A stretch of 64,000 nt of DNA from Psilocybe cubensis (Eukaryota). The stretch spans positions 3,162,001-3,226,000 of the forward strand of contig CM039000.1 in the NCBI GenBank assembly GCA_017499595.2, in the 5' to 3' direction. Within the stretch, counting starts at the first letter, position 1; every line of letters starts with the position of its first letter. The notes under the pieces were generated by a model. The model saw only the letters and a program-made list of their open reading frames with translations. It made no database searches and had not been told where the DNA came from. Shown in pieces: positions 1-64,000 of the stretch. The position numbers were made by a program, and so were the translations under genes.

Positions 1-2
1 AG

Positions 3-713
3 GAACGTCAGAAGGAAACTTTTGATCGTAAAGTTCTCCCTTCGCCAAAGTACGCCCCTGATCAGCTCGTTTGGCTCCTTCGTCGTAACATCCGTACCAC
101 GCGCCCTTCGTTGAAGCTCGATCACCGTCGCCTGGGACCGTATCCCGTTATTCGAGAAATAGGAAATGATTCTTATCTTTTAAAACTTCCGCCCTATCTT
201 TCGCGTTTACATCCCGTTTTTCATACTTCGCTTCTTGAACCTTACTCTGACCCTTCTGAATTCCACCCCCATGCTTCGCCTGACCTTTTTGTTCTCGCGG
301 ATGACCCCGCATTATCTATTTCTTCCTTCCTTGATTGTCGTAAAGTAGGTCATCGTTACGAGTATCTCGTGCGATGGCAAAATTCTTCTGACTCCGAAGA
401 TTCTTGGATTCCACTTTCTGATATTCCTACATCTTATAACGAACTTTTAACTCGATTCCACCGTCGGCATCCTCGTGCACCACACCCTCATACTTTCGAT
501 TTCGACCGTAACCTCCACAACATGGACAATCCGACGGTACCCGAGGAAAACAATTCAAACCCTTCCATTCCTTCTGATTCTATTTCACACATCCGTCCGA
601 CTACCCCTCCTCCTGTTCGTAACAACCTCCGTAGTTCTTATGTACCCCCTCCTTTTACCACCCTTCGTTCTGGTCGTATATCTCGTCCTCGACCTTCCCC
701 AGATGCCGCATAA
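3..713 (+). CDS. Gypsy Pol C-terminus (integrase GPY/F region plus chromodomain), 5'-truncated by the window
   Basis: Frame open from position 3: ...DQLVWLLRRNIRTTRPSLKLDHRRLGPYPVI...SYLLKLP...LHPVFHTSLLEPY, then chromodomain YEYLVRWQNSSDSEDSWIP. Confidence 0.92.
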   Translation, partial: ERQKETFDRKVLPSPKYAPDQLVWLLRRNIRTTRPSLKLDHRRLGPYPVIREIGNDSYLLKLPPYLSRLHPVFHTSLLEPYSDPSEFHPHASPDLFVLADDPALSISSFLDCRKVGHRYEYLVRWQNSSDSEDSWIPLSDIPTSYNELLTRFHRRHPRAPHPHTFDFDRNLHNMDNPTVPEENNSNPSIPSDSISHIRPTTPPPVRNNLRSSYVPPPFTTLRSGRISRPRPSPDAA

Positions 714-725
714 AAGGGAAGATGA

Positions 726-867
726 TGTCACGGTTTAGACCGTGACCCTAGTCCGTGCACAGGTCCAAGCACCGTCTAGTATTTAGTTCGTAGATTACGC
801 ACCTTTGTTCCTTGTCGAATCAACACGTTTTCCCTGTTGTCTTCGAATCCTGTCCTTGCCCGTGACA
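726..867 (+). repeat. 3' LTR (142 bp) with 8-bp terminal inverted repeats
   Basis: Starts TGTCACGG (726-733) directly after the tract AAAAGGGAAGATGA and ends CCGTGACA (860-867). The partner LTR is not in the window. Confidence 0.85.
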
Positions 868-1710
868 CAAGCTTTTTGTGAGGGTTATTGATGAAGAGTG
901 ATAGAGCGGCCAATGCGACGTCAATTTATATAGAAAACTGCCGGAATATCTCTGATTTATATGTTTTCGAGTTTTACGATGAAATATTTTTATCTACAGG
1001 AGGTGTTCGCCTTCAAGTTTGAAAAAGCCCGTCAAATGCGCACCAAATGTACAAAATTGGGATCATATAAGTAACAAATCTTTTGGCAGAGCTAAGGGTC
1101 TAATCTATAAAGATATAATATCAGTTTAAAGTCCTAACAGTGGGTATGAACCCAGGATGCTGCGCTGCGCTTTATTTTTAGACATCTGATCCTCGCGTCG
1201 TTTGAGCTCTGTGCATCCTTAGCTTCACCATAGCCTTGCACACAATACATGATTAATAGAGTAGTTCGAGTCAATTTATGAGCAACAAACGATCTTAAGA
1301 ACCCAACACAAATATTCAAGAATCAAGGCGTTGTATTTTAAAAAATAATTCATCAGATACCAATAATAAAACGTATCTACGCAGCATCATTCTCACATTA
1401 TCATAGATAATCCAAGAGACACAATCTGCTCTTCCCAACTCCTCCTCGAGAAACATCAGACAAGGGCTGAAGCAGAGGAAAGGACGATGCCCAAATAGGC
1501 AACAAGTGATACTGCAAGGCGCGATTCCCACGCCCCTTTGTCTCTTCCCCGCGATCATCCCACCTCGCAAGGCTGGAGCTCCACGCTCGCGGAGTCGACC
1601 ATCGCCCTTCTCTCTGTGCCTGCGCCTGACGGCGGGGCCTGTACTTGTTCCTGTACAATACCACTGACGACCGATACCCATAACGAGCTTGACGACATTT
1701 ACTGATCACC

Positions 1711-3857
1711 ATGTATTCCGATCCCCACCTCGACGCCCCGCCCCCGCCCTCCCAGTTCCGCAGACCGTGGTCCCCCGACGTCTTTGATCCCAACCCCACT
1801 GCAGGCCCCTCGTCCAGCCGCTCTCCAGTCGATGCAGGCGGGTATGACTCTGCCTATCCCACTGAGCTGTATGCCATGCCTGCGCACCACCACCGGCAAT
1901 CCCACAGACTTGGAGGCTCCCCTGACCGCCGACAGCAGCAGCGACGAGAACCTTCTGATGTCTCCGTCGAAGCCCTAGATCTGGCAGACTATGCTCGCAC
2001 ACTGCGCTCCCGCCAGGCAGAGGATCCGTACCCTCCTTTCTTGCCGTCTCTCTCCCAGGAACACGAGCAGGATGCGATACAGGAGCAGGCCCGGCACGCT
2101 GTGTCTCTGTCCTCCTTCCCTGCCTTCCCCCGCCCATCTGCTACGAACAGCCGCGATACCCACTCGCACTCGCGATCGAATGTACACATGCATCCGCCGT
2201 CGGTCGTCTCCCGTGGCCCGACTCTCTCCTCCAATGCGACGCAGCACACGCACACCACACTGTCATCTACATCTCACGCCCCGCGCCGTGCGACACATCG
2301 TCCGTTCTCTTTACCTTCGTCTTCTGCACGTTCTGCTCAATCGCACGCTGGCTCCTCGCGCCGACATATGTACATTGCCGACGGCGCACCACCTGCACGG
2401 CCAATGGAGGAAGAGGAAGAGATCGATATATCCCGTTTCCCCAGGTGGTCGCGGAACTGGTACACCAACACCAAAACCACCACCAAATACAACCACACTG
2501 TAGACGACGACGACGATGGGATGTACACCTCCATCCCCGGATCTCATCTCCCCTCACCGCCGAACCAGCAGCGCAAGTCGCACTTTGATCCAGGATACGT
2601 GCACGATCCATACAGCTCCGACTTTGGGCCACCACCACCACTTTCGTCGATGCATCACGGACAGACGACAAGGAACAGCTCGCGCGATCTTCTCCCTTGG
2701 AGCACCGACCCGCCTGAATACGGACACGGGTACAACCAGCCCCCCCTCGACCCGCTCCAAAAAGCCGAGCGGATGCGTATGCTCGAGCGCGAATTCGGAG
2801 CCGACCCCAACAACTCAAACAACAACGACGACGACACCGCCGCCGCCCGCAAACTCAAAGACGCCGAACGACGCGGCCTGCTCCTCGACGCGCAGGGGCG
2901 GCCGGTGGTGGGCACCGCCGACCTCCGCGGGCGCCTCGTGACGGTGGGCCCGCGCCGGCGCGTGGCGGCGAGAGCGCTGCAGGTGCTGTTAGCCGCGGGC
3001 GCGGGTGTGCCGGTGCTCTACGCCGCGGTGGCGATTAAGCAGCCGGAGGGCGCGGGGAGTCCGCCGCCGCAGGGCAAGCCGCCGGTGTTGGTGCTGTATG
3101 TGTTGGCGGTTGCGACGTTGTTGTTGTTGGTGTATATGTTTGTGGTGAGGCCGTGTTGTTGTGCTGGGAGGCGCAAGGCCGAGTTGGGTGTTGCTGGTGC
3201 GGGCGCGGGTATGCCTGGGGGGATGATGGTCCTCCCGATGCTGGGCGGCGGCGGCGCAGGGAAGAAAAAAGCCGGGAAAAAGGGAGGAAAGAAAGGCGCG
3301 AAGGGCGGACGAGGCGCAGAGGGCGACGTCCAAGTGAACCTCATCGTCGATCCTAAAATGTTCCGCCCCTCCAACCCATCCTCATCCTCCTCGGCGTCTG
3401 AAGACGAAGACGAAGGGTACTCGCAGGACGACGAGGGCGCGATGCCCGGGCAATTTGCGAAACATGAGAAGAAGCGGAAGAGGAGACGGCAGAGGCAGCG
3501 GCGGCGGCGTGGGTTGGTGGAAGGGCTCGCGATGGAAGCGCGCTGGCGTATGGCGCGCGCGTGGGCGAAGAAGCTTGCGCTGCTCGATGCGGTCGGTGTG
3601 CTCCTCTGGGGTGCGGAGTTTGTGTTTATTATGACGGGGAAGCGGTGTCCGAGTGGCGGGTTTGCAGGGTGGTATGTGTTTTTTTGGTATGGTTCTTGCG
3701 CGTGTGTTTATTGATTTTTTGTCTGGATAGGTGTAATGCGTATAATGTCTCTTCGGCTTCGGCGTGCTTGCTCTGTGTCGCGTTTGGTGTAAGCCTGTTC
3801 TTTGACGTGCAGGATCTGCATGCGAGCAAACAGTCTCCCCGGACACGGAATCTATAA
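1711..3857 (+). CDS. Uncharacterised membrane protein: long disordered N-terminus, ~4 hydrophobic segments; 2 exons (1711-3671, 3731-3857)
   Basis: 667-aa ORF; GTATGT..TAG intron at 3672-3730 restores GKRCPSGGFAGW|CNAYN...DLHASKQSPRTRNL*. Confidence 0.85.
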
Positions 3858-4335
3858 CTATGATTGATGTGGATCGGTACTTGGATCGTTATCGTTATAC
3901 GTTATATATCGGGCGCCTATTTTCCGTTTCTTATTGACTCCGTTTCACACACACACACACCCACATTCATTCCTTTTTGCTTTATTTTCTTCTCGGACTC
4001 ATGTTATCATTTCCATTTCCATTTCATACTCATCCACAGGACGGTTTGTACACTCTACAGGTTTCATCACTCAACTTCTTTTCATCTGCTCATCCCGGAA
4101 TTTTTGTATGTGTGTATACATGTATTATCAGACTTGCCTTAATGACATCATGACGACTTTTACGACCCTACCCACGCGAATTGAGAATTTAATTTGATTG
4201 ATCATTGAAGTGATGAGGGGTGGTGGTTAATTGATACAATGAAATGAAAAAAAGTGCAATGCGGATGCGGATGTGTGTGTGAGAGAGATAGTGTACATTA
4301 CTTGATAAGTTAATACCACACGCTCAGAATCAGAG

Positions 4336-5714
4336 TCAGTTCTGCGCTGCGAGCAGGTTCTTTGCTTCCTCGGTGGATTCCTGAGCTGACTCTGCTCTGC
4401 TCTTCTCCTGCTCCTTTGCGTTCTCAGCGTCGACGATCCCCCGCGCGTCCTCGAGCACCTTGCCCCGTGCATTCTCAGCATCGACGACCTTGTCCTTCTC
4501 AGTCTGTGCGTCGGCGCTCTCCTTCTGCAGTGCAGAATCGACGATCCACTGGCGGATAAAAGTCGAGCTGAGCTTGTGCATCTTGAGCCACTCGGCGTCT
4601 TCGTGGTCGAGGCTCGCGTTTGTCGCGGATATGACATCGATGAGGAAGGTGCGCAGTGCAGGGAGCGAGTGGGCCTTTCTATGCGCTGCGACTGTGAAAG
4701 ATAAAAGGTGAGTGAGGTGGGTTATAGTAGAGAAAAGGACACGCACTGGCTTCACCACCGGACATGGTTTCCTTGCTGACGACGAGGGCTTGGATGTCGG
4801 GGTCCCAACCGGTAGGGCCGTATACGTCGTGAATGGGAACTAGATCGAGAGCAATCTCTGGCTTGAAAAAGTGGAGAAAGGCGCGGACGCGCTCTGTACG
4901 GACAGATAGGGGCTCTAGGACGTGTTTGTTTGATTTATTCTGGAGGAGAGCATCCTCTGATGATGGATGACGTCATTAAGTTAGCGGATGATGGAATGGA
5001 GGGAAAGAGAGGCACGCACCGGTGATGCCGACGATGAGCTTGCGGGAGGTGATGTAGGCGGCCATGGAGAGGAGGATCTTGTGGCCGGAGTGGAGGTGGT
5101 CGAATGTGCCGCCGAGGGCGGTGACGGGGTAGAGCGGGGGGATGTGGGCGGTGACGGAGGGCGTGCCGACGGCGGTCTGTGCGCCGGAGAGGGGGTCAGC
5201 GTCGCCGGGGGGGATGTAGAGCTGGCGGAGGAGGCCGATGGCGGGGGGCAGGGGAACGGCGATGGAGTCTGGAGAGAGTCAGTGAGTGGGCGGAGGAGCG
5301 GGAGAGAGGGACGGACAGACCTCCGGAGACGCGGAAGCAGATGTCGAGGGAGGGGAGGGCGGGGGCAAAGTCCTGGTTGAGACCGCGGAGAAGGACATCG
5401 ACGTCCATGAGGACCTTGTTCATCTGCTGGGCGATCTTTGCGGCCTGGACATAGGTGAATGTGAGGATGCGCTGGACGGGGTCCCAGCTCTCTGTGCGGG
5501 AGAGAGCCTGGTTCTCGGAAAAGGTGAGATAGTCCTTGTCCTTCCTGCCGGGGTAGTGGACATTGAAGTGGCGGGAGAAGAGGACGATGATGAGGCGGTG
5601 CTTGGTGTGCGAGGCGGCTGTGGCGATGACGGGGGCGAGGAAGAAGGGCGTGCTCAGATTAGGCAGTGTCGCGAGCAGAATCGCACTGTCGACGATCTCT
5701 CTGCCTGGCTGCAT
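4336..5714 (-). CDS. CAB4: Phosphopantetheine adenylyltransferase (CoA biosynthesis, cytidylyltransferase fold), multi-exon
   Basis: Minus-strand translation gives YPVTALGGTFDHLHSGHKILLSMAA (HxGH), DVYGPTGWDPDIQALVVSKET and KLSSTFIRQWI. Confidence 0.92.
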
Positions 5715-5807
5715 CGTCGTCGTGGTCGCTAATTAGAAACCTATCTCATCACGTGGCCCTCTCTCTCTTTAACTTTAACTTTTCCCATTCTCCTCGTCTT
5801 CCCTTTC
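5715..5807. promoter_or_regulatory. Very short bidirectional promoter between CAB4 and ERF2, containing an E-box
   Basis: 93 bp between divergent ATGs; TCACGTG at 5749-5755, followed by a pyrimidine tract. Confidence 0.6.
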
Positions 5808-7868
5808 ATGGCCACACCACACTCCTTCACCTTTTCCCCCGCCGTCCAGCAGTCCCTCGCCCCGACCAGCCGCCGCAACTCGGCCTCCTCCACCCAGCTG
5901 CCCCTCCCCAGCAGCCTCTCCCCCCAGCACCAGCAGCAGCAGCCCCGTACTCCGCCCCCCGCGCCGAGCAGCCCCCGCGCATTCACCTTCTCCAACCCGC
6001 GCCCCGCCGACTCGCCCGTCCTGGCCTCCTTTTCCTACGCCCCGCACCCGCACTCCTCCTCCACCCACGCCGGCGGCATCCAGCCCCCCGCCGCGTTCTT
6101 CCGGCCCTCCAAGCCGATCCACCAGCCCCAGTACTCCCGCCCTGCCTCGCCCTCCTCCATCATCCACGTCCCTGCGGACACTCACGATACCGACCACTTC
6201 CCCCTCGGCCCCATCTCCGCCGGGTACAGCACCGACGAGCACCATGCCGCCGAGAGTGTGCACGAGCCTCACCCCCCACAGCAGTTTTCCTCCCTCAAGC
6301 GCATCAAGCAGAGCCGCGAGCCCCTCCTCCCCACCTCCTCCTCCGCCTCCCGCCCCTCCATCAGTGTCACTAGCGCTACCCCCATGTCTCCCTCCCGCCT
6401 TGTCAGGAATAGTCTAGATCGCGTCCTCAGCATCAGTCGCGGCCTCAGCTTCGACTCCATCCGCCGCTCCGCAAGCGCACAGCGCGAGGACGCCTTCGAG
6501 ACAAAGCTCTCCGACGAGGAAAACGGCTACTCACCCACCGCCCAGTACGCCGGCAACAGCAAGCACCATTTCCCCGCCCAGTCCCTCGACGTGCGCAACT
6601 CGCATCATTCAGGCGTGCACTCTCACTCTCCTTCACATTCCCACTCGCACTCCAACTCGCACTCGCACTCTGCCTCGCCTGCGCCCTCTTTCATTCCGAC
6701 TCCACCCATCCGCCGCCCGCCTCTCTCCGCTGTACCACTCCTCTCACCCACGACCCACAAGCCTGTGCGGCGGTATGAGCAGCATCCATCGCGCAACCGC
6801 TTCTACCTGCGCGGCCGCATCCTCACAGGAGGAGACACACCCTGGGCCTTTGTCGTCGCCTTTGGCACACTCCTCACCATCGCTGGCGTGTGGTTTGGCA
6901 CTACCGCCGTCTGGTGGTGGCACAATGAGAGTCCGGCGGTGGCGGGTGTTGCAGTCTACATGGCCCTGTTGACCATTTCAAGTATGCTGACTACGGTGAG
7001 TCGTTTTTTGCATTCATTAGAAGGGTGAAATCTGAGTTTTGGATGGTATAGGCTACGACGGACCCCGGCATTTTACCGCGCAACCTTGATCCTGACCCTC
7101 CTTACCCAGCGACATCCCCCTCGGACGGCGGGATCCGCGCACCGATGCCTCGCGATCTCAAAGTGCGGAGCGATATGTGAGTGATTAATTTAAACAACAT
7201 ATTTTTTCGTGTCTGACGAGTATACTACCAGCGTCCGCGTAAAATACTGCCCGACGTGCAAGACCTACCGTCCGCCGCGGTCAAGCCACTGCAAGATGGT
7301 GTGTGACGTACACTCGGTGCTGTACTGATCAATTTATCCATCTATTAATTTTACGTTCTAGTGTGACAACTGCGTCGACGGCTGCGACCACCACTGCCAA
7401 TGGGTGAACAACTGTGTGGGGAGGCGGAATTATACAACGTTCTTTGCGTTATTGGTCTTTGCTGTGTGTTTTTTCTTGCATGTTTGGTTTTTGATTTTTT
7501 GTTTCTAACGAATGATCTATCTTTGTGTCTGTGCTTCATTCTGATCGTATCCTAACGCTGAAATGCATTAACTGACGTACTATCGGCATCATCTCATATC
7601 CTCGATATTAATACCACCACCCGTCATCATCTCTACTCTACACCACACCTTGCAACACCGCCATCCGACAACAGACGACAACTCTCCTCCTGATCATCCT
7701 CACCTCGGCGCTGCACCTCTACTTCGTCACGCGGCGCGAGCACATTGACCTCGCGCACGCGCTGCGCACGGCACAGGGCGTAGGCAGCGCCGTTGCGTTT
7801 GCGCTCTCGGTGTGTGTGATTTGGCCCGTTGGTGCGCTGTTGAGTTATCATATGCGGGTGAGTTTTCT

Positions 7869-7902
<34 letters not shown>

Positions 7903-10612
7903 GTTTGTCGGTTTTTTCTTTTCTTTTTTTTTTTTTTCCTTTTGCTATTTTGATTTTTTGGAAACGGTCTTTTTTAGTTTGCTTGTTTTCTGTTTTTGTC
8001 TTTCTTCGTGATGGTTCTGGTCTTTCGCGGGAGTCGCATTTGGGATGTGTCGATGTTTCTTTTTCTTCTTCTTCTCTCTACACTTCCATTTCATACTGGC
8101 TTCGAAAGAACTCGACTAGTTCCACTTTGGAGTTTTTTTTTTCTTATCTATGCTGTGCGTGGCTTGCTGTTGTTGCTTGTCGTTTTGACTCTTTGGGTTG
8201 TGATCTTGTTTGGGATCTGCGGGATGGGCTTGTGTTCCTTGTTTTTTTGGTTTCTTCTTTTATTCAGTGTTGGACTTTCGTGCGGTGCATTGCTTCCAAT
8301 CGCAGTCGCAGTCGTAGTCGCAGTCACAATTCTCATTCAATTTTCATTTTCTCATTTTCTTTCTTTATTTTTATTTGCACCATGACTTCGTCGAAGTCGA
8401 TCTTGCCCCGTTGATCAGAGTTTCTCTGTTACACTGCATTGCTATTGCTACCTTCTTTTTATATCTTGCGTCTTGCGTCTTGCTTCTAGCCTTTGCTGCT
8501 TTTGTTTTGCTTTTTCCAGATGCTGGTCTGGTATTTTTGTGTGCGACGTCGGGTGGTTCTAGTCACATTGACTTTTTTTTATTGGTCTTCCTTTCTCTCT
8601 CTTTTTTTTCTTTGCTGTTTTTGTATCCGATTTTTGGCTATTTTTGTGGCGGTCATTTTTGCTGTCGGATTTACTTTTGGCTTTGCTTTGCTATTGCTGT
8701 TTTGCAAATTGCATGCTCAAATGTCTACGAATGCGATGAGTTATCTGCGCATCCCGTATTTGTGTTGAGTGTTGTGTTTGTATTCTTTTTGTGTCATTCT
8801 GCTTCATTCTTGTGGCGTTGTTTTTTGCTCTCCGTCTTTTCTTCGTTTTGTTTTCTTCTAGTGCAGTTCTTGGTCTTGTGGGGCCGTCGTGGAAGTGCGT
8901 TTGCATTTGCTTTGAGTTTGTGGTTTTGGGATTAGTCTGTGTCCAGCTAGTAACTTTTTTCTTGTTATTATTTTTACCTGTCTTCTTCACATCTTCATCA
9001 TCATACCTACCTGCTTCATCTTTTTTCTACCATCTCGCATTTCGTGCCATGTTCTATCTTTATAATGCCTTCGTTACTAACGGATGCTTTTTCTGCTTTC
9101 TCTACTTTTAGCTCTTACTCCTTAATATAACCACCATCGAACAAGTGAGTTGTTATTTCGAGCTTCTTGGTCGTTCTTCTCTTTTGTGCACTTTGTCATG
9201 TTATACCTACTGTTCTTTTCTTTCGTGCTCCTCGTTCCGATCTTTTTCTCGTGCTCCTCGTTTTGTGATCCCCGCTTTTTTAATCGTCTTCTTTGCTATT
9301 TTCGGTGTTATTTGTGGCTTTTGTTGGGTCACTTCGACATTATTTTTTTGCATTTTTCATATTTTATATTGCATATTGCCCATCTAGCTGTTTTGGCATT
9401 TTTTTCCCGCTTTTTGTGGGGTGTTTTCCCAACGTGGTATATCGCGGGGTGCCGCCGGGCCAGGATTAGGGTTATGGATGATGGAAATGGGTTGTGGTTA
9501 TGGATGCGGTTGTGATTATTATTCTTAGAGTGCTTGACCGGATGGATTGGATTAGATTGGGTGTAAGCCCTTTGATGGGATGGTGTATTCTGTGTTGGGC
9601 TCTCTCCTTTCTTAGGCTTCATTGGGCACTTCGGGCTTCCGCTCTTTTACCCTCTTTTGTGTCGTGCATGCACACGACTAGGCTATGACGACCTCCGACG
9701 TCGTCGAATAGCACTTCTCACCCCCCGTCTGCTATCTGTCTTCGTCGCTCCGAGCTTTCCTTGCTTCGGATAGATATCCGGTGTGGAAGTGAGAGTGGGT
9801 GGGTGGGTGTGGGTTTTTTTTGAACGCTTCTTATTGATCACAGATTGTGCGTTTTTGTGACCCTTTTTTCGCTTTGCGAGGTGGTGGTTTATTTCCATTG
9901 GCTTGTGTTTATGTCCATGTCCATGTCCATTTCCGTGTCTGTGCATGAGCGGGGTGGTAATTTTGGGATACCGGTGTGTTCGTGCCGGTGTGGACTGGAG
10001 TGGATTTGGTTAACTCACCATTTTTATGATTGCCTTACTTCATTTTGGTCTGGGATTTTGGGGGAATTGGTTGGATGGGAAGTTGGGTGATTATTGGTTC
10101 TGAGTGAGAGAGGAAGGGGAAGGTGTAGTCAGCACGATAAGGATGGGAAGCGCTGAGTCAGGAAAGAAAGGGATGGAAGAGATTTTGTGTCTATTCTTTT
10201 TCTGGGTTTTTGATTTTGATTTTCAAATTTGGTGTTTTCTTTGTGTTTGCCCCTATCCACAATTTTTTTACCACGTTCTCTACCCAAAAAATTAACAAAA
10301 CCGACGCTAACCAATCCCTCCTTGCCTATTTTAATTTTCTGACAGATACGCAACCAAGCGCACAAAACGCTTATCCCGGGTCCACCTCCTCCGAATCCGT
10401 TCTCGCATGGGAGCTGGAAGCGGAATCTGCTCGCGGTGCTGTGTCGCCCGCAAGGGTTCTCGTGGCTGGACGCTGCAGCGCCGGTGACGGAGGACAAGCG
10501 CGAGGTGAATCCGGGGTTGTTAGAGGGCGAGGGCATGGACGGAGAGGAGGGGGAGGAGGAAGGGAGGAGTCATAGTGGACATGGGCATGGGCATGTCGCT
10601 GGAGGGCGGTGA
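5808..10612 (+). CDS. ERF2: DHHC palmitoyltransferase, Erf2/ZDHHC9-like; exons 5808-6995, 7052-7176, 7232-7298, 7362-7463, 7675-7857, 9112-9144, 10346-10612
   Basis: [62 protein letters not shown] (TTxE); IRNQAHK...[17 protein letters not shown]. All junctions are GT-AG and in frame. Confidence 0.9.
7870..7901 (+). repeat. Poly(T) tract (~32 nt) at the start of ERF2 intron 5
   Basis: Direct reading. Confidence 0.9.
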
Positions 10613-12674
10613 TGCTCGCCTGACCTGATTGTTGACTCTGGCTTGACTCTGGCTCTGGCTCTGGCTCTGATACCCATCCTACCAAAAAACGAACCCTGTT
10701 TTTTTAGCACGACTTGTCGGTCGTGACCGGGCGTTCGAAACTTTTATTTTCAAACCTTAACGTCGTGTTGTTCTCAAGGTTTTGCGAAATTAAACTCAGG
10801 GTCGTTTGGGCGGGGGAGGATGCGGTTGTGCGGATGCGGTCTTTTTCACACCATACATATTTTATCTTACCGGAGATGGGAAAGGGCGGGGCGCGCGGGG
10901 GGCGTTGGGGGGTTACCACTCCTATTTTTATTGTTGGCTTTCCTTTTTTTTGCATGGTTTTAGGGTTTTCGTCCGTTCCTTTTTTTTTTTTTTGCTTTCT
11001 TGCACGTCGTCATCGTCATCATCGTTCATTCCACGCATGTCAAAATCGGCAACCTACGCACAACACGTACGCAAAGCAAGTTTCGAGCAGGCAGAAAACA
11101 GCAGGGATCATTCACAGGCTGCTCTTGGTCTTATGGCAGCGCTCGGGGGTCTAGATTCTAGAAAGCTGATTTGGTTTCGTGTTTTGGATGTTTTAATTAA
11201 CGTCAGGGTTTGGACGTCAGAGAGCTTGGCTTGGGTGTGTGTGTGGGGTGTGTGCGTTAGCGGTTTGTTGATTTGATATATGTATATGTGCGGGGCACGG
11301 CCACGGGAAGGCGTAGGGTGGGTCAATCTTGATGAAAACCTTGCGGAGAAGGGCTTGGGCGGACGATGACACACGGTTGGTCGCGCAAAGCCTGACTGCG
11401 ATCAGGATAATAAACCTTTGTTGACCAAGGGGGACATTTCTCGGGACTACGACACGACACGACACGACACGGAGATGAGTCACAATTACAAGATAGTTGA
11501 AGGATAGCTCGGAATGAGCTTCATAGAAGACTCTGATCTGAATTCTTTTTCGCGTGTGTTCTTCTATTCTTTCTGATGTTTTTTATTTTGCATTTTCTTT
11601 GTGGCGTCAAACAAACACTCTTTTCTCTTTCTTGATATTCTTTTGTATTCTTGCGTTTGGGCTGGCGCTTACATTTGATCGATGGCAGCTTTCATGCGGT
11701 TATTTTTTTTGTCTTGTCCGATAACATTCTTTCTAATTATTGCATGGTCATCGATCCGGAGTCGACATTTATTACATAGTACTTAGCTTATATACCATCG
11801 AATAGTACATACCCTTTTGGTTGATAAAGGTTAAACGTAACAAGGGATAATTCGAGGGTTCGTTCGAGGTGACTCGAGAGAGCAAAAACCCGACGCGTTC
11901 GGTAAATTCCCAAAAGGCGTATATGCATGAGTCGTCGAGGATTTGTAGTGGGTGTATGTATAGTTAGCATGCGAAAAAAATGACTGCATTGTTCTCATTC
12001 AAATGCTAGTGTGTCAATCTATCAATCAAGGTGAAAGTGAGACATCGGGGGGAAGTTGACATGGATCTTTATGTTAGGTATTTGGCAGGTATGATTGCAT
12101 TTGTGCGAGAAGGAATGAATGCGGCGAGTCCTGTGGCCAGGGAGGGGTGTTTGCAGCTGGGAGAGGGTGCTGGGATTGGTGGAATTGAAACCGACCGGAG
12201 AATGTGTACGTCGGATGATTGGACACAACAGGACGCTCCACAGTCATGAGGGTGTGAGAGAGGTCGAGTCAGCGCCAACATGTGACGAGGGTGAAATGTT
12301 GTGCCGCCGGCGCACTGAGACAGGATCTGGAGGGACAAAATGGAGGGCACTATTCGCGGGGTTGATATTTCAGACTCCGCCTGAAACTGCAAGGGCGGCA
12401 TCAGGACGCATGTTGAGCTTCCTGGTGTCGGCAACGTTGCATCGCCAGCGTCCATCCCCTGTTTGCGCCGCTCCCAAGCGACTGACAGCGATCTCGCGCG
12501 ACCAGCAGCCTTGCACAGCGAAAGTGAGCCTGTGGGCAGCATCTCTGGGGGCGAAACATTGATTGTTTTGACTAAGCAGGTTTACGGTTCGGAAGAGGAG
12601 TCGGCGGCTCAACAAAACGCAAACACCTCCACCAGAAAAAAATCTTATAACACCGGAGAACTCCAGGAGGGGAG

Positions 12675-15600
12675 ATGACTACTCCTCCCGCCGATCCCAT
12701 ATCTTCTGCGAATCCCCCACAGCCGCCAGTGCCGCCCCAGCCGCTGCCGCCAACTCCGACGCAGCCAACAGCGAAGCCGACCTCCTCTCACTCAAAGAAA
12801 CCCCGGCAGCGCAAGCGCGCCGTCGACCAGGACGGGAAGCAGAAGAACCAGCAACAACAACCAGACCCAGCTTTGGCCCATTGTGAGTTGCATCCTCCTC
12901 ATCTCGTCTCTTTCTGATGCTGACCACCGACTCTCTCCAGCTGCACCCGTGCCTTCCTATTCCTCCCCTCGCGGCCCCATATTCCAGCCGTATCCTGGCT
13001 CCCCGTATATGATGAATCCCCCATACCCCGTCAATGGCTCTCCATACGGACAACACCCCCAGCATCCCCCGCAGCATGGCCAGCCCATGCCTCCAGGCCA
13101 GCCAGGCATGTCGGGCCCCCCGCCCCAGTATGCATATCCGATGCATCCAAACCCATATACGCATGGATATCCCCAGTATCCGCCGTATCCTCACCAGCCC
13201 ATGATGATGTATCCTCCTCCGCGTCCCGGCATGCCACCTGAAACTCCCCATGCAGAGTCTTCCGCCTCGTTGTCAGCCGCCGGAGGCAAACGCAAGCGAA
13301 AGCAAGATGGTGGCGGACGCGGCAAGGGCGCCGATCGCGGCTCAGACGACGAGACTGCCGCGTCGGGCAGCGATGCCCCCCGCCAGACCGCTGCCCAGCA
13401 ACAGCAGCAGCAGGCCGAGCTCAAAAAGCGTACAAAGACGGTCCGTACCATTCTTAGTGGCTTTGTGTCTCAGTCGCGTTTTGTGCTCATGATTTTGGTA
13501 TCTAGCAACGCGCCTGCGATTCGTGTCGTAGTCGCAAAATCCGTTGTGATGTTATTGCTGACTCGGTGAGTGACGCGTCTTTTTTTGTTTGTTCGTTTCG
13601 GTTATCTCACTCATGTAACTTTTGCAGGAGCCGCCTATCTGTCAGCACTGCAAGCAATATGGCTTCGAATGCACGTTCTTCCTTCCGATCACGGAAACAC
13701 GCTTCAAGAAAAAGAAACTTGAAGAAGAAGCCGCAGAGAAGGACAAAGCAGCCTCTGGAGCGGACGCCTCCAAAACAGGCCCTTCTCAGAATGATTCCCA
13801 AACGAAACGCGATATCGGTGTTTTCGGTATGTCACCCAATTCCAATCCTATCTTTTCCACTTTCTTCTTAGTTCGGCCTTACATGACGTCTTAGGGCCTA
13901 CCTCTCCTGCACACCTTTTGCATTCTCAAGCTACCATCAATCCTCGCGTCTACGAAAACTACGACCTACGGTACCACCATACATTCGAGGTAACCAAGTC
14001 CGGCGATGGCCTCATTCAAGTCCAGAAGCCAGCAAATAATGACGATCAGCATCACATCCACGCGAAGCAATTGGATCTGCACATTGAACGCGACGTCATC
14101 GAGACTCTATTAAACGCATACTTTGCTGACGTTGCACCTATCCTGCCAATCGTCACAGAAGCCGAATTTCTTGCCTCGCCGAATCCGCCGCCGGTCTTGG
14201 TATATTCCATGTGCCTGGTGGCCGCGGCCAGGCGAGAAGTACCGCAGAAGGTGTTCGACTCTATTCGATATGCAGTCAACAGCATTATCAAGGCGGAGGA
14301 CGTTCTTTCAACGGCGAGCATTGTCAATGTGCAAGCGTTGCTCATTTTGTGCATGACAGGTGACTGCCATTCTCAGTTTGTGCCCAACGCACTATCAGCC
14401 TTGTGGATCCGTCTGGGTACTGCTATTCGAATGGTAAGTGTGAATGAGCTAAATCCCTCGTGGAAGTTGTCTAAAGCTGCGTAGGCCCAAGATCTAGGTC
14501 TGCATCGAGCAGAGTCCGTAAAATCGAACATTGAATTGAGACGGCGCCTCTGGGGCGCCTGTCTCATATGCGATCGATGGTAAACTTTTGATGTCCATCA
14601 TTCAGTTCCAATCAATGGTTAAGAATGACGATTACAGGGCCAGCATTGCATACGGGCACCCGTACATGATTGATGTGCAGGATTGCGACGCACGCCTGCC
14701 CTCTTCGGGAGATTCTACGGACCTCTATATGGATGAACTTGTGAGGTTGAGCATCCTTCTTGGGCGTGTCCAAAAATCTATCTATAGGTTCGGTGATTGT
14801 AGTCTTTTAATATGTGGTCTTCTAAAACTCTCTTCTAGTCCCTCCGGGTTGACATTTATGACGGATGAGATTCTGTATGAACTGCTTGCGGACATCCAGC
14901 GATGGAAAGAAGGTTTACCCGAACAACTCCAATTCCGAGGACCAAACACACCTCGTCCTGCTGGTAAGGCATTTTCGTTGATATCACCAAGTGCGGGATT
15001 AATCATGGGAAAACTTTAGGTCTTTTGCATTTGTTGTATTGCTGCGTGTGCATGATGTTCTGGCGCGTCTTCATGCGCATCAGTTATTCTTGTCCCGCCC
15101 ACCTTAAATTCGGACTGACGGTCGAACAGTGGACCAATCTCGTCAAGATGACGGCCGAATCTATCGATTGGTTGGATGCAAATGAGCGTGTGTATGATGT
15201 TTGGTTGCTCGTTGCCTACGCTGCGACGTCCTGTGCCCTCGTTCAGGTGAGATCCAAATACATTTATCAAACGAAAATAGTGCAGCTGATGTAAATGGAA
15301 TGATTAGTACCACACATGTATTCGTCGTAAGGATGAGGATGCGCAGGCATCACTGTGCAAGCTGCGTGATTGTGTGCGCCGATGGGAAGGCTCGATTTCA
15401 CCGGACCATATGTCTGCTAGACGCAAGGCTGGTTTTCTTTTTGTTTATTTTTGCAAGGCACAGCGCCTCTATGAAATATTTGCTAATCGTCCTGATGTTT
15501 TAGACCGCTGAGATCATTGCTTTACTCTATGAAGCCACTCGAGACCCACAAATGCCTATGGAAGGCGCCGCCCTCAACCCTACAGGGGGCGTCAAAGTCA

Positions 15601-16447
15601 GACCGCCGGTTATGCTGGATTACAAGAAGGACCCTACCCGCCCAGGAGGAGGAGTCTTTATTGCCCACGGGAAAGTCGGCGAACTAAAGGATGTTCCTGA
15701 GGGTACTATCATCAGCGGGTCCTCAGAGGAGGACGCTGCCGGTGACTCTGAAGGTGAGGTAGCGTCGCTAGTGGCAACTGCTGCTGCGGCTTCGTCCGTT
15801 TCTCTCCCCGCTGCGAACTATAATGACCGAACTCGCGCCTATTTGTCTTCGCCCTCTCCCTTTGCGCCTCACCCTTCCTCTATCGTCGCCCCTGATCATA
15901 ATCGAAATGTTATGCAAAACAATCGTTCGAATATGATGTCCGGTGTGGAATTCGGTGGCGCCGGAATTATGACGCCGGTTTCTGCGGTTCGCTCGCCGAT
16001 AGATCCTCAGCAACAACAGGCAATGGTCGGCGGCCCCAATGCGACGCCTTTGGTTAACCTTACACCGCTCACGGCGGGATCGAGGACAGGCAACTATATG
16101 AACGTCAATCCAGCAATGAACCAGGCACAGCAAACTGGCTCTGAGAATGTCCAGGTCATGAATGTCCTGGATGGTGCTCAAGGAAATACAAGTTTGCTCA
16201 ATTTAGCCATGGCGGATACTGGCTACTTGGAAGGTATTCCTGGTGGTATGTTTGATTGGGGTATGTGTTTTTGCTGTTGTTGCGGAAGGAGTTTGGATTG
16301 CTTATTCATGGATTTGTAGGTCAATGGGATACTTTCTTCTCCAGACTTAGTGGGAACGGACAAACTGGACACCTCGGATTCCAACAGCCACAACAGCAAA
16401 ATCAACAACAGCAACAGCAACAGCAAGGGCAGCGACCTTCTGCTTGA
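12675..16447 (+). CDS. Zn(II)2Cys6 fungal transcription factor with fungal-specific TF middle domain, multi-exon
   Basis: Spliced KRTKT|QRACDSCRSRKIRCDVIADS|EPPICQHCKQYGFECTF; WIRLGTAIRM|AQDLGLHRAES...ELRRRLWGACLICDRW; Pro/Gln-rich termini. Confidence 0.93.
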
Positions 16448-16996
16448 TGAACCTAGCAAAATAATATTCCCGGCAGCATGCCTCGAGTCATTGGTGTGCT
16501 CATGGTGAGGGAAGGCTGAAAAATTGAAAATGAAATTGTATATTTTTTCTTCTGACTCTATTCTTGATTCTTCTTCCGATTTGTACTTTCGACTTACCAG
16601 AATCACGTATTTCGCTTTGTCTTGTGTATCGTTATCGTACTAGTAACTCTACAGCAAACAGCTGTTTGCACTGGCCGCTTCGTTAGATACTGTGTGCTTT
16701 CTCACTACGAGTTTATTTCTTCTCTCTTTGTTTATATCTCTCTCCTCTTATCTATTCAACATGGAATGTTGACTTTCTTGCCCACCTTGAGCAAAGTTGT
16801 GGACGCAAACTGAGAAGACGACGTCAAGCCAATCAGACGCCCGCGTGAGAAAGATCTGCGATCTGTCCCGCTAAGGAAGGAAGCCCGAAATGGAAAGCCT
16901 TCGACGTCAGAGCCAATTTGGTGCATGGTTAGCCGATACCAAGCTCACGGGGCAAACTGGCGCACCACTACTTTATCTCAGGTACCACCACCGCCG

Positions 16997-19900
16997 ATGA
17001 AGCGGTTCTTTGAGAGGGCATCGAAGCCTTTCTCATTGCCAAATGCATCCAAAGCGAACGATGCTGCAGAGACAGCATCTGCGCCAGCACCAGCACCAGC
17101 GACGGCGGCGACGAGTGCTAGTACAGGGCCCAGTGCCAAGTTACCATCTAGCAACCATGCAAATCTGCCCGGGACGACTGGTACCACCGGGCTTCACCCA
17201 AGATATACGCTGCCTGCAGTAGCTCATCCGTGTCCGCACAGCCATCTCGCGCTGCTGGCCACCAAGGATGGACTGCTGATTCGACCGCATGTAAAGGGTC
17301 AAGCGACAATAGCTCAATCGGCATATATCAAAATATCGTGGGGGAAGACCATCCGGATCGAGGAGATTGAGACCGTTGTTGGAGATGGGGCAGAGGAGAC
17401 GGTGGATTGGAAAGATGGTGTTGTGGTTTATGGGATCGTTGGGATATTGGAGCTCTATTCATGTGCGTGCTGATATATATTTTTCTTTGGAAAGGCATAG
17501 CTGATTAGAATTTTCTATAGGCTCGTATCTGCTGGTTATCACTTCACGCACTGAAGTCGGGCATAGTGAGTAATGGATGTTTATATCACGCGTCAGAGAT
17601 GTAACCCTTCTCATGCAGTCATCGACCCTCGACATGAAGTTTATGGAGTCAAGGGCGTTACTGACATTCCTCTGGTGGAGGACCGTGCCAAAATGGCTTT
17701 GAACACTCTGGCAGCCAGAAATGTTGCCCTTACACGACCATCTCTAATTCCAAGGCGTCAAGGTACCGACGTCAGTGTTGATGTCGATGATGATCAGAAC
17801 AGCAAGCCTGATCCTGAAAGCTCTACTAAACCCTCACCTCGCGTTCAATTTCTTTCAAATCCGGCCATTAAATTTTTGACACCCAAGGCACTATCAAGCA
17901 CAAATCTTGACGCCGGAAACTCGATAGCGCGTCCTTCATCTGCGCAATCGACTGTCTCGGATATTTCTACTCCAAGCTCAGAGGCCTCTGTCGCTACATC
18001 GCCGGTTATCAAGACATTGGCTTCGCGACTTTCGTTCTGGAGTAGGCTTTCGAAAAGGACGAATTCTCCTATAGATGCAAATTTTCCACCAATCGAGCCA
18101 ATGTCTCTTACCGAGGAACAGGAAGTCCTCGATAACCTAATGCAAGACGGGAAGGAAGAGCCTGCTGCAGTGATCGAGAGCATCCTTTCTTCGACTGCTC
18201 CTCCTCCGGTTACTACAGAAGAACGACATTCAGAACTAGAAACCAAAGTGATTCGCGAAACTATCAGAGAGTTTACGAAAGGCGACATGTACTTTGCGTA
18301 CACTTTCGGTATTTTCATTTATTTTCTCATAGGTAATTATTTAACCAACGCAGAGCGTAGATCTCACCCGATCTTTGCAACATAAGCAAGAACAATTTTT
18401 GAAGGCACAGAAGCAGCATGATCTCCTGGCTGGCCTTGGTGCCCTTCCAAGTCCAGAGAACCAATCCCATGTTCCTCTGAGTCCAATGGACGGAAAATTC
18501 CTGGCTTTAGTCGAACCTTACCCCTCACTTCCTCTGTGGAGACGAGTCGATAAACAATTTTGGTGGAATGAATGGATGTCAAAACCCTTCATAGATGCTG
18601 GTGTGCGTTAAAGATATGTTTGACGCGTGATCTCCTGTTCTGACTTCTTTGAATAGTTACATACATATGTTCTTCCCATCATGCAAGGATACTGCCAGGT
18701 CACTAAATTTAATATCCCATCGAGTCCAGTCACCGTGGAGGAAGACGTCGACGTAGATTACATCCTCGTGTCACGAAGATCTAGGTATCGGCCAGGTTTG
18801 AGGTATCAGCGACGTGGTATTGATGAGGGAGCACACGTGGCCAACTTTGTGGAGACAGAAACTATTATGAGAGTCGACGTAAGCGCTCTCAAATCTCTTG
18901 TCAAAATGGCCTATTCACTCGTATTCATCATCAGAGAGAACAAAAGGAAAATATATTCGCTTATGTCCAAATCAGAGGCTCAAGTCTGGATCTCGTCCAC
19001 AATATTTAAAGCTTCTGAGAAAAGCTGACCACACTACAGTACCGCTGTTTTGGACCCAAAGTGGATATGGATTGAAGCCTCCTCCCGTGCTCGCTGCTGA
19101 CAGGACACATACCCAGAATATGCAGGCACTCAAGAAGCACTTCTTGAATACAATACCTGTTTATGGACCACACGTTTGTCCATCCCTGTGCCACTTTTGT
19201 ATCTACCTCTAGATGCTGATTTTTTTAATTTGCTTACAGACTGTCGTCAATCTTGCGGAGCAAGCGGGAAAAGAAGGCGCCATAACTCAAGCCTACAGAA
19301 ATTATATGCATGAGTTAAATCTGAAAGAGGCAACGTCAGTTCAATATATTGACCTCCTGAGTAATTGGACTGATTCGTTAATTCGATTATGTCAGATACT
19401 GCGAGTACGATTTCCATACAGAAACAAAGGGAATGAAGTGAATTGTTTGTTATTGTGCCGGGTATTTGGCTTACTGATTATGATGGATTTAAAGGTACGA
19501 AAATATATCAACCTTGATTGAAAGCATGGAAAGGACGTTCGAGAGTCAAGGGTGCATCTATGTCTTTCTGTGAAATTGAACACTACTCTGACAAAACTTA
19601 TCCCACCTCCAGATATTTCTGGGTCTCGGACAATGTCGTTTTCTCGCAGCAAAAGGGTGTTTTCCGTGTAAATTGTATCGACTGCTTGGATAGGACCAAT
19701 GTCGTACAAGTATGAGTTTTATTATCGACCTCGCACGTAAAGGTTCTAAAGTACCATTTCAACGATAGTCTGCCTTTGCAAGATACATGCTCAATAAACA
19801 ACTGGGTGCTGTCGCATTGCTCAATCCTTCAAATTCGGGAAGGACGGATGCTGATCTTGCTTTCAACGATGGTATATATCATCAGATCGTCTAATTCCAG

Positions 19901-21443
19901 TGCTGATACTCTGGTAGTGTGGGCTAATAATGGCGATGCTATCAGCAGAGCTTAGTGAGTCTTTACTTCTTCTTTGACATCGTTATTTGGCTCTGAATTC
20001 AGCAGTGCTGGAACATCTGCCTTGAAGGTTTGTTTTTTTTTTAACTGCAGTTCGGGTATAACAATGGCTAATACTGTGTTATCAGGGTGATTTTACAAGG
20101 TATGATGTCGTTAAAATGGATTCTGTTCAAAGTTCATATTTGATATAAATCAGAACTGGAAAGCGAGATCTCACTGGCATGCTGAATGACGGAGTCAATT
20201 CTCTCGCAAGGTTGAGTCAATTACCCCTATACCCCATGAGCATTTGATATTCAATTCGAATCCTAGAATGTACACATCAACATTTAGTGATTGGTTTAGC
20301 CAGGCTGTCATCGATTTTATGCTCGGCAATCGGACGACTTCTGTGTTTTCAGAGTTTTTGCTCCAATTAAAGTCGACGGATCCGAGGGACCTCATTCGGC
20401 TCTCAAAAATACGTGCAGAGGCAATTGCTACCTCAGTCTCCAGAGTGCTACCAGAAGGGGAAAGATTGCTGTCTGGATGGACGCTATTTTCACCGGAAGA
20501 GTTGAATACTAAAGTTGGCATGAAGTTCGAAGAGAAGGTTTTGTTGTTGTCAGTGAAAGCCCTTTACATTGTCGTCAGTCATTCCCCTCGACCACTCTAC
20601 GTTTGATGTAACTGATGGATTTTAGAGCTATGATTATACCCTGGAGAAAGTCAAACTCTATACCCGTGTCCCTTTGGGAGACATCATAAGCATCACCAAA
20701 GGTGATAACTCGTTTGATATCTTTATTTTTGGAGTATCGGTACTGAATGTCTTCACTGCGTAGGCGCATATATTCTTTCACCGCTAGAAGAATCCAGCTG
20801 TGACCCGGAACAGAATGCAGGTTTTGTGGTGACTTGGCTGAGCTCTAATCAAGAATCTCGTGTCACAAGCTACTCTGTGCGGAACAGTCTGGATTTCTCG
20901 AACAGAAACGGTCCTCCATCGCCACTTGGCCCACCGTCACCTTCATCTCCTGGATTCCCGTTAGGCAACAAGCCAGCTCGAGGGAGGAGCAACACGATGC
21001 CTACTGCTTCACTGTCGAACATTCTTACTGGGAATGTGTCCTTCAGCACCGCAGGTGCGTCTGGAACAGTGAATTTTGGAGCCTTCAAAGTGCTACCAAT
21101 CGATCCTGGGCGGGTAAGAAGGCACTCAAGCTATGGAAGTGAAGCGAGTGATGGAGGCGGGGGCATGTCGGACGAGATGAGAGGAGCTGCCACTTGTCGT
21201 GAAGCGGTTGATCTGATCGTGGAGAGGATTGAGAGAGCTTGCGGAGATGTTGGAGGTGCGCAAGGAAAGAATTTCATCGTTTTGGAGGACGTCGTTAGGT
21301 GTGTAATTAAATTGAAAACCAAGACGCTGTTGCTGTTTCTCATATTTTTGTTTTCATGCAGTCTTGCCGAAGCTCAGCGGATGACAAGTGTATATGCTAA
21401 GATGGAGTACGGAGTCAAGAGGCTACTCTGGCTTGGAGGTTGA
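16997..21443 (+). CDS. SAC-domain phosphoinositide phosphatase, Sac2/INPP5F-like (C-terminal hSac2-type domain), many exons including microexons
   Basis: [30 protein letters not shown]; catalytic [15 protein letters not shown] (CX5RT); [51 protein letters not shown]. An upstream in-frame ATG at 16925 is an alternative start. Confidence 0.9.
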
Positions 21444-21574
21444 ACCATGGTTATTATTTTATCGGTATTTAGGATGTACTACATACCTCACATCATATCG
21501 TTCAGACATCTTAAATACTAAAATCATATAATACCGGCCTTTCCAACTACGCATCAATCGAGTGCAACAATTTC

Positions 21575-24361
21575 CTACTCGGCATCGCCGACATCGAAGT
21601 AAGTCCTCAGCACATGGTCTGCTTTTCGGCCTGTGTGCTTGATAAAACCCAGGTAGTCAAGCTCGTGCAACGCTCGCACAAATCTAGCTTGGACTTCCAA
21701 GTTCCATTTCTCTTCCTCTTCTGCTGTCATGGCCTTTGGCGTCTCCTGCTTTTCTACAGGTTGCATTTTGGACTTTTGTCCCCTCCGTTTTTTAGGGGTG
21801 GCCGGTTCCTGAACTTGAAGGTCCTGGATTTTCTCACGTTGTGTATCAAGGACTGTCTTGAACGACTCGAACCAGTCATATACATTTATCATCCTTCCGC
21901 TGTCCAGATATCTCTTGAAAAGGATGCTGGTGTCGGGTAGTTCCCATATTGCCTTTTCAGGTGGGGGCTCCTTCAGAGGAATGGAAAAGTCGACGGCAAA
22001 GTCGTGGGGCCGCAGCAGTCCAGACATCATAGAAGCTCGTATTGAAGGATTTAATAGCTATATTAAGAAACAGTCAGATCTTTCTGCGACAACGTAAGAA
22101 GAGGAAACATACCTCTGACGAGAAGGGCGTGTGGCCCGTGTACCAAACATCCCATAACTCGCAATCCTCCAGAGGTCTGAGTCTCGAGCTGATAACCAGT
22201 TCAAATAAATTGCGCATGATAAATAGATAAAATGTACCTTAGATACTCCGTCAGCCATTCACTGAATGGCACTGCTATCTCAGAAAGACTTCCTGTATCA
22301 TTTCCTACTGAGCGGAGTCCTGTTTTCCAGCTCACAACCTTCGTTCGGTCTTTGGAAATGTCTTCAACTTCTGAGTTGGCCTCGAAGAAACTATGTAGAA
22401 TTTGGAGCAGATCTTGCAGTTCTTTTCTTTTGGATTTTCTATACAAGAAATCTATAATCTGTTTTCTAATGCAACAATGTTTACACACCTGACAATCAGG
22501 GATAGGCTTTTGATGTATGGTTGAACGTCTCCATGCATCACATTAAGCATAGGCTTGAATAAATTCGTCCATTTAGGTTCAGATCCTGGTTTTCTATCCC
22601 CAGACCAATCGAGGCCCTTGTATCCTTGATCTTCGAGATATGTTTGAATGTGGACCATCAAGGTGAAGGCCATTCGTATTCCATTATAGCGGGAATGGTA
22701 ATTCTTGCGGGCGTTGTGCAATTTCTTAGTGATTGTTCGAATTTCGGCAGGTGTGAAAGGCTTTTGTCTTGTGTTTTCGTGGTTAGCGTTTGCAAACGGG
22801 AGTTTCAACCGTATAGCAAGCGAATTCACAAATTCAGACGATCCAGGATCCGATAAAATGTCCAAGGATGGTGTGTCATGAACCAGGACGGCCAGTGGAT
22901 CTGAGGTAAAGTGTTTTAGATGAACCAGCTATCAAATTTTATCTCAGCAAACAAACTTCAGTATAAGAGGTCAAAGATACTTGTAGAATCGTGAGAATTG
23001 CATCAGCAAAGGAGTTATATCTCGTGAAGTGATCTTGGATGTATTCGAGTACGATGGGCCCGACCATGATATCAGGTTCAAACGTAGGGCAGAAGAAGGT
23101 CTAAAGAAAAGGTTTGATATGAGGCGCATGGTGTGGTATTGAGATACCTACGCGCCTTTAGAAGGATCTCTCGTAAAATAACGGATCCGCTAGGTGGCGC
23201 AAATTTTCGAACTCGTAGAAGGGCCATTGTTGCTCGAGAATACGTGTCATTAAGATAGTTCGTGGAGGGAGAAGACATGGAAAGTAAAAATACGACTGGA
23301 AGCTCCTTGACATGCGCACTTGAGTCATTAAATTAGATAAAGATATTTCAGCAGTATTTTAGTCTACCTGAAAATGTGAAAAACATCTTGCATGACAGCT
23401 GGGTCGAACTGTTCAAAATCATGGAGGACGATGACGAGGTTGGAGGGTGTTCCTGCTAGCAGTTCAGCACCTGCAAGCCGTTTAGAACATCAAAAGCTAC
23501 TAACCTGAAGTTTTCACCAAAGCCTTGTGCCACGCTGCAAGGAGCTTCACATCATAATTAGCAAGCGAAGTCGCAGGTTTGTGGTTCCCTAGAAGACAGA
23601 TTTCTTCAATTGCTGAATCACAACACGGAGAATATGGTAACATACCTCTCTCTAGATCCGTATTATCCATAAATCCCGCTATAATAGATTTCATCCCTAC
23701 CATGATGTTTGGAAAATCTGCTGGGTAAAGATGAATGACTAAACAATGAACTTGATCGACTGGTGAAGCTACGGATTCCTGGCTTTCGAGAAGAGGCATA
23801 ATGCTGGTAAGAAACGAAATTCCAAGCGAGGGATCTAGTGAAGTGTTTAAGCTATAAACGTGAGGTAACTATTGTGCCACATACTGATTAATGATATAAC
23901 TGGGAGCTCCGCATAAGGCAACCCTGGAAGAGGATTGTTGTATGACGTCTTCACTTCTTTGACTACGCTGTGCGCAGATGCGCTTTGTAGTTCATGGATA
24001 ATTTCCTGATAGAATATAACCAATCAGTATAAAGCTTGGTAAAACGATGAGCTACTCACCTGCACACGGTCAAGGCATTTCTTCCATGCAACTTTGTAAG
24101 CCTGAAACCTTAGCTCGCACCCATTCTCCAGGTCTCGATCGGTAAAAGAAGAGGGAGGTAGCCCTGTATCCGTTTCAGCGGTGCCTAGATGTAGCCGTCA
24201 GAGACAGTGACTTTCAGCAAGAACCAGTGACATGCCGTCGGGATTGAATGGAATGCAGAAGGCGGTCTATGTCAGAGTTAGAACATGATGTTATTAGTAT
24301 TTGATAAAAAAGTGAATACCTTGTTAACATCGTCAAGATTAGGTATTAATACATCCGGCAT
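21575..24361 (-). CDS. ORC3: Origin recognition complex subunit 3, multi-exon
   Basis: C-terminal INVYDWFESF...QARFVRALHELDYLGFIKHTGRKADHV; internal LVIVLHDFEQFDPAVMQDVF; N-terminal LRFQAYKVAWKKCLDRV and LPGLPYAELPV. Confidence 0.9.
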
Positions 24362-24590
24362 ATCGTCGGTTCAGGTTCGATGCGAGTTTGTTTATGAATA
24401 ATGGTCGATCCGAGGCCTAAACTCGAGGCACTGCAAGGCTATACTAAATCTTTCGGGTGAAATTCTGAAAAGTAACGCCATAATGGTGAATACGAGCTTA
24501 TCCAGAAATGTTAATCACAATTTCCACTAACGGATGAACGTTGAGGTGAGTCGGAAGTCGAAGTAAGGTTCAAGTAAGTTGGAAGCCCGG

Positions 24591-24596
24591 ACGCGT
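24591..24596. promoter_or_regulatory. Possible MluI cell-cycle box (ACGCGT) upstream of ORC3
   Basis: Single ACGCGT ~230 bp upstream of a replication gene; could be chance. Confidence 0.3.
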
Positions 24597-24914
24597 CGAT
24601 CATTTGGAGGATACCCCAACATCAATACACGCTCACGTGCAATATATTCTATATACTAGTGTGACTTCAAGCAACTACTACTAATACTACTTCCCAACTC
24701 CATCACGCTTTTCCAGCATCCCAACCACAATCATATAACTTCTGACGTTTTGACCCTCTTTACTCAGCCTCTCTTAACTATTCAAGCCTATTCACACTCC
24801 CTTCATCAAGTTACGTCTCTTTTTGGAAGCAATTTGATTTATTAACTCCCATTTTCTCTACTCGCTAGTAGCATGCTCTACTACAAGCGGAACTGCTTCC
24901 CCTATAAAATACCG

Positions 24915-25634
24915 CACAGGCGGAGTTGTCCACCTGGACATCAGCGAAAATAGTCTGACGAATTATCAACCTGGTGTTAAAGACAACAATTACAGTAAGC
25001 GTCCCGATAACTCGAACTCTGCTCCAAGGAATGGGTCAAGAACCATGGTGAACTCCCTCCCGCAAGAGGAATCCCTCAATGACTTCGGTATGGCTGCGGT
25101 GTTAAATCCCGACGGCAGTATTGACCCAACCAGCACATCTCATCACCACCTTACTGGAACACTTCCTTTTATGGCTCTCGATGCATTACAACCTCCTCTT
25201 TCGAAAACACCGCCGGATCCATCGAACGTCCATCATTATCACTATGATCTGGAATCACTCTTCTACATTTCGATATGGGCCGCTACCCTATATGATCTCG
25301 AAGGTGGTCATCGGATTGCTCCCAAGGAAAATTTCTTGTTCAGCGGTGGAGTATGGGGGGTGAAGTTTCCATCTGTGACGCCAAATTATCTCTTCATTCG
25401 CGCGACCTAGCACCATATGAAGTTGATGTCCGTCCAGAATGGAAGGATCTTTGGATCAAATGGGTCAAACCGCTTTCTAGGATATTTCATGATGGCTTCT
25501 ATGTTCTTGCAAATGCTCGTTCTGATAACTTGCAGGAGTTTGACTACACTACTTGCAATGGCCACATAACCTTCGAGAAATTTATGGTCGCAATCAAGGA
25601 GACTCCTCGTGGCTTAACAAAGCACACAAGCTGA
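24915..25634 (+). pseudogene. FunK1 (fungal-specific protein kinase) C-lobe relic
   Basis: GVVHLDISENSL (degenerate HRDISxNN), LNDFGMA, TGTLPFMALDAL, HYHYDLESLFYISIW; frameshift near 25350; no N-lobe seen. Confidence 0.8.
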
Positions 25635-25895
25635 CTCTATATACTTCAAAATTACACTCTTCACTGCGGTCCCCACACTTTGTAGCATTTGGTGCATAAT
25701 GGCAAATGAACTCAATCATACATTACACAAACAGAATACAAATTCAATATTTATCATGATGTGAAAATGATGTTACAGTTCTTTGCTAGGATAGTCAATT
25801 CAATCCATTGAACATTATATGGTTTTGAAGTTGCAAGTGTCAAATAGCTATTCTCCACCTGGTCTGTGAAAGCAGAAAGCACCTTGTTTCCCAAC

Positions 25896-27657
25896 TTATA
25901 TCCCGTAATAATCATCATACGAATATCGACTAAGACCATTTACCTCGCGCAAATCCCATACACCCCTTTCATCTCTGTACCAGGAAAAGTGTATGTGCTC
26001 GGGTTCTGGAGAACTCATCAGCTTTACTTCACGCAGTGATGGGTAGATACAGGAAACTGCGTTGAAGATAGACTTCGCCATGGTGAAGGTGTACACCCGC
26101 TCGTCTTTGGCTTCAGTGCTGAGCAAATTTTGTCGTTGAACTTCCTCCAAGACAACGTGGTTAAACATCATCCGGATGTATTCCCAACCATTCCCAAAAT
26201 GGGGGTGCAGTAAACTTATCACCTTCAGATTTGCTGGTAAGTGTATCACACGCACTGCTATTGAGTACATGAGTGTCTTGGTTATAAAAATAAATACATT
26301 AATTGATCGTCACGACTGATCAGGGTAGCAATATACACACCATGTATGGTAGATGTTGAACCGATGGCAAAAAAAATCTTGATTGTTGATCAGCAAGATT
26401 TTGTGAGTGTTTTATTGTGTCATCAAAATACACTTCATCTTTTGATATAAAACCTTTGTCAGGAGAGTCGCCAACCATGTCGATTTCTTGTTTGAGGTTC
26501 AGCAAAACCGATGAGATATTGGGGGTATGAGAAGCAATAGTGTCCAGAAGGCCATTCTCTAGAACATAGTCCTCGAGTCCTAAGTGTTTAATTGGAATTA
26601 TGCTTGCTGCGAGACGAGCAAGTAGCATGTTTAATTCCTCTGGTCTTCGATCGAGAATATTGTTCTTGCCGCTGTGCCATAACCTACACCTAGCCTCAAC
26701 ATTTATATGCTGAACTGGCCTTCCAGGAACTATCATCTTTGCCAGCTCCTCAACGCCTGAGAATGACCTCAATTGGGGCAGAGCAGAGCTAGGAAGTCTG
26801 GGGAGCACCTCTGGAACAGACACACCGGAGCTCCGTAACCTTGAACTGCTTTTAACCAAAGACACACGCAGGGATTCGAGATTCGGGCTAGACACCAGGA
26901 AAGCAACAAGGGTTTTAAGTTCTTTTGGATCGAGCTCGAGACGAATGGATTTGAGAAGAGCGTTATTATTTTGCTGGGTCAGTGATCGCATTATCTTGGG
27001 GGAGTAAACGCGAGACAATATAGTCAAATCCTCGAGTCGTTCACCGGAAAAAACATCGAGAACCGTTGCAGCTTTCTTTGAGTCGTAATCAGAGACATTA
27101 TTGAATATACCCAGCTTCCGAACCCGTATGCGTGTGCCGTTGGACAGATCGAGCATTCCAAACTTGGCAGACCCCATACCAAGTTCAGTGAGATCAGGAA
27201 GCTCCGCCAGCGCAACCAGTAATGCCTTATCAATGTTCCGATTGCTCACGATGTAGACTTCCCGTAAGTTGGTGAATCGTGGGAATAATTTGACACAGAG
27301 GTTGGTGAACATGGACCGAAGATACTTGACGTCCGCGACTGTAGGTTCCCAGGCACGAAAGTTATCTTCGTTGTAGGACAGAGTCAACTTTCTGACTAAC
27401 GGCGCATGTACGCTGCTTTTCGACAGAGCAAGTGAATGCATTAAAGCTCGGAGATCCTGTTCTTGATTTGGAATACATGGGTCAACGTGGAGCAGCACAC
27501 ACTCCTTCTTGAAGACAAGAGGAAGGCACATTTCACGGAAGAATTTACATGTTTGCATCATGTTCCTTTGCACAGTGAGGTCCATATGGCTAAGGCATTC
27601 ACTCCATGTCTCCGTAGCCACGTTCTCAATGGCGGACGAGGGGTTGCTTGTTAGCAT
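25896..27657 (-). CDS. F-box-like / RNI-type LRR protein (paralog 1); intron ~26277-26340
   Basis: N-terminal IENVATETWSECLSHM...MMQTCKFFREMCLPLVFK; LRR-like FTNLREVYI, LPDLTELGM, SPNLESLRV, LPQLRSFSG. Confidence 0.8.
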
Positions 27658-29889
27658 ACTGCTTTTAAACGTGAGATCAAGACGTGGACTCAGAAGATAT
27701 GAGTCTATGCGAGGGAAAACTGACCTATAATTTTGCACAGAATGCTACAATTTTTTCTTACTAAAATCTGGATTGTTAGAGCAGGAGGCCAGGATATAGA
27801 ATATCAGGAAATCGACGTTACGGATGTGATGTACAAGGAGTTGCCAGATGGGAGGGAAGGGATAGTAACGGGGATTATTGGAAACAAAAGGAAAATCGTG
27901 ATGGGCTTTGATTATGACCGGGTTCCACGACATCATCCCAAAGCAAACAACACGTGGAAGGGGTATGTGTCGACCTATTTTAAGTTGGACAAGGTTATTG
28001 CACACCAAAGAAGACGTTCAACAAGTTGAAGGGGAGTGTGCGGCATTAGCACTACGGAAAGTTCGTGAGTCCAAATAGGTATGTATATGCCAGAAAATAT
28101 TCAAGATCTTGTTATATCGACACTGGATTGGTGGCTAGCAATATTCTCTGCTTGCAGTGGTCCGTTGTCACCGTGTGATTTCAAGTTTTATGTGTGGCTT
28201 TCGAGCGAGAATTGTTTCGGACAAATTTTGGCCCATTTTTTTAGCCAATTTTGATCAGGTTTTAGAGCTGACCGAGCCGACTTATTGGGACCAAAATGAT
28301 AATGGGTTGATTATAAGCGCCCGAACTTAACCACGTATGTACCTTCAAAATAAATGTCCCAATGCAGAGGTAAAAAATAATTGCGTTATTCCAAATCCTT
28401 CCAATTCAATTGTTAACTCAAGTGTCTGTTATTGTTGCGATAATATGAGGGAAGGGTAATTCTGATGACCATCGAGTCGAACAAAGAGACTGTTCCCGCC
28501 AGTGGCATTACGCAGCGGACTCCAAGTACACATTCAACGAGTGAGGAATTATGATTGAAGATCGATCATGTCCACTCTCATCGGGATCGTGTACGTATAG
28601 GAGGACAGATAAAATATCTAATTACATTCATTGTCTAGACTTGACCGCACGAAAGTAGTAGACGACAGACAGTATCGATCGTTACAAAACATAGGCAACC
28701 TGCTAAAATTGGTACTCGCTGGACTAAGAACATTTGCTAAGGAATGATGGGTGCTGAGGAATCCCGATGTTCAATGGCGCCACAAATTGTGATTGGTTTA
28801 TTAGGGTGATGAAGCTGCTATAGCTTGTGATGATGGGCATCTGAACGGATGCATGAAGGATCACAGACACTCCATGATGAATTTCGCATAATCAAAATAT
28901 GCAGTGCGCCTATCTTCAAGCAGCCTGGTCAAAATCAGAAACCGTAACCTACATTGAGACACTGGTGGACACATAGGATTGGGACGGAACAACACCTCGA
29001 TCATCAAATATTGTTAACTGCCCCGGGATAGTGAAAATAAGCAAGGATACTAACTGTAGTCTGATGGTTTCTAAACTACTGCTACTATTTGATAGTAACT
29101 TCGAGCTTTCCAAGATTGTACATTCCGCAGATGCATCCTCTGAGTCACTTCGATATTTTGAATGTATTTTTCAGTCTCGTGAATTCGATAGTTTATGTCT
29201 CTGGTATGATAGAGGGTCGTATGTTTCCTAGGTATATGACGAACTTTGTCAAAGGGGCCCGGAGATTTTGGAATCTTTTAATAATCCGAGATGATTAAAA
29301 GAGTAGATCAGCTAAGGAGACTTCTCCAGCCTATATTTATTATTGATCGAGATCAGTTTCTCTTTCGCCTGTGCTGAACTACGGATTGTCGACTTTCGCA
29401 TAACATACACCATCTTTGTTCCGTGAATTAATGCAGTCAGTCAGTAAAGTCTGGAGCGCCTTACTATTTTCCACGCACACCTTAAGAGCATCTAAGTCGA
29501 TGAGATCGAATGCCAAATTTGACAGTGGCGACCAATACGAACTCCATCATACCGTGACCCCGACGCTTCTGTGCTGACCATTCGTCCAATAATAACGCAC
29601 AGGTTTCATTGGGTGGTATCAGCGTCTCTCACGTCCGTCGAGAATTTGAAGAGTCACTGATCAGGGATCAAGTTGATGTTGCTGCGTGAAATATATAAAG
29701 GTTGGGACTCGCTCAAGGGTTGACAATAATCCCCTCATGCTCCACACTGCTCTTTCGTTTCTTAAGTTATAACACTCCTTCACCATCAAAGTTGACACGG
29801 CGCGGTGCGTCGTACGCCAACTCGTTTCCCATCTTCGCCATTCAGTATTCGTTCTTTCGATAAAATTTCTTTTCGGATAGGTTGTCAAG

Positions 29890-31407
29890 ATGTCCAGATG
29901 GATTGTTGTGGACGATAAGGCCAAAGGATTTAATATCTCATATGGCGGGGAATTGCCTTGGATGATCAGCAAAGGGATGTTGAGGGATTCTCCAGTAGAG
30001 GGCGGCCCTCCTTTGTACAATACACTGCATGGCACAAATTCCAAAGCCAACATTTCGTTCGATTTCACAGGTGAGTCGATATTCGTGACTGAGAGTTTGA
30101 CTGAAGAAGATCCGCAGGCTCTGCTTTTGGGGTCTACGGTTCACGTAATTCTTCGACACCTCGTTGGAATTGCACAATTGATGGAAAACCGGTCAAACAT
30201 TTCAATGTATCCCGCGGGGACAACCAGGAATTCTGTGGTGATACCGTAAATGATGGAACCCACAAATTTGTGATGGAAATCGACGCCACAGAGAAGGAAC
30301 AATTTTGGTTCGACTACTTCAAAGTGTTGCCACCAGCGGGTATGAATGTTCAAGCAGATGTTATCTACAGCCCAGACGATTCGCTAGTCCACTGTGATTC
30401 CGATTGGGACACCATACAATCCGGGACAATGACCATGAAAAATGGATCTATGATGACCTTTAACTTCAACGGTGCGTTTCATCGACATTCCAGAGTGCTG
30501 GTGCTGATCGTGGCTCTAAGGTGCTTCGTTGAGCTGGTTTGGAGTTTACAACAGCAGCCACCATCGAGGGCGAGCAAAAGCGACATATAGCGTCGATGGA
30601 GAAAAGCCTGTGTCATTCTGGATAGAGAACACCTCTTCGCATAATATGCCTTTGCTTTCTAACCAGCCATTCTTTCAAACTCCCAAGTACTCTGCTGGAC
30701 AGCATAGACTTGAAGTCGTATACTACGGGAATAGTAAAGCGACCCCATTGACGTTACAGCATCTGATAGTCCAAGATAGCTCACCGAACACACCAATTTC
30801 AGTTTCTCCTACTACTGGGCCAACAGCAATACCACCTTCTGATACTGTGCCGGCAACGACGACAACATACACCATGCCCGCTTCTGAGTCACCCTCGCAT
30901 CAGTCAGAAAGCAATTCCAAGATGATTGGATCCATCGCAGGAGGCGTGGTGGGCGGGTTCCTGTTCCTCGTTATCGTCGCTGTAGGATTTTTCCTGCTTG
31001 GACGCTGCAGGGCGAGAGTGGAGCATCCCGAAGCAGCCTTCCGCGATGTAATCGAGCCGTACACACACAACCCGCTTCGGCGCTCGTCTGGGTACAATCC
31101 TCTGCCCACTTCAACGGCAAAGCGGCCTCTGGTTCTGGGGAACAACCAAATGGTGGAGACGACCATCGTGGCCCCGAGGAGAAGCATAATTCGGAGCTTG
31201 ATGAGACGATTTACGGGCGCGACTTTCGATGACAGCAGGGATACCCACAACGAGGCTAGCACATTGCTTCCGTCACGCCATTCACGAACGCGGACGTCGG
31301 CTAGTTGGATTGTTATGCATGAGGACAGTGGTATTCGAGTATCTCCAGAATTACCTAGGATAAACACAGATATCATAGAGATACCTCCTACATATAGTGC
31401 TGAATAG
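29890..31407 (+). CDS. Single-pass membrane protein with beta-rich ectodomain, S/T stalk and cytoplasmic HEDSG...PPTY tail; 3 exons
   Basis: MSRWIVVDD start; introns ~30071-30117 and ~30472-30520; TM segment IGSIAGGVVGGFLFLVIVAVGFFLL. Confidence 0.8.
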
Positions 31408-31943
31408 GAGCGTCATTTCAGCATTCCGTTGGAGTACCAGCGGTCGGTCACGTACATCAAAGCGCCTTGGAAAGCTGTTTCTTGAGGTATCTGCCACACA
31501 AGAGAGACATTGAGAGCCTGCGTGACGGAAGTTCCAAAGATATCAAAACTTCGACGCAACCTTTGACAGCTCACTGTCGGCAGGTGAAAAGTCTGTTGTT
31601 TCGTTGTTAGTGCAATAGCATAAAAAGACATGATGGCTTTGCCTCCGACTTGCCTTTGGCCTGTGTTCATTTTGAGGTATTGATAGAATTTAAATCTTGC
31701 CCGTGAAGCAATTTACAATCTCCAACTTCAGTTAAAATAAAATCACATAGGCATATTGTTGTTCGATAGACGTCAAAAATATGCCATAAAATAATTGAAA
31801 GTTACTTGTGTTGGGAAGAAACAAAAGTACCACAATGTGGGGTGAAAGATGTGACGGTGTCTGAGTCAGCAAGGGCGGTGCCGGTTTTGGGAGGGCACAA
31901 CTCATCACACAAGAACTCGAACTTTATCGCCTTTCTCTTTACC

Positions 31944-34900
31944 ATGGATTCTTTTGACAACTTTCAGTATGATTCGGCCTCATCATATGGAGGCATAGGC
32001 GTTGTGGACGACAATTCATCTGTTTACACCGCTAATACTCAAGACAACGACAATTCTTCGTCGGTGGATCTTTCCAGCCTCTCACTTTCCGAGTACAACG
32101 AAGATTCAACTGGCAACGGACATGCTCATGGACATCACCACACACATTCCCAGAATCAAGTGCGGGATGGGCTGGATGAGGATTTTGACGCTGTTCTGGA
32201 CGATCTGAAGGATGAAACTACTCTTGATTTGCCCCCTCATGCGTGCAGGCACGTTTCTTGGCTATTTTTTTGTTACGTTTATTGACGAGATCTCAACTCC
32301 TAGCTATTGTGGCATACATTCTCCAGCATCAGTGGTGAAGTGTCTCGTATGCTCCAAGTGGTTTTGTAATTCGAGGGGAAACACATCTGCATCACATATC
32401 GTGAACCATCTCGTGCGCGCCAAACACAAGGAGGTCATCCTCCACGCGGAAAGCCCTCTGGGAGAAACAACCCCTGAATGTTATAATTGTGGTAGCAAAA
32501 ATGTGTTTATGCTTGGGTTCATCCCAGCAAAGAGCGATACTGTTGTGGTTCTTCTATGCCGGTTAGTAACCCATTATTTCTCGGCCAAGCTACCATTACT
32601 TACTAATTGGTTGTTTATAAAGCCAACCTTGTGCCGCCATTTCCAAAGATATATCATGGAATGCCTCACTTTGGGCACCACTGATCGATGACCGTTCTTT
32701 CCTTTCATGGCTCGTAAAGCCTCCGAGCGAGACTGAACAATTAAGGTCTCGTCAAATTTCCTTCACCCAGATCAATCGGCTCGAGGACCTCTGGCGCGAA
32801 AATGCGGAGGCGACGCTCGAGGATCTCCAAAAACCCGGTGTTGACGATGAACCGCAACCCATCCTCCTACGATACGAAGATGCCTACCAGTATCAAAACA
32901 TTTTCGGACCGCTCGTCAAAATTGAGGCAGATTATGACAAAAGGCTGAAGGAAAGTCAAACTCAAACGGACATAACTGTGAGGTGGGATCTTGGTTTGAA
33001 TCAAAAACGCGTTGCCTGGTTCTGCCTTCCTAAATTGGAGAGCGGAGAAGTAAGGTTGGCAGTGGGTGACGAGTTGAGACTGAGATACCAAGGCGAACTG
33101 CACAAGGCATGGGAGGGTGTCGGTCATGTTATCAAAATCCCTAACAGTGAGTTTGGAATGTTCTTTACGAATGTTTTGTTCTGACTCTTGTCGCTGCAGA
33201 TGTATCCGACGAAATTGGACTCGAATTACGCAGGACAGACGGTGTGCCTGCCGAATGCACTCATAACTTTGCGGCCGACTTTGTTTGGAAATCAACTAGC
33301 TTCGACAGAATGCAACTTGCAATGAAGACGTTCGCGGTTGACGAAAGAAGCGTCAGTGGATACATAGTAAGTAACAGCCACATTTTCCCGTATTCATACC
33401 TGGGCTCAATCTACCCCTATCCAGTACCACAAACTTCTGGGCCACGAACTGGAGCCACAATCGCTTCGCACTCAGATGCCTAAACGCTTCTCTGCTCCAG
33501 GCCTTCCTGAACTCAATCACTCCCAGATGTATGCGGTCAAAAGCGTGCTCCAAAAGCCTATCAGCTTAATTCAAGGTCCTCCTGGAACTGGAAAGACTGT
33601 TACATCCGCGTCCATTGTTTACCACCTGGCCAAGATGAATCCAGGACAGGTGCTCGTCTGTGCTCCATCCAACGTTGCCGTCGACCAGCTGACCGAAAAA
33701 ATTCATTCAACCGGACTCAAAGTCGTGCGATTGACAGCAAAATCACGCGAAGCACTTGATTCAAGCGTCTCGTTCCTGACGCTGCATCAGCAGGTCGCAA
33801 ACAGCACCACGCATGTGGAGCTCCAGAAGCTAATCATGCTGAAGAATGAGCAAGGAGAGTTGAGTAGCAATGATGAGAGGAAATATAAGACGTTAATCAG
33901 GCAGTGCGAGAAGGAGATATTGGGTGCTGCTGATGTCATTTGTTGCACATGTGTTGGTGCGGGTGACCCGAGGTTGAGCAAGTTGAAGTTTAGGACGGTG
34001 TTGATTGATGAGGCTACTCAAGCTGCTGAGCCTGGTATGTCTTCATTTCGAAATTCTTTATCTTTATTGTATGTCTGATTTCGACTTTAGAGTGTATGAT
34101 TCCTTTAGTTCTTGGTTGCAAACAGGTTGTTCTGGTCGGAGACCATCAAGTACGCTTGTATTTTTTTCAAAAAAATGATTTCTTCATATCTCATGTTTTA
34201 TGTAGCAACTTGGACCTGTCATCATGAACAAGAAAGCTGCCCGAGCCGGTCTTACTCAATCTCTTTTTGAGCGTCTCGTCGTGCTCGGAAACAGGCCTAT
34301 CCGTCTCCAAGTCCAGTATCGCATGCATCCGTGTCTCTCTGAATTTCCATCCAATATGTTTTACGAAGGAACGCTCCAGAACGGTGTCACCGCCCCCGAG
34401 CGTCTGCGGAAGAACGTCGACTTCCCCTGGCCCGTGCCTGATACCCCCATGTTCTTCTACCAGAACCTTGGACAGGAGGAAATCTCGAGCAGTGGGACAT
34501 CGTTCCTCAACAGGACGGAGGCCTCCAACGTGGAGAAGATCGTGACCAAATTCTTTAAGTCGGGGGTGATGCCCAACCAGATTGGCGTCGTCACGCCGTA
34601 CGAGGGACAGCGCTCGTACATTGTCAATTATATGCAGTTCAATGGGTCATTAAAGAAGGATTTGTATAAGGAGATTGAAGTGGCAAGTGTGGATGCATTC
34701 CAGGGACGGGAGAAAGATTATATCATTTTGAGCTGTGTACGCAGCAACGAGCACCAGGGCATTGGTTTCTTGAATGACCCTAGGCGGTTGAATGTCGCGC
34801 TCACGCGTGCTAAATATGGCGTGGTTATCCTTGGAAATCCTAAAGTGTTGAGCAAGGTACGTTATGGTTTAAGCTTATTAGCGATTCATTGATATTGATT

Positions 34901-35710
34901 CCCATTTTCACAGCATCCTCTTTGGCACTATCTGTTGACCCACTACAAGGAGAAGAACTGCCTCGTAGAGGGCCCGCTTAGCAATTTGCAGCCGAGCATG
35001 ATCCAATTTAGCAAGCCTCGTCGCACTCTTGTTAAGTCAATGGAACAATTTCGCAGGCATGAGACGAATGCTCGCGACTACTTGCCTGCCGCAGGAGGCC
35101 CCATGTCGTCCGATCGTAAGTTTTTCTTCACATCGTCGTCCCCAAACAATTTGCTGACTATTTCCCAGCTCTTGGTCGTCGTTCAGGCACACCCAGCCGC
35201 TTCGACGCAAGTTTCTACCGCACACACGACGCAATTGGATACATTCCATCCGACGTGCAGTCACTTCGTTCTCAGGCAACGTACTCGTCTGGTTTGCCTA
35301 TGTTCAACGCCCCAGGACCATTTGGGCCGGGGCCCATTCCCGGACGAGGCCCGAACGGTGCAAAGAGGAGCACGTACAGCTACGCGTCGTCCATTGTTTC
35401 TCAGGACGTTGGCCCGAGTGTCACCGATGCTAGTAGTGTCGTCGGCATAGGTAACAATGGTGCTGCACCACCTGCCACAGGGGGCGCGGGTGGTGTCAGC
35501 GGCGGCAATGTGGGAAACAATATGAACATTGCCTATTCGCAAAGCGACAGATTGAGGAGGCGGACTTCGTTTGGTTCGGCATCAGTCACTGGACAAAGCG
35601 ACCTGGGGAGCTTGTCACAGTATGATTATAAGAGCCAGGATGACACGGGCGATATGGATGATATGAAGAGCCAGTATGCGGGCACGCAAAATGGTGTTAC
35701 GGTGTTCTAA
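31944..35710 (+). CDS. UPF1: Nonsense-mediated decay RNA helicase Upf1/Nam7, multi-exon
   Basis: CH domain [16 protein letters not shown]...[71 protein letters not shown]. Confidence 0.98.
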
Positions 35711-37830
35711 CCTTTGCGAAATTTTGCATCAAGGGGAGCCCTCCTCCTTCAGTGCACATATTGCATACCGGCATGTCCACATCTATCAACTATACAACCC
35801 CACCGACCCTCCGAACGACTGTTTGCGTCGGGCTGAACGACCACCACCCACTTCCCCGCCGCAAATTTACTGCTATTTCGACAGCTGACTTTTTTTTGTT
35901 GGCGCCGAAAAGCTGTTAGGCAAATCAAATTAGGTCTGTAAAGCGGGGAGGAGAGCACATACAGCATGGCTTTGTTTGCTTTTTTTAAATCCTTTGGCTC
36001 GATGCTTTTGCGTGTGTGTTTACTCCAATCCGCTGTAATGCCTATTTCTTGGGGTGCATATATCTGGGACGGTTCGACTTGACGCCTTTCTTGTTGACCG
36101 TTCTCAGCGTGCATTTACCTGGAGCGATTTGCAGCTCATTTTGGATGGACCGCTCCAGTCATGACTCTTCAAACCTTCCCCTCCGACCTCTTATGCTGCA
36201 ATTTTTCACGAACACGAAATACAAAGAGAACATACTCCCATACACCCACACGAACATGATGAAACAACACCAAGAACCTTGCTTATTACAAAAGTTATCT
36301 ATATACGAACAAAAAAACAACCAAGAATTATTACAAAATATTACAAGAACACTCTCTTCTGCACTGCGTCGCTTCCTTTATTGTCTTTATTGACGACCTT
36401 TTTGCCCTGTACTTTTTAACACCTCCGTTCGAAATCGGATCTTCTCGATTCTTGTCTTTGAAGGGTTTTCGCTATTGATTGACTTTGACCCGCCCGTATG
36501 ACGGTAATCCTCCGAATATTTTTAGAACGGTATGGGATTCGGTTATTGATGGATGCCGACCATTGTGACTCCAAAACCACCTGCGCCTTCAATTGATGCT
36601 CCTTCCTTCCTCCGTCGCTAAGTATTGCTTCAAAATTAAAGCATTGCTTTCTTTGGATCAAGTGCAAGTGTACCTGGGTACATCATGGATGTGGAGATGT
36701 GTGTTTGTAGTTTTTTTCTTTTCTTGTTAATGAAGGGCGTCTGTGTATTATATTTGTTTGTTCCTTTGTTCAATTCGTGCGCGACTTGTATGCTTGCTGG
36801 GTAAATCAGCGGGATTTGCGTATGTAGCGCCTGTGAGTTACTGTCTCTGATATGAGGCGCGTGGTGCATGGCGGCCAAGAGCCGGGCACATCGAGGAGCC
36901 TGTATTGTGCAGGGGTTGAAATTAACTTGACTTATTTCCTTTTGTGCTCTTCTTCAGTTCTTACGAGTTGTAGCAATACCCAAGCAACACCCATAGGCTG
37001 TTGTTTTGGTGACGTTAGCTCGAAGTTGAGGGAATCATCATGATTCCCTTGCCCCATAGTGCCCTTTTGTTTCTTGTCTTTCTAATCTTAGCAGTAAAAG
37101 TCGCAATACCACTGATCAATGTACTATGTATATGGTACAGCCAAGGGTCACAGGGCGAAGGATAATTTATGGTCGTCAGATTCATTGTTGATTTCTGGTT
37201 GGAAAGCTTTTTGTGTTGCTGTTCACCTTATATAGCCACACCAATATAATCGCTAATCGAACCTCCGACGACGGTACTAGTACCGATTGTAAGCAAACAA
37301 TTCACAATTTTGTTCCGCGACCACCAACCAACCTCTTCACCGCCTCCTCCTCCTCCTCCTCTACTCCGCCTCCCCTCCTCCGATTCCCTTTTCTTGCCGT
37401 TAATTTGTTCCTTTCCCCTCCCGTCGTCCCTTTTCTGCACCACGAAGCAAACTGCTCACCTATCCACCCACTCCTTAGGCCCTACGCCTTATCTTTTGGA
37501 CTTGAACATTCCAGTGACCTGAGTAAGTGCTCACGCACATTTGTCCTTCCAATTATCTACCCTTGGCCCGACCCCTGACCGGTTTTTGCTCACTAATATT
37601 CTTCTCGCTACCACAGGTGTCCCGTATTCCCGGCCGTTTTCCTCTTCTCTAGTCTCTTTATCTCTATATTGGCTCTCGGCCAGATTTCACGGACGCCAAC
37701 CCTCATAAGCACTTGGAAGAGTTTGCACGCGGTCTGACAAGCATTCAAAAACCAAAAAGGACGAAGGAAAAAAAATAATACCCGTATCATATCAAATCAC
37801 ATCATCGTAAGTTAGATACGGACGAAACAG

Positions 37831-37860
37831 ACAGGACAGGACAGGACAGGACAGGACAGG
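37831..37860 (+). repeat. (ACAGG)6 microsatellite
   Basis: Direct reading. Confidence 0.9.
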
Positions 37861-38218
37861 GCCGTACGTATCTCGGGACATCATCTCAGCACCCCAGCGA
37901 CCTGTAACAGGCCTGTAACCTATCACCCCAGCGGACTCTCAGCAACTGCCTGAAGCGATCCCGTACCGTCGACACCTCACTGTGCCTATACTCACACCCA
38001 CGGGGTTGTAGGCTAGTGCTACTCCCTCTCAAACGCCATCGTCTTTCTGTGCTTGAATCATCTCATCTCCTTGATAAACCGAGTCGATACCCAAAAGCAT
38101 AAGGACCTGTGTTTAGATCGAATACGGCCGCTATACCATCGACTAGCTATCTATCGCACACTACTACCTGCTACACGAAGGTCAACTCCTGCCTACCACC
38201 ATTAGGAGAAAATTGAAG

Positions 38219-39742
38219 ATGTCTCGCGAGACAGTAGATGAACCGGGACGGGGCTCCCAGGATAAACAGGAGGAAAAGGGTCAGGAGACGGAGAAGGAGC
38301 TGAAGTATGGAGTGACGGAACTGAAGACGGAGATCGAGATCGCGTTGGAGACGAAGGAGAGAGAGGACAAAGATCCTGATTCCGTCACTATCACCAGCTG
38401 CCCCCTCACGCCTACGACGCCGACTCTCGCCCAGATCCCGACCCCGACGTCGACGATCAACTTCATCAGCGAGAAGGCGCCAGTGCTATCGCTGTCGCTG
38501 CAGATACCCGGGACCGGCCTGCTCGCTCCCACAACGACGAGCGAGCCCTCGTCCTCTGCGCCGTCGTCAGAGCCTACATCCCCAAACCCTCTCGCGGACT
38601 CGGATATCCTCTCACCGCCATCTGAGACACCTCCCTCCTCATCGAGCGCCCAGGCCTCCGCGTCATCCCTCTCCCTCTCTGCATCCACATCCGCATCGAC
38701 CACGGCCGGAACAACCTCGGAACAATGCCTCGTTACCGCGAGCGCCCGGCCGTCATCGTCTGGGGGAGGACTTAACGTTAAGTTCGCACCCCTGCCCGAG
38801 CTAGCACCACGCAAGCGGCGGTCGTCTACGCCGCTCGGAATGGCGGCGCGTGGGCAGCTGATGCGGCGGCGTAAGCAGAACGGGCATATGTCGGTGCAGC
38901 AGCAGCAGCTCGCCGCGCTGGCCGAGGCGGCGGCCGCAAACCCGTCTTGGACGGCCGAGGACCGGGAGGAGGAGCGCTTACGCCAGGAGGAGATCGCGGC
39001 CCGCTATGCACATTACCAGGCGTCTGCGACGGCGCTGGCGGCCCGTGAGGAGGAGGCATTGCTGGAGGAAGAAGAGCAGGAGGAGAGGGAAAGGGAGCGC
39101 AGAGGAGAGTTGATGAAGCTCGAGAGGCCGCGGGGCGGTGATGTTGCCGTGGCCGAACGAGAGCGCAGTCTGGGAAAGACCGTCAAGGGATTTTTGAGGC
39201 GCGTCGGAAGGTCACGCGATGCAGAGTCGGCGGCCAGTGGCAAGAAAGACAGTGGCAAGGACACGGAGATCGCGTTGAAGAGACGCAAGTCAGATATCGG
39301 CAAGCGGCCGCGGGGCACCTCGTCGCCTACTGCTACGTCGCCGCCTGAGGTTCCTCCTGTGCCTGCGCTGCCTCTCCGACCGATTCTAGCTACAATTTCG
39401 TCAAATGGGCCAGCGCAGACGAGTTCGAGGATGAGCATGAGCATTTCCGAAGAGGTGTCCGAAGTGCGACGCCAGCCAGAGCCTGTGCGCGAGGAAGAAG
39501 AGAGCGGGGGTGTATGGGAAGAAGAAATCGGCGGTGCGTTCCCGATGAACGTTGGTCAGACAGAGACCATTGTCGAGGGCCGTGCTGTGTATGCTTCCGT
39601 GGAGACCCCGACGACCACTACCACCAAGGTGGAAGGAGGAACAAAGAGCAAAGTCGACTCGAAGCCGGCAAAGTCTTCTGCGTCTCCGACTCCAAAGAAC
39701 CTGCCGGTCAAGGCAGCAAAAGTAGTCAGCACCAAGTCATGA
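38219..39742 (+). CDS. Uncharacterised low-complexity (S/P/E-rich) protein; single coding exon, probable 5'UTR intron ~37523-37616
   Basis: ~507-aa uninterrupted ORF; central LNVKFAPLPELAPRKRRSSTPLGMAAR and a charged helical segment; upstream GTAAGT..CACTAAT..CAG. Confidence 0.8.
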   Translation: MSRETVDEPGRGSQDKQEEKGQETEKELKYGVTELKTEIEIALETKEREDKDPDSVTITSCPLTPTTPTLAQIPTPTSTINFISEKAPVLSLSLQIPGTGLLAPTTTSEPSSSAPSSEPTSPNPLADSDILSPPSETPPSSSSAQASASSLSLSASTSASTTAGTTSEQCLVTASARPSSSGGGLNVKFAPLPELAPRKRRSSTPLGMAARGQLMRRRKQNGHMSVQQQQLAALAEAAAANPSWTAEDREEERLRQEEIAARYAHYQASATALAAREEEALLEEEEQEERERERRGELMKLERPRGGDVAVAERERSLGKTVKGFLRRVGRSRDAESAASGKKDSGKDTEIALKRRKSDIGKRPRGTSSPTATSPPEVPPVPALPLRPILATISSNGPAQTSSRMSMSISEEVSEVRRQPEPVREEEESGGVWEEEIGGAFPMNVGQTETIVEGRAVYASVETPTTTTTKVEGGTKSKVDSKPAKSSASPTPKNLPVKAAKVVSTKS

Positions 39743-42700
39743 CGAAACCATGAGGGACGGATACATCGTCCCTGATCAGTTCTCTATCTGTCTTTCCGTC
39801 CTCGCAATGCTCTAATTTCTAATCTGTCACGGCCGGCCACGATATAGGTCTTCAACTTAGATTATCCATTCCTGCCTTCGACCCTCTGCACCTTTTAATC
39901 CGTCCCCATTTTTCTCTCCGCGACATGGTGGGCACCATCCGGCCCAAGTCCAACATTACACTGTACAAGTTCTCACCCGCCGTTTATCCCACTGCTTCAT
40001 CTACGATATACCGTCTTAGAGACAATATGCACACGCCCTAGCTTAAATACCCAGCTTTCCCCGACATCGAACCCAACGAAATGAGACGATTCGGATAACG
40101 ACCCTCATCATTATTACATCAAACGATCCCACACTAATTTTTTTTCGCCTGCTATTTGAATAAATGGTCGATTTGGATACATCTTTGCCTCTACTCCCTT
40201 GATCCTGGATCCCTGCCGGTGTCGATTATCATCCATGATGTGCTGCTCTATGCACCTACGTATCTAAGGGGCGGAGAAGGTCATGATATCGCAATGCCTC
40301 ACGAAGACGCAAATAGCGTCTGGCAAGTGTTTACACGCAACACCAGCCCAACTACAACATCACCAGGTTGAAGGACCTGCGCCTCGATCTACATCTCTCC
40401 TACTATCAACTACCCAACTATCGATGGAACATGTTATAGCCTACGCTATGCGGACATATACAGACACACACCACATTTTGTGATACACACAATTCATTCA
40501 AAATTCTAGTCATTCCTTTTCATGCGCCCGTTCATTTTTTCCAACCTTTTCGCTTGTTGTTATGCAATCACCTTTCGGGATTCTTTTTTCTCGTTCTGGT
40601 TCTAGCTTTGCTTTTTTATGGTGGTGGTGTTTTGTTGGTGTTTAAACCTGAATTTGTGGATGTTAATTTACAGTCATATTTATGCCGCTTTCTTTTATTT
40701 GTTCCAAACCATCTATCTTGGCTTTTCAGCTTCTTTCAGGCTTCTTTTACGCCATCACCTCGTAGTCCTTTGCATTTGCCATGGTTGATCTCCCTTTTTT
40801 CTATGATCAAGGCTGGAGTGGGAGGTGGAACTTAACGTTAAGGTCTGGAATCCCTATCCTCCGCCCTCCCCTCCGCCTTGTCAATGCCTTTGGTTTTGCT
40901 GCAGTGCTGTTTCTAAAATGTCGAGGGTGCGACATGCGTTGAGTGTTCGTTTCTCCTCTTTTTCTTTTTTTTAAATTGGTTCTTTGGGTGGTGTTTATTG
41001 TGGATCGTTTACTTACGTTTTCTTTTCCTTTTTCTGCCTTTTCTCTTTTCATTTTTATCTCACTCTGTTTTGAGTTTTTATATTACTTTACTTGACTTTA
41101 AATCTAGTTTTTTTTTTTTTACTTCTGCATCTGCTATGTTCAACCTTGTTATCTCGCCTATTATTTCTACGTGTCTGGGTTGGATTAAGTAGGTCAATGT
41201 CAATGAATCAAACGATGATTAGATGGTGGCATGGCTTGGTAGTGGATTCTGGGCAGTGTCTGGAAGGTGTATATTTAAGAATGCTTCCGCAACGGTGATT
41301 TTCGTCATGCTGTGCTTCCAGATATTTCGGGTCGAGTGCTACGTGCTTCTTCATCCTACGTATGATTTTCTGGTAAGATGAACCCTTCGTGGGACTGGGG
41401 TAGAAAAAGAACTGAACCTTTGGAACAGATATCGAAACAGATATTGATAGGCCATGGACCATTGGTTAGAATTTATATGACAGTTATAAACCGCGACGTT
41501 TAGGAAGTTGAGAACTCTGGTACAGTAGAATAGGGCAGTATACCATATCCGATTTAGATCCTAGCCAGGCATGAGATCGGAGGACGGAGGGCTGGAACAC
41601 CGACGTAGAGTAAGTATATGTGTAGGTAGCTACGGCTTCTGTTCACCGTCTGTAGGGCTGCGTTGGTGAGCTATGCCTTAACCACTCCAATTCTGGAGCT
41701 GATTGCGAACGACTCGAGAAATCGACATTGTACTGTCGCAATCTTTGGAGTTTGGGTATGAATTATGTTTGTGGAATTGTCGTTGAAATGGAGTGGGGAA
41801 TAGATGGATTCTGTATAACGACGGGCTTGACGGTGAGGCGTTTACACGGGAACATTTTGACTCTACAGTGCTCCGCCATGTAAATAGATTGACCGGAAAA
41901 GTGAGATGAATAATGAGCCAGCCACCACCAGAGTGTAACTTTCCACTTGTGAGGGGCGTCTATAATTAGATCGAAGGTTTTGTAGTGAGCTATTTTTGGT
42001 CGAAGGTTTAACGAACTTGAAATTCAATAAATGCCTCGATTCTCGAAGGTGAAGGGTGTAAAAGAAGGTTGGGGAATGAGTTAATGATGTGCCAATCACG
42101 ACTGGGTGAGATTGAGAATTGAGAGCGAGATTCGAGTTGGATCTCTCGCCCTCATATGTCGGTGTGCACTTGAGACGCCTCCGACTCGACTCCCTTCCCC
42201 CACTGCCCAGGGTTGTCGGTTCGGTTCGTCAGAACTTGTGTGAAGGAGAAAGCCTGTTTTACATTATTTTCTTTTGTTTCGGAGAGAAACATGTTCTTCT
42301 AAAGCATTTGGTTAGTAGCATCATACGATACCCTTGTTTCACCAATGAAGTACTTCAGCTTGAGAGAATTTATAATCTTTCAAATTTTGTAACGTCGGTC
42401 TCCGGACTCCGCGAATCGGAGGAGAATAAACTTTTCATGCGAGTACTTGATGTCGCGTTCACTGTCTCTTCCTGCCGCGGTGCTCAACGCGCTCTCGTTG
42501 TCAGTAGGGCGCAATGGATCCATACCAACGCCAAGGCCGGGAGGATCTCCACAGGAGGCATCCTGGAGCCAACGTTCACCTGCACAACAACAAGCACACG
42601 GGGCAAGCACCCTGGTGATCCGAGTGGCGGTAATGATCTACATACATACAGTTCTGGACAGGTGCAGATAGATATCATCAGAGCAACAAAGTACAGCTCT

Positions 42701-43307
42701 GTCGCGCCGGCCGCTCAAGCCGCCCAAATGGCAACCACTTGGTATTTGCCCATGCTTGTGGATATATTACCCGTGAGCACCGCCACGATCTACCTAGAAT
42801 GAAGCGACGATGATTGTGTTCTGCATCGTCTGGCACACTGGAGCAACCCAGGAGAAATGAGGGCAAGGTCGATAGGAAACGCGCTATACACGCGGTTGTT
42901 GTAGGAAAGAGTTAAGAGATTATGTGGAGGGGGGCAAAGGGAGAAAACGGAGATTACGTAAATATGTCATTGCTGCTGTGTAAACGCGGTAAGCTGTGAT
43001 GTGAAGGCAGTAAAAAGTGAACGGAATGTATATTGCCCAGGCCACGCTCCTTCCTCTTTCTGCTCTGTGCGGCCTGTAAATCAGGCGACCGCGCCTGACT
43101 CTTGGACCTCTTTGCTTCTTGACACTGCCCTCCACACTCTCTCTAATACCTTCACGCCGTTTATAGCTCACTTTCGGGGCGATTCCTTTTATTCTTCATC
43201 AGCCTCCTTGGCTTGGTCCTGACTCGTCGTGCGCAGCAATAGTTGAGGGTGCTCAAAGCCAGGGGACTCGGATTATTATCTGCGAGCAGTTGACGAGGAC
43301 GTAAAAT

Positions 43308-45379
43308 ATGGCGGCAAATGGCTGTGTGCAGACACCTACCTTGACGAGGACGGACATCGTGACGTCGGAGAGCGTATTTACGACCACCTCCATCTCGACC
43401 TCTATTTTCCCCTCCTCGATATCCACGTCGATTTTCTCGACATGTACACAGACGAACTCGTCAGTGCCATGCGTCTCCACTCTGACGACCTCAGTGACTA
43501 CGCTGCCAGGTGCGTTTACGGTGTTGTAAACGCTGCTCCTAACATCTGTTTATTAATATCGCTTTTGGTTGATCAGGGAGTACAAGTCTTACAACGCTTC
43601 AGATTACGCGGACGTCTGAGATTCCGATTACGAGCTTGACTACGCTCTTTGGCACGACGTGTACTTCATCGACTAGTTCAACAACGTCGTCGACAACTAG
43701 CAGCACGGGCTCTTCGACAACGCCTACTCTTCCTCCAACTTCGCCCACGATCAATCCACCACCCAATACCAACACACCCTCCAACTCTGCAAGCAGTGGA
43801 ACCAGCTTGGACACCAGCAGCTCTTCCTCTACACCCAGTGTGACAGGTACCAATTTTTTGTCATCTTCTTCAGCGACCATTCCGCCGACTATTAGTCCCA
43901 CTCATTCCGAAACAGCAGGTCCAGGTGGAACTCTTCAAACTCCCTCTGATGGTAACAAAAAGTCGAACAACACTGGACCCATCGTTGGCGGAGTGCTGGG
44001 AGGATTGGTCGCCCTTCTTGTTGTTGGTTTCCTGACATGGAGATATGTGTACGTATCCCAACTTCATTTACTCGAGCATCACTGCCATCATAATTTAATC
44101 CAACGCAACGCTAATTGACGTCCTCTTCCTCCCCTCTCTCTTTAATTGACACTTTTGGTCGCACAGGAAAAAGAACAGGAGGTTCGATGATATCTTTGAT
44201 CCTGTTACGCAGCCCAAACCGCACTATCAGAAAGCTAGCAAGATCTTGAAGGATCCAGAGCCAAAGCCGTACACATATGGCCTTGTTGGGCAGAATACGA
44301 CTAATCCCATTGGGATCAGTCCACCTAGCTCGCCTCCGCCTGGACAGAGTTCATTTAACGACATAGGCCATCAAGGAGGAAATGACATCGGTCCTCAAGG
44401 ACCAGGCAGCAATGGAATCGGACACAACCCAGGAGGAAGCAACGGTATAGGCCCGCAAAACGGGAATAACATGGGCTATCCACCGTCAGGCAACGACATC
44501 GGTCTGCAGCCCAACAACACCCCTGTGCAACACATCCGTAATCCCTCGCTGACGCCGCTCTTGGCAGGCGCGGGGGCAGCTATGGCAGCCTCGTCGTCGT
44601 CGCGGCCATCTTCCGCCGACTCGAGTATGCCCCTCGGCCCGCTCGTCACTCACGCTCCGCAACCCCAAACGTACCCGCCTATGCCCCACAACCCTTCCTC
44701 CACCTCGAGCTATCCGCCTGCCCTACAGAATTGGAACAACGCTCAGGGGTACGCCGCGCAACAGCAGCAGGGAGTATACTCTGGCTCCGCTCAGGGTTAT
44801 GGACCTGGGCCGTCCATGGCTGGCCCGTCTTCCTCCTCGGCCGCATCAAATCCTCTCTCGCAGGGCGGCGGTAGCATCAACAGCCTCGGCTCAGGGTCTA
44901 CCGCACCGTCTTCTTGGGGTGGCGGTAACGCCGGCCCGCCACTCCCAACGATGGTGCCGCTCATCGCTTCCACCTCCCCGACGTCGGCGCAGAGGAACAC
45001 AAGCTACGGCAGCGGAAGCGCGAGCAACAACCGCATATCTACTCTGCAACAATACGAAGACCCGTTCGCGCGCTCGGGAAGCCCCGTCAGTCTCCAGGAG
45101 CCGCCGCGGATTCTGCAAGTCACGAATGCGGAGCCGGGGAGCTTGGATGAGGGGTTCTATGACCCGGCGGTGTATTATGCTGCGGGTACAGCTCCGTTAG
45201 GAGCCGCTCCTGGTTCGCCGAACGCGACGCAAGTAAGCTCGTCGTCGGCCAGTGGTGCTGCTAGTGGCCCCGGACGGCGGCTGAGTGCAAGAGCTGAGAA
45301 ACAGGGGCTTGTGCATCTTGATGGAGGGCAGTACCAGACGCCTGCTCCCCAAGGTCCTCCTGCGTACACCGAGTCATGA
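43308..45379 (+). CDS. Mid2-like Ser/Thr-rich single-pass membrane protein with HLDGG...PPAY tail; 3 exons
   Basis: S/T-rich exons, TM segment GPIVGGVLGGLVALLVVGFLTW, long disordered tail in the 44246-45379 ORF. Confidence 0.82.
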
Positions 45380-46295
45380 TAAATTTTCCATTTGATTTTT
45401 TTGCTCCCCATCTACTAGTTCTTTGTTTTTTCATACCTTTTCTAACCTGTCCCTTTATTTTGTCTGCTGGCACACGCATCCATTTTGGCTGTTTTAAACC
45501 CTTTCTTTCCCGTTTTTTTCTCGTGCTTTGTTGTTCATTTGGGCCTATATGCACGCTAATTCTTTGACTTTGCTACATTTACCACATCTTCATCGCAACC
45601 TTTATCGTCTCATATATCGGACTGAGACCTGTTTCTAACGATGGACACTCATTTTCTTTCTTTCATTGTTTCCTATCGCTACCAAAGCACACTCTAACCT
45701 TCTGGGTACCCTCGGCCACTGTTATAATCTACCGACCTGCATCTTCTTGACAACAGCCCTCTTAAACCCGCCTCGCTGTTGTCCAATCCACTTGCCACTT
45801 GTACCCCCGCGCCACACACATACGCACACGCACCCCATGCCTGCTTCGACTACCCGCCACACATCACCCTCGATACTAAAACTTTTCGCTGCCCCGGACT
45901 ATCTATTTTATTAATCCCTCTACTTCCTTCGATGGGTTGGGTTATGTTCTACGGATACCAGACAGACACATAGTGACGACCTTTTGATGAAATTTATAAC
46001 GGCTTTAGAGTTTTGGTTGTTCTTTGCTATTTCCTTTTCTTTGTGTGACACATGAGTGGCTAGGTCGTGGTTGTGGTCCAGCACTCAGGGCGATGATTGG
46101 CGTTTCTTCAGATGTACTTTTCTGCAAGTTTGCTTTGACCTTTCTTTAGGGTATATTAACTGTGGAGAATGGCCTGCTAAGTTTCTGATATTCCTCAACC
46201 TCATTTCTAGTAATCGAACTAGGTTGGTCTCCTTGCGCGCACACTTTTCCTTCAGCTGCTTACTTCGTACAAGTTAGGATACAGCACAAGCAACT

Positions 46296-47992
46296 ATGCT
46301 GACAGGAAATCGCAAGGCAGCCATTGAAAGGATACCCACAGAGATATGGACAGAATGCGCCGACCAGCTGTCTTTCAACGATCAGAAAAATTTGCTCCTA
46401 ACCTGTCAATTTTTCCGGGACGTATGCCTACGTTTCGTCTTCAAACACAAGTCATTTTATCTGCACGTCTGTAAAGACATGGGATCGGGCAACTGTTGCG
46501 GGCCATTCGCGAGCCGCGTGGAGAATGTGGCTTTGGTGGCCGATAGCAACGCCCTCGCGCCCCACGTCCGCAAGCTGACTCTGCGTTACGACCAAAGTCG
46601 TCCTCGTACCTTCTCCCATCAGCTTAAGCAGTTGTACCCGCTCTTCATTAAATCTTGTCTCGAGCTTATCCCGCGCTTTCCCAACTTACGCTCGGTTTAC
46701 ATCTCGAGCAACAAGCCCGTGGACAAAGCGTTGATGCATGCTCTCGCGCTGTGCCCTCAGCTTGATGAGCTTGGTATGGGCCCTGTTCGGTTCGGAGCGC
46801 ATTCATTGTCCAGGGGTGTGCGTCTGTGCGTCCGGAAGCTAGGGATATACAACAACTGCATCGGGTCCGATACCAATCCGAGAAAGGCTGCTAAGGTGCT
46901 TGACATGTTTTCGGGCGAGCGGCTGGAAAGGCTCGAGGTCTTGTCGCACATCTATGCGCCCAAGATCGCGCACGCTTTAGCCCGGCAGAGTAATTGTACT
47001 CGTTTGACATTCCTTCGCGTGAGGATTTCCCCTGAGGACTTTAAAACTTTCATCCCATTCCTGGTTTCCTGTGCAAATATCGAGGCATTGAGCGTGACGT
47101 TGCATGAAAGTCTGACTTGTAGGGACTCGGCATTTCCCCCTCACTCTTTCCCAAATTCGCTTCCTCAGCTCCCAACATCAGCACTAAGAAAGCTGAACTC
47201 TATCACCGGTTCGGGGGAGATAATTGCACTGATAGTTCCCGGAAGACGAGTGCAGAGTGTAACCACCTTGATCTCTAACCCCATGCCCCGCTTTATGAAG
47301 CTTGATCAGGGAGAATTTGAAGCTCTGGTCCTGCCTCGCCTTGTTGAAAGCAAAGGTCCGGTGAAAAGTTTGGTGCTTGAGGGAAATGTTTTCGGGAAAA
47401 ACATGTTGAACCCTATTTCACTGCGTATGCCGAGCCTGACTTCTCTCTGTGTGTGGCTCGGCGATGATTCTGGTGTCGACACCGACCCCTTCAAGGAGGC
47501 AACAGGAACCCTGGCCATTGTGCGCGAATATCTGGCGCACTGTAAAAACACTCCGGGAAACGAAGCGAAGGTGTTAACACCATTTGTGCGTCACAAAAAA
47601 TATTTGGTACGTCTTGCGATCCTCTGAAGTCCGCGTTTTCAACCATTTTATTCGCTTCATTCTAGATCATTCTTCATTTGATAGCATTAGGCAAGATACG
47701 ACTTCCACGCGACCTAGAACAGCTAGACTTGGTCGACAGGGCTTTTTCTGTTTCCTGGGAGCAACGTTTATTCCAGTGGGACCATTGCCACTTGATGAAA
47801 AGCGAAGAAACCCACGGAACAGCTTATTCATTAAATATGGTCAGCGCCATCTTCTTCGCGATATCTCGTATCTATCCGTCCTTCCGCCTGTTGAACTTGT
47901 CGGATCACGCTCCCGGACACGTTTACTTCTACTGGTACAAAACTCGCTCTGATAAATGGGACTTATGCGACTTCAAATGCGATGGTTATTGA
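46296..47992 (+). CDS. F-box-like / RNI-type LRR protein (paralog 2); intron ~47608-47665
   Basis: IERIPTEIWTECADQL...LLLTCQFFRDVCLRFVFK; collinear similarity to the 25896-27657 gene. Confidence 0.82.
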
Positions 47993-48105
47993 CCGCCAGC
48001 TGGTAAAGTCATTGTCGCTTACTTCATGTCTATAAATAAGGCTTGCACTATTAATACTTAAGCGCCCACAATATTACGATAGAAGCCTGGCCAGCCAATG
48101 CCATA

Positions 48106-51100
48106 CACGGCCGGCCCTTCGTTTAGATCTTGGTTAAGATTCCGACGCTCCGACCAAACTTGAGATCATTCTCAAGAAAATCTCAAAACGGATGCAAATA
48201 CATTTGAAAATTGAGCTCAGGAATATTTTAAATCCGTGGCTTAAGAATGAGCGAAGTAAATACACAGAATAGATTTTACTTAACTCTTGTGCTCAACACA
48301 TTTTGAAACCACGCTCATTAAACATATTTCAATTGTAGCTCTGACCATAATGTCACAGCTTGATCCAAAAGGTGTGCGGGACTTATGACATCATGAAATT
48401 CACTCAACATTGCTTGACATTGTTTTAGTTTGGACTCAAAGCACTGCCGACAACGGTGATACTGTCTATTATTGCAAAGTGTGCTGCGATTCACGCGCCA
48501 GAAAGGCATTCAATTGCCCTGGACATGAACGCACTAGCACTCATCTTGCGGCACTAAGCCGGCAGCGGCAGCCAACACCAGCTAGTTCGACAATCAATGA
48601 AGTCCGCGGTAATCCCACGGCATCCATTTCCAACCACAGAATCATCGACGATGCTTTGAGAGCTCTTTTAGTTTCCTCTTCGTCAAATCCTCGCCAGCCT
48701 ATGTATTGCTTTGGCTGCCCTCCTCTTCAATCTGGAACTTCACATGCAACTCCGTCATCCCCTCCTCTTCAAGCTCCAACCCAGTCTGGCCCAGTTTCTC
48801 CTCTTACCGGCTTTGACTGGAATTTGTACAAGGCAACTCAAGGCAGTACAGATCCTGACCAAGAAGATGAGCCTACGCCTTGTATACGTGTTCGTGAAGG
48901 CGTATGTCAGCGGTTACTTGATCTACTAGATGGTGTTGAAGAAAATGATGACCCGGTAGGGGATATTTTGGTAGCCAGTGAGGAGTCGGACTCGAGTGGT
49001 GCGTGCTTTTTCTGCTGCATGTTTGGCCAACACTAAATACATTATAATGACACAGCTGATGATCTCCCCGCTCGTCCTTCAGTCAAAAAGCGTACACGAA
49101 CACAAAATTTGGATCCTAGGGAGCTGGAAGAATGGTATCCATGGCAGGATAGAATTGTGCGTTCAACTCTATTTTCTGCTCACCAATAAGCTGTTACTGA
49201 CACACTTTTAGACATGTTCTTTAGATATCTTGATGCACTTGCCCCGTTCTGTGTTTTCGCGTAAACAACTTGATTTATTTTTGTGGATTTTACGCGTGAA
49301 CGAAGTTCGGAATGTCCCCAGCATCAAGACTATGAAGACTCTAAATTCTGCACTTCAAAAAATGTGCGGCATTGATACTATTCCATATACAAGCGCCCGT
49401 GGCACAAATTACAGCATGAACAACATATCCCAAATTCTTGCCCAGGTTTGTTCATTAGTGAAATGTTGTGTTTGTGATTTGGTTATTTACCTGTGCCAAG
49501 TAGGAAATGAGCAATCCAAAAGTGCAACCACACCTGAGCTTTTTCCCAGAAGACACCGGCAAGTCCATCCAAGAAGCATGACAAGCTGCAAAATGGTTGC
49601 ACGAAATAATTCCTGAAAGAACGACACCCATGATACGGTTACACAATGCTGACTATTACATTTTTGAGCCGACTATGTTAAAAGATGGCTCATGTGTTAT
49701 TCCGTATCGGTGGTATGTCAAGAGCGGGCACATGTATGCGTGTTCGTGGGTCATGGAAAAGGAAACATCAGAAAATGGAACGGTTGGATGGGTTGTTCGG
49801 AAGGACCGTGAACGCACTATTTTTGATGATCAATTACTCAAGAATTTTCCTGCTCTTTGTCGCAATTGTGGCAGATATAGACTACCTCATCCTTCTCACA
49901 TCATTGGCATGTATTTCTCTACTATCTTAATATTAACATTTACTGACAACTTGCTAACTATAGGTATCCGAGAGGACCAACATCCCGAGATTCTGCCTTG
50001 GACACATACGGATCCTGCTACAGGTAATCGCTGGAGAAATTTGGCACAAGGTCACCGAACAGTGTGTCTTCCACTCTGGCTGTATTGCGATGACACATCT
50101 GGCAATCAGTCCAAGCAGTGGAACAAACATAACAGCTACTTATTTACCTTAGCTGGGTTGCCGCGTGACCAATTGGCCAAAGAATATAATATTCACTTCA
50201 TATGTACCTCAAATGTTGCACGGCCTCTCGAAATGTTGGAAGGAGTTGTTAACCAAATAAAGTAAGCATCTCATTTTGATATTTTGCGCGGCGCGGGTAT
50301 GAAGTATGGCTGAAATCCTCTTAGGTCAGCTCAAGAGACAGGTATATGGGCCTGGGACTGTGTATATAACGAAGTGGTGCTTGCGTATCCAGCAGCATTT
50401 GCTTTCTTAGGTGATAACCCAATGCAGAGTGAGTTTGCCTGCCATATAGGTATGTGCGGCAAGCTGTTCTGTCGGGTATGCTGGGCAAAGGGCCAGGATG
50501 GAAGTGAAACAAATGTTGATCTTTCTGACCTGTCCAATGTTCCAGATTTTAATCAGTCACCATTGTACAGTCCTGTTGCTTCAGAAAATGGAGGCGAGAG
50601 CATACCACACAGTCCAGCTACTTCTGATCATCAAGATGATGTAGCAGTCAGTCGAAAACGCAAGCCAGAAAGCATGGAATCAATGGTCAAACGTATTACA
50701 GCTTTTTTAGAGGTAAGATTTCTTGTTTTCAGTTGACGGTCTATTTACAACTAACAAAACTTTGCTAGACTGGCAGGTTGCGATGCAAACAAGAGACTAT
50801 ACAAATATTGCAGTCCTATCTCAATTTAGCATCCAGTATTGGCTCCAAAACCAAGCTCAAAACCGAGAAAACAAAGACCGGTATCAAGGACACTTACCAG
50901 GATTTCTTTCTTGAGAAGTTACTCACGTCGTACACAAAGGAAAAGGGGCCGATGAAAAAGCAAGCTGCGCTTGATGAAGCAATACAAAATCTACCGGATG
51001 ATATCACAAGCCCAATTTGGGATTTGGACGGTATGGACTTGTTTCTTTGATAGTCTCCTTCTCAGCACTAATGTTTGGTATTTAGAAATCGATCCACATC

Positions 51101-52412
51101 AAGACACACCAGTTGAAATACTTCATGTTGTTTTGCTGGGTTTTGTGAAGTATTTTTGGCGTGACCTTGTTCAAAACCAGCTTAACGATGAAGGCAAAAA
51201 GCTGTTAATTCAGCGACTCAACAGCTTTGATGTCCGTGGCTTGGGTATATCACCCCTTGGTGGTAAGACCTTGGTCCAGTATGCTGGTTCTCTCACTGGC
51301 CGGGATTTCCGAGCGATATTGCAAGTGGCACCTCATGTCATTTACGATCTTGTTCCCACCAATGTCTTTGACGCCTGGGTGTCGCTTTCAAGACTTGTTC
51401 CACTTATCTATCAGCCCAAAATTGACGATATGGACAAATATCTTGTGAATAAGTTTCTTTTTTCACATCTGCCAGAATGTTCTAACAGTTCATACATTTA
51501 GGAGACTCTAGCACAAGAAGTGGATTCATTTTTGATTAGTACGGCTCAATGGACATGTGCTTGGTTTAATAAAAAGAAGTTTCACGTCTTGTTGCACTTG
51601 GTAGAACATGTGCGACGGTTTGGTCCTGCAATCATATTTGCTACTGAATCTTTTGAATCATTCAATGCAGTGATTCGAGCTAAAAGTATTCATAGCAATC
51701 GCCAATCCCCATCGCGAGACATTGCCATGGCTTTCGCCGAAGGCAATTGTATCCGACATTTACTGAGTGGTGGGCTCTTTCTCCAGAATCGCCATCGTGA
51801 CATCCAGCATACTACTGCCAGAGATTGGCGAAGCATTGGTCCAGGCCCAAACAGAATTATTGCCATTGATACAATTATTCCCAGCTATCTTGGGCTAATG
51901 GCTGCCACCGATCCGTTATTTTCATCGGGTATGTTGTTCTATTTATGCATATGAATACTGTTAATCTGACCATGTAATATTAGGACGATGTATAGTCGAT
52001 AAAACCCCTCCCAGGCCTCTTACGCAAACTCTTACTGGCACACTCCTTCCCAATGTTGCCCTCGGAAACCACTCATTTCAAACCTGCAAGCAAGTTCAAC
52101 TCGAAAACGGCGAAAATTGTGAACCAGGACAGTACGTTATAGTGCAGGCACGTCAGCCCAATGGCGCACCTCGAGCACCCTTTGTTGCCTGTGTTAAGGA
52201 AATCGTACTGCAGCTGGGATCAAGCAATAGTGCCAATGGATATCCCGAAGGCCTACTGTTGCAGTCAGTGTCTACAAACCAGGTTAACAGCAAGCTTCAA
52301 ATGCCTTCTCTGATGCCTCTGGAAGATACCTGGTCATTCCTTCCTCTCTCGGTATGTGCAGTTTATACAAAGGTCTTGTACTATTTCATTGTGTACTAAT
52401 CATCTTCATCAG
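48106..52412 (+). mobile_element. CACTA/CMC-like DNA transposon remnant, 3'-truncated; left boundary tentative
   Basis: Contains the transposase pseudogene; candidate CAC terminus at 48106; subterminal hairpin CTTGAGA-TCAT-TCTCAAG (48159-48176). Confidence 0.6.
48350..52412 (+). pseudogene. Multi-exon basidiomycete CACTA/CMC-like DDE transposase, disabled
   Basis: N-terminal CxxC..H..H; LYCDDTSGNQSKQWNKH; FLGDNPMQSEFACH...FCRVC; DTPVEILHVVLLGFVKYFW; KFHVLLHLVEHVRRFGPAIIFATESFESFN. In-frame TGA at 49579-49581; coding similarity ends at ~52412. Confidence 0.8.
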
Positions 52413-52666
52413 GAAAATGGTGTTTGGTTACAAGTTGTTCTAAGTAAATAGTATATTGCTAAAGATACTTTTAGTCTTTGGAATGACCTAGGTAGCTTTG
52501 AGAGCTTTGGAAATCTTTGAAATTACCCAGGTTGCTTTAGTGTCTTTAGGTAATATATTACATCTAGACTTTCCTAAAGTAGTTAAAGTAATTTTAATTT
52601 CTTATTACACTTTAGACTGTGTTAAAGATTCTAAACTAATAAACAATATTTCAATATATATACATA

Positions 52667-55600
52667 CTACCAAATTGTCTGATATGTATATTTGCTCATC
52701 CAATTGTTAATTAGAAAAGCATCTGCAGTATCTAAAATATTATCAGCTGACCAATGAGCAGGTACTAAGGGTACAACCAGTTTTTGACCCTCCCTAATTA
52801 AAGGAAAATTAAAATGAGGAATAAGCATACAATTCTGACGTATATTAGCCAGTGGAATTATAGCACCCTTGGCTCTTGAAGGGGTAGTATTTGTTGTAAT
52901 TTTTGTTATGCGGTACATCATTCCATGATTTTTTTTTGCAATATGTGATAAAGGTGAATACCATTCAACATAAGCCAAAGGAATAGTAGGCCAGGCATCA
53001 GGTGCCGGAAGAGAACCAATATAAGTTTGTATAGTTTTTGGAAGTGTAAAAATCACTCGAACATGTCCAATCTTGGTTCCTATAAAATATAAAATATTAT
53101 ATTATATTGTAGCAATTTTTGAATCTGATTATACCTTGAAGTCCTGTAGATTCTGCATCCTCACTGGTAATTGCAACAATTGTATCAAATTGTCCAGATG
53201 GCAATTTTGCAGATTTAGGAATAGCTTTAACTATAGCCTTTTCATCCGAGTCTTGATCATCATTAATCAATTCTAGATGAAGACGAAACATATTGTAGAC
53301 ATCAAGCTTTTGAAAAGGAAGAGGTATATTATCCAGATTCCGAAGGATAGTAGGATTTGACGAAAATGTGTTCAGGAAAACCTTTAAATAATATGAAAAA
53401 TCTGGTGCCATATGCTTTTCCTCAATCAAATCAATACGCTGATTTATAAAATTAGGCTTTTTGGCAATTGATATTGGCAGTTTGGATATTGTCAAAGATT
53501 TTGGAAAAGGCAATGAATGATTAGACACAGATGATGACAGTAAAAGAGATGGTGGATTCATTGTAATATCTCCATCCTTATCAATGCTAGTTGATTGTGC
53601 TCTATCCATTGATTCTAAGGAAAGCTCCTCCTGATATCCCGTAAATCCTGCAATTTTCTCCCGTCTTGATAACCAGTTAATCATTTGTGGAAATTCATCC
53701 TTTTGATTTGAAGCTCTCCATCCTTGTTTAGCAAAATCAATATGAAGACGCTCAAACATCTCTGTATTATAATTGTCCGTAGTTCCAAACTGCTCTATTG
53801 CCTCAACATAGTGTATAAGGGAGTGAAATTTAGGAATATTGAAATCTTTGCGTGCATTGATATCCAAAAAATAATGGCGATATTGATGGAAACGTACAAG
53901 AGAGTCTTGAAGATAGCCAAGTGTGACTTTATTATGAGTAGAATATTGAGCAATATAAATAAAATCCAATATTGCAGTAACTGCATAAATTCCTTCATTA
54001 GGCATAGAACCAACTAAACATCCCAAAAGAATCTTTGCCATCTGCTTTCTCTCACTGCCAGAGACTTGAGACAATGCAGAAATGCCATTCTTAAAACGCC
54101 GAACACCATATGCTATTGGTAAGCATCGTATGCGCTGATCTAATTTTGACGGTGATAAGGCTTTCTGGCACCAAACTACCAGATGTTTAAAGACTCCTTG
54201 GTAAAGTTGATGAAGAACATCTGGAGTAATAGCTCGGTGTATATCTGCAAGAGGAAATCCATCCCAAAATGGCTTATAGACGCTTCCAGCAACATTGTAA
54301 CTCATGCAATAGTCATGAAAAGAGTTTGATCTGCCGTTTGCCTGATGCTTTCCCTCTTCTATAATAGTAGTAGTCCATTTTTGTGTTCGAGGAGTATGTG
54401 AATTGATTTGGCCCAAATCTGTAGCTGGAGCCTGGCATTTTACACATGTTCCATACTTGGTGCAGGTAACCAAGCATTGTTCAGGATAGTCTGCAACATA
54501 ACATGTAAGAATAGGATGAACCTTTCGAATAGCACCATCGCAGCTGGCCATTTCAACTCCATTATTACCAGCATCTATCAAGGGCAAAAGAACAATACGC
54601 ATAGATTCATGAAATAGACGTTGAATGCGAGAGCGGTGTTGCTGATCATTCATCATGGTTCTATCAAGTTTTTCAACTGATAGATACGCAATTAGAATAC
54701 AGGCATGTTTAGATGGCTTTCTTCGAATAGCTTTTGGAATGTTTCCAATAGTAAGATAGACGGGGTATGCAGATTTTCCACCAGAGAATTGAGTGAGTTG
54801 TGTTTTATCTGTTGCAATAATTATAGGTGCAACCGTTGCACCTGATGGAAGTTTTGACTATAAACCATTATAAATTAACAAATATTACTTTAAAAATGCA
54901 GTAAAATATACCTGTATGGCGTGCCACCATTTTCCAGTCCACATTTCAGAGAATATGCGATTTTTATCTTCAACGTTGCCCGAAAAAACTTTTGCAGGTT
55001 GATACACCATACTTTTAGATAGCTGAGGATCCTTCCATAGGCTTTTAACAGCCTCAACTGGGTTTCGATAGCGTATAGTAAAAGTTTCTTCAAGGCGGTC
55101 TTTAAAAGCAAGCTTTCGCACTTTCCATTTTCCAGCCTTGTCTGGCATAGTATCCAATTTTTTATGAAGGCTTCGAACATTCTTGAATGATAGTCCAAGC
55201 TTTTCAACAACCTGTCGCTATTATCAATATATAAAATAATAATAAAATGCATAGAAATACTCACACCTGGTATTTGAAGTAAGCGATCAATTGCATTTTG
55301 ACCTGGTCCATCCATTACTGCCCACCGAGCTACTTTCCAGTCAAGCTCTGATGCAAATGGAATGAAGCGGTTGGTTCTAGTATCACCAAACTTTTGTTTT
55401 GTATTATAGCTTGGAGGATGGTCCTGACGGATAATAGTTCCAGCATGCTTGGTCCATATTGTTGTCCTATCATCATCATTATCATCCAAGGTGTGTAATG
55501 TGCGCAACCGATTTGCAGTAGTCTGGGGACCTGGGCCAGCTTCTGCGTTGTCATTTTCAAGATTGGCTGGAGTATTGGGAATAAAATGAAACTCTGTTTG

Positions 55601-55924
55601 ACTTTCTTCAGCACCGAAAATGTCGACGTCGGAATATTTACGCAAAAAATCATCCCACTCCTCATCATTGTTGCTCCCAACCTCTTCATTGCTCCGATCA
55701 TTCAAGCTATCTTCCTCGTTATTGCCATCGCCATTGCGCAATAGGGCTGCCATTTCATCATCCATAAAGATGTCGCGATTAGTCAATACATCTTCATAAC
55801 TACCCAAATCTCGCAATTTTCCCTTCATATACCAAGAACATGTTTTCGATGTACTGAGATGGGAATTGAGCCCACTGAGTGTTTTGAACCATTTAGAGCA
55901 GGACGCTTCGCACTGAAAACTCAT
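52667..55924 (-). CDS. Plavaka transposase (CMC superfamily), 4 exons, apparently intact
   Basis: N-terminal CEASCSKWFKTLSGLNSHL; PFASELDWKVARWA; RIFSEMWTGKWW; APIIIATDKTQLTQFSGGKSAYPVYLTIGNIPKAIRRKPS; YVADYPEQCLVTC...CVKC; DVLHQLYQGVFKHL; PKFHSLIHY...FGTTDNYNTEMFERLHIDFAK; LAYVEWY. Confidence 0.93.
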
Positions 55925-56140
55925 ATGGACTAGAAAGTGCAGAGGGGAGAATCAGAGTTGATATCGTGAGAAGAGAAAGAGAAAGAAAGAGATAGAAAAT
56001 ATTGATCAATCAGACGCAACGTGTGTGAGAACAAGGTGATATTTATAAAATCCTATAATAACATGTTAAATTGAATAAATACCTGTCGATATGATATTAG
56101 AGACTGTATAGGAAATCAGAAAGAAAACATACTGATTAAG

Positions 56141-56944
56141 CTAAGAAAAAGCTGTTGTCATTTTTAATAATAATCCATATTCCTGCAGCATTTGCTCTTG
56201 AAGCGTAGCAAGCACCGTAATATCTCGACCAAGTCGTCTAGCTGCCTTGAGTACTTCTGCAGTCGATTTTTTTGTCTTGCAAAAGGCCCTGACAGATTGG
56301 AGCTTGCGATGTACAGAAACAAGAAATGGTGTCTTGTACTTGCAGAATATTTTTTTACGACAAAGCATTTTGAAAGGATAGTATCGGATATCTTTCGTAT
56401 TCCTTGCAATACCTGCGCTTGGTTTGGCTAGAAGCAGCTTGGATACGAAGGGTGTTTCTTCTCTAGTGCTCTCAATAGATGCATGTAGTGGAGATGCCAA
56501 ACTGTAGATTGGACTATCCAAACGCTGTGCACAAGTTGTTGGATAAGAATACGTTGATTTTTGGGAAGGTGTTAGAGAAACATCTTTTGCAGATTTTGCA
56601 TTTGGAAGAGTCTGTCCCAATTAGCAATAAGTACCAATATTAAATCAAGTCAAATTAAAGATGTGCGACGTGCCTCTAAATACTTGTAAATCCGTCTATG
56701 ATGAGCGTGCATTTTCTTTAAAGATGGCAATTTTTTATATTTTGTCCAGTATCGCACATCAAATGTATAAGCAGATACAGGTGCCCTTCTACGTGTAACA
56801 GAAGGCTAAGCAGATATAATGAGATAGGACGGAAAGAGAATAAAAATAATGCTTTACCTCTTCTTCACCGTTTACAGATGAGTCGACAATATCGGAATAT
56901 GCAAGCTCCTCTATAGAAGATGTGCCAGGTGATGACAAGTGCAT
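56141..56944 (-). CDS. Orphan basic protein, 3 predicted exons, next to the Plavaka transposase
   Basis: MHLSS...NGEEE|PSVTRRRAPVSAYTFDVRYWTKYKK...KYLE|TLPNAK...; introns 56806-56857 (GT-AG) and ~56612-56673 (needs a GC donor). Confidence 0.5.
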
Positions 56945-57159
56945 AATAGTAGGAAGAGGTTTAGAAAGAATAATAACAACCACTCAGTAAAACTAGAATG
57001 CGTGAAGGATGAACGTATAGAAGCAGAGTAATGAGGTGTGGGAATTATTAGCGGCAAAAATGAATGTGTTACCGTTGGTTTGTTGTGGCTGTACACACTC
57101 AACTTCTTCTCGAAAACACACTCTTTTATACAAACTATCTGTAAATATTCTAATCAGCC

Positions 57160-58294
57160 ATGCTAAATCCATTTCTATGGGCAAAACAGAAGCTTAGAAA
57201 TGGTTTCAAGACTATAATTTCAAAATTTTCTTTACAAAACAGTCAATATGGCAAGGCGCCGTTAAATCAACATTATCATATAGCTCGGCGTATTCAGAAC
57301 TTTCAGCTAGCAGAAGTTGCATTAATGGCTGGCAGCCAGATTTCTGACTCCTCAATGGTTTTAAATGGTATGTTGTATTGCATCTACCTATATTTCTGTT
57401 AATTTTTTTCAAATATAGATGCTATGGAATATATCGAACATGGCGTCAAATATTCAACAGGAACCCTTACTATTCCTCAGCAAAATCTTCTTGCTGTAGT
57501 ATATAAAAAGGGAACATTACCTATTATCAGCCTTAGTCAAACTCTTGGCAACCTTACGCACTCTGCAACCCAATCTTCATACCCGGATCAACGTCTTGTA
57601 AAAATGTATCTTCGATCTGTTATCCACAAGGCAGTTGAACGCTCTATTCATCTTCTTATTCTTATCGACAACAATATTTGGCCATTTTTGGAAACAACTG
57701 AAGAAATCCTTTTCTTTCTCAAATTGTATGTCGTCATATTCATAAACGATAAAACTTTTTGGTAGACTAACAAATATTCAATAGGAAGGCTGACATTAAT
57801 CGCCATTTATTTGAACTGGGTAGAAATCAAGAAGGGCACAATAGGCAGCTTGAACGCAGAATTAACGCGTACTTACTATATCAACAAGCAAATCAGAATG
57901 CGCAAGAGGCTCTGCATCCATTTCATTCCCTACGACTATCCATTACTCTTCGCTTTTGCATTTTTTTACACAAATTCTATGATTCAACTCCTCATGCCAA
58001 GGAAAAAGCTTTAGCCGCATTTGATCATGCAGTTTTCCATATTTCCAGTTACTGTTCAATGTCCCCAAAATCGGAAAGCTTTATGCTTTTAAAGCTTATT
58101 TTGGATAGCCTCAAAGTATGGGGATTAGGAGAAATACCTCTTCGTCATAGACATTCTACATATCAAGCTCTTTGCAGTAAGTTCAGTGTTTTCAACTACT
58201 GCAATCCTCAACTGACTAATCTCTATGTCTAGTAAAATATGGCATCACTAAAATTGATATAGAAACGGCAACACTTGCAGAGGGTAACCATTGA
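57160..58294 (+). CDS. Highly divergent 14-3-3-like protein; exons 57160-57367, 57419-57725, 57785-58177, 58233-58294
   Basis: LTIPQQNLLAVVYKK (cf. LTVEERNLLSVAYKN); FFLKLKADINRHLFE (cf. FYYKMKGDYHRYLAE); LHPFHSLRLSITLRFCIF (cf. LPPTHPIRLGLALNFSVF); ALAAFDHAV (cf. AKQAFDDAI); ESFMLLKLILDSLKVW (cf. DSTLIMQLLRDNLTLW). No stops after splicing. Confidence 0.85.
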
Positions 58295-58426
58295 GAGTAC
58301 TTACTATTTGATACGTCTTAAATTTTGTCAATTTCTAATTAATTACTTGGATTATTTGAATAATATAATTGAAAACAACATAGCTGAAATTAAGCGAGCA
58401 TTAATAAACAAATAATTACAGCCCTT

Positions 58427-58493
58427 CCTTTTTAGGACCAAAAATAAGTGTTAGGAGATGCATCTCCCATCGCTCATTTTGGTCCTAAAAAGG
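58427..58493. repeat. 67-bp near-perfect palindrome
   Basis: CCTTTTTAGGACCAAAA ... TTTTGGTCCTAAAAAGG (17-bp perfect arms) with core GGAGATGCATCTCC. Confidence 0.9.
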
Positions 58494-58550
58494 CAAAAAG
58501 AAAAATCCTCTTCTCATAAATGTATTCTAGAAAAAACAAAGACATTTACA

Positions 58551-59577
58551 TTACGGAAATTCATTATCAGAATTAAAGTAATCCCAGTCACATTCATCCA
58601 TAGTGGAATATGGATAAGAATATCGGTAAGGATCTGTTGGATGAGCTGGGAAAAAAATGAATGTCGATGGTCGAAGATGCACCTGAGTCCACTTATTGTC
58701 CTCTAAAGTACGCCAAATTAGCTCATTAGAGCCCTCCCAATAATAATCCTCGATATAAGAATCCTCGTCGTGACCCTGAAATAGATAAAATTTCAAGAGA
58801 CGCGGCAAAGATTTCAATTCCCATTCTCCTAGAATTCTTTCTACTGTGGGCTTGAGCAGATAACTGTCTTCAGGTTCCAATGGCAACGGTGTCTTAAAAA
58901 GAAACATTTCCAAGGCTGTGCAGCGAGACAGCATTTCTTTCCATTGGGGAGACTCCCATGGACGATAAGCGTGGTTCTGTTTTATATCCTAAAACAAAGA
59001 TTAGTAAATCAGTATAAACAGTTGAAAGCAACATACCTCTTTCATAGAAACAATATATTTGTACCAAAATGTAACAATTTGGCCTAATATGCCTCTCCAG
59101 CTATCGTCGACAAGGTTTGAAACTGCATTCCTGCATGTTCCACCATGGACATTGAGCTCCGTAATTGACGATAGGGATAGTACTGTTCCAAGCTCTTTAC
59201 AAAGAGCAGCAGACTGCGGCAAATTGACTTCAACCATACGAAGCCCCAAAAACGAAATGCCCAAACGTCCTTAAAATACGGCATGAAAGGCCTTGAAATC
59301 CCGGACAAAGAGTTTGATTGCTTTCTGCTTGGCAAGGACACGATGGCATTTTTGATTGCCTACAAATGCCCGACATTCTTTTCCAGAATAAGAGAAAAAT
59401 TCATCGAAGTCATCGTGATTTTCTGGCATACTTGCAAGAAAGAATTTAAGAATTATTTTGCGAAGCTCTGGTGCTACTAGATTAATATTGATCAAATTAA
59501 TAACCCTAGGACACTCCACTATATTATTTAGACACTCACATTGTTCAATTTCTGCCTCTAAAGTCTTGGCGCTCATT
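58551..59577 (-). pseudogene. F-box-like/LRR-like gene with one in-frame stop
   Basis: LVAPELRKIILKFF (F-box-like start), SSITELNV, LSRCTALEMFLF; TAA at 59271-59273 splits two same-frame ORFs; intron near 58990-59036. Confidence 0.5.
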
Positions 59578-60144
59578 GCAGTCTGAAGTAGCGATGCTGA
59601 TGCCAATCAATGGTTGTACTGACACTTTAAAGCACAAAGATGCAGGCCTAAGATAGTAAAATTATGAGTCTATACAACAAAAATTTAAAACAGAACAATT
59701 ACCAGAAAGTTTGATTAAGTTGTAAGAGGTTGGAGCGAGAATTACAACCAAGAAAGAGTTCAAGCACCGTAGCATTGATGTCAGCGGTTACCTGTAAACA
59801 GATTATATAATACATCCTAATTTAGAACAAACAAACGTTGGAAGATGCGTCTTCAATTGAATCTATTCTCCATTGTCCCATCTTGAATACGGTATGTCAG
59901 TGCTATACCTTTTGTTGATAAAGCTTAACACTTACTCTTGCCACTTAGGTTATAGTGTTTTATTGGGTCTAACATGCAGCAGTAATGTGCAAGATCCACT
60001 ATTTAGTGCAATAATTGCATATTTGACAATCCATGCTATCGTAAATAAACCGCTCACTGGTATGTCAGACCTATATTTCCAAATGATACTGTTAAGCACT
60101 CAGTATTTCCCTTTAGACTAGCAAACTGCATTGACCATGGTTTT

Positions 60145-60731
60145 TGGGAAGCATTAGTACAAATTGCACTTAAAAGCACCGGCATTTTTATTATTTTGGC
60201 GCAACTGCAATATCCATTCTCAAGAACCTTGGTTTACTAGGGCGTCAGGCACTTTACCATTCTCAATCCACTAGCAGTCACACCTGAGAATGTAGGAAAT
60301 AACTTCTTCCTCACACGCTGGCAGGAAAGGATTGGCTGGGAGAGTTCACGCTGGAAGAGTTCACGCTTATAATTACTGCTAATCTAGAGGAAGGGTTACT
60401 GGAGAGACTGGCGGCAGTGTTGTGGAAGGAGGAATGTTACCCTCTACTAGTTGTGGTGCGCTTTCTGCAGGATTCCTTGCAGAATTCTATATCTAGTACC
60501 ATGACCATACAGGTGTGAATTATTCATGCTAATTTTTTTGCGACTATGCTCACCTTTATCAGTTATTGAAAGTCATTTGAAGACTGCACAATCATTTCAA
60601 ATCAACAGACCATTTGCCGCACTGCTAGATTATTCAATGTTGCTCGATTTTGAAAACATAGACATGACTGATCCCGAATGACCACGTCCCTTACGTTGTT
60701 ATCCTTGTACGCTGAAGAATAGAAGAAATCA
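60145..60731 (+). pseudogene. ULA1: Degraded fragment of NEDD8-activating enzyme E1 regulatory subunit (Ula1/APP-BP1)
   Basis: Across frameshifts: WEALVQIALKST; ATAISILKNL; HFTILNPLAVTPENVGNNFFL; FTLIITANL...LAAVLW...YPLLVVVR; SAGFLAEFYI*YHDHT|VIESH; RPFAALLDYS; DHVPYVVILVR. Intron 60513-60562 is retained. Confidence 0.8.
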
Positions 60732-61230
60732 GTAAGCTTATGCTCTCATTTTTTTCAGTTTTGCTGACAGCATGTAGTACCACAGGCTTCTGCCTGACTT
60801 CAACCCCAAAAAGCCACTAATTCAATTGAAAAGCCTAAGGCGCTGGTGTATTATGCATGGACAAAAAGTATGCTACCCTCTGAGACAAAGAGATGGGCAG
60901 CATGGTGAGAACAGTGAAGCTTTGGGTATGTATATAGTGTTTTGTTATTAAAATGTGGTTCTAAATAGGTATGCCTATAGCAGTACGCAAACAACCTCTG
61001 AACAACTGGCGATACGTCTGGCTGTACACCTTCCGCTGAGCGCCCTATCAAACTTTACGACTAAACAAAAAACATCTGGCCAAACATTATCAGTTGAGGC
61101 AAATTTGAGGGGCGTAGGTGTGTCAATTACAGTGTGCATATGTTTTGCTAGGCTTACCTTCTTAGCATAGGATGGGCATGGCGAGGAATGAAAGGCTTGC
61201 CGCCATGATTTCAGAACCGGGATATTTCCA

Positions 61231-61289
61231 TATTGGGACAAAGGTGAATTTGGGAGATGCGTCTCCCAGATTTTCCTTTGTTCCTAATA
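61231..61289. repeat. ~59-bp imperfect palindrome with core GGGAGATGCGTCTCCC
   Basis: TATTGGGACAAAGGTGAATTTGGGAGAT..GTCTCCCAGATTTTCCTTTGTTCCTAATA. Confidence 0.85.
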
Positions 61290-61561
61290 CGGAAATCACC
61301 ACGTGCACTGCACAATCATATCAACGATTCACCTTAAGTCAACTGGCAGTACAAGCAGACCATCTTGTGCATTTCCGCCTCCACAACCATAACTTTCTTG
61401 AGTCTGATAAGCAGTTATGCTACTTGTTGGTCTCCTCACCCCTTCATTTGCTTCAAGTTGACTAACCCCCCCTTGGACTTTAGGCTGCCCGTTTGATGCC
61501 TCTCTGTTACCACTGGCCGTTAGGTTAACAAGCACTCACCCCCATCCATCCACTTCAAGTT

Positions 61562-63090
61562 GATGAGCAGACTGAGCTGCTCATCTTTTTTTTTACCGCC
61601 GCCACCACCCTGTCTGATGTTGTTGGGCAGCTGAGCTGCCCATCACCACACACTTCAATGCAACGTCTTCCTCCTCACCCCCATCCACCAGCTTCAAGTT
61701 GACGAGCAGCTCATGCTGCTCGTCTTTGCTTTTTGCCGCCGCCACCGTCGTCTGATATCAATCGGCAGCTCAGGACTGCCATCTGACATCTTTCAATCAC
61801 GACCACTACTGCCCTGGACTGCTCACCCCCGTCCATCCACTTGAAGTTGATGAGCAGGGTGAGCTGCTTGACCTTTGTTTTCTCCACCACCACCACCATC
61901 TCACTGCCACCACCTCTATCAGAAGTAGATGGGCAGCTATGGCTGCCCATCCGACATGCCTCCATCGCCACCGCCGCCGCCCTTCAGTTTGACGAGCAGC
62001 TTGCGCTGCTCGTCTGTCTCCTCACCCCATCCTCCCTCTTCCAATCGACGAGCAGCCTGTGCTGCTCGTCCTCGGTTTTTCCGCCACCACCACCTCCATC
62101 TGACGTCAACGGGCAGCCTGAGCTGCCCGTCTGACGTGTTGCCGTCGCCGCCACCGCCGCCCTTCACTTTGACGAGCAGCCTGTGCTGCTCGTCTTTCTT
62201 TTCACCCCACCCTCCCTCTTCCAATCGACGAGCAGCGCAGGCTGCTCGTCCTTGCTTTTTCCGCCACCACCACCTCGATCTAACGTCAACAGGCAGCCTG
62301 AGCTGCCCGTCGACGTGTTGCCATCGTCACCGCCGCCGCCGCCCTTCCCTGTTCACCCCACCCTCCCTCTTCCAATTGACGAGCAGCGCAGGCTGCTCGT
62401 CCTCGGTTTTTCCGCCACCACCAACTCCTTCTGACGTCAACGGGCAGCCTGAGCTGCCCGTCTGACGTGTTGCCGTCGCCGCCACCGCCGCCCTTCACTG
62501 TTCACCCCACCCTCCCTCTTCTAATCGACGAGCAGCCTGTGCTGCTCGTCCTCGGTTTTTCCGCCGCCACCACCTCGATCTAACGTCGACGGGCAGCTCA
62601 GGCTGCCTGTCAACGTGTTGCCATCATCACCGCCGCTGCCGCCCTTCCCTGTTCACCCCACCCTCCCTCTTCCAATCGACGAGCTGCGCAGGCTGCTCGT
62701 CCTTGCTTTTTCCACCACAACCACCTCCTTCTGACGTCGACGGGCAGTCTGAGCTGCCCGTCTGATGTGTCGCCATCGCCACCCCTCAGTCTGACGAGCA
62801 GGTTGCGCTGCTCGTCTGTCTCCTCACCCCATCCTCCCTCTTCCAATCGACGAGCAGCCTGTGCTGCTCGTCCTCGGTTTTTCCGCCGCCACCACCTTGA
62901 TCTAACGTCGACGGGCAGCTCAGGCTGCCTGTCGACGTGTTGCCATCGTCACCGCCGCCGCCGCCCTTCCCTGTTCACCCCACCCTCCCTCTTCCAATTG
63001 ACGAGCAGCGCAGGCTGCTCGTCCTCGGTTTTTCCGCCACAACCACCTCCTTCTGACGTCGACGGGCAGTCTGAGCTGCCCATCTGACGT
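61562..63090. repeat. GC-rich tandem array (~150-bp higher-order unit) containing ~20 24-bp stem-loops
   Basis: Alternating GACGAGCAGC-N4-GCTGCTCGTC and GACGGGCAGC-N4-GCTGCCCGTC, e.g. at 61701, 61991, 62047, 62108, 62171, 62227, 62378, 62439, 62527, 62588, 62849, 62910, 63000, 63061. Confidence 0.95.
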
Positions 63091-63412
63091 GTTGGTTATG
63101 AGGATGGTTAACGTGCTGGATGTCCGTGTTGTTGGTCTGTATTTATCCCCTTCACATTCTTAGATTTCTCAATTGACCACCTTTTCCTGGGCCTGCAGAG
63201 ATAACAGAGAAATACTGCTTGTTATTGTCCTTAGTCCTGCCAACACCACCCTCCTCAATTTGATTATCCGCTCATTTCTGCTTTTGCATTCCCTAATGGT
63301 TAACACTTCCTTGGTGTATTATCTCTTATTTGGACATGGTCACATGATGACATGTGCACTACTCGGGCAATCTGTTGCGATAACGGATCTTTGTTTGTTA
63401 CCACCATCTACC

Positions 63413-64000
63413 ATGTCTTCCTATACTCTTTCAACCTCTGAAATTGCTCTTTTGCTTCGTATATTCAGGCATGGAGCCTTTGCTGAAGATGAAGATTACC
63501 TTGAAGATCTGTTGGTCCGTTTGGAGGCACTCAGCAATCCCTGGGATCTGCCAGAAGATCAGTCCACCTACGTTGTCAACTCTGAGACTCTCCATCATGA
63601 TGTAGACATTGGCCATACTGGGAATCTGGCAGGAACTGAAGTTGTGGGTGAGGATATGGTTGAGGATGAGGATGAGGATAGAGATGAGATTGAGTGGGAG
63701 GATGAGGATGAGGATAGAGATGAGATTGAGTCAGAGGATGAGGATGAGGATGAGGATGGAGAAGAGGATAGAGATCTGAACCAGGAGGTTGTCATGCAAA
63801 AAATGCATGTTGTAGATGGCGGAAAAAGGCTGGCAGTGGCTGGTGGGGATCATGGTAGAGGAGGAGGAGGAGGAGATAAAGGAAAGCATCGTGGCAGAAA
63901 GCCCTGTGTCAGAGGAGGACAAAAGGAACCGCGTCAACAAAACCAGGCTTTGTTGGATGTTGTGGGATTTGAGGATGTGGATAGCAGAGTAGCGGAGAAT
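63413..64000 (+). CDS. Acidic low-complexity protein, runs off the window end
   Basis: Frame open from ATG 63413 to 64000: MSSYTLSTSEIALLLRIF...EDEDEDRDEIEWEDEDEDRDEIESEDEDEDED...; absent from the ORF track because it has no stop in the window. Confidence 0.55.
   Translation, partial: MSSYTLSTSEIALLLRIFRHGAFAEDEDYLEDLLVRLEALSNPWDLPEDQSTYVVNSETLHHDVDIGHTGNLAGTEVVGEDMVEDEDEDRDEIEWEDEDEDRDEIESEDEDEDEDGEEDRDLNQEVVMQKMHVVDGGKRLAVAGGDHGRGGGGGDKGKHRGRKPCVRGGQKEPRQQNQALLDVVGFEDVDSRVAEN

Follow-up and report, generated by a model that had tools for sequence, protein, structure and literature searches.

A PlavakaB-type transposase gene and terminus within an interrupted transposase gene of Psilocybe cubensis, with candidate passenger genes

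Introduction

Iyer et al. are said to have described, in 2014, Plavaka and KDZ elements that carry TET/JBP genes. As portrayed in the part of the literature drawn on here, these are fungal transposons of the CMCT/KDZ class with a non-transposase gene between their ends, encoding a DNA-modifying enzyme of obvious benefit to the element. Transposons of the PlavakaB type have the signature of termini 5'-CATCA..TGATG-3' and target-site duplications (TSDs) of 2-3 bp, according to the sections used of Kojima 2025 (PMC12730594). The consensus lengths in the corresponding part of its supplement are 6.2-14.6 kb, with one TET-carrying consensus of 24,396 bp, and the P. cubensis family PlavakaB-1_PsiCub measures 13,577 bp. 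Since these published consensuses are mostly of 6-15 kb, a long Plavaka element is not new and lengths of more than 10 kb are not exceptional; the usual size leaves room for extra ORFs. Pack-CACTA elements belong to a related transposase superfamily, are non-autonomous, and hold short pieces of host genes as pseudogene-like copies (PMC6379663, in the portion used). The Cryptococcus KDZ transposons are of another transposase class. They are described, in the portion used of PMC11343200, as 'gigantic', exceeding most known Cryptococcus transposons, with extra ORFs that lack predicted domains; their TIRs and TSDs are defined and their movement has been observed.

We have analyzed a 64-kb stretch of P. 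cubensis DNA (the window), the right-hand part of which had been interpreted in a preliminary description as a mobile unit of more than 10 kb with cargo. Like the Agaricomycete PlavakaB elements of the published account, as far as it was used, this locus has a PF18759 transposase with DDE, C(2)C and H(3)H motifs and a terminus beginning CATCAG. Of the two PlavakaB termini only the left one is seen here, and the 5' end of PlavakaB-1_PsiCub does not occur in the window. Its candidate passengers are a 14-3-3-like gene and relics, in contrast to a DNA-modifying enzyme, and like the Cryptococcus elements it has extra ORFs without domains. Unlike the Pack elements it retains a transposase; its 14-3-3-like gene is not a fragment but complete, with introns that look functional, and no parent genes of the passengers were identified here.

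Results

An intact Plavaka transposase gene and its left terminus

The Plavaka transposase gene lies on the minus strand at 52667-55924, in four exons (55924-55265, 55217-54912, 54857-53135 and 53079-52670; 3099 nt, 1033 codons) separated by three introns of 47, 54 and 55 nt, all GT..AG. Two exons match PF18759 (E=7.8e-89 and 1.1e-20) and between them account for positions 1-99 and 106-325 of the 325-position profile, and there is a further match to DUF6830 (E=7.7e-09). By tblastn the gene covers residues 32-1052 of a 1052-aa Crepidotus homologue. The motifs DKT, DYPEQ, CVKC, FHSLIHY and NTEMFERLH are all kept, and these correspond to columns that are at least 90% conserved (DKT, DyPEQ, C..C, PK.H..HY and TE..ERLH) in the query and 111 homologues. 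The gene is apparently intact, as had been claimed. Among the 120 matches listed (1027-2930 aa) there is no P. cubensis Plavaka protein, and a Ulp1 protease domain is fused to 15 of the homologues. Used as tblastn queries, these 120 long homologues, fused gene models included, gave no match in 56-64 kb.

The left end of the element lies at 52407, on the 3' side of the gene and 260 bp from its stop codon. The sequence at 52407-52422 (plus strand), CATCAGGAAAATGGTG, matches the reverse complement of the published PlavakaB-1_SLL 3' end at 16/16 nt and the PlavakaB-3_ScCi 5' end over 13 nt, each supplementary PlavakaB sequence being compared over at most 400 characters. The exact 16-mer is unique within the window; shuffled sequences contained on average 0.81 matches to the terminus with up to three mismatches allowed. 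The left flank reads ...CATCTT. Of 26 CTAAAG/CTTTAG motifs in the window, 5 form a subterminal cluster at 52459-52615, and there is no second such cluster within the 64 kb. The 5' end of PlavakaB-1_PsiCub is absent from the window, and the subterminal motifs visible in the compared part of that sequence also differ.

The terminus lies in the last intron of another transposase gene

The terminus interrupts an upstream transposase gene, TE-U, of which the 5' 83% is present on the plus strand at 48350-52372. Residues 1-1068 of its P. cubensis paralogue P0266 (1281 aa) align to TE-U with 68-95% identity. The match stops at ...EDTWSFLPLS, ending at 52372, and GTATGT follows directly. Reading on from there, 52373-52406 (plus strand) is the retained 5' part of the last TE-U intron, including an ACTAAT branch point, so that the PlavakaB terminal motif sits 34 nt inside this intron, which the insertion has cut. 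TE-U is one of a large family of Agaricomycete transposases for which Pfam has no model (558 hits). Comparison with the Plavaka family by hhalign indicates a distant relation (probability 94.7%, E=5.7e-8).

Past the break P0266 continues with NILCTVNAPHDC..., which is not encoded in the 64-kb window, and the last 213 residues of TE-U are absent from the entire window. All eight paralogues examined carry a conserved tail (C.VN..H.C ... YQER ... LN.AQMRDA). Searched with these tails, the window gave E=0.11 at best and no match at all in 52.4-64 kb; back-translation of the tail sequence NAPHDC was likewise without a match there. Because the C-terminal tail is missing from the whole window, the inserted DNA would measure at least 11.6 kb, barring an intervening rearrangement. 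We consider the nesting of a Plavaka insertion in another transposase gene to be well supported.

Search for a right end and further copies

No right terminus and no TSD were found in the 64-kb window. When 55.9-64 kb was scored for similarity to the left terminus the best value was 11/16, at 56188, 57496 and 61701; the score of 56188, near 56 kb, is reached or exceeded at 22 other window sites and is thus at the level of chance. TGATG occurs 11 times in 55.9-64 kb, nowhere convincing as a PlavakaB right end, and the occurrences at 61498-61852 and 62767 fall within units of a tandem array and resemble decayed TGACG. The site at 61619, where TGATG is followed by a TSD-like TT, was rejected because it lies inside an array unit whose other copies read TGACG there. 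A candidate at 59780 (15/30 matches, no TSD) was not significant. Scanning 40-52.9 kb against 55.9-64 kb for TIRs gave 141 pairs of at least 14/20, the best being 16/20, which is at chance level, and none of the pairs combines Plavaka termini with a TSD. The PlavakaA terminal consensus was tried and rejected, with 32 matches against 32.25 expected by chance. A BLAST comparison of 52-64 kb with the whole window returned only the array and an acidic repeat, and no second copy. Neither Rfam nor tRNA scanning of 48-64 kb gave a match.

Composition of the region

The region had been regarded as a single compositional block. This holds for about 52.4-60.5 kb only, where GC is 0.33-0.41 per kb and the 4-mer correlations among its three parts are r=0.85-0.87; the array (GC up to 0.63, r=-0.18 with the Plavaka block) and 63.1-64 kb (r=0.27-0.36) differ. 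The GC3 values are 0.30 for an orphan ORF, 0.29-0.30 for the 14-3-3-like gene, 0.34-0.39 for an 'F-box-like' gene and 0.21-0.39 for Plavaka, compared with 0.38-0.43 for TE-U and 0.47-0.61 for seven host ORFs in the window. The CpG o/e ratio is 1.03 at 62-63 kb and 0.39-0.80 in 52-61 kb, and the depletion begins at about 49 kb, already inside TE-U.

Genes and relics to the right of the transposase

On the minus strand, like the transposase gene and directly upstream of it, the region 56141-56944 contains the orphan ORF or ORFs, including one of 159 aa at 56141-56620. There is no Pfam match, and a single-sequence AlphaFold prediction gave a pLDDT of 42.9. The proposed head-to-head arrangement with the 14-3-3-like gene was reproduced in its 215-bp gap (minus-strand ATG at 56944, plus-strand ATG at 57160). 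The orphan is a putative coding sequence only, since its models of 186-202 aa depend on weak splice sites.

The 14-3-3-like gene (57160-58294, plus strand) was borne out as intact and very divergent. Canonical introns occupy 57368-57418, 57726-57784 and 58177-58232, with 57325 and 57355 as alternative start positions, and some 260 codons are free of stops in DNA of 36% GC. Against PF00244 (cut-off 33.2 bits) the C-terminal ORF scores 50.2 bits and the N-terminal ORF alone 21.7 bits. Residues 8-195 of the 236-aa annotated protein match PDB 14-3-3 chains (4dx0, 6eih and others) with E=1.3e-13, and NCBI lists the product as '14-3-3-like protein [Psilocybe cubensis]'. The nearest non-self 14-3-3 proteins are only 29-35% identical. 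The protein forms a single cluster (2 member sequences from 1 contig, among 257 candidates), its next relative among 1.84 billion representatives being 29% identical, and on this basis there is no sign of its amplification with the element; no paralogue was found in the protein databases, where it is single-copy. Compared with canonical 14-3-3 proteins the Lys of 'YK' and the Arg of 'YRY' are kept, whereas 'GARRASWR' is replaced by 'LPIISLSQ', with loss of the 'GARR' Arg pair, and the Tyr of 'RY' is His. We take Lys/Arg/Arg/Tyr to be the phosphopeptide-binding set of 14-3-3 proteins. Since part of this set is missing, canonical phosphopeptide binding by the encoded protein appears doubtful. 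The 14-3-3-like and 'F-box-like' genes converge, and between their 3' ends, at 58427-58493, an inverted repeat has perfect arms of 17 nt around a spacer of 33 nt.

The two remaining proposals for this interval fared less well. The 'F-box-like' gene (58551-59576, minus strand; ATG at 59576, intron 59036-58989) contains an in-frame TAA at 59273-59271 and no recognized domain, its three ORF pieces matching no Pfam family, PF00646 and PF12937 included, even at E<=10. Its N-terminal piece weakly matches the post-F-box segment of a neighboring F-box ORF (E=0.033), and Atlas gave weak leads to DUF6546 (0.89) and LRR families (0.84 and 0.79), against a guide value of 0.9. Single-sequence AlphaFold prediction of the C-terminal exon gave a pLDDT of 51.6, which like the value for the orphan ORF is too low for fold comparison. 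The supposed ULA1 fragment amounts to 26 residues (60241-60318, plus strand), bounded by a stop codon on the upstream side, with a weak similarity to residues 53-78 of human NAE1 (13.3 bits, E=0.81). All five of its PDB matches are NAE1/APPBP1; it has no ThiF (PF00899) match in Pfam, and the piece just upstream has no NAE1 match. A search of the block for YDRQ/RLWG, presumably motifs of the ULA1 N-terminus, found nothing. The F-box and ULA1 identities, two of the three behind the suggested theme of SCF, neddylation and phospho-signaling, are thus not established, and the theme is probably coincidence. The reported absence of TET/JBP genes stood: there was no such Pfam match in 66 of the 98 ORFs of at least 45 aa in 55.9-64 kb (all except 31 array ORFs and 1 Plavaka ORF), nor in a scanned set of 21 ORFs.

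A GC-rich hairpin array and an acidic ORF

A GC-rich tandem array of hairpin-forming units extends over 61319-63100, in agreement with the stem-loops and shared-core palindromes described before. The periods are 151, 180 and 322 nt, and two palindrome types have the common core GCAGC..GCTGC. Folding of a 322-nt unit gives -58.7 kcal/mol (z=-6.5). The copies at the start of the array (61.3-61.9 kb) are degenerate and depleted of CpG, and the array has no sequence similarity to the rest of the window. The acidic ORF with Asp/Glu repeats was also found as described, at 63413-64000 on the plus strand and open at the window end. It has no Pfam match better than E=0.69 and no usable match in the ESM Atlas.

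Discussion

The explanation to which we lean is that a PlavakaB-type element inserted in the TE-U intron and extends to the right with passengers. An autonomous DNA transposon of this type (CACTA/EnSpm-like 'CMCT' clade) would have entered the last intron by DDE cut-and-paste, TE-U being presumably the older, distantly related transposase gene at the insertion site. The intact transposase gene runs leftwards toward the terminus at 52407, and the element most likely continues to the right through the equally AT-rich 56.0-60.5 kb, or further. That interval would hold the orphan ORF, the diverged but intact 14-3-3-like gene, a stop-interrupted relic of LRR/F-box type and a tiny NAE1-like fragment. 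By analogy with gene capture by plant Pack-CACTA elements, these are most readily seen as passengers or captured sequences, borne along passively inside the two ends of the element. Its right terminus would lie beyond 64 kb or have been lost, and the hairpin array and acidic ORF could either belong to its interior or form an additional nested piece. The proposal of a mobile unit of more than 10 kb thus stands in part. The left end, the missing TE-U tail and the AT-rich GC3 speak for it, but no right terminus, TSD or second copy was found in the window. That the neighboring genes are cargo of the element is plausible, and we would give it somewhat more credence than doubt.

An insertion could be dispensed with altogether if TE-U were merely a truncated copy and CATCAG at 52407-52412 its natural 3' splice site. 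GTATGT ... ACTAAT ... CAG would indeed be a well-formed intron of 40 nt, after which a short terminal exon can be read, ENGVWLQVVLSK and then a stop. However, the tail conserved in all eight paralogues is absent here, and a 16/16 match to a Plavaka end in the published sequences compared, 260 bp from a transposase stop codon, is very unlikely to arise by chance. We regard this reading as extremely improbable. A mosaic of transposon islands is a more serious contender, though still rather unlikely. Only about 52.4-56 kb would then be Plavaka, its right end lost by deletion or rearrangement, and the neighbors would not be mobilized. The orphan, 14-3-3-like and 'F-box-like' genes would be lineage-specific, fast-evolving residents, or relics left in a silenced region that is AT-rich and depleted of CpG. 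This is consistent with the lack of a right terminus or TSD in the window, with a 14-3-3-like protein that is single-copy and without orthologues, and with CpG depletion that is not confined to the element but starts at about 49 kb, within TE-U; the common AT-richness could stem from a shared silenced neighborhood and not from one element. Deletion of part of a Plavaka element together with flanking DNA is reported in the part of a Marasmius study used here. Yet the window does not contain the remainder of TE-U, which means that at least one further event would be needed. The GC3 of TE-U (0.38-0.43) also stands against that of the ORFs in 56-60.5 kb (0.29-0.39), host ORFs being at 0.47-0.61. 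Local decay alone is insufficient to explain the composition of 56-60.5 kb, because TE-U, resident for at least as long, is less AT-shifted.

The array and acidic ORF (61.3-64 kb and beyond) might instead be a separate insertion nested in or abutting Plavaka, giving at least two units. This is a tentative alternative that we think improbable on present evidence, and it is compatible with the preferred explanation for 52.4-60.5 kb. The sharp contrast of the array in GC, CpG o/e and 4-mer composition, its dissimilarity to the rest of the window and the low 4-mer correlation of 63.1-64 kb count in its favor. But no termini, TSD or transposase-like ORF delimit such a unit, and we also count against it that Plavaka and TE-U proteins have no tblastn match there. 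Internal tandem arrays, moreover, are common inside CACTA-type elements.

Returning to the element with passengers, a bolder version can be framed. Plavaka might have acquired a complete gene for a 14-3-3-type adaptor that was kept open while diverging far faster than any cellular 14-3-3, as a transposon-borne adaptor for its own regulation or for interference with the host, the F-box/LRR and NAE1 pieces being older captures from ubiquitin-like pathways. We offer this as speculation with little likelihood of being correct.

The firm result is an ordinary one, a transposon within a transposon in an island that is AT-rich and depleted of CpG. The locus makes a clean test case, since the appearance to be expected of the far junction follows exactly from the broken intron together with the known paralogue. 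If the extra genes move with the element, the passenger repertoire of fungal Plavaka/CACTA-like transposons would be wider than TET/JBP dioxygenases, and a mushroom genome would provide a concrete instance of an autonomous DNA transposon that has captured genes.

Left terminus and site of insertion

Directly upstream of the Plavaka terminus lies TE-U, a multi-exon transposase-like gene (48350-52372, plus strand) that is interrupted at its last intron. Residues 1-1068 of its 1281-aa P. cubensis paralogue P0266 align to the window and end exactly at ...EDTWSFLPLS (52372), after which GTATGT ... ACTAAT CATCTT corresponds to the start of an intron. Nothing in the window corresponds to the remaining 213 residues of P0266 (tail NILCTVNAPHDC...), and none of the conserved tails of seven other TE-U paralogues is present there: their best match, E=0.11, falls in another part of the window.

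At 52407, 34 nt inside this intron, the sequence reads CATCAGGAAAATGGTG. PlavakaB is defined by the termini 5'-CATCA..TGATG-3' and duplications of 2-3 bp (Kojima 2025, PMC12730594). The 16-mer at 52407 is identical over 16 nt to the reverse complement of the printed PlavakaB-1_SLL 3' end, and its first 13 bases are the 5' end of PlavakaB-3_ScCi. This 16-mer occurs once in the window. Beside it is a cluster of CTAAAG/CTTTAG motifs, with 5 of the 26 occurrences in the window falling inside 152 bp. CACTA-like elements are expected to have such subterminal repeats. From the terminus it is 260 bp inwards to the stop codon of the Plavaka gene. Taken together, the cut intron, the missing tail of TE-U, the terminus, the motif cluster and the nearby stop codon argue strongly for a Plavaka element lying inside TE-U with its left end at 52407, and we regard this nesting as very probable. 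The start at 52413 proposed in the preliminary description was thus essentially right.

TE-U has no match in Pfam. It belongs to a large Agaricomycete transposase family lacking a Pfam model, with 558 matches in Agaricomycetes that are typically 1000-1400 aa in length, some named 'Transposase' by UniRef. There are several P. cubensis paralogues, including P0266, P0273 and P0277 (13 member sequences), and JR316_0004928 is a TE-U paralogue locus. Profile-profile comparison (probability 94.7%, E=5.7e-8, 328 columns) shows the family to be distantly related to Plavaka across the catalytic core.

The Plavaka transposase gene

Minus-strand ORFs at 52667-55951 have Pfam matches to Plavaka (PF18759; E=7.8e-89 and 1.1e-20) and to DUF6830. 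Four exons, separated by short GT..AG introns at 55264-55218, 54911-54858 and 53134-53080, join to give 3099 nt, or 1033 codons, and a Crepidotus homologue of 1052 aa aligns with the gene over its residues 32-1052. Aligned together with 111 homologues, the query protein retains the positions conserved at 90% or above in this set, including the DDE triad, CxxC and HxxxH, motifs described as typical of Plavaka (Kojima 2025, PMC12730594). The Pfam matches, the joined exons, the homologue alignment and the retained motifs therefore bear out the earlier reading of an intact transposase. Among the 120 homologues of 1027-2930 aa listed, the closest is from Gymnopilus dilepis, with only 59% identity, and Psilocybe is absent.

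Genes to the right of the transposase

Immediately 5' of the transposase gene, and sharing its strand, is an orphan ORF (159-aa piece at 56141-56620, minus; possible ATG at 56944). No Pfam family matches it, and its gene models require weak splice sites. It stands head-to-head with the 14-3-3-like gene on the opposite strand, and the spacing of 215 bp reported earlier is confirmed.

The 14-3-3-like gene (plus strand, ATG 57160 with alternatives at 57325 and 57355, end 58294) has three canonical introns. It has a Pfam 14-3-3 match and matches solved 14-3-3 structures at E=1.3e-13. In the public annotation it is the '14-3-3-like protein [Psilocybe cubensis]' (P0121). That public model takes 63 in-frame bases (58032-58094, plus) as intron and skips the 21 residues they encode, which align well with the C-terminal helix of canonical 14-3-3. 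The in-frame ATG at 57160, upstream of the P0121 start, would add 65 residues (57160-57367, plus). The divergence of the protein is extreme: in a set of 1.84 billion representatives its own cluster matches at 94% and the next match is 29% identical, and no paralogue was found among 257 candidates. The arginines of the 'GARR' motif and the tyrosine of 'RY' have roles in phosphopeptide binding by 14-3-3 proteins. In contrast to the solved canonical structures, the arginines are replaced in the window protein and the tyrosine is histidine, and from these replacements canonical phosphopeptide binding would be doubtful. A perfect 17-nt inverted repeat (hairpin) separates this gene from the convergent minus-strand gene.

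That convergent gene (59576-58551, minus), with one good intron and an in-frame TAA, had been described as F-box-like. This identity was not confirmed, and with the limit relaxed to E<=10 it still matches no Pfam family. Its likeness to the neighbouring F-box ORF at 46278-47627, which lies outside the finding, is weak (E=0.033 and 0.13), and the ESM Atlas yields leads only, namely basidiomycete hypothetical clusters followed by DUF6546 and LRR families scoring under 0.9. The supposed ULA1 fragment reduces to a single 26-residue stretch (60241-60318) resembling residues 53-78 of human NAE1 at E=0.81. All five PDB matches are NAE1, and no extension of the stretch was found. It is followed directly by 2.2 copies of a 15-nt unit (60335-60367). 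Scanning of 66 of the 98 ORFs of >=45 aa in 55.9-64 kb, leaving out 31 array ORFs and one Plavaka ORF, gave no TET/JBP, F-box or ThiF domain. The proposed theme of SCF/neddylation and phospho-signalling hangs on two unconfirmed identifications, and is probably a coincidence.

Further right is a GC-rich tandem array (61319-63100; periods 151, 180 and 322 nt). It contains the shared-core palindromes and stem-loops noted previously, as two palindrome types with a common core, and a 322-nt unit folds into four stable hairpins (z=-6.5). The acidic ORF is also present, after the array, and runs off the window.

The right boundary

The right terminus was not found within the window. Nothing above chance came from a scan for inverted repeats with Plavaka-like ends, from a search of 55.9-64 kb for the left terminus in reverse, or from inspection of every TGATG in that interval as a right end. 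The TGATG sites at 61498-61852 and 62767 lie inside units of the array whose sister units read TGACG. There is no second CTAAAG cluster in the window. Since the rest of TE-U is missing, either the insertion is at least 11.6 kb long or the junction was lost in a later rearrangement. PlavakaB-1_PsiCub, the one published P. cubensis family, has a consensus of 13,577 bp (PMC12730594); a copy of that length would end ~2 kb past the window. The 5' end of this family is not in the window, and those of its subterminal motifs that are visible in the source differ from those of the element here.

One unit or several

The Plavaka exons have a third-position GC of 0.21-0.39. The orphan ORF stands at 0.30, the 14-3-3-like exons at 0.29-0.30 and the F-box-like exons at 0.34-0.39, compared with 0.38-0.43 for TE-U and 0.47-0.61 for seven host ORFs. 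TE-U has occupied the site for no less time than the insertion, yet it is less AT-shifted, so that local decay by itself does not account for the composition of the passengers. Correlations between the tetranucleotide profiles of 52.4-56.0, 56.0-58.3 and 58.3-60.5 kb are 0.85-0.87, while the array gives -0.18 and 63.1-64 kb 0.27-0.36; the segments are short and this evidence is correspondingly soft. The single compositional block proposed earlier thus holds for 52.4-60.5 kb but not for the array and 63.1-64 kb, and composition supports a single unit in part. The finding that the 14-3-3-like gene is single-copy at the protein level speaks against cargo status. On balance we lean slightly towards the AT-rich genes up to ~60.5 kb riding inside the Plavaka element; that the whole 11.6 kb constitutes one element we consider less likely than not.

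GC per kb is 0.33-0.41 across 52-61 kb and climbs to 0.63 at 62-63 kb. CpG is depleted from ~49 to ~61.5 kb (observed/expected per kb 0.39-0.80; most values elsewhere are 0.74-1.37). The depleted zone (49000-61500) covers both transposons and stops in degenerate first copies of the array; the copies at 62-63 kb are well preserved with a normal ratio (1.03). The pattern could reflect methylation-driven decay that spared the array, or that predates it. Elsewhere, the window begins with the C-terminal end of a Ty3/gypsy-type polyprotein (3-713, plus; Tf2-1-like SH3 and chromodomain), and contains a zinc-cluster factor fragment, hSac2, a fungal kinase piece and UPF1. Long plus-strand ORFs at 1693-3714, 5733-7028, 38147-39742 and 44150-45379 sit in GC-rich DNA (0.54-0.65); no Pfam family matches them, and at the DNA level they do not resemble the GC-rich array (61.3-63.1 kb).

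Comparison with known elements

Long Plavaka elements are already described. The PlavakaB consensus lengths visible in PMC12730594 are 6.2-14.6 kb, and the same source gives 24.4 kb for a TET-carrying Plavaka consensus. Large KDZ transposons of Cryptococcus bear extra ORFs of unknown function (PMC11343200) and plant Pack-CACTA elements capture gene fragments (PMC6379663). A full-text literature search returned no paper containing both 'Plavaka' and '14-3-3'. A Ulp1 protease domain (PF02902), fused to the transposase, is annotated in 15 of the 120 long Plavaka homologues listed, all from Collybiopsis confluens, and may represent a recurrent passenger with a link to ubiquitin-like modifiers or a fusion of gene models. 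Given these 15 proteins, a passenger from a ubiquitin-like system would not be without precedent in the Plavaka family.

Follow-up and report, generated by a model that had tools for sequence, protein, structure and literature searches.

A divergent 14-3-3-like gene with an altered binding groove beside a Plavaka-type transposase gene in Psilocybe cubensis

14-3-3 proteins are among the most conserved proteins of eukaryotes, and the canonical members are highly similar to one another. In the numbering of the zeta isoform, residues K49, R56, R127 and Y128 bind phosphate, and N173 and N224 hold the peptide backbone. A second described system that bears on the present locus is that of gene cargo in the DNA transposons of fungi, where TET/JBP dioxygenase genes are carried by Plavaka, KDZ, EnSpm and Helitron elements; this cargo is reported to recur across numerous copies and families, in each case between defined termini that are flanked by target-site duplications (PMC12730594). 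For PlavakaB elements the termini are given as 5'-CATCA..TGATG-3', with target-site duplications of 2-3 bp (PMC12730594).

Here we describe a 14-3-3-like gene of Psilocybe cubensis at 57160-58294 (+) of a window of 64,000 nucleotides (the whole stretch of DNA analysed, from contig CM039000.1), where it lies next to a Plavaka-type transposase gene. Its product is predicted to share the all-helical fold of the canonical 14-3-3 proteins (human epsilon, zeta and beta; yeast Bmh1), and its homology to them extends across essentially the whole domain. In contrast to this overall likeness, the product is only 21-27% identical to 50 aligned canonical sequences, its C-terminal tail of ~38 aa is non-homologous, helix A of the canonical proteins has no recognisable counterpart, and the gene is without orthologues in an exhaustive HMMER protein search. 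Like the TET/JBP cargo, it is a non-transposase gene next to a Plavaka transposase, and the neighbouring element has a CATCA terminus as in PlavakaB, the subgroup reported to carry TET/JBP genes (PMC12730594). Unlike that recurrent cargo, the 14-3-3-like gene is present in one copy, is without relatives in the protein databases and lies beside an element for which no right terminus is defined.

The gene is read from four GT-AG exons on the forward strand, which join into a single open reading frame of 969 nt (322 codons and a TGA stop) with no internal stops. Exon 1 (57160-57367) starts at the first in-frame ATG and has no Pfam match alone. Exon 2 (57419-57725) covers positions 13-115 of the Pfam 14-3-3 profile (21.7 bits alone) and carries the K49 equivalent and the R56-to-I change; exon 3 (57785-58176) covers positions 116-222 (49.2 bits alone), with R127 kept and the changes Y128H, N173R and N224S; and exon 4 (58233-58294) encodes a short tail unrelated to 14-3-3 before the stop. 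The three introns are 51, 59 and 56 nt long, with donors GTATGT, GTATGT and GTAAGT, and all of the acceptors are TAG.

Two database models of this gene exist for P. cubensis. NCBI holds a product of 236 aa under the name "14-3-3-like protein" (XP_047752028.1 / KAH9484403.1), and UniProt one of 257 aa, A0A8H8CND5 (P0002), as a "14-3-3 domain-containing protein"; the latter is identical (100%) to the product of the window from the Met of MVLN onwards, through the same three introns. Both models begin at the ATG at 57356 (MVLN...), 196 nt downstream of the ATG at 57160. They part over an in-frame GT..AG stretch of 63 nt (21 codons) at 58032-58094, treated as an intron by NCBI and retained by UniProt. 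Without this stretch the Pfam score is 77.0 bits as against 88.1, and the match ends at profile position 194 of 223; when the stretch is retained, the helix 8-9 region of the profile is matched again. As the retained form scores higher, an unbroken exon 3 is the better reading of the gene. The sequence-only reading had put forward the association of the gene with its neighbour as one that is not known to have been described. The gene model itself is already catalogued as 14-3-3-like in both databases, and neither name reflects the lost binding residues; in the literature, of which our coverage is incomplete, no paper came to light that connects 14-3-3 genes with Plavaka or with Psilocybe, and none on the capture of 14-3-3 genes by transposons in Agaricomycetes.

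Membership of the 14-3-3 family is indicated by sequence and by predicted structure alike. A0A8H8CND5 scores 88.1 bits against the Pfam 14-3-3 family (PF00244; E 8.4e-25, gathering cutoff 33.2) over positions 12-222 of 223, and 123 distinct 14-3-3 sequences of the PDB match it at E <= 0.001, the best at 6.8e-17. Modeling with AlphaFold from the single sequence gave a poor, unusable result (pLDDT 45.2). A model built on a 51-row alignment, consisting of A0A8H8CND5 and 50 canonical 14-3-3 matches from the exhaustive HMMER search, reached a pLDDT of 88.3 and a pTM of 0.87, values that rely on the canonical sequences. Foldseek matched the alignment-based model to the PDB 464 times at E <= 0.001; every match listed is a 14-3-3 protein, the best being 2bq0_A (TM 0.77/0.86, rmsd 1.8 A). 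An independent model of the protein in the ESM Atlas (pTM 0.81) matches a 14-3-3 cluster at TM 0.75/0.85. The four-exon frame and the 14-3-3 fold that had been read from the letters are thus both borne out, the former by 322 stop-free codons and the Pfam match, the latter by the alignment-based model, its match to 2bq0_A and the ESM Atlas model. Judged by profile match and predicted structure, the gene is a true, intact and very divergent member of the 14-3-3 family, whose helical fold appears to have been retained.

The divergence falls heavily on the binding groove. Residues were called by alignment to human 14-3-3 epsilon (8dp5_D), in the numbering of A0A8H8CND5, and are given here with the zeta positions to which we take the epsilon positions to correspond. 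K34 (epsilon K50, zeta K49) and R113 (epsilon R130, zeta R127) are kept, and I41 (epsilon R57, zeta R56), H114 (epsilon Y131, zeta Y128), R163 (epsilon N176, zeta N173) and S215 (epsilon N227, zeta N224) are changed; the residue calls made earlier by hand were correct at every one of these positions. Replacement has therefore affected two of the four phosphate-binding residues (R56 and Y128) and both groove asparagines. Among the 50 canonical sequences, R56 is R in 96%, Y128 is Y in 98%, N173 is N in 100% and N224 is N in 92%. There are 45 columns conserved in at least 80% of the canonical sequences, and A0A8H8CND5 keeps 25 and changes 20 of them. The changes that set the product apart from the canonical proteins include R56I, R60Q, Y125I, Y128H, N173R, E180K and N224S; the kept columns are mostly core Leu, Ala, Phe and Trp, together with K49, K120, D124, R127, E131 and W228, which the product has in common with the canonical proteins. 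From the residues in the groove we infer that the canonical phosphopeptide clamp has been lost, and that phospho-Ser/Thr clients would not be clamped in the canonical manner.

The N-terminal part of the domain has also departed from the family pattern. A profile of the 50 canonical 14-3-3 sequences aligns the spliced product from residue 60 only, at profile position 15, and the dimerising helix A is therefore unrecognisable with either start codon. By this alignment the canonical dimer helix has probably been lost too.

By a codon-table reading, one C-to-T or G-to-A step would be enough for roughly 8 of the 20 replacements in the conserved columns. The idea that a canonical copy was ruined by a RIP-like process was considered as the whole explanation and set aside, since R56I, Y128H, N173R and N224S need other changes.

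Searches for relatives point to a singleton. Of the 678 matches found at E <= 0.001 by the exhaustive HMMER search, which covered 1.84 billion representatives, 30 reached E <= 1e-10 and one, the gene itself, reached E <= 1e-30. The runner-up is an ordinary 14-3-3 protein at 26% identity (E 1.6e-19). The ten best other matches include a dinoflagellate, three plants, a lancelet, a duck and one russuloid fungus, a canonical fungal 14-3-3 accounting for only one of the ten; all ten are ordinary 14-3-3 proteins that keep R56, Y128, N173 and N224, except that two tandem proteins have W in place of Y128 in their second domain. Word-based searches for close relatives recovered only the gene's own model, XP_047752028.1, both with exon 3 among longer proteins (1 of 175 candidates) and with A0A8H8CND5 among proteins of similar length (1 of 416), and with exon 3 among proteins of similar length the single candidate was not a relative (0 of 1). 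In a metagenome scan none of 96 pattern matches was confirmed. As far as the protein databases show, the 14-3-3-like gene is a singleton of one species.

The Plavaka-type transposase gene lies at 52667-55951 (-), ~1.2 kb from the 14-3-3-like gene, on the opposite strand and in divergent orientation. Its open reading frame at 53100-54857 (-) matches Pfam Plavaka (PF18759) with 298.5 bits and DUF6830 with 35.7 bits, which confirms the neighbor named by the sequence-only reading. That reading had also spoken of decaying neighbors, and for the transposase this does not hold: its frames of 353, 110, 586 and 144 aa are open and exon-like, probably joined by short introns, and the gene looks from its frames like a largely intact, intron-bearing one.

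The transposase gene, the 14-3-3-like gene and some broken open reading frames make up the contents of an AT-rich, CpG-depleted block at 52407-60779 (GC 0.372, CpG observed/expected 0.62), which is colinear in three other strains; in the first 48 kb of the window CpG observed/expected is 0.81-1.15. The two genes are nearly equal in composition (GC 0.363 and CpG observed/expected 0.68 in the 14-3-3-like gene, 0.376 and 0.58 in the transposase gene). At its start, 52407, the block reads CATCAGG. The CATCA at 52407-52411 coincides both with the published PlavakaB terminus and with the exact point at which the contigs of the three other strains diverge, and it is thus taken as the probable left end of the element, of PlavakaB type.

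A right end could not be placed. The 108 TGATG sites of the window were compared with the reverse complement of the left end, and the best of them lies inside the transposase gene; the 12 of these sites that fall between 55000 and 64000 offered no convincing partner, and a scan of 52300-61300 for inverted repeats gave short, weak pairs only. No TGATG end with an inverted repeat or a target-site duplication was found flanking the 14-3-3-like gene. One site, 61615-61619, has TT after it, matching the two bases that precede 52407, but it falls within GC-rich tandem repeats, and its likeness to the left end goes no further than CATCAG.

Several further features of the surroundings may be recorded. 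To the left of the element, 48389-52406 (+) has open frames of 134-227 aa and looks like the intron-bearing transposase gene of a second element; none of these frames scores above a Pfam gathering threshold (DUF702 reaches 18.0 bits against a cutoff of 20.6), and one stretch of 31 aa is 48% identical to the Plavaka open reading frame. In the other strains the contigs extend beyond 52406 into sequence that the window lacks, so that this second copy appears to be cut off at the Plavaka end. Further to the left, the open reading frame at 46278-47627 (+) has a weak F-box match of 20.1 bits, just below the cutoff of 20.5. To the right, a perfect inverted repeat of 17 bp with a loop of 33 nt (CCTTTTTAGGACCAAAA / TTTTGGTCCTAAAAAGG) stands at 58427-58493, ~130 bp past the stop of the 14-3-3-like gene. 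Beyond it, 58551-59606 (-) contains broken frames of 145, 89 and 111 aa, which have no Pfam family and may be the remnants of a decayed gene. The region 61500-63100 is a GC-rich tandem array with units of ~150 and ~300 nt, several frames of which are open as Pro/Ser-rich open reading frames, and its units carry perfect short palindromes, for example GACGAGCAGC...GCTGCTCGTC.

The stretch 52000-61000 was compared at a likeness of at least 85% with three runs from other strains (X1, X2 and X3), which hold 41-47 million letters each and behave as DNA assemblies; each run yielded three matching contigs. X1 carries 52407-61000 on one contig with 54 differences from the window, and X2 and X3 carry 52407-58814 on one contig with 132 differences and 58809-60779 on a second. 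In each run a single contig spans both the transposase gene and the 14-3-3-like gene, from which it follows that the two are colinear and occur once per strain at this level of likeness. The match to the window breaks off at precisely 52406/52407 in X1, X2 and X3 alike, beyond which their left flanks differ from the window, and the flank of X1 differs from that of X2 and X3 as well; three 30-nt loose-end sequences of these strains, sought in the window with up to 3 mismatches, had 0 matches each. On the right, the four strains share one and the same flank, and hence no insertion polymorphism places the 14-3-3-like gene inside or outside an element.

The break of X2 and X3 at 60779 was considered as an end of the element and rejected. 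By eye the loose end resembles the window near 60999-61028, which suggests a deletion of ~220 bp at 60779. The same two strains have a 2-base deletion at 58499 and a break at 58809-58814, where their contigs overlap by 6 bases and the loose ends begin with TGTCAGGG and end with CCCTGAC; this break lies inside the minus-strand open reading frame of 145 aa at 58551-58988 and looks like a polymorphic insertion that neither the window nor X1 carries, probably of LTR type with a short target duplication.

Comparison of the coding sequence within and between strains gives a divided picture of constraint. The GC content of the three codon positions (GC1 0.486, GC2 0.341, GC3 0.297, with intron GC at 0.295) is the pattern that a long period of coding constraint leaves when silent sites are in mutational equilibrium, and coding constraint over the long term still shows. 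Although 24 codons are one transition away from a stop, none is converted in the frame of 322 codons, and no indel or frameshift occurs in the 14-3-3-like gene among the variants listed for the three strains, which also fits selection for an open frame.

The variants themselves are of another kind. Among those listed, which from their order seem to be complete for X1 up to 58625, X1 differs from the window at 38 places in 52407-58625, with 7 in the coding sequence of the 14-3-3-like gene and 0 in its introns. Y39H, Y81C, M272T, L317L and the replacement of stop 323 by R are common to X1, X2 and X3 in this list, and R144H and G189R occur in X1 only. The coding changes listed for X1 thus comprise six in sense codons, five of them nonsynonymous and one synonymous, and one stop-loss. 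The stop codon is thus polymorphic: where the window has T at 58292, the three other strains have C, giving CGA (Arg) and an extension of 9 codons. Some 66% of the possible transitions in the coding sequence alter the protein, and at this rate the probability of at least five nonsynonymous changes out of six is 0.34 under neutrality, 0.028 at an omega of 0.3, 0.008 at 0.2 and 0.0006 at 0.1, for a sample as small as six. Again among the variants listed, X1 shows 7.2 variants per kb across the coding sequence, as against 5.9 per kb elsewhere and 6.7 per kb across the transposase gene. Five sites set the window apart from all three runs; at three of them the window has a CpG-to-TpG change, one of which created its stop, and 50 of the 56 differences of X1 are transitions; CpG-to-TpG changes with an excess of transitions are the mark of deaminating methylated DNA. 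The earlier suggestion of selection on the gene therefore stands for the long term, where GC1 and GC2 are set apart from a GC3 close to the GC of the introns, and does not extend to the divergence between strains, with its five nonsynonymous changes in six and its polymorphic stop. From a coding sequence as variable as its surroundings, present constraint would appear to be weak or absent.

Several accounts of the origin and role of this gene can be weighed against these data. The reading that we prefer, at a probability of roughly 60%, is that of a lineage-restricted, groove-degenerate duplicate of a host 14-3-3 gene that is drifting in a transposon island, with a link to the transposon that is positional only. 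That there is no gene at all, only a chance open frame or an annotation artefact, deserves next to no credence: the database models do differ over one intron and the start codon is uncertain, but a Pfam score of 88.1 bits against a cutoff of 33.2, the match of two successive exons to consecutive halves of the profile and 322 open codons despite DNA of 36% GC all speak against such a frame, which the exon and Pfam matches together with the Foldseek fold match effectively refute. A functional host gene that has been neofunctionalised as a phosphate-independent 14-3-3-like binder, under continuing and perhaps diversifying selection, is a possibility that we take seriously without favoring it. It would account for the open frame with its three canonical short introns intact, the coding-typical composition of the codon positions, the freedom of the gene from indels in three strains (among the variants listed) and the retention of the structural core with K49, K120, D124, R127 and W228, and an excess of protein-changing variants is also expected from diversifying selection. 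It has to contend with a singleton that has no orthologue in the predicted proteomes searched, a stop codon that is polymorphic, a coding variability that equals that of the flanking DNA, an unrecognisable helix A and surroundings that are CpG-depleted and rich in transposons.

The sequence-only reading had taken the gene to be transposon-borne, and we consider it unlikely that it is the cargo of a PlavakaB-type element, encoding an accessory protein that acts as an adaptor, a decoy or a heterodimer poison. Such cargo is suggested by the transposase gene 1.2 kb away on the opposite strand, by the AT-rich, CpG-depleted composition that both genes share, by the coincidence of the PlavakaB terminus CATCA at 52407 with the breakpoint of three strains, and by the precedent of TET/JBP as a second gene in Plavaka and other fungal DNA transposons (PMC12730594). 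Against it, the three strains hold one copy each and no second one at a likeness of at least 85%, relatives are absent from the protein searches and the metagenome scan, and the right end of the element is unplaced, the gene being flanked by no TGATG end, inverted repeat or target-site duplication that we could find; the right flank is common to four strains, with no insertion polymorphism that includes the gene, and the variation between strains bears no sign of constraint. A fuller version of the same idea, in which PlavakaB captured a host 14-3-3 gene as an accessory, a phosphate-blind shell that binds the transposase or disturbs host dimers, and in which the present locus is the last, ageing survivor, seems to us very unlikely.

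Our comparative data, coupled with the profile searches and structural models, suggest a model for the history of the gene as a drifting host duplicate. A host 14-3-3 gene would have been duplicated, and the duplicate, in single copy and restricted to the lineage of P. cubensis, would have stayed a coding gene through most of its existence. At present it may drift under weak or no constraint, eroded by CpG-to-TpG decay, in what appears to be a methylation-scarred, CpG-depleted island beside an old, single-copy element of PlavakaB type. The protein, if it is made, would be at most a phosphate-independent helical binder and not a standard 14-3-3.

Should the gene be transposon cargo after all, a signalling scaffold would join the short list of cargo genes of fungal DNA transposons. 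For Psilocybe, the gene is not to be counted as a working 14-3-3 isoform. For the 14-3-3 family, the apparent retention of the fold at ~25% identity, despite the replacement of both groove asparagines and of half the phosphate clamp, highlights how far the scaffold can drift, and the protein may be used to separate the residues that are needed for folding from those that are needed for the binding of clients.
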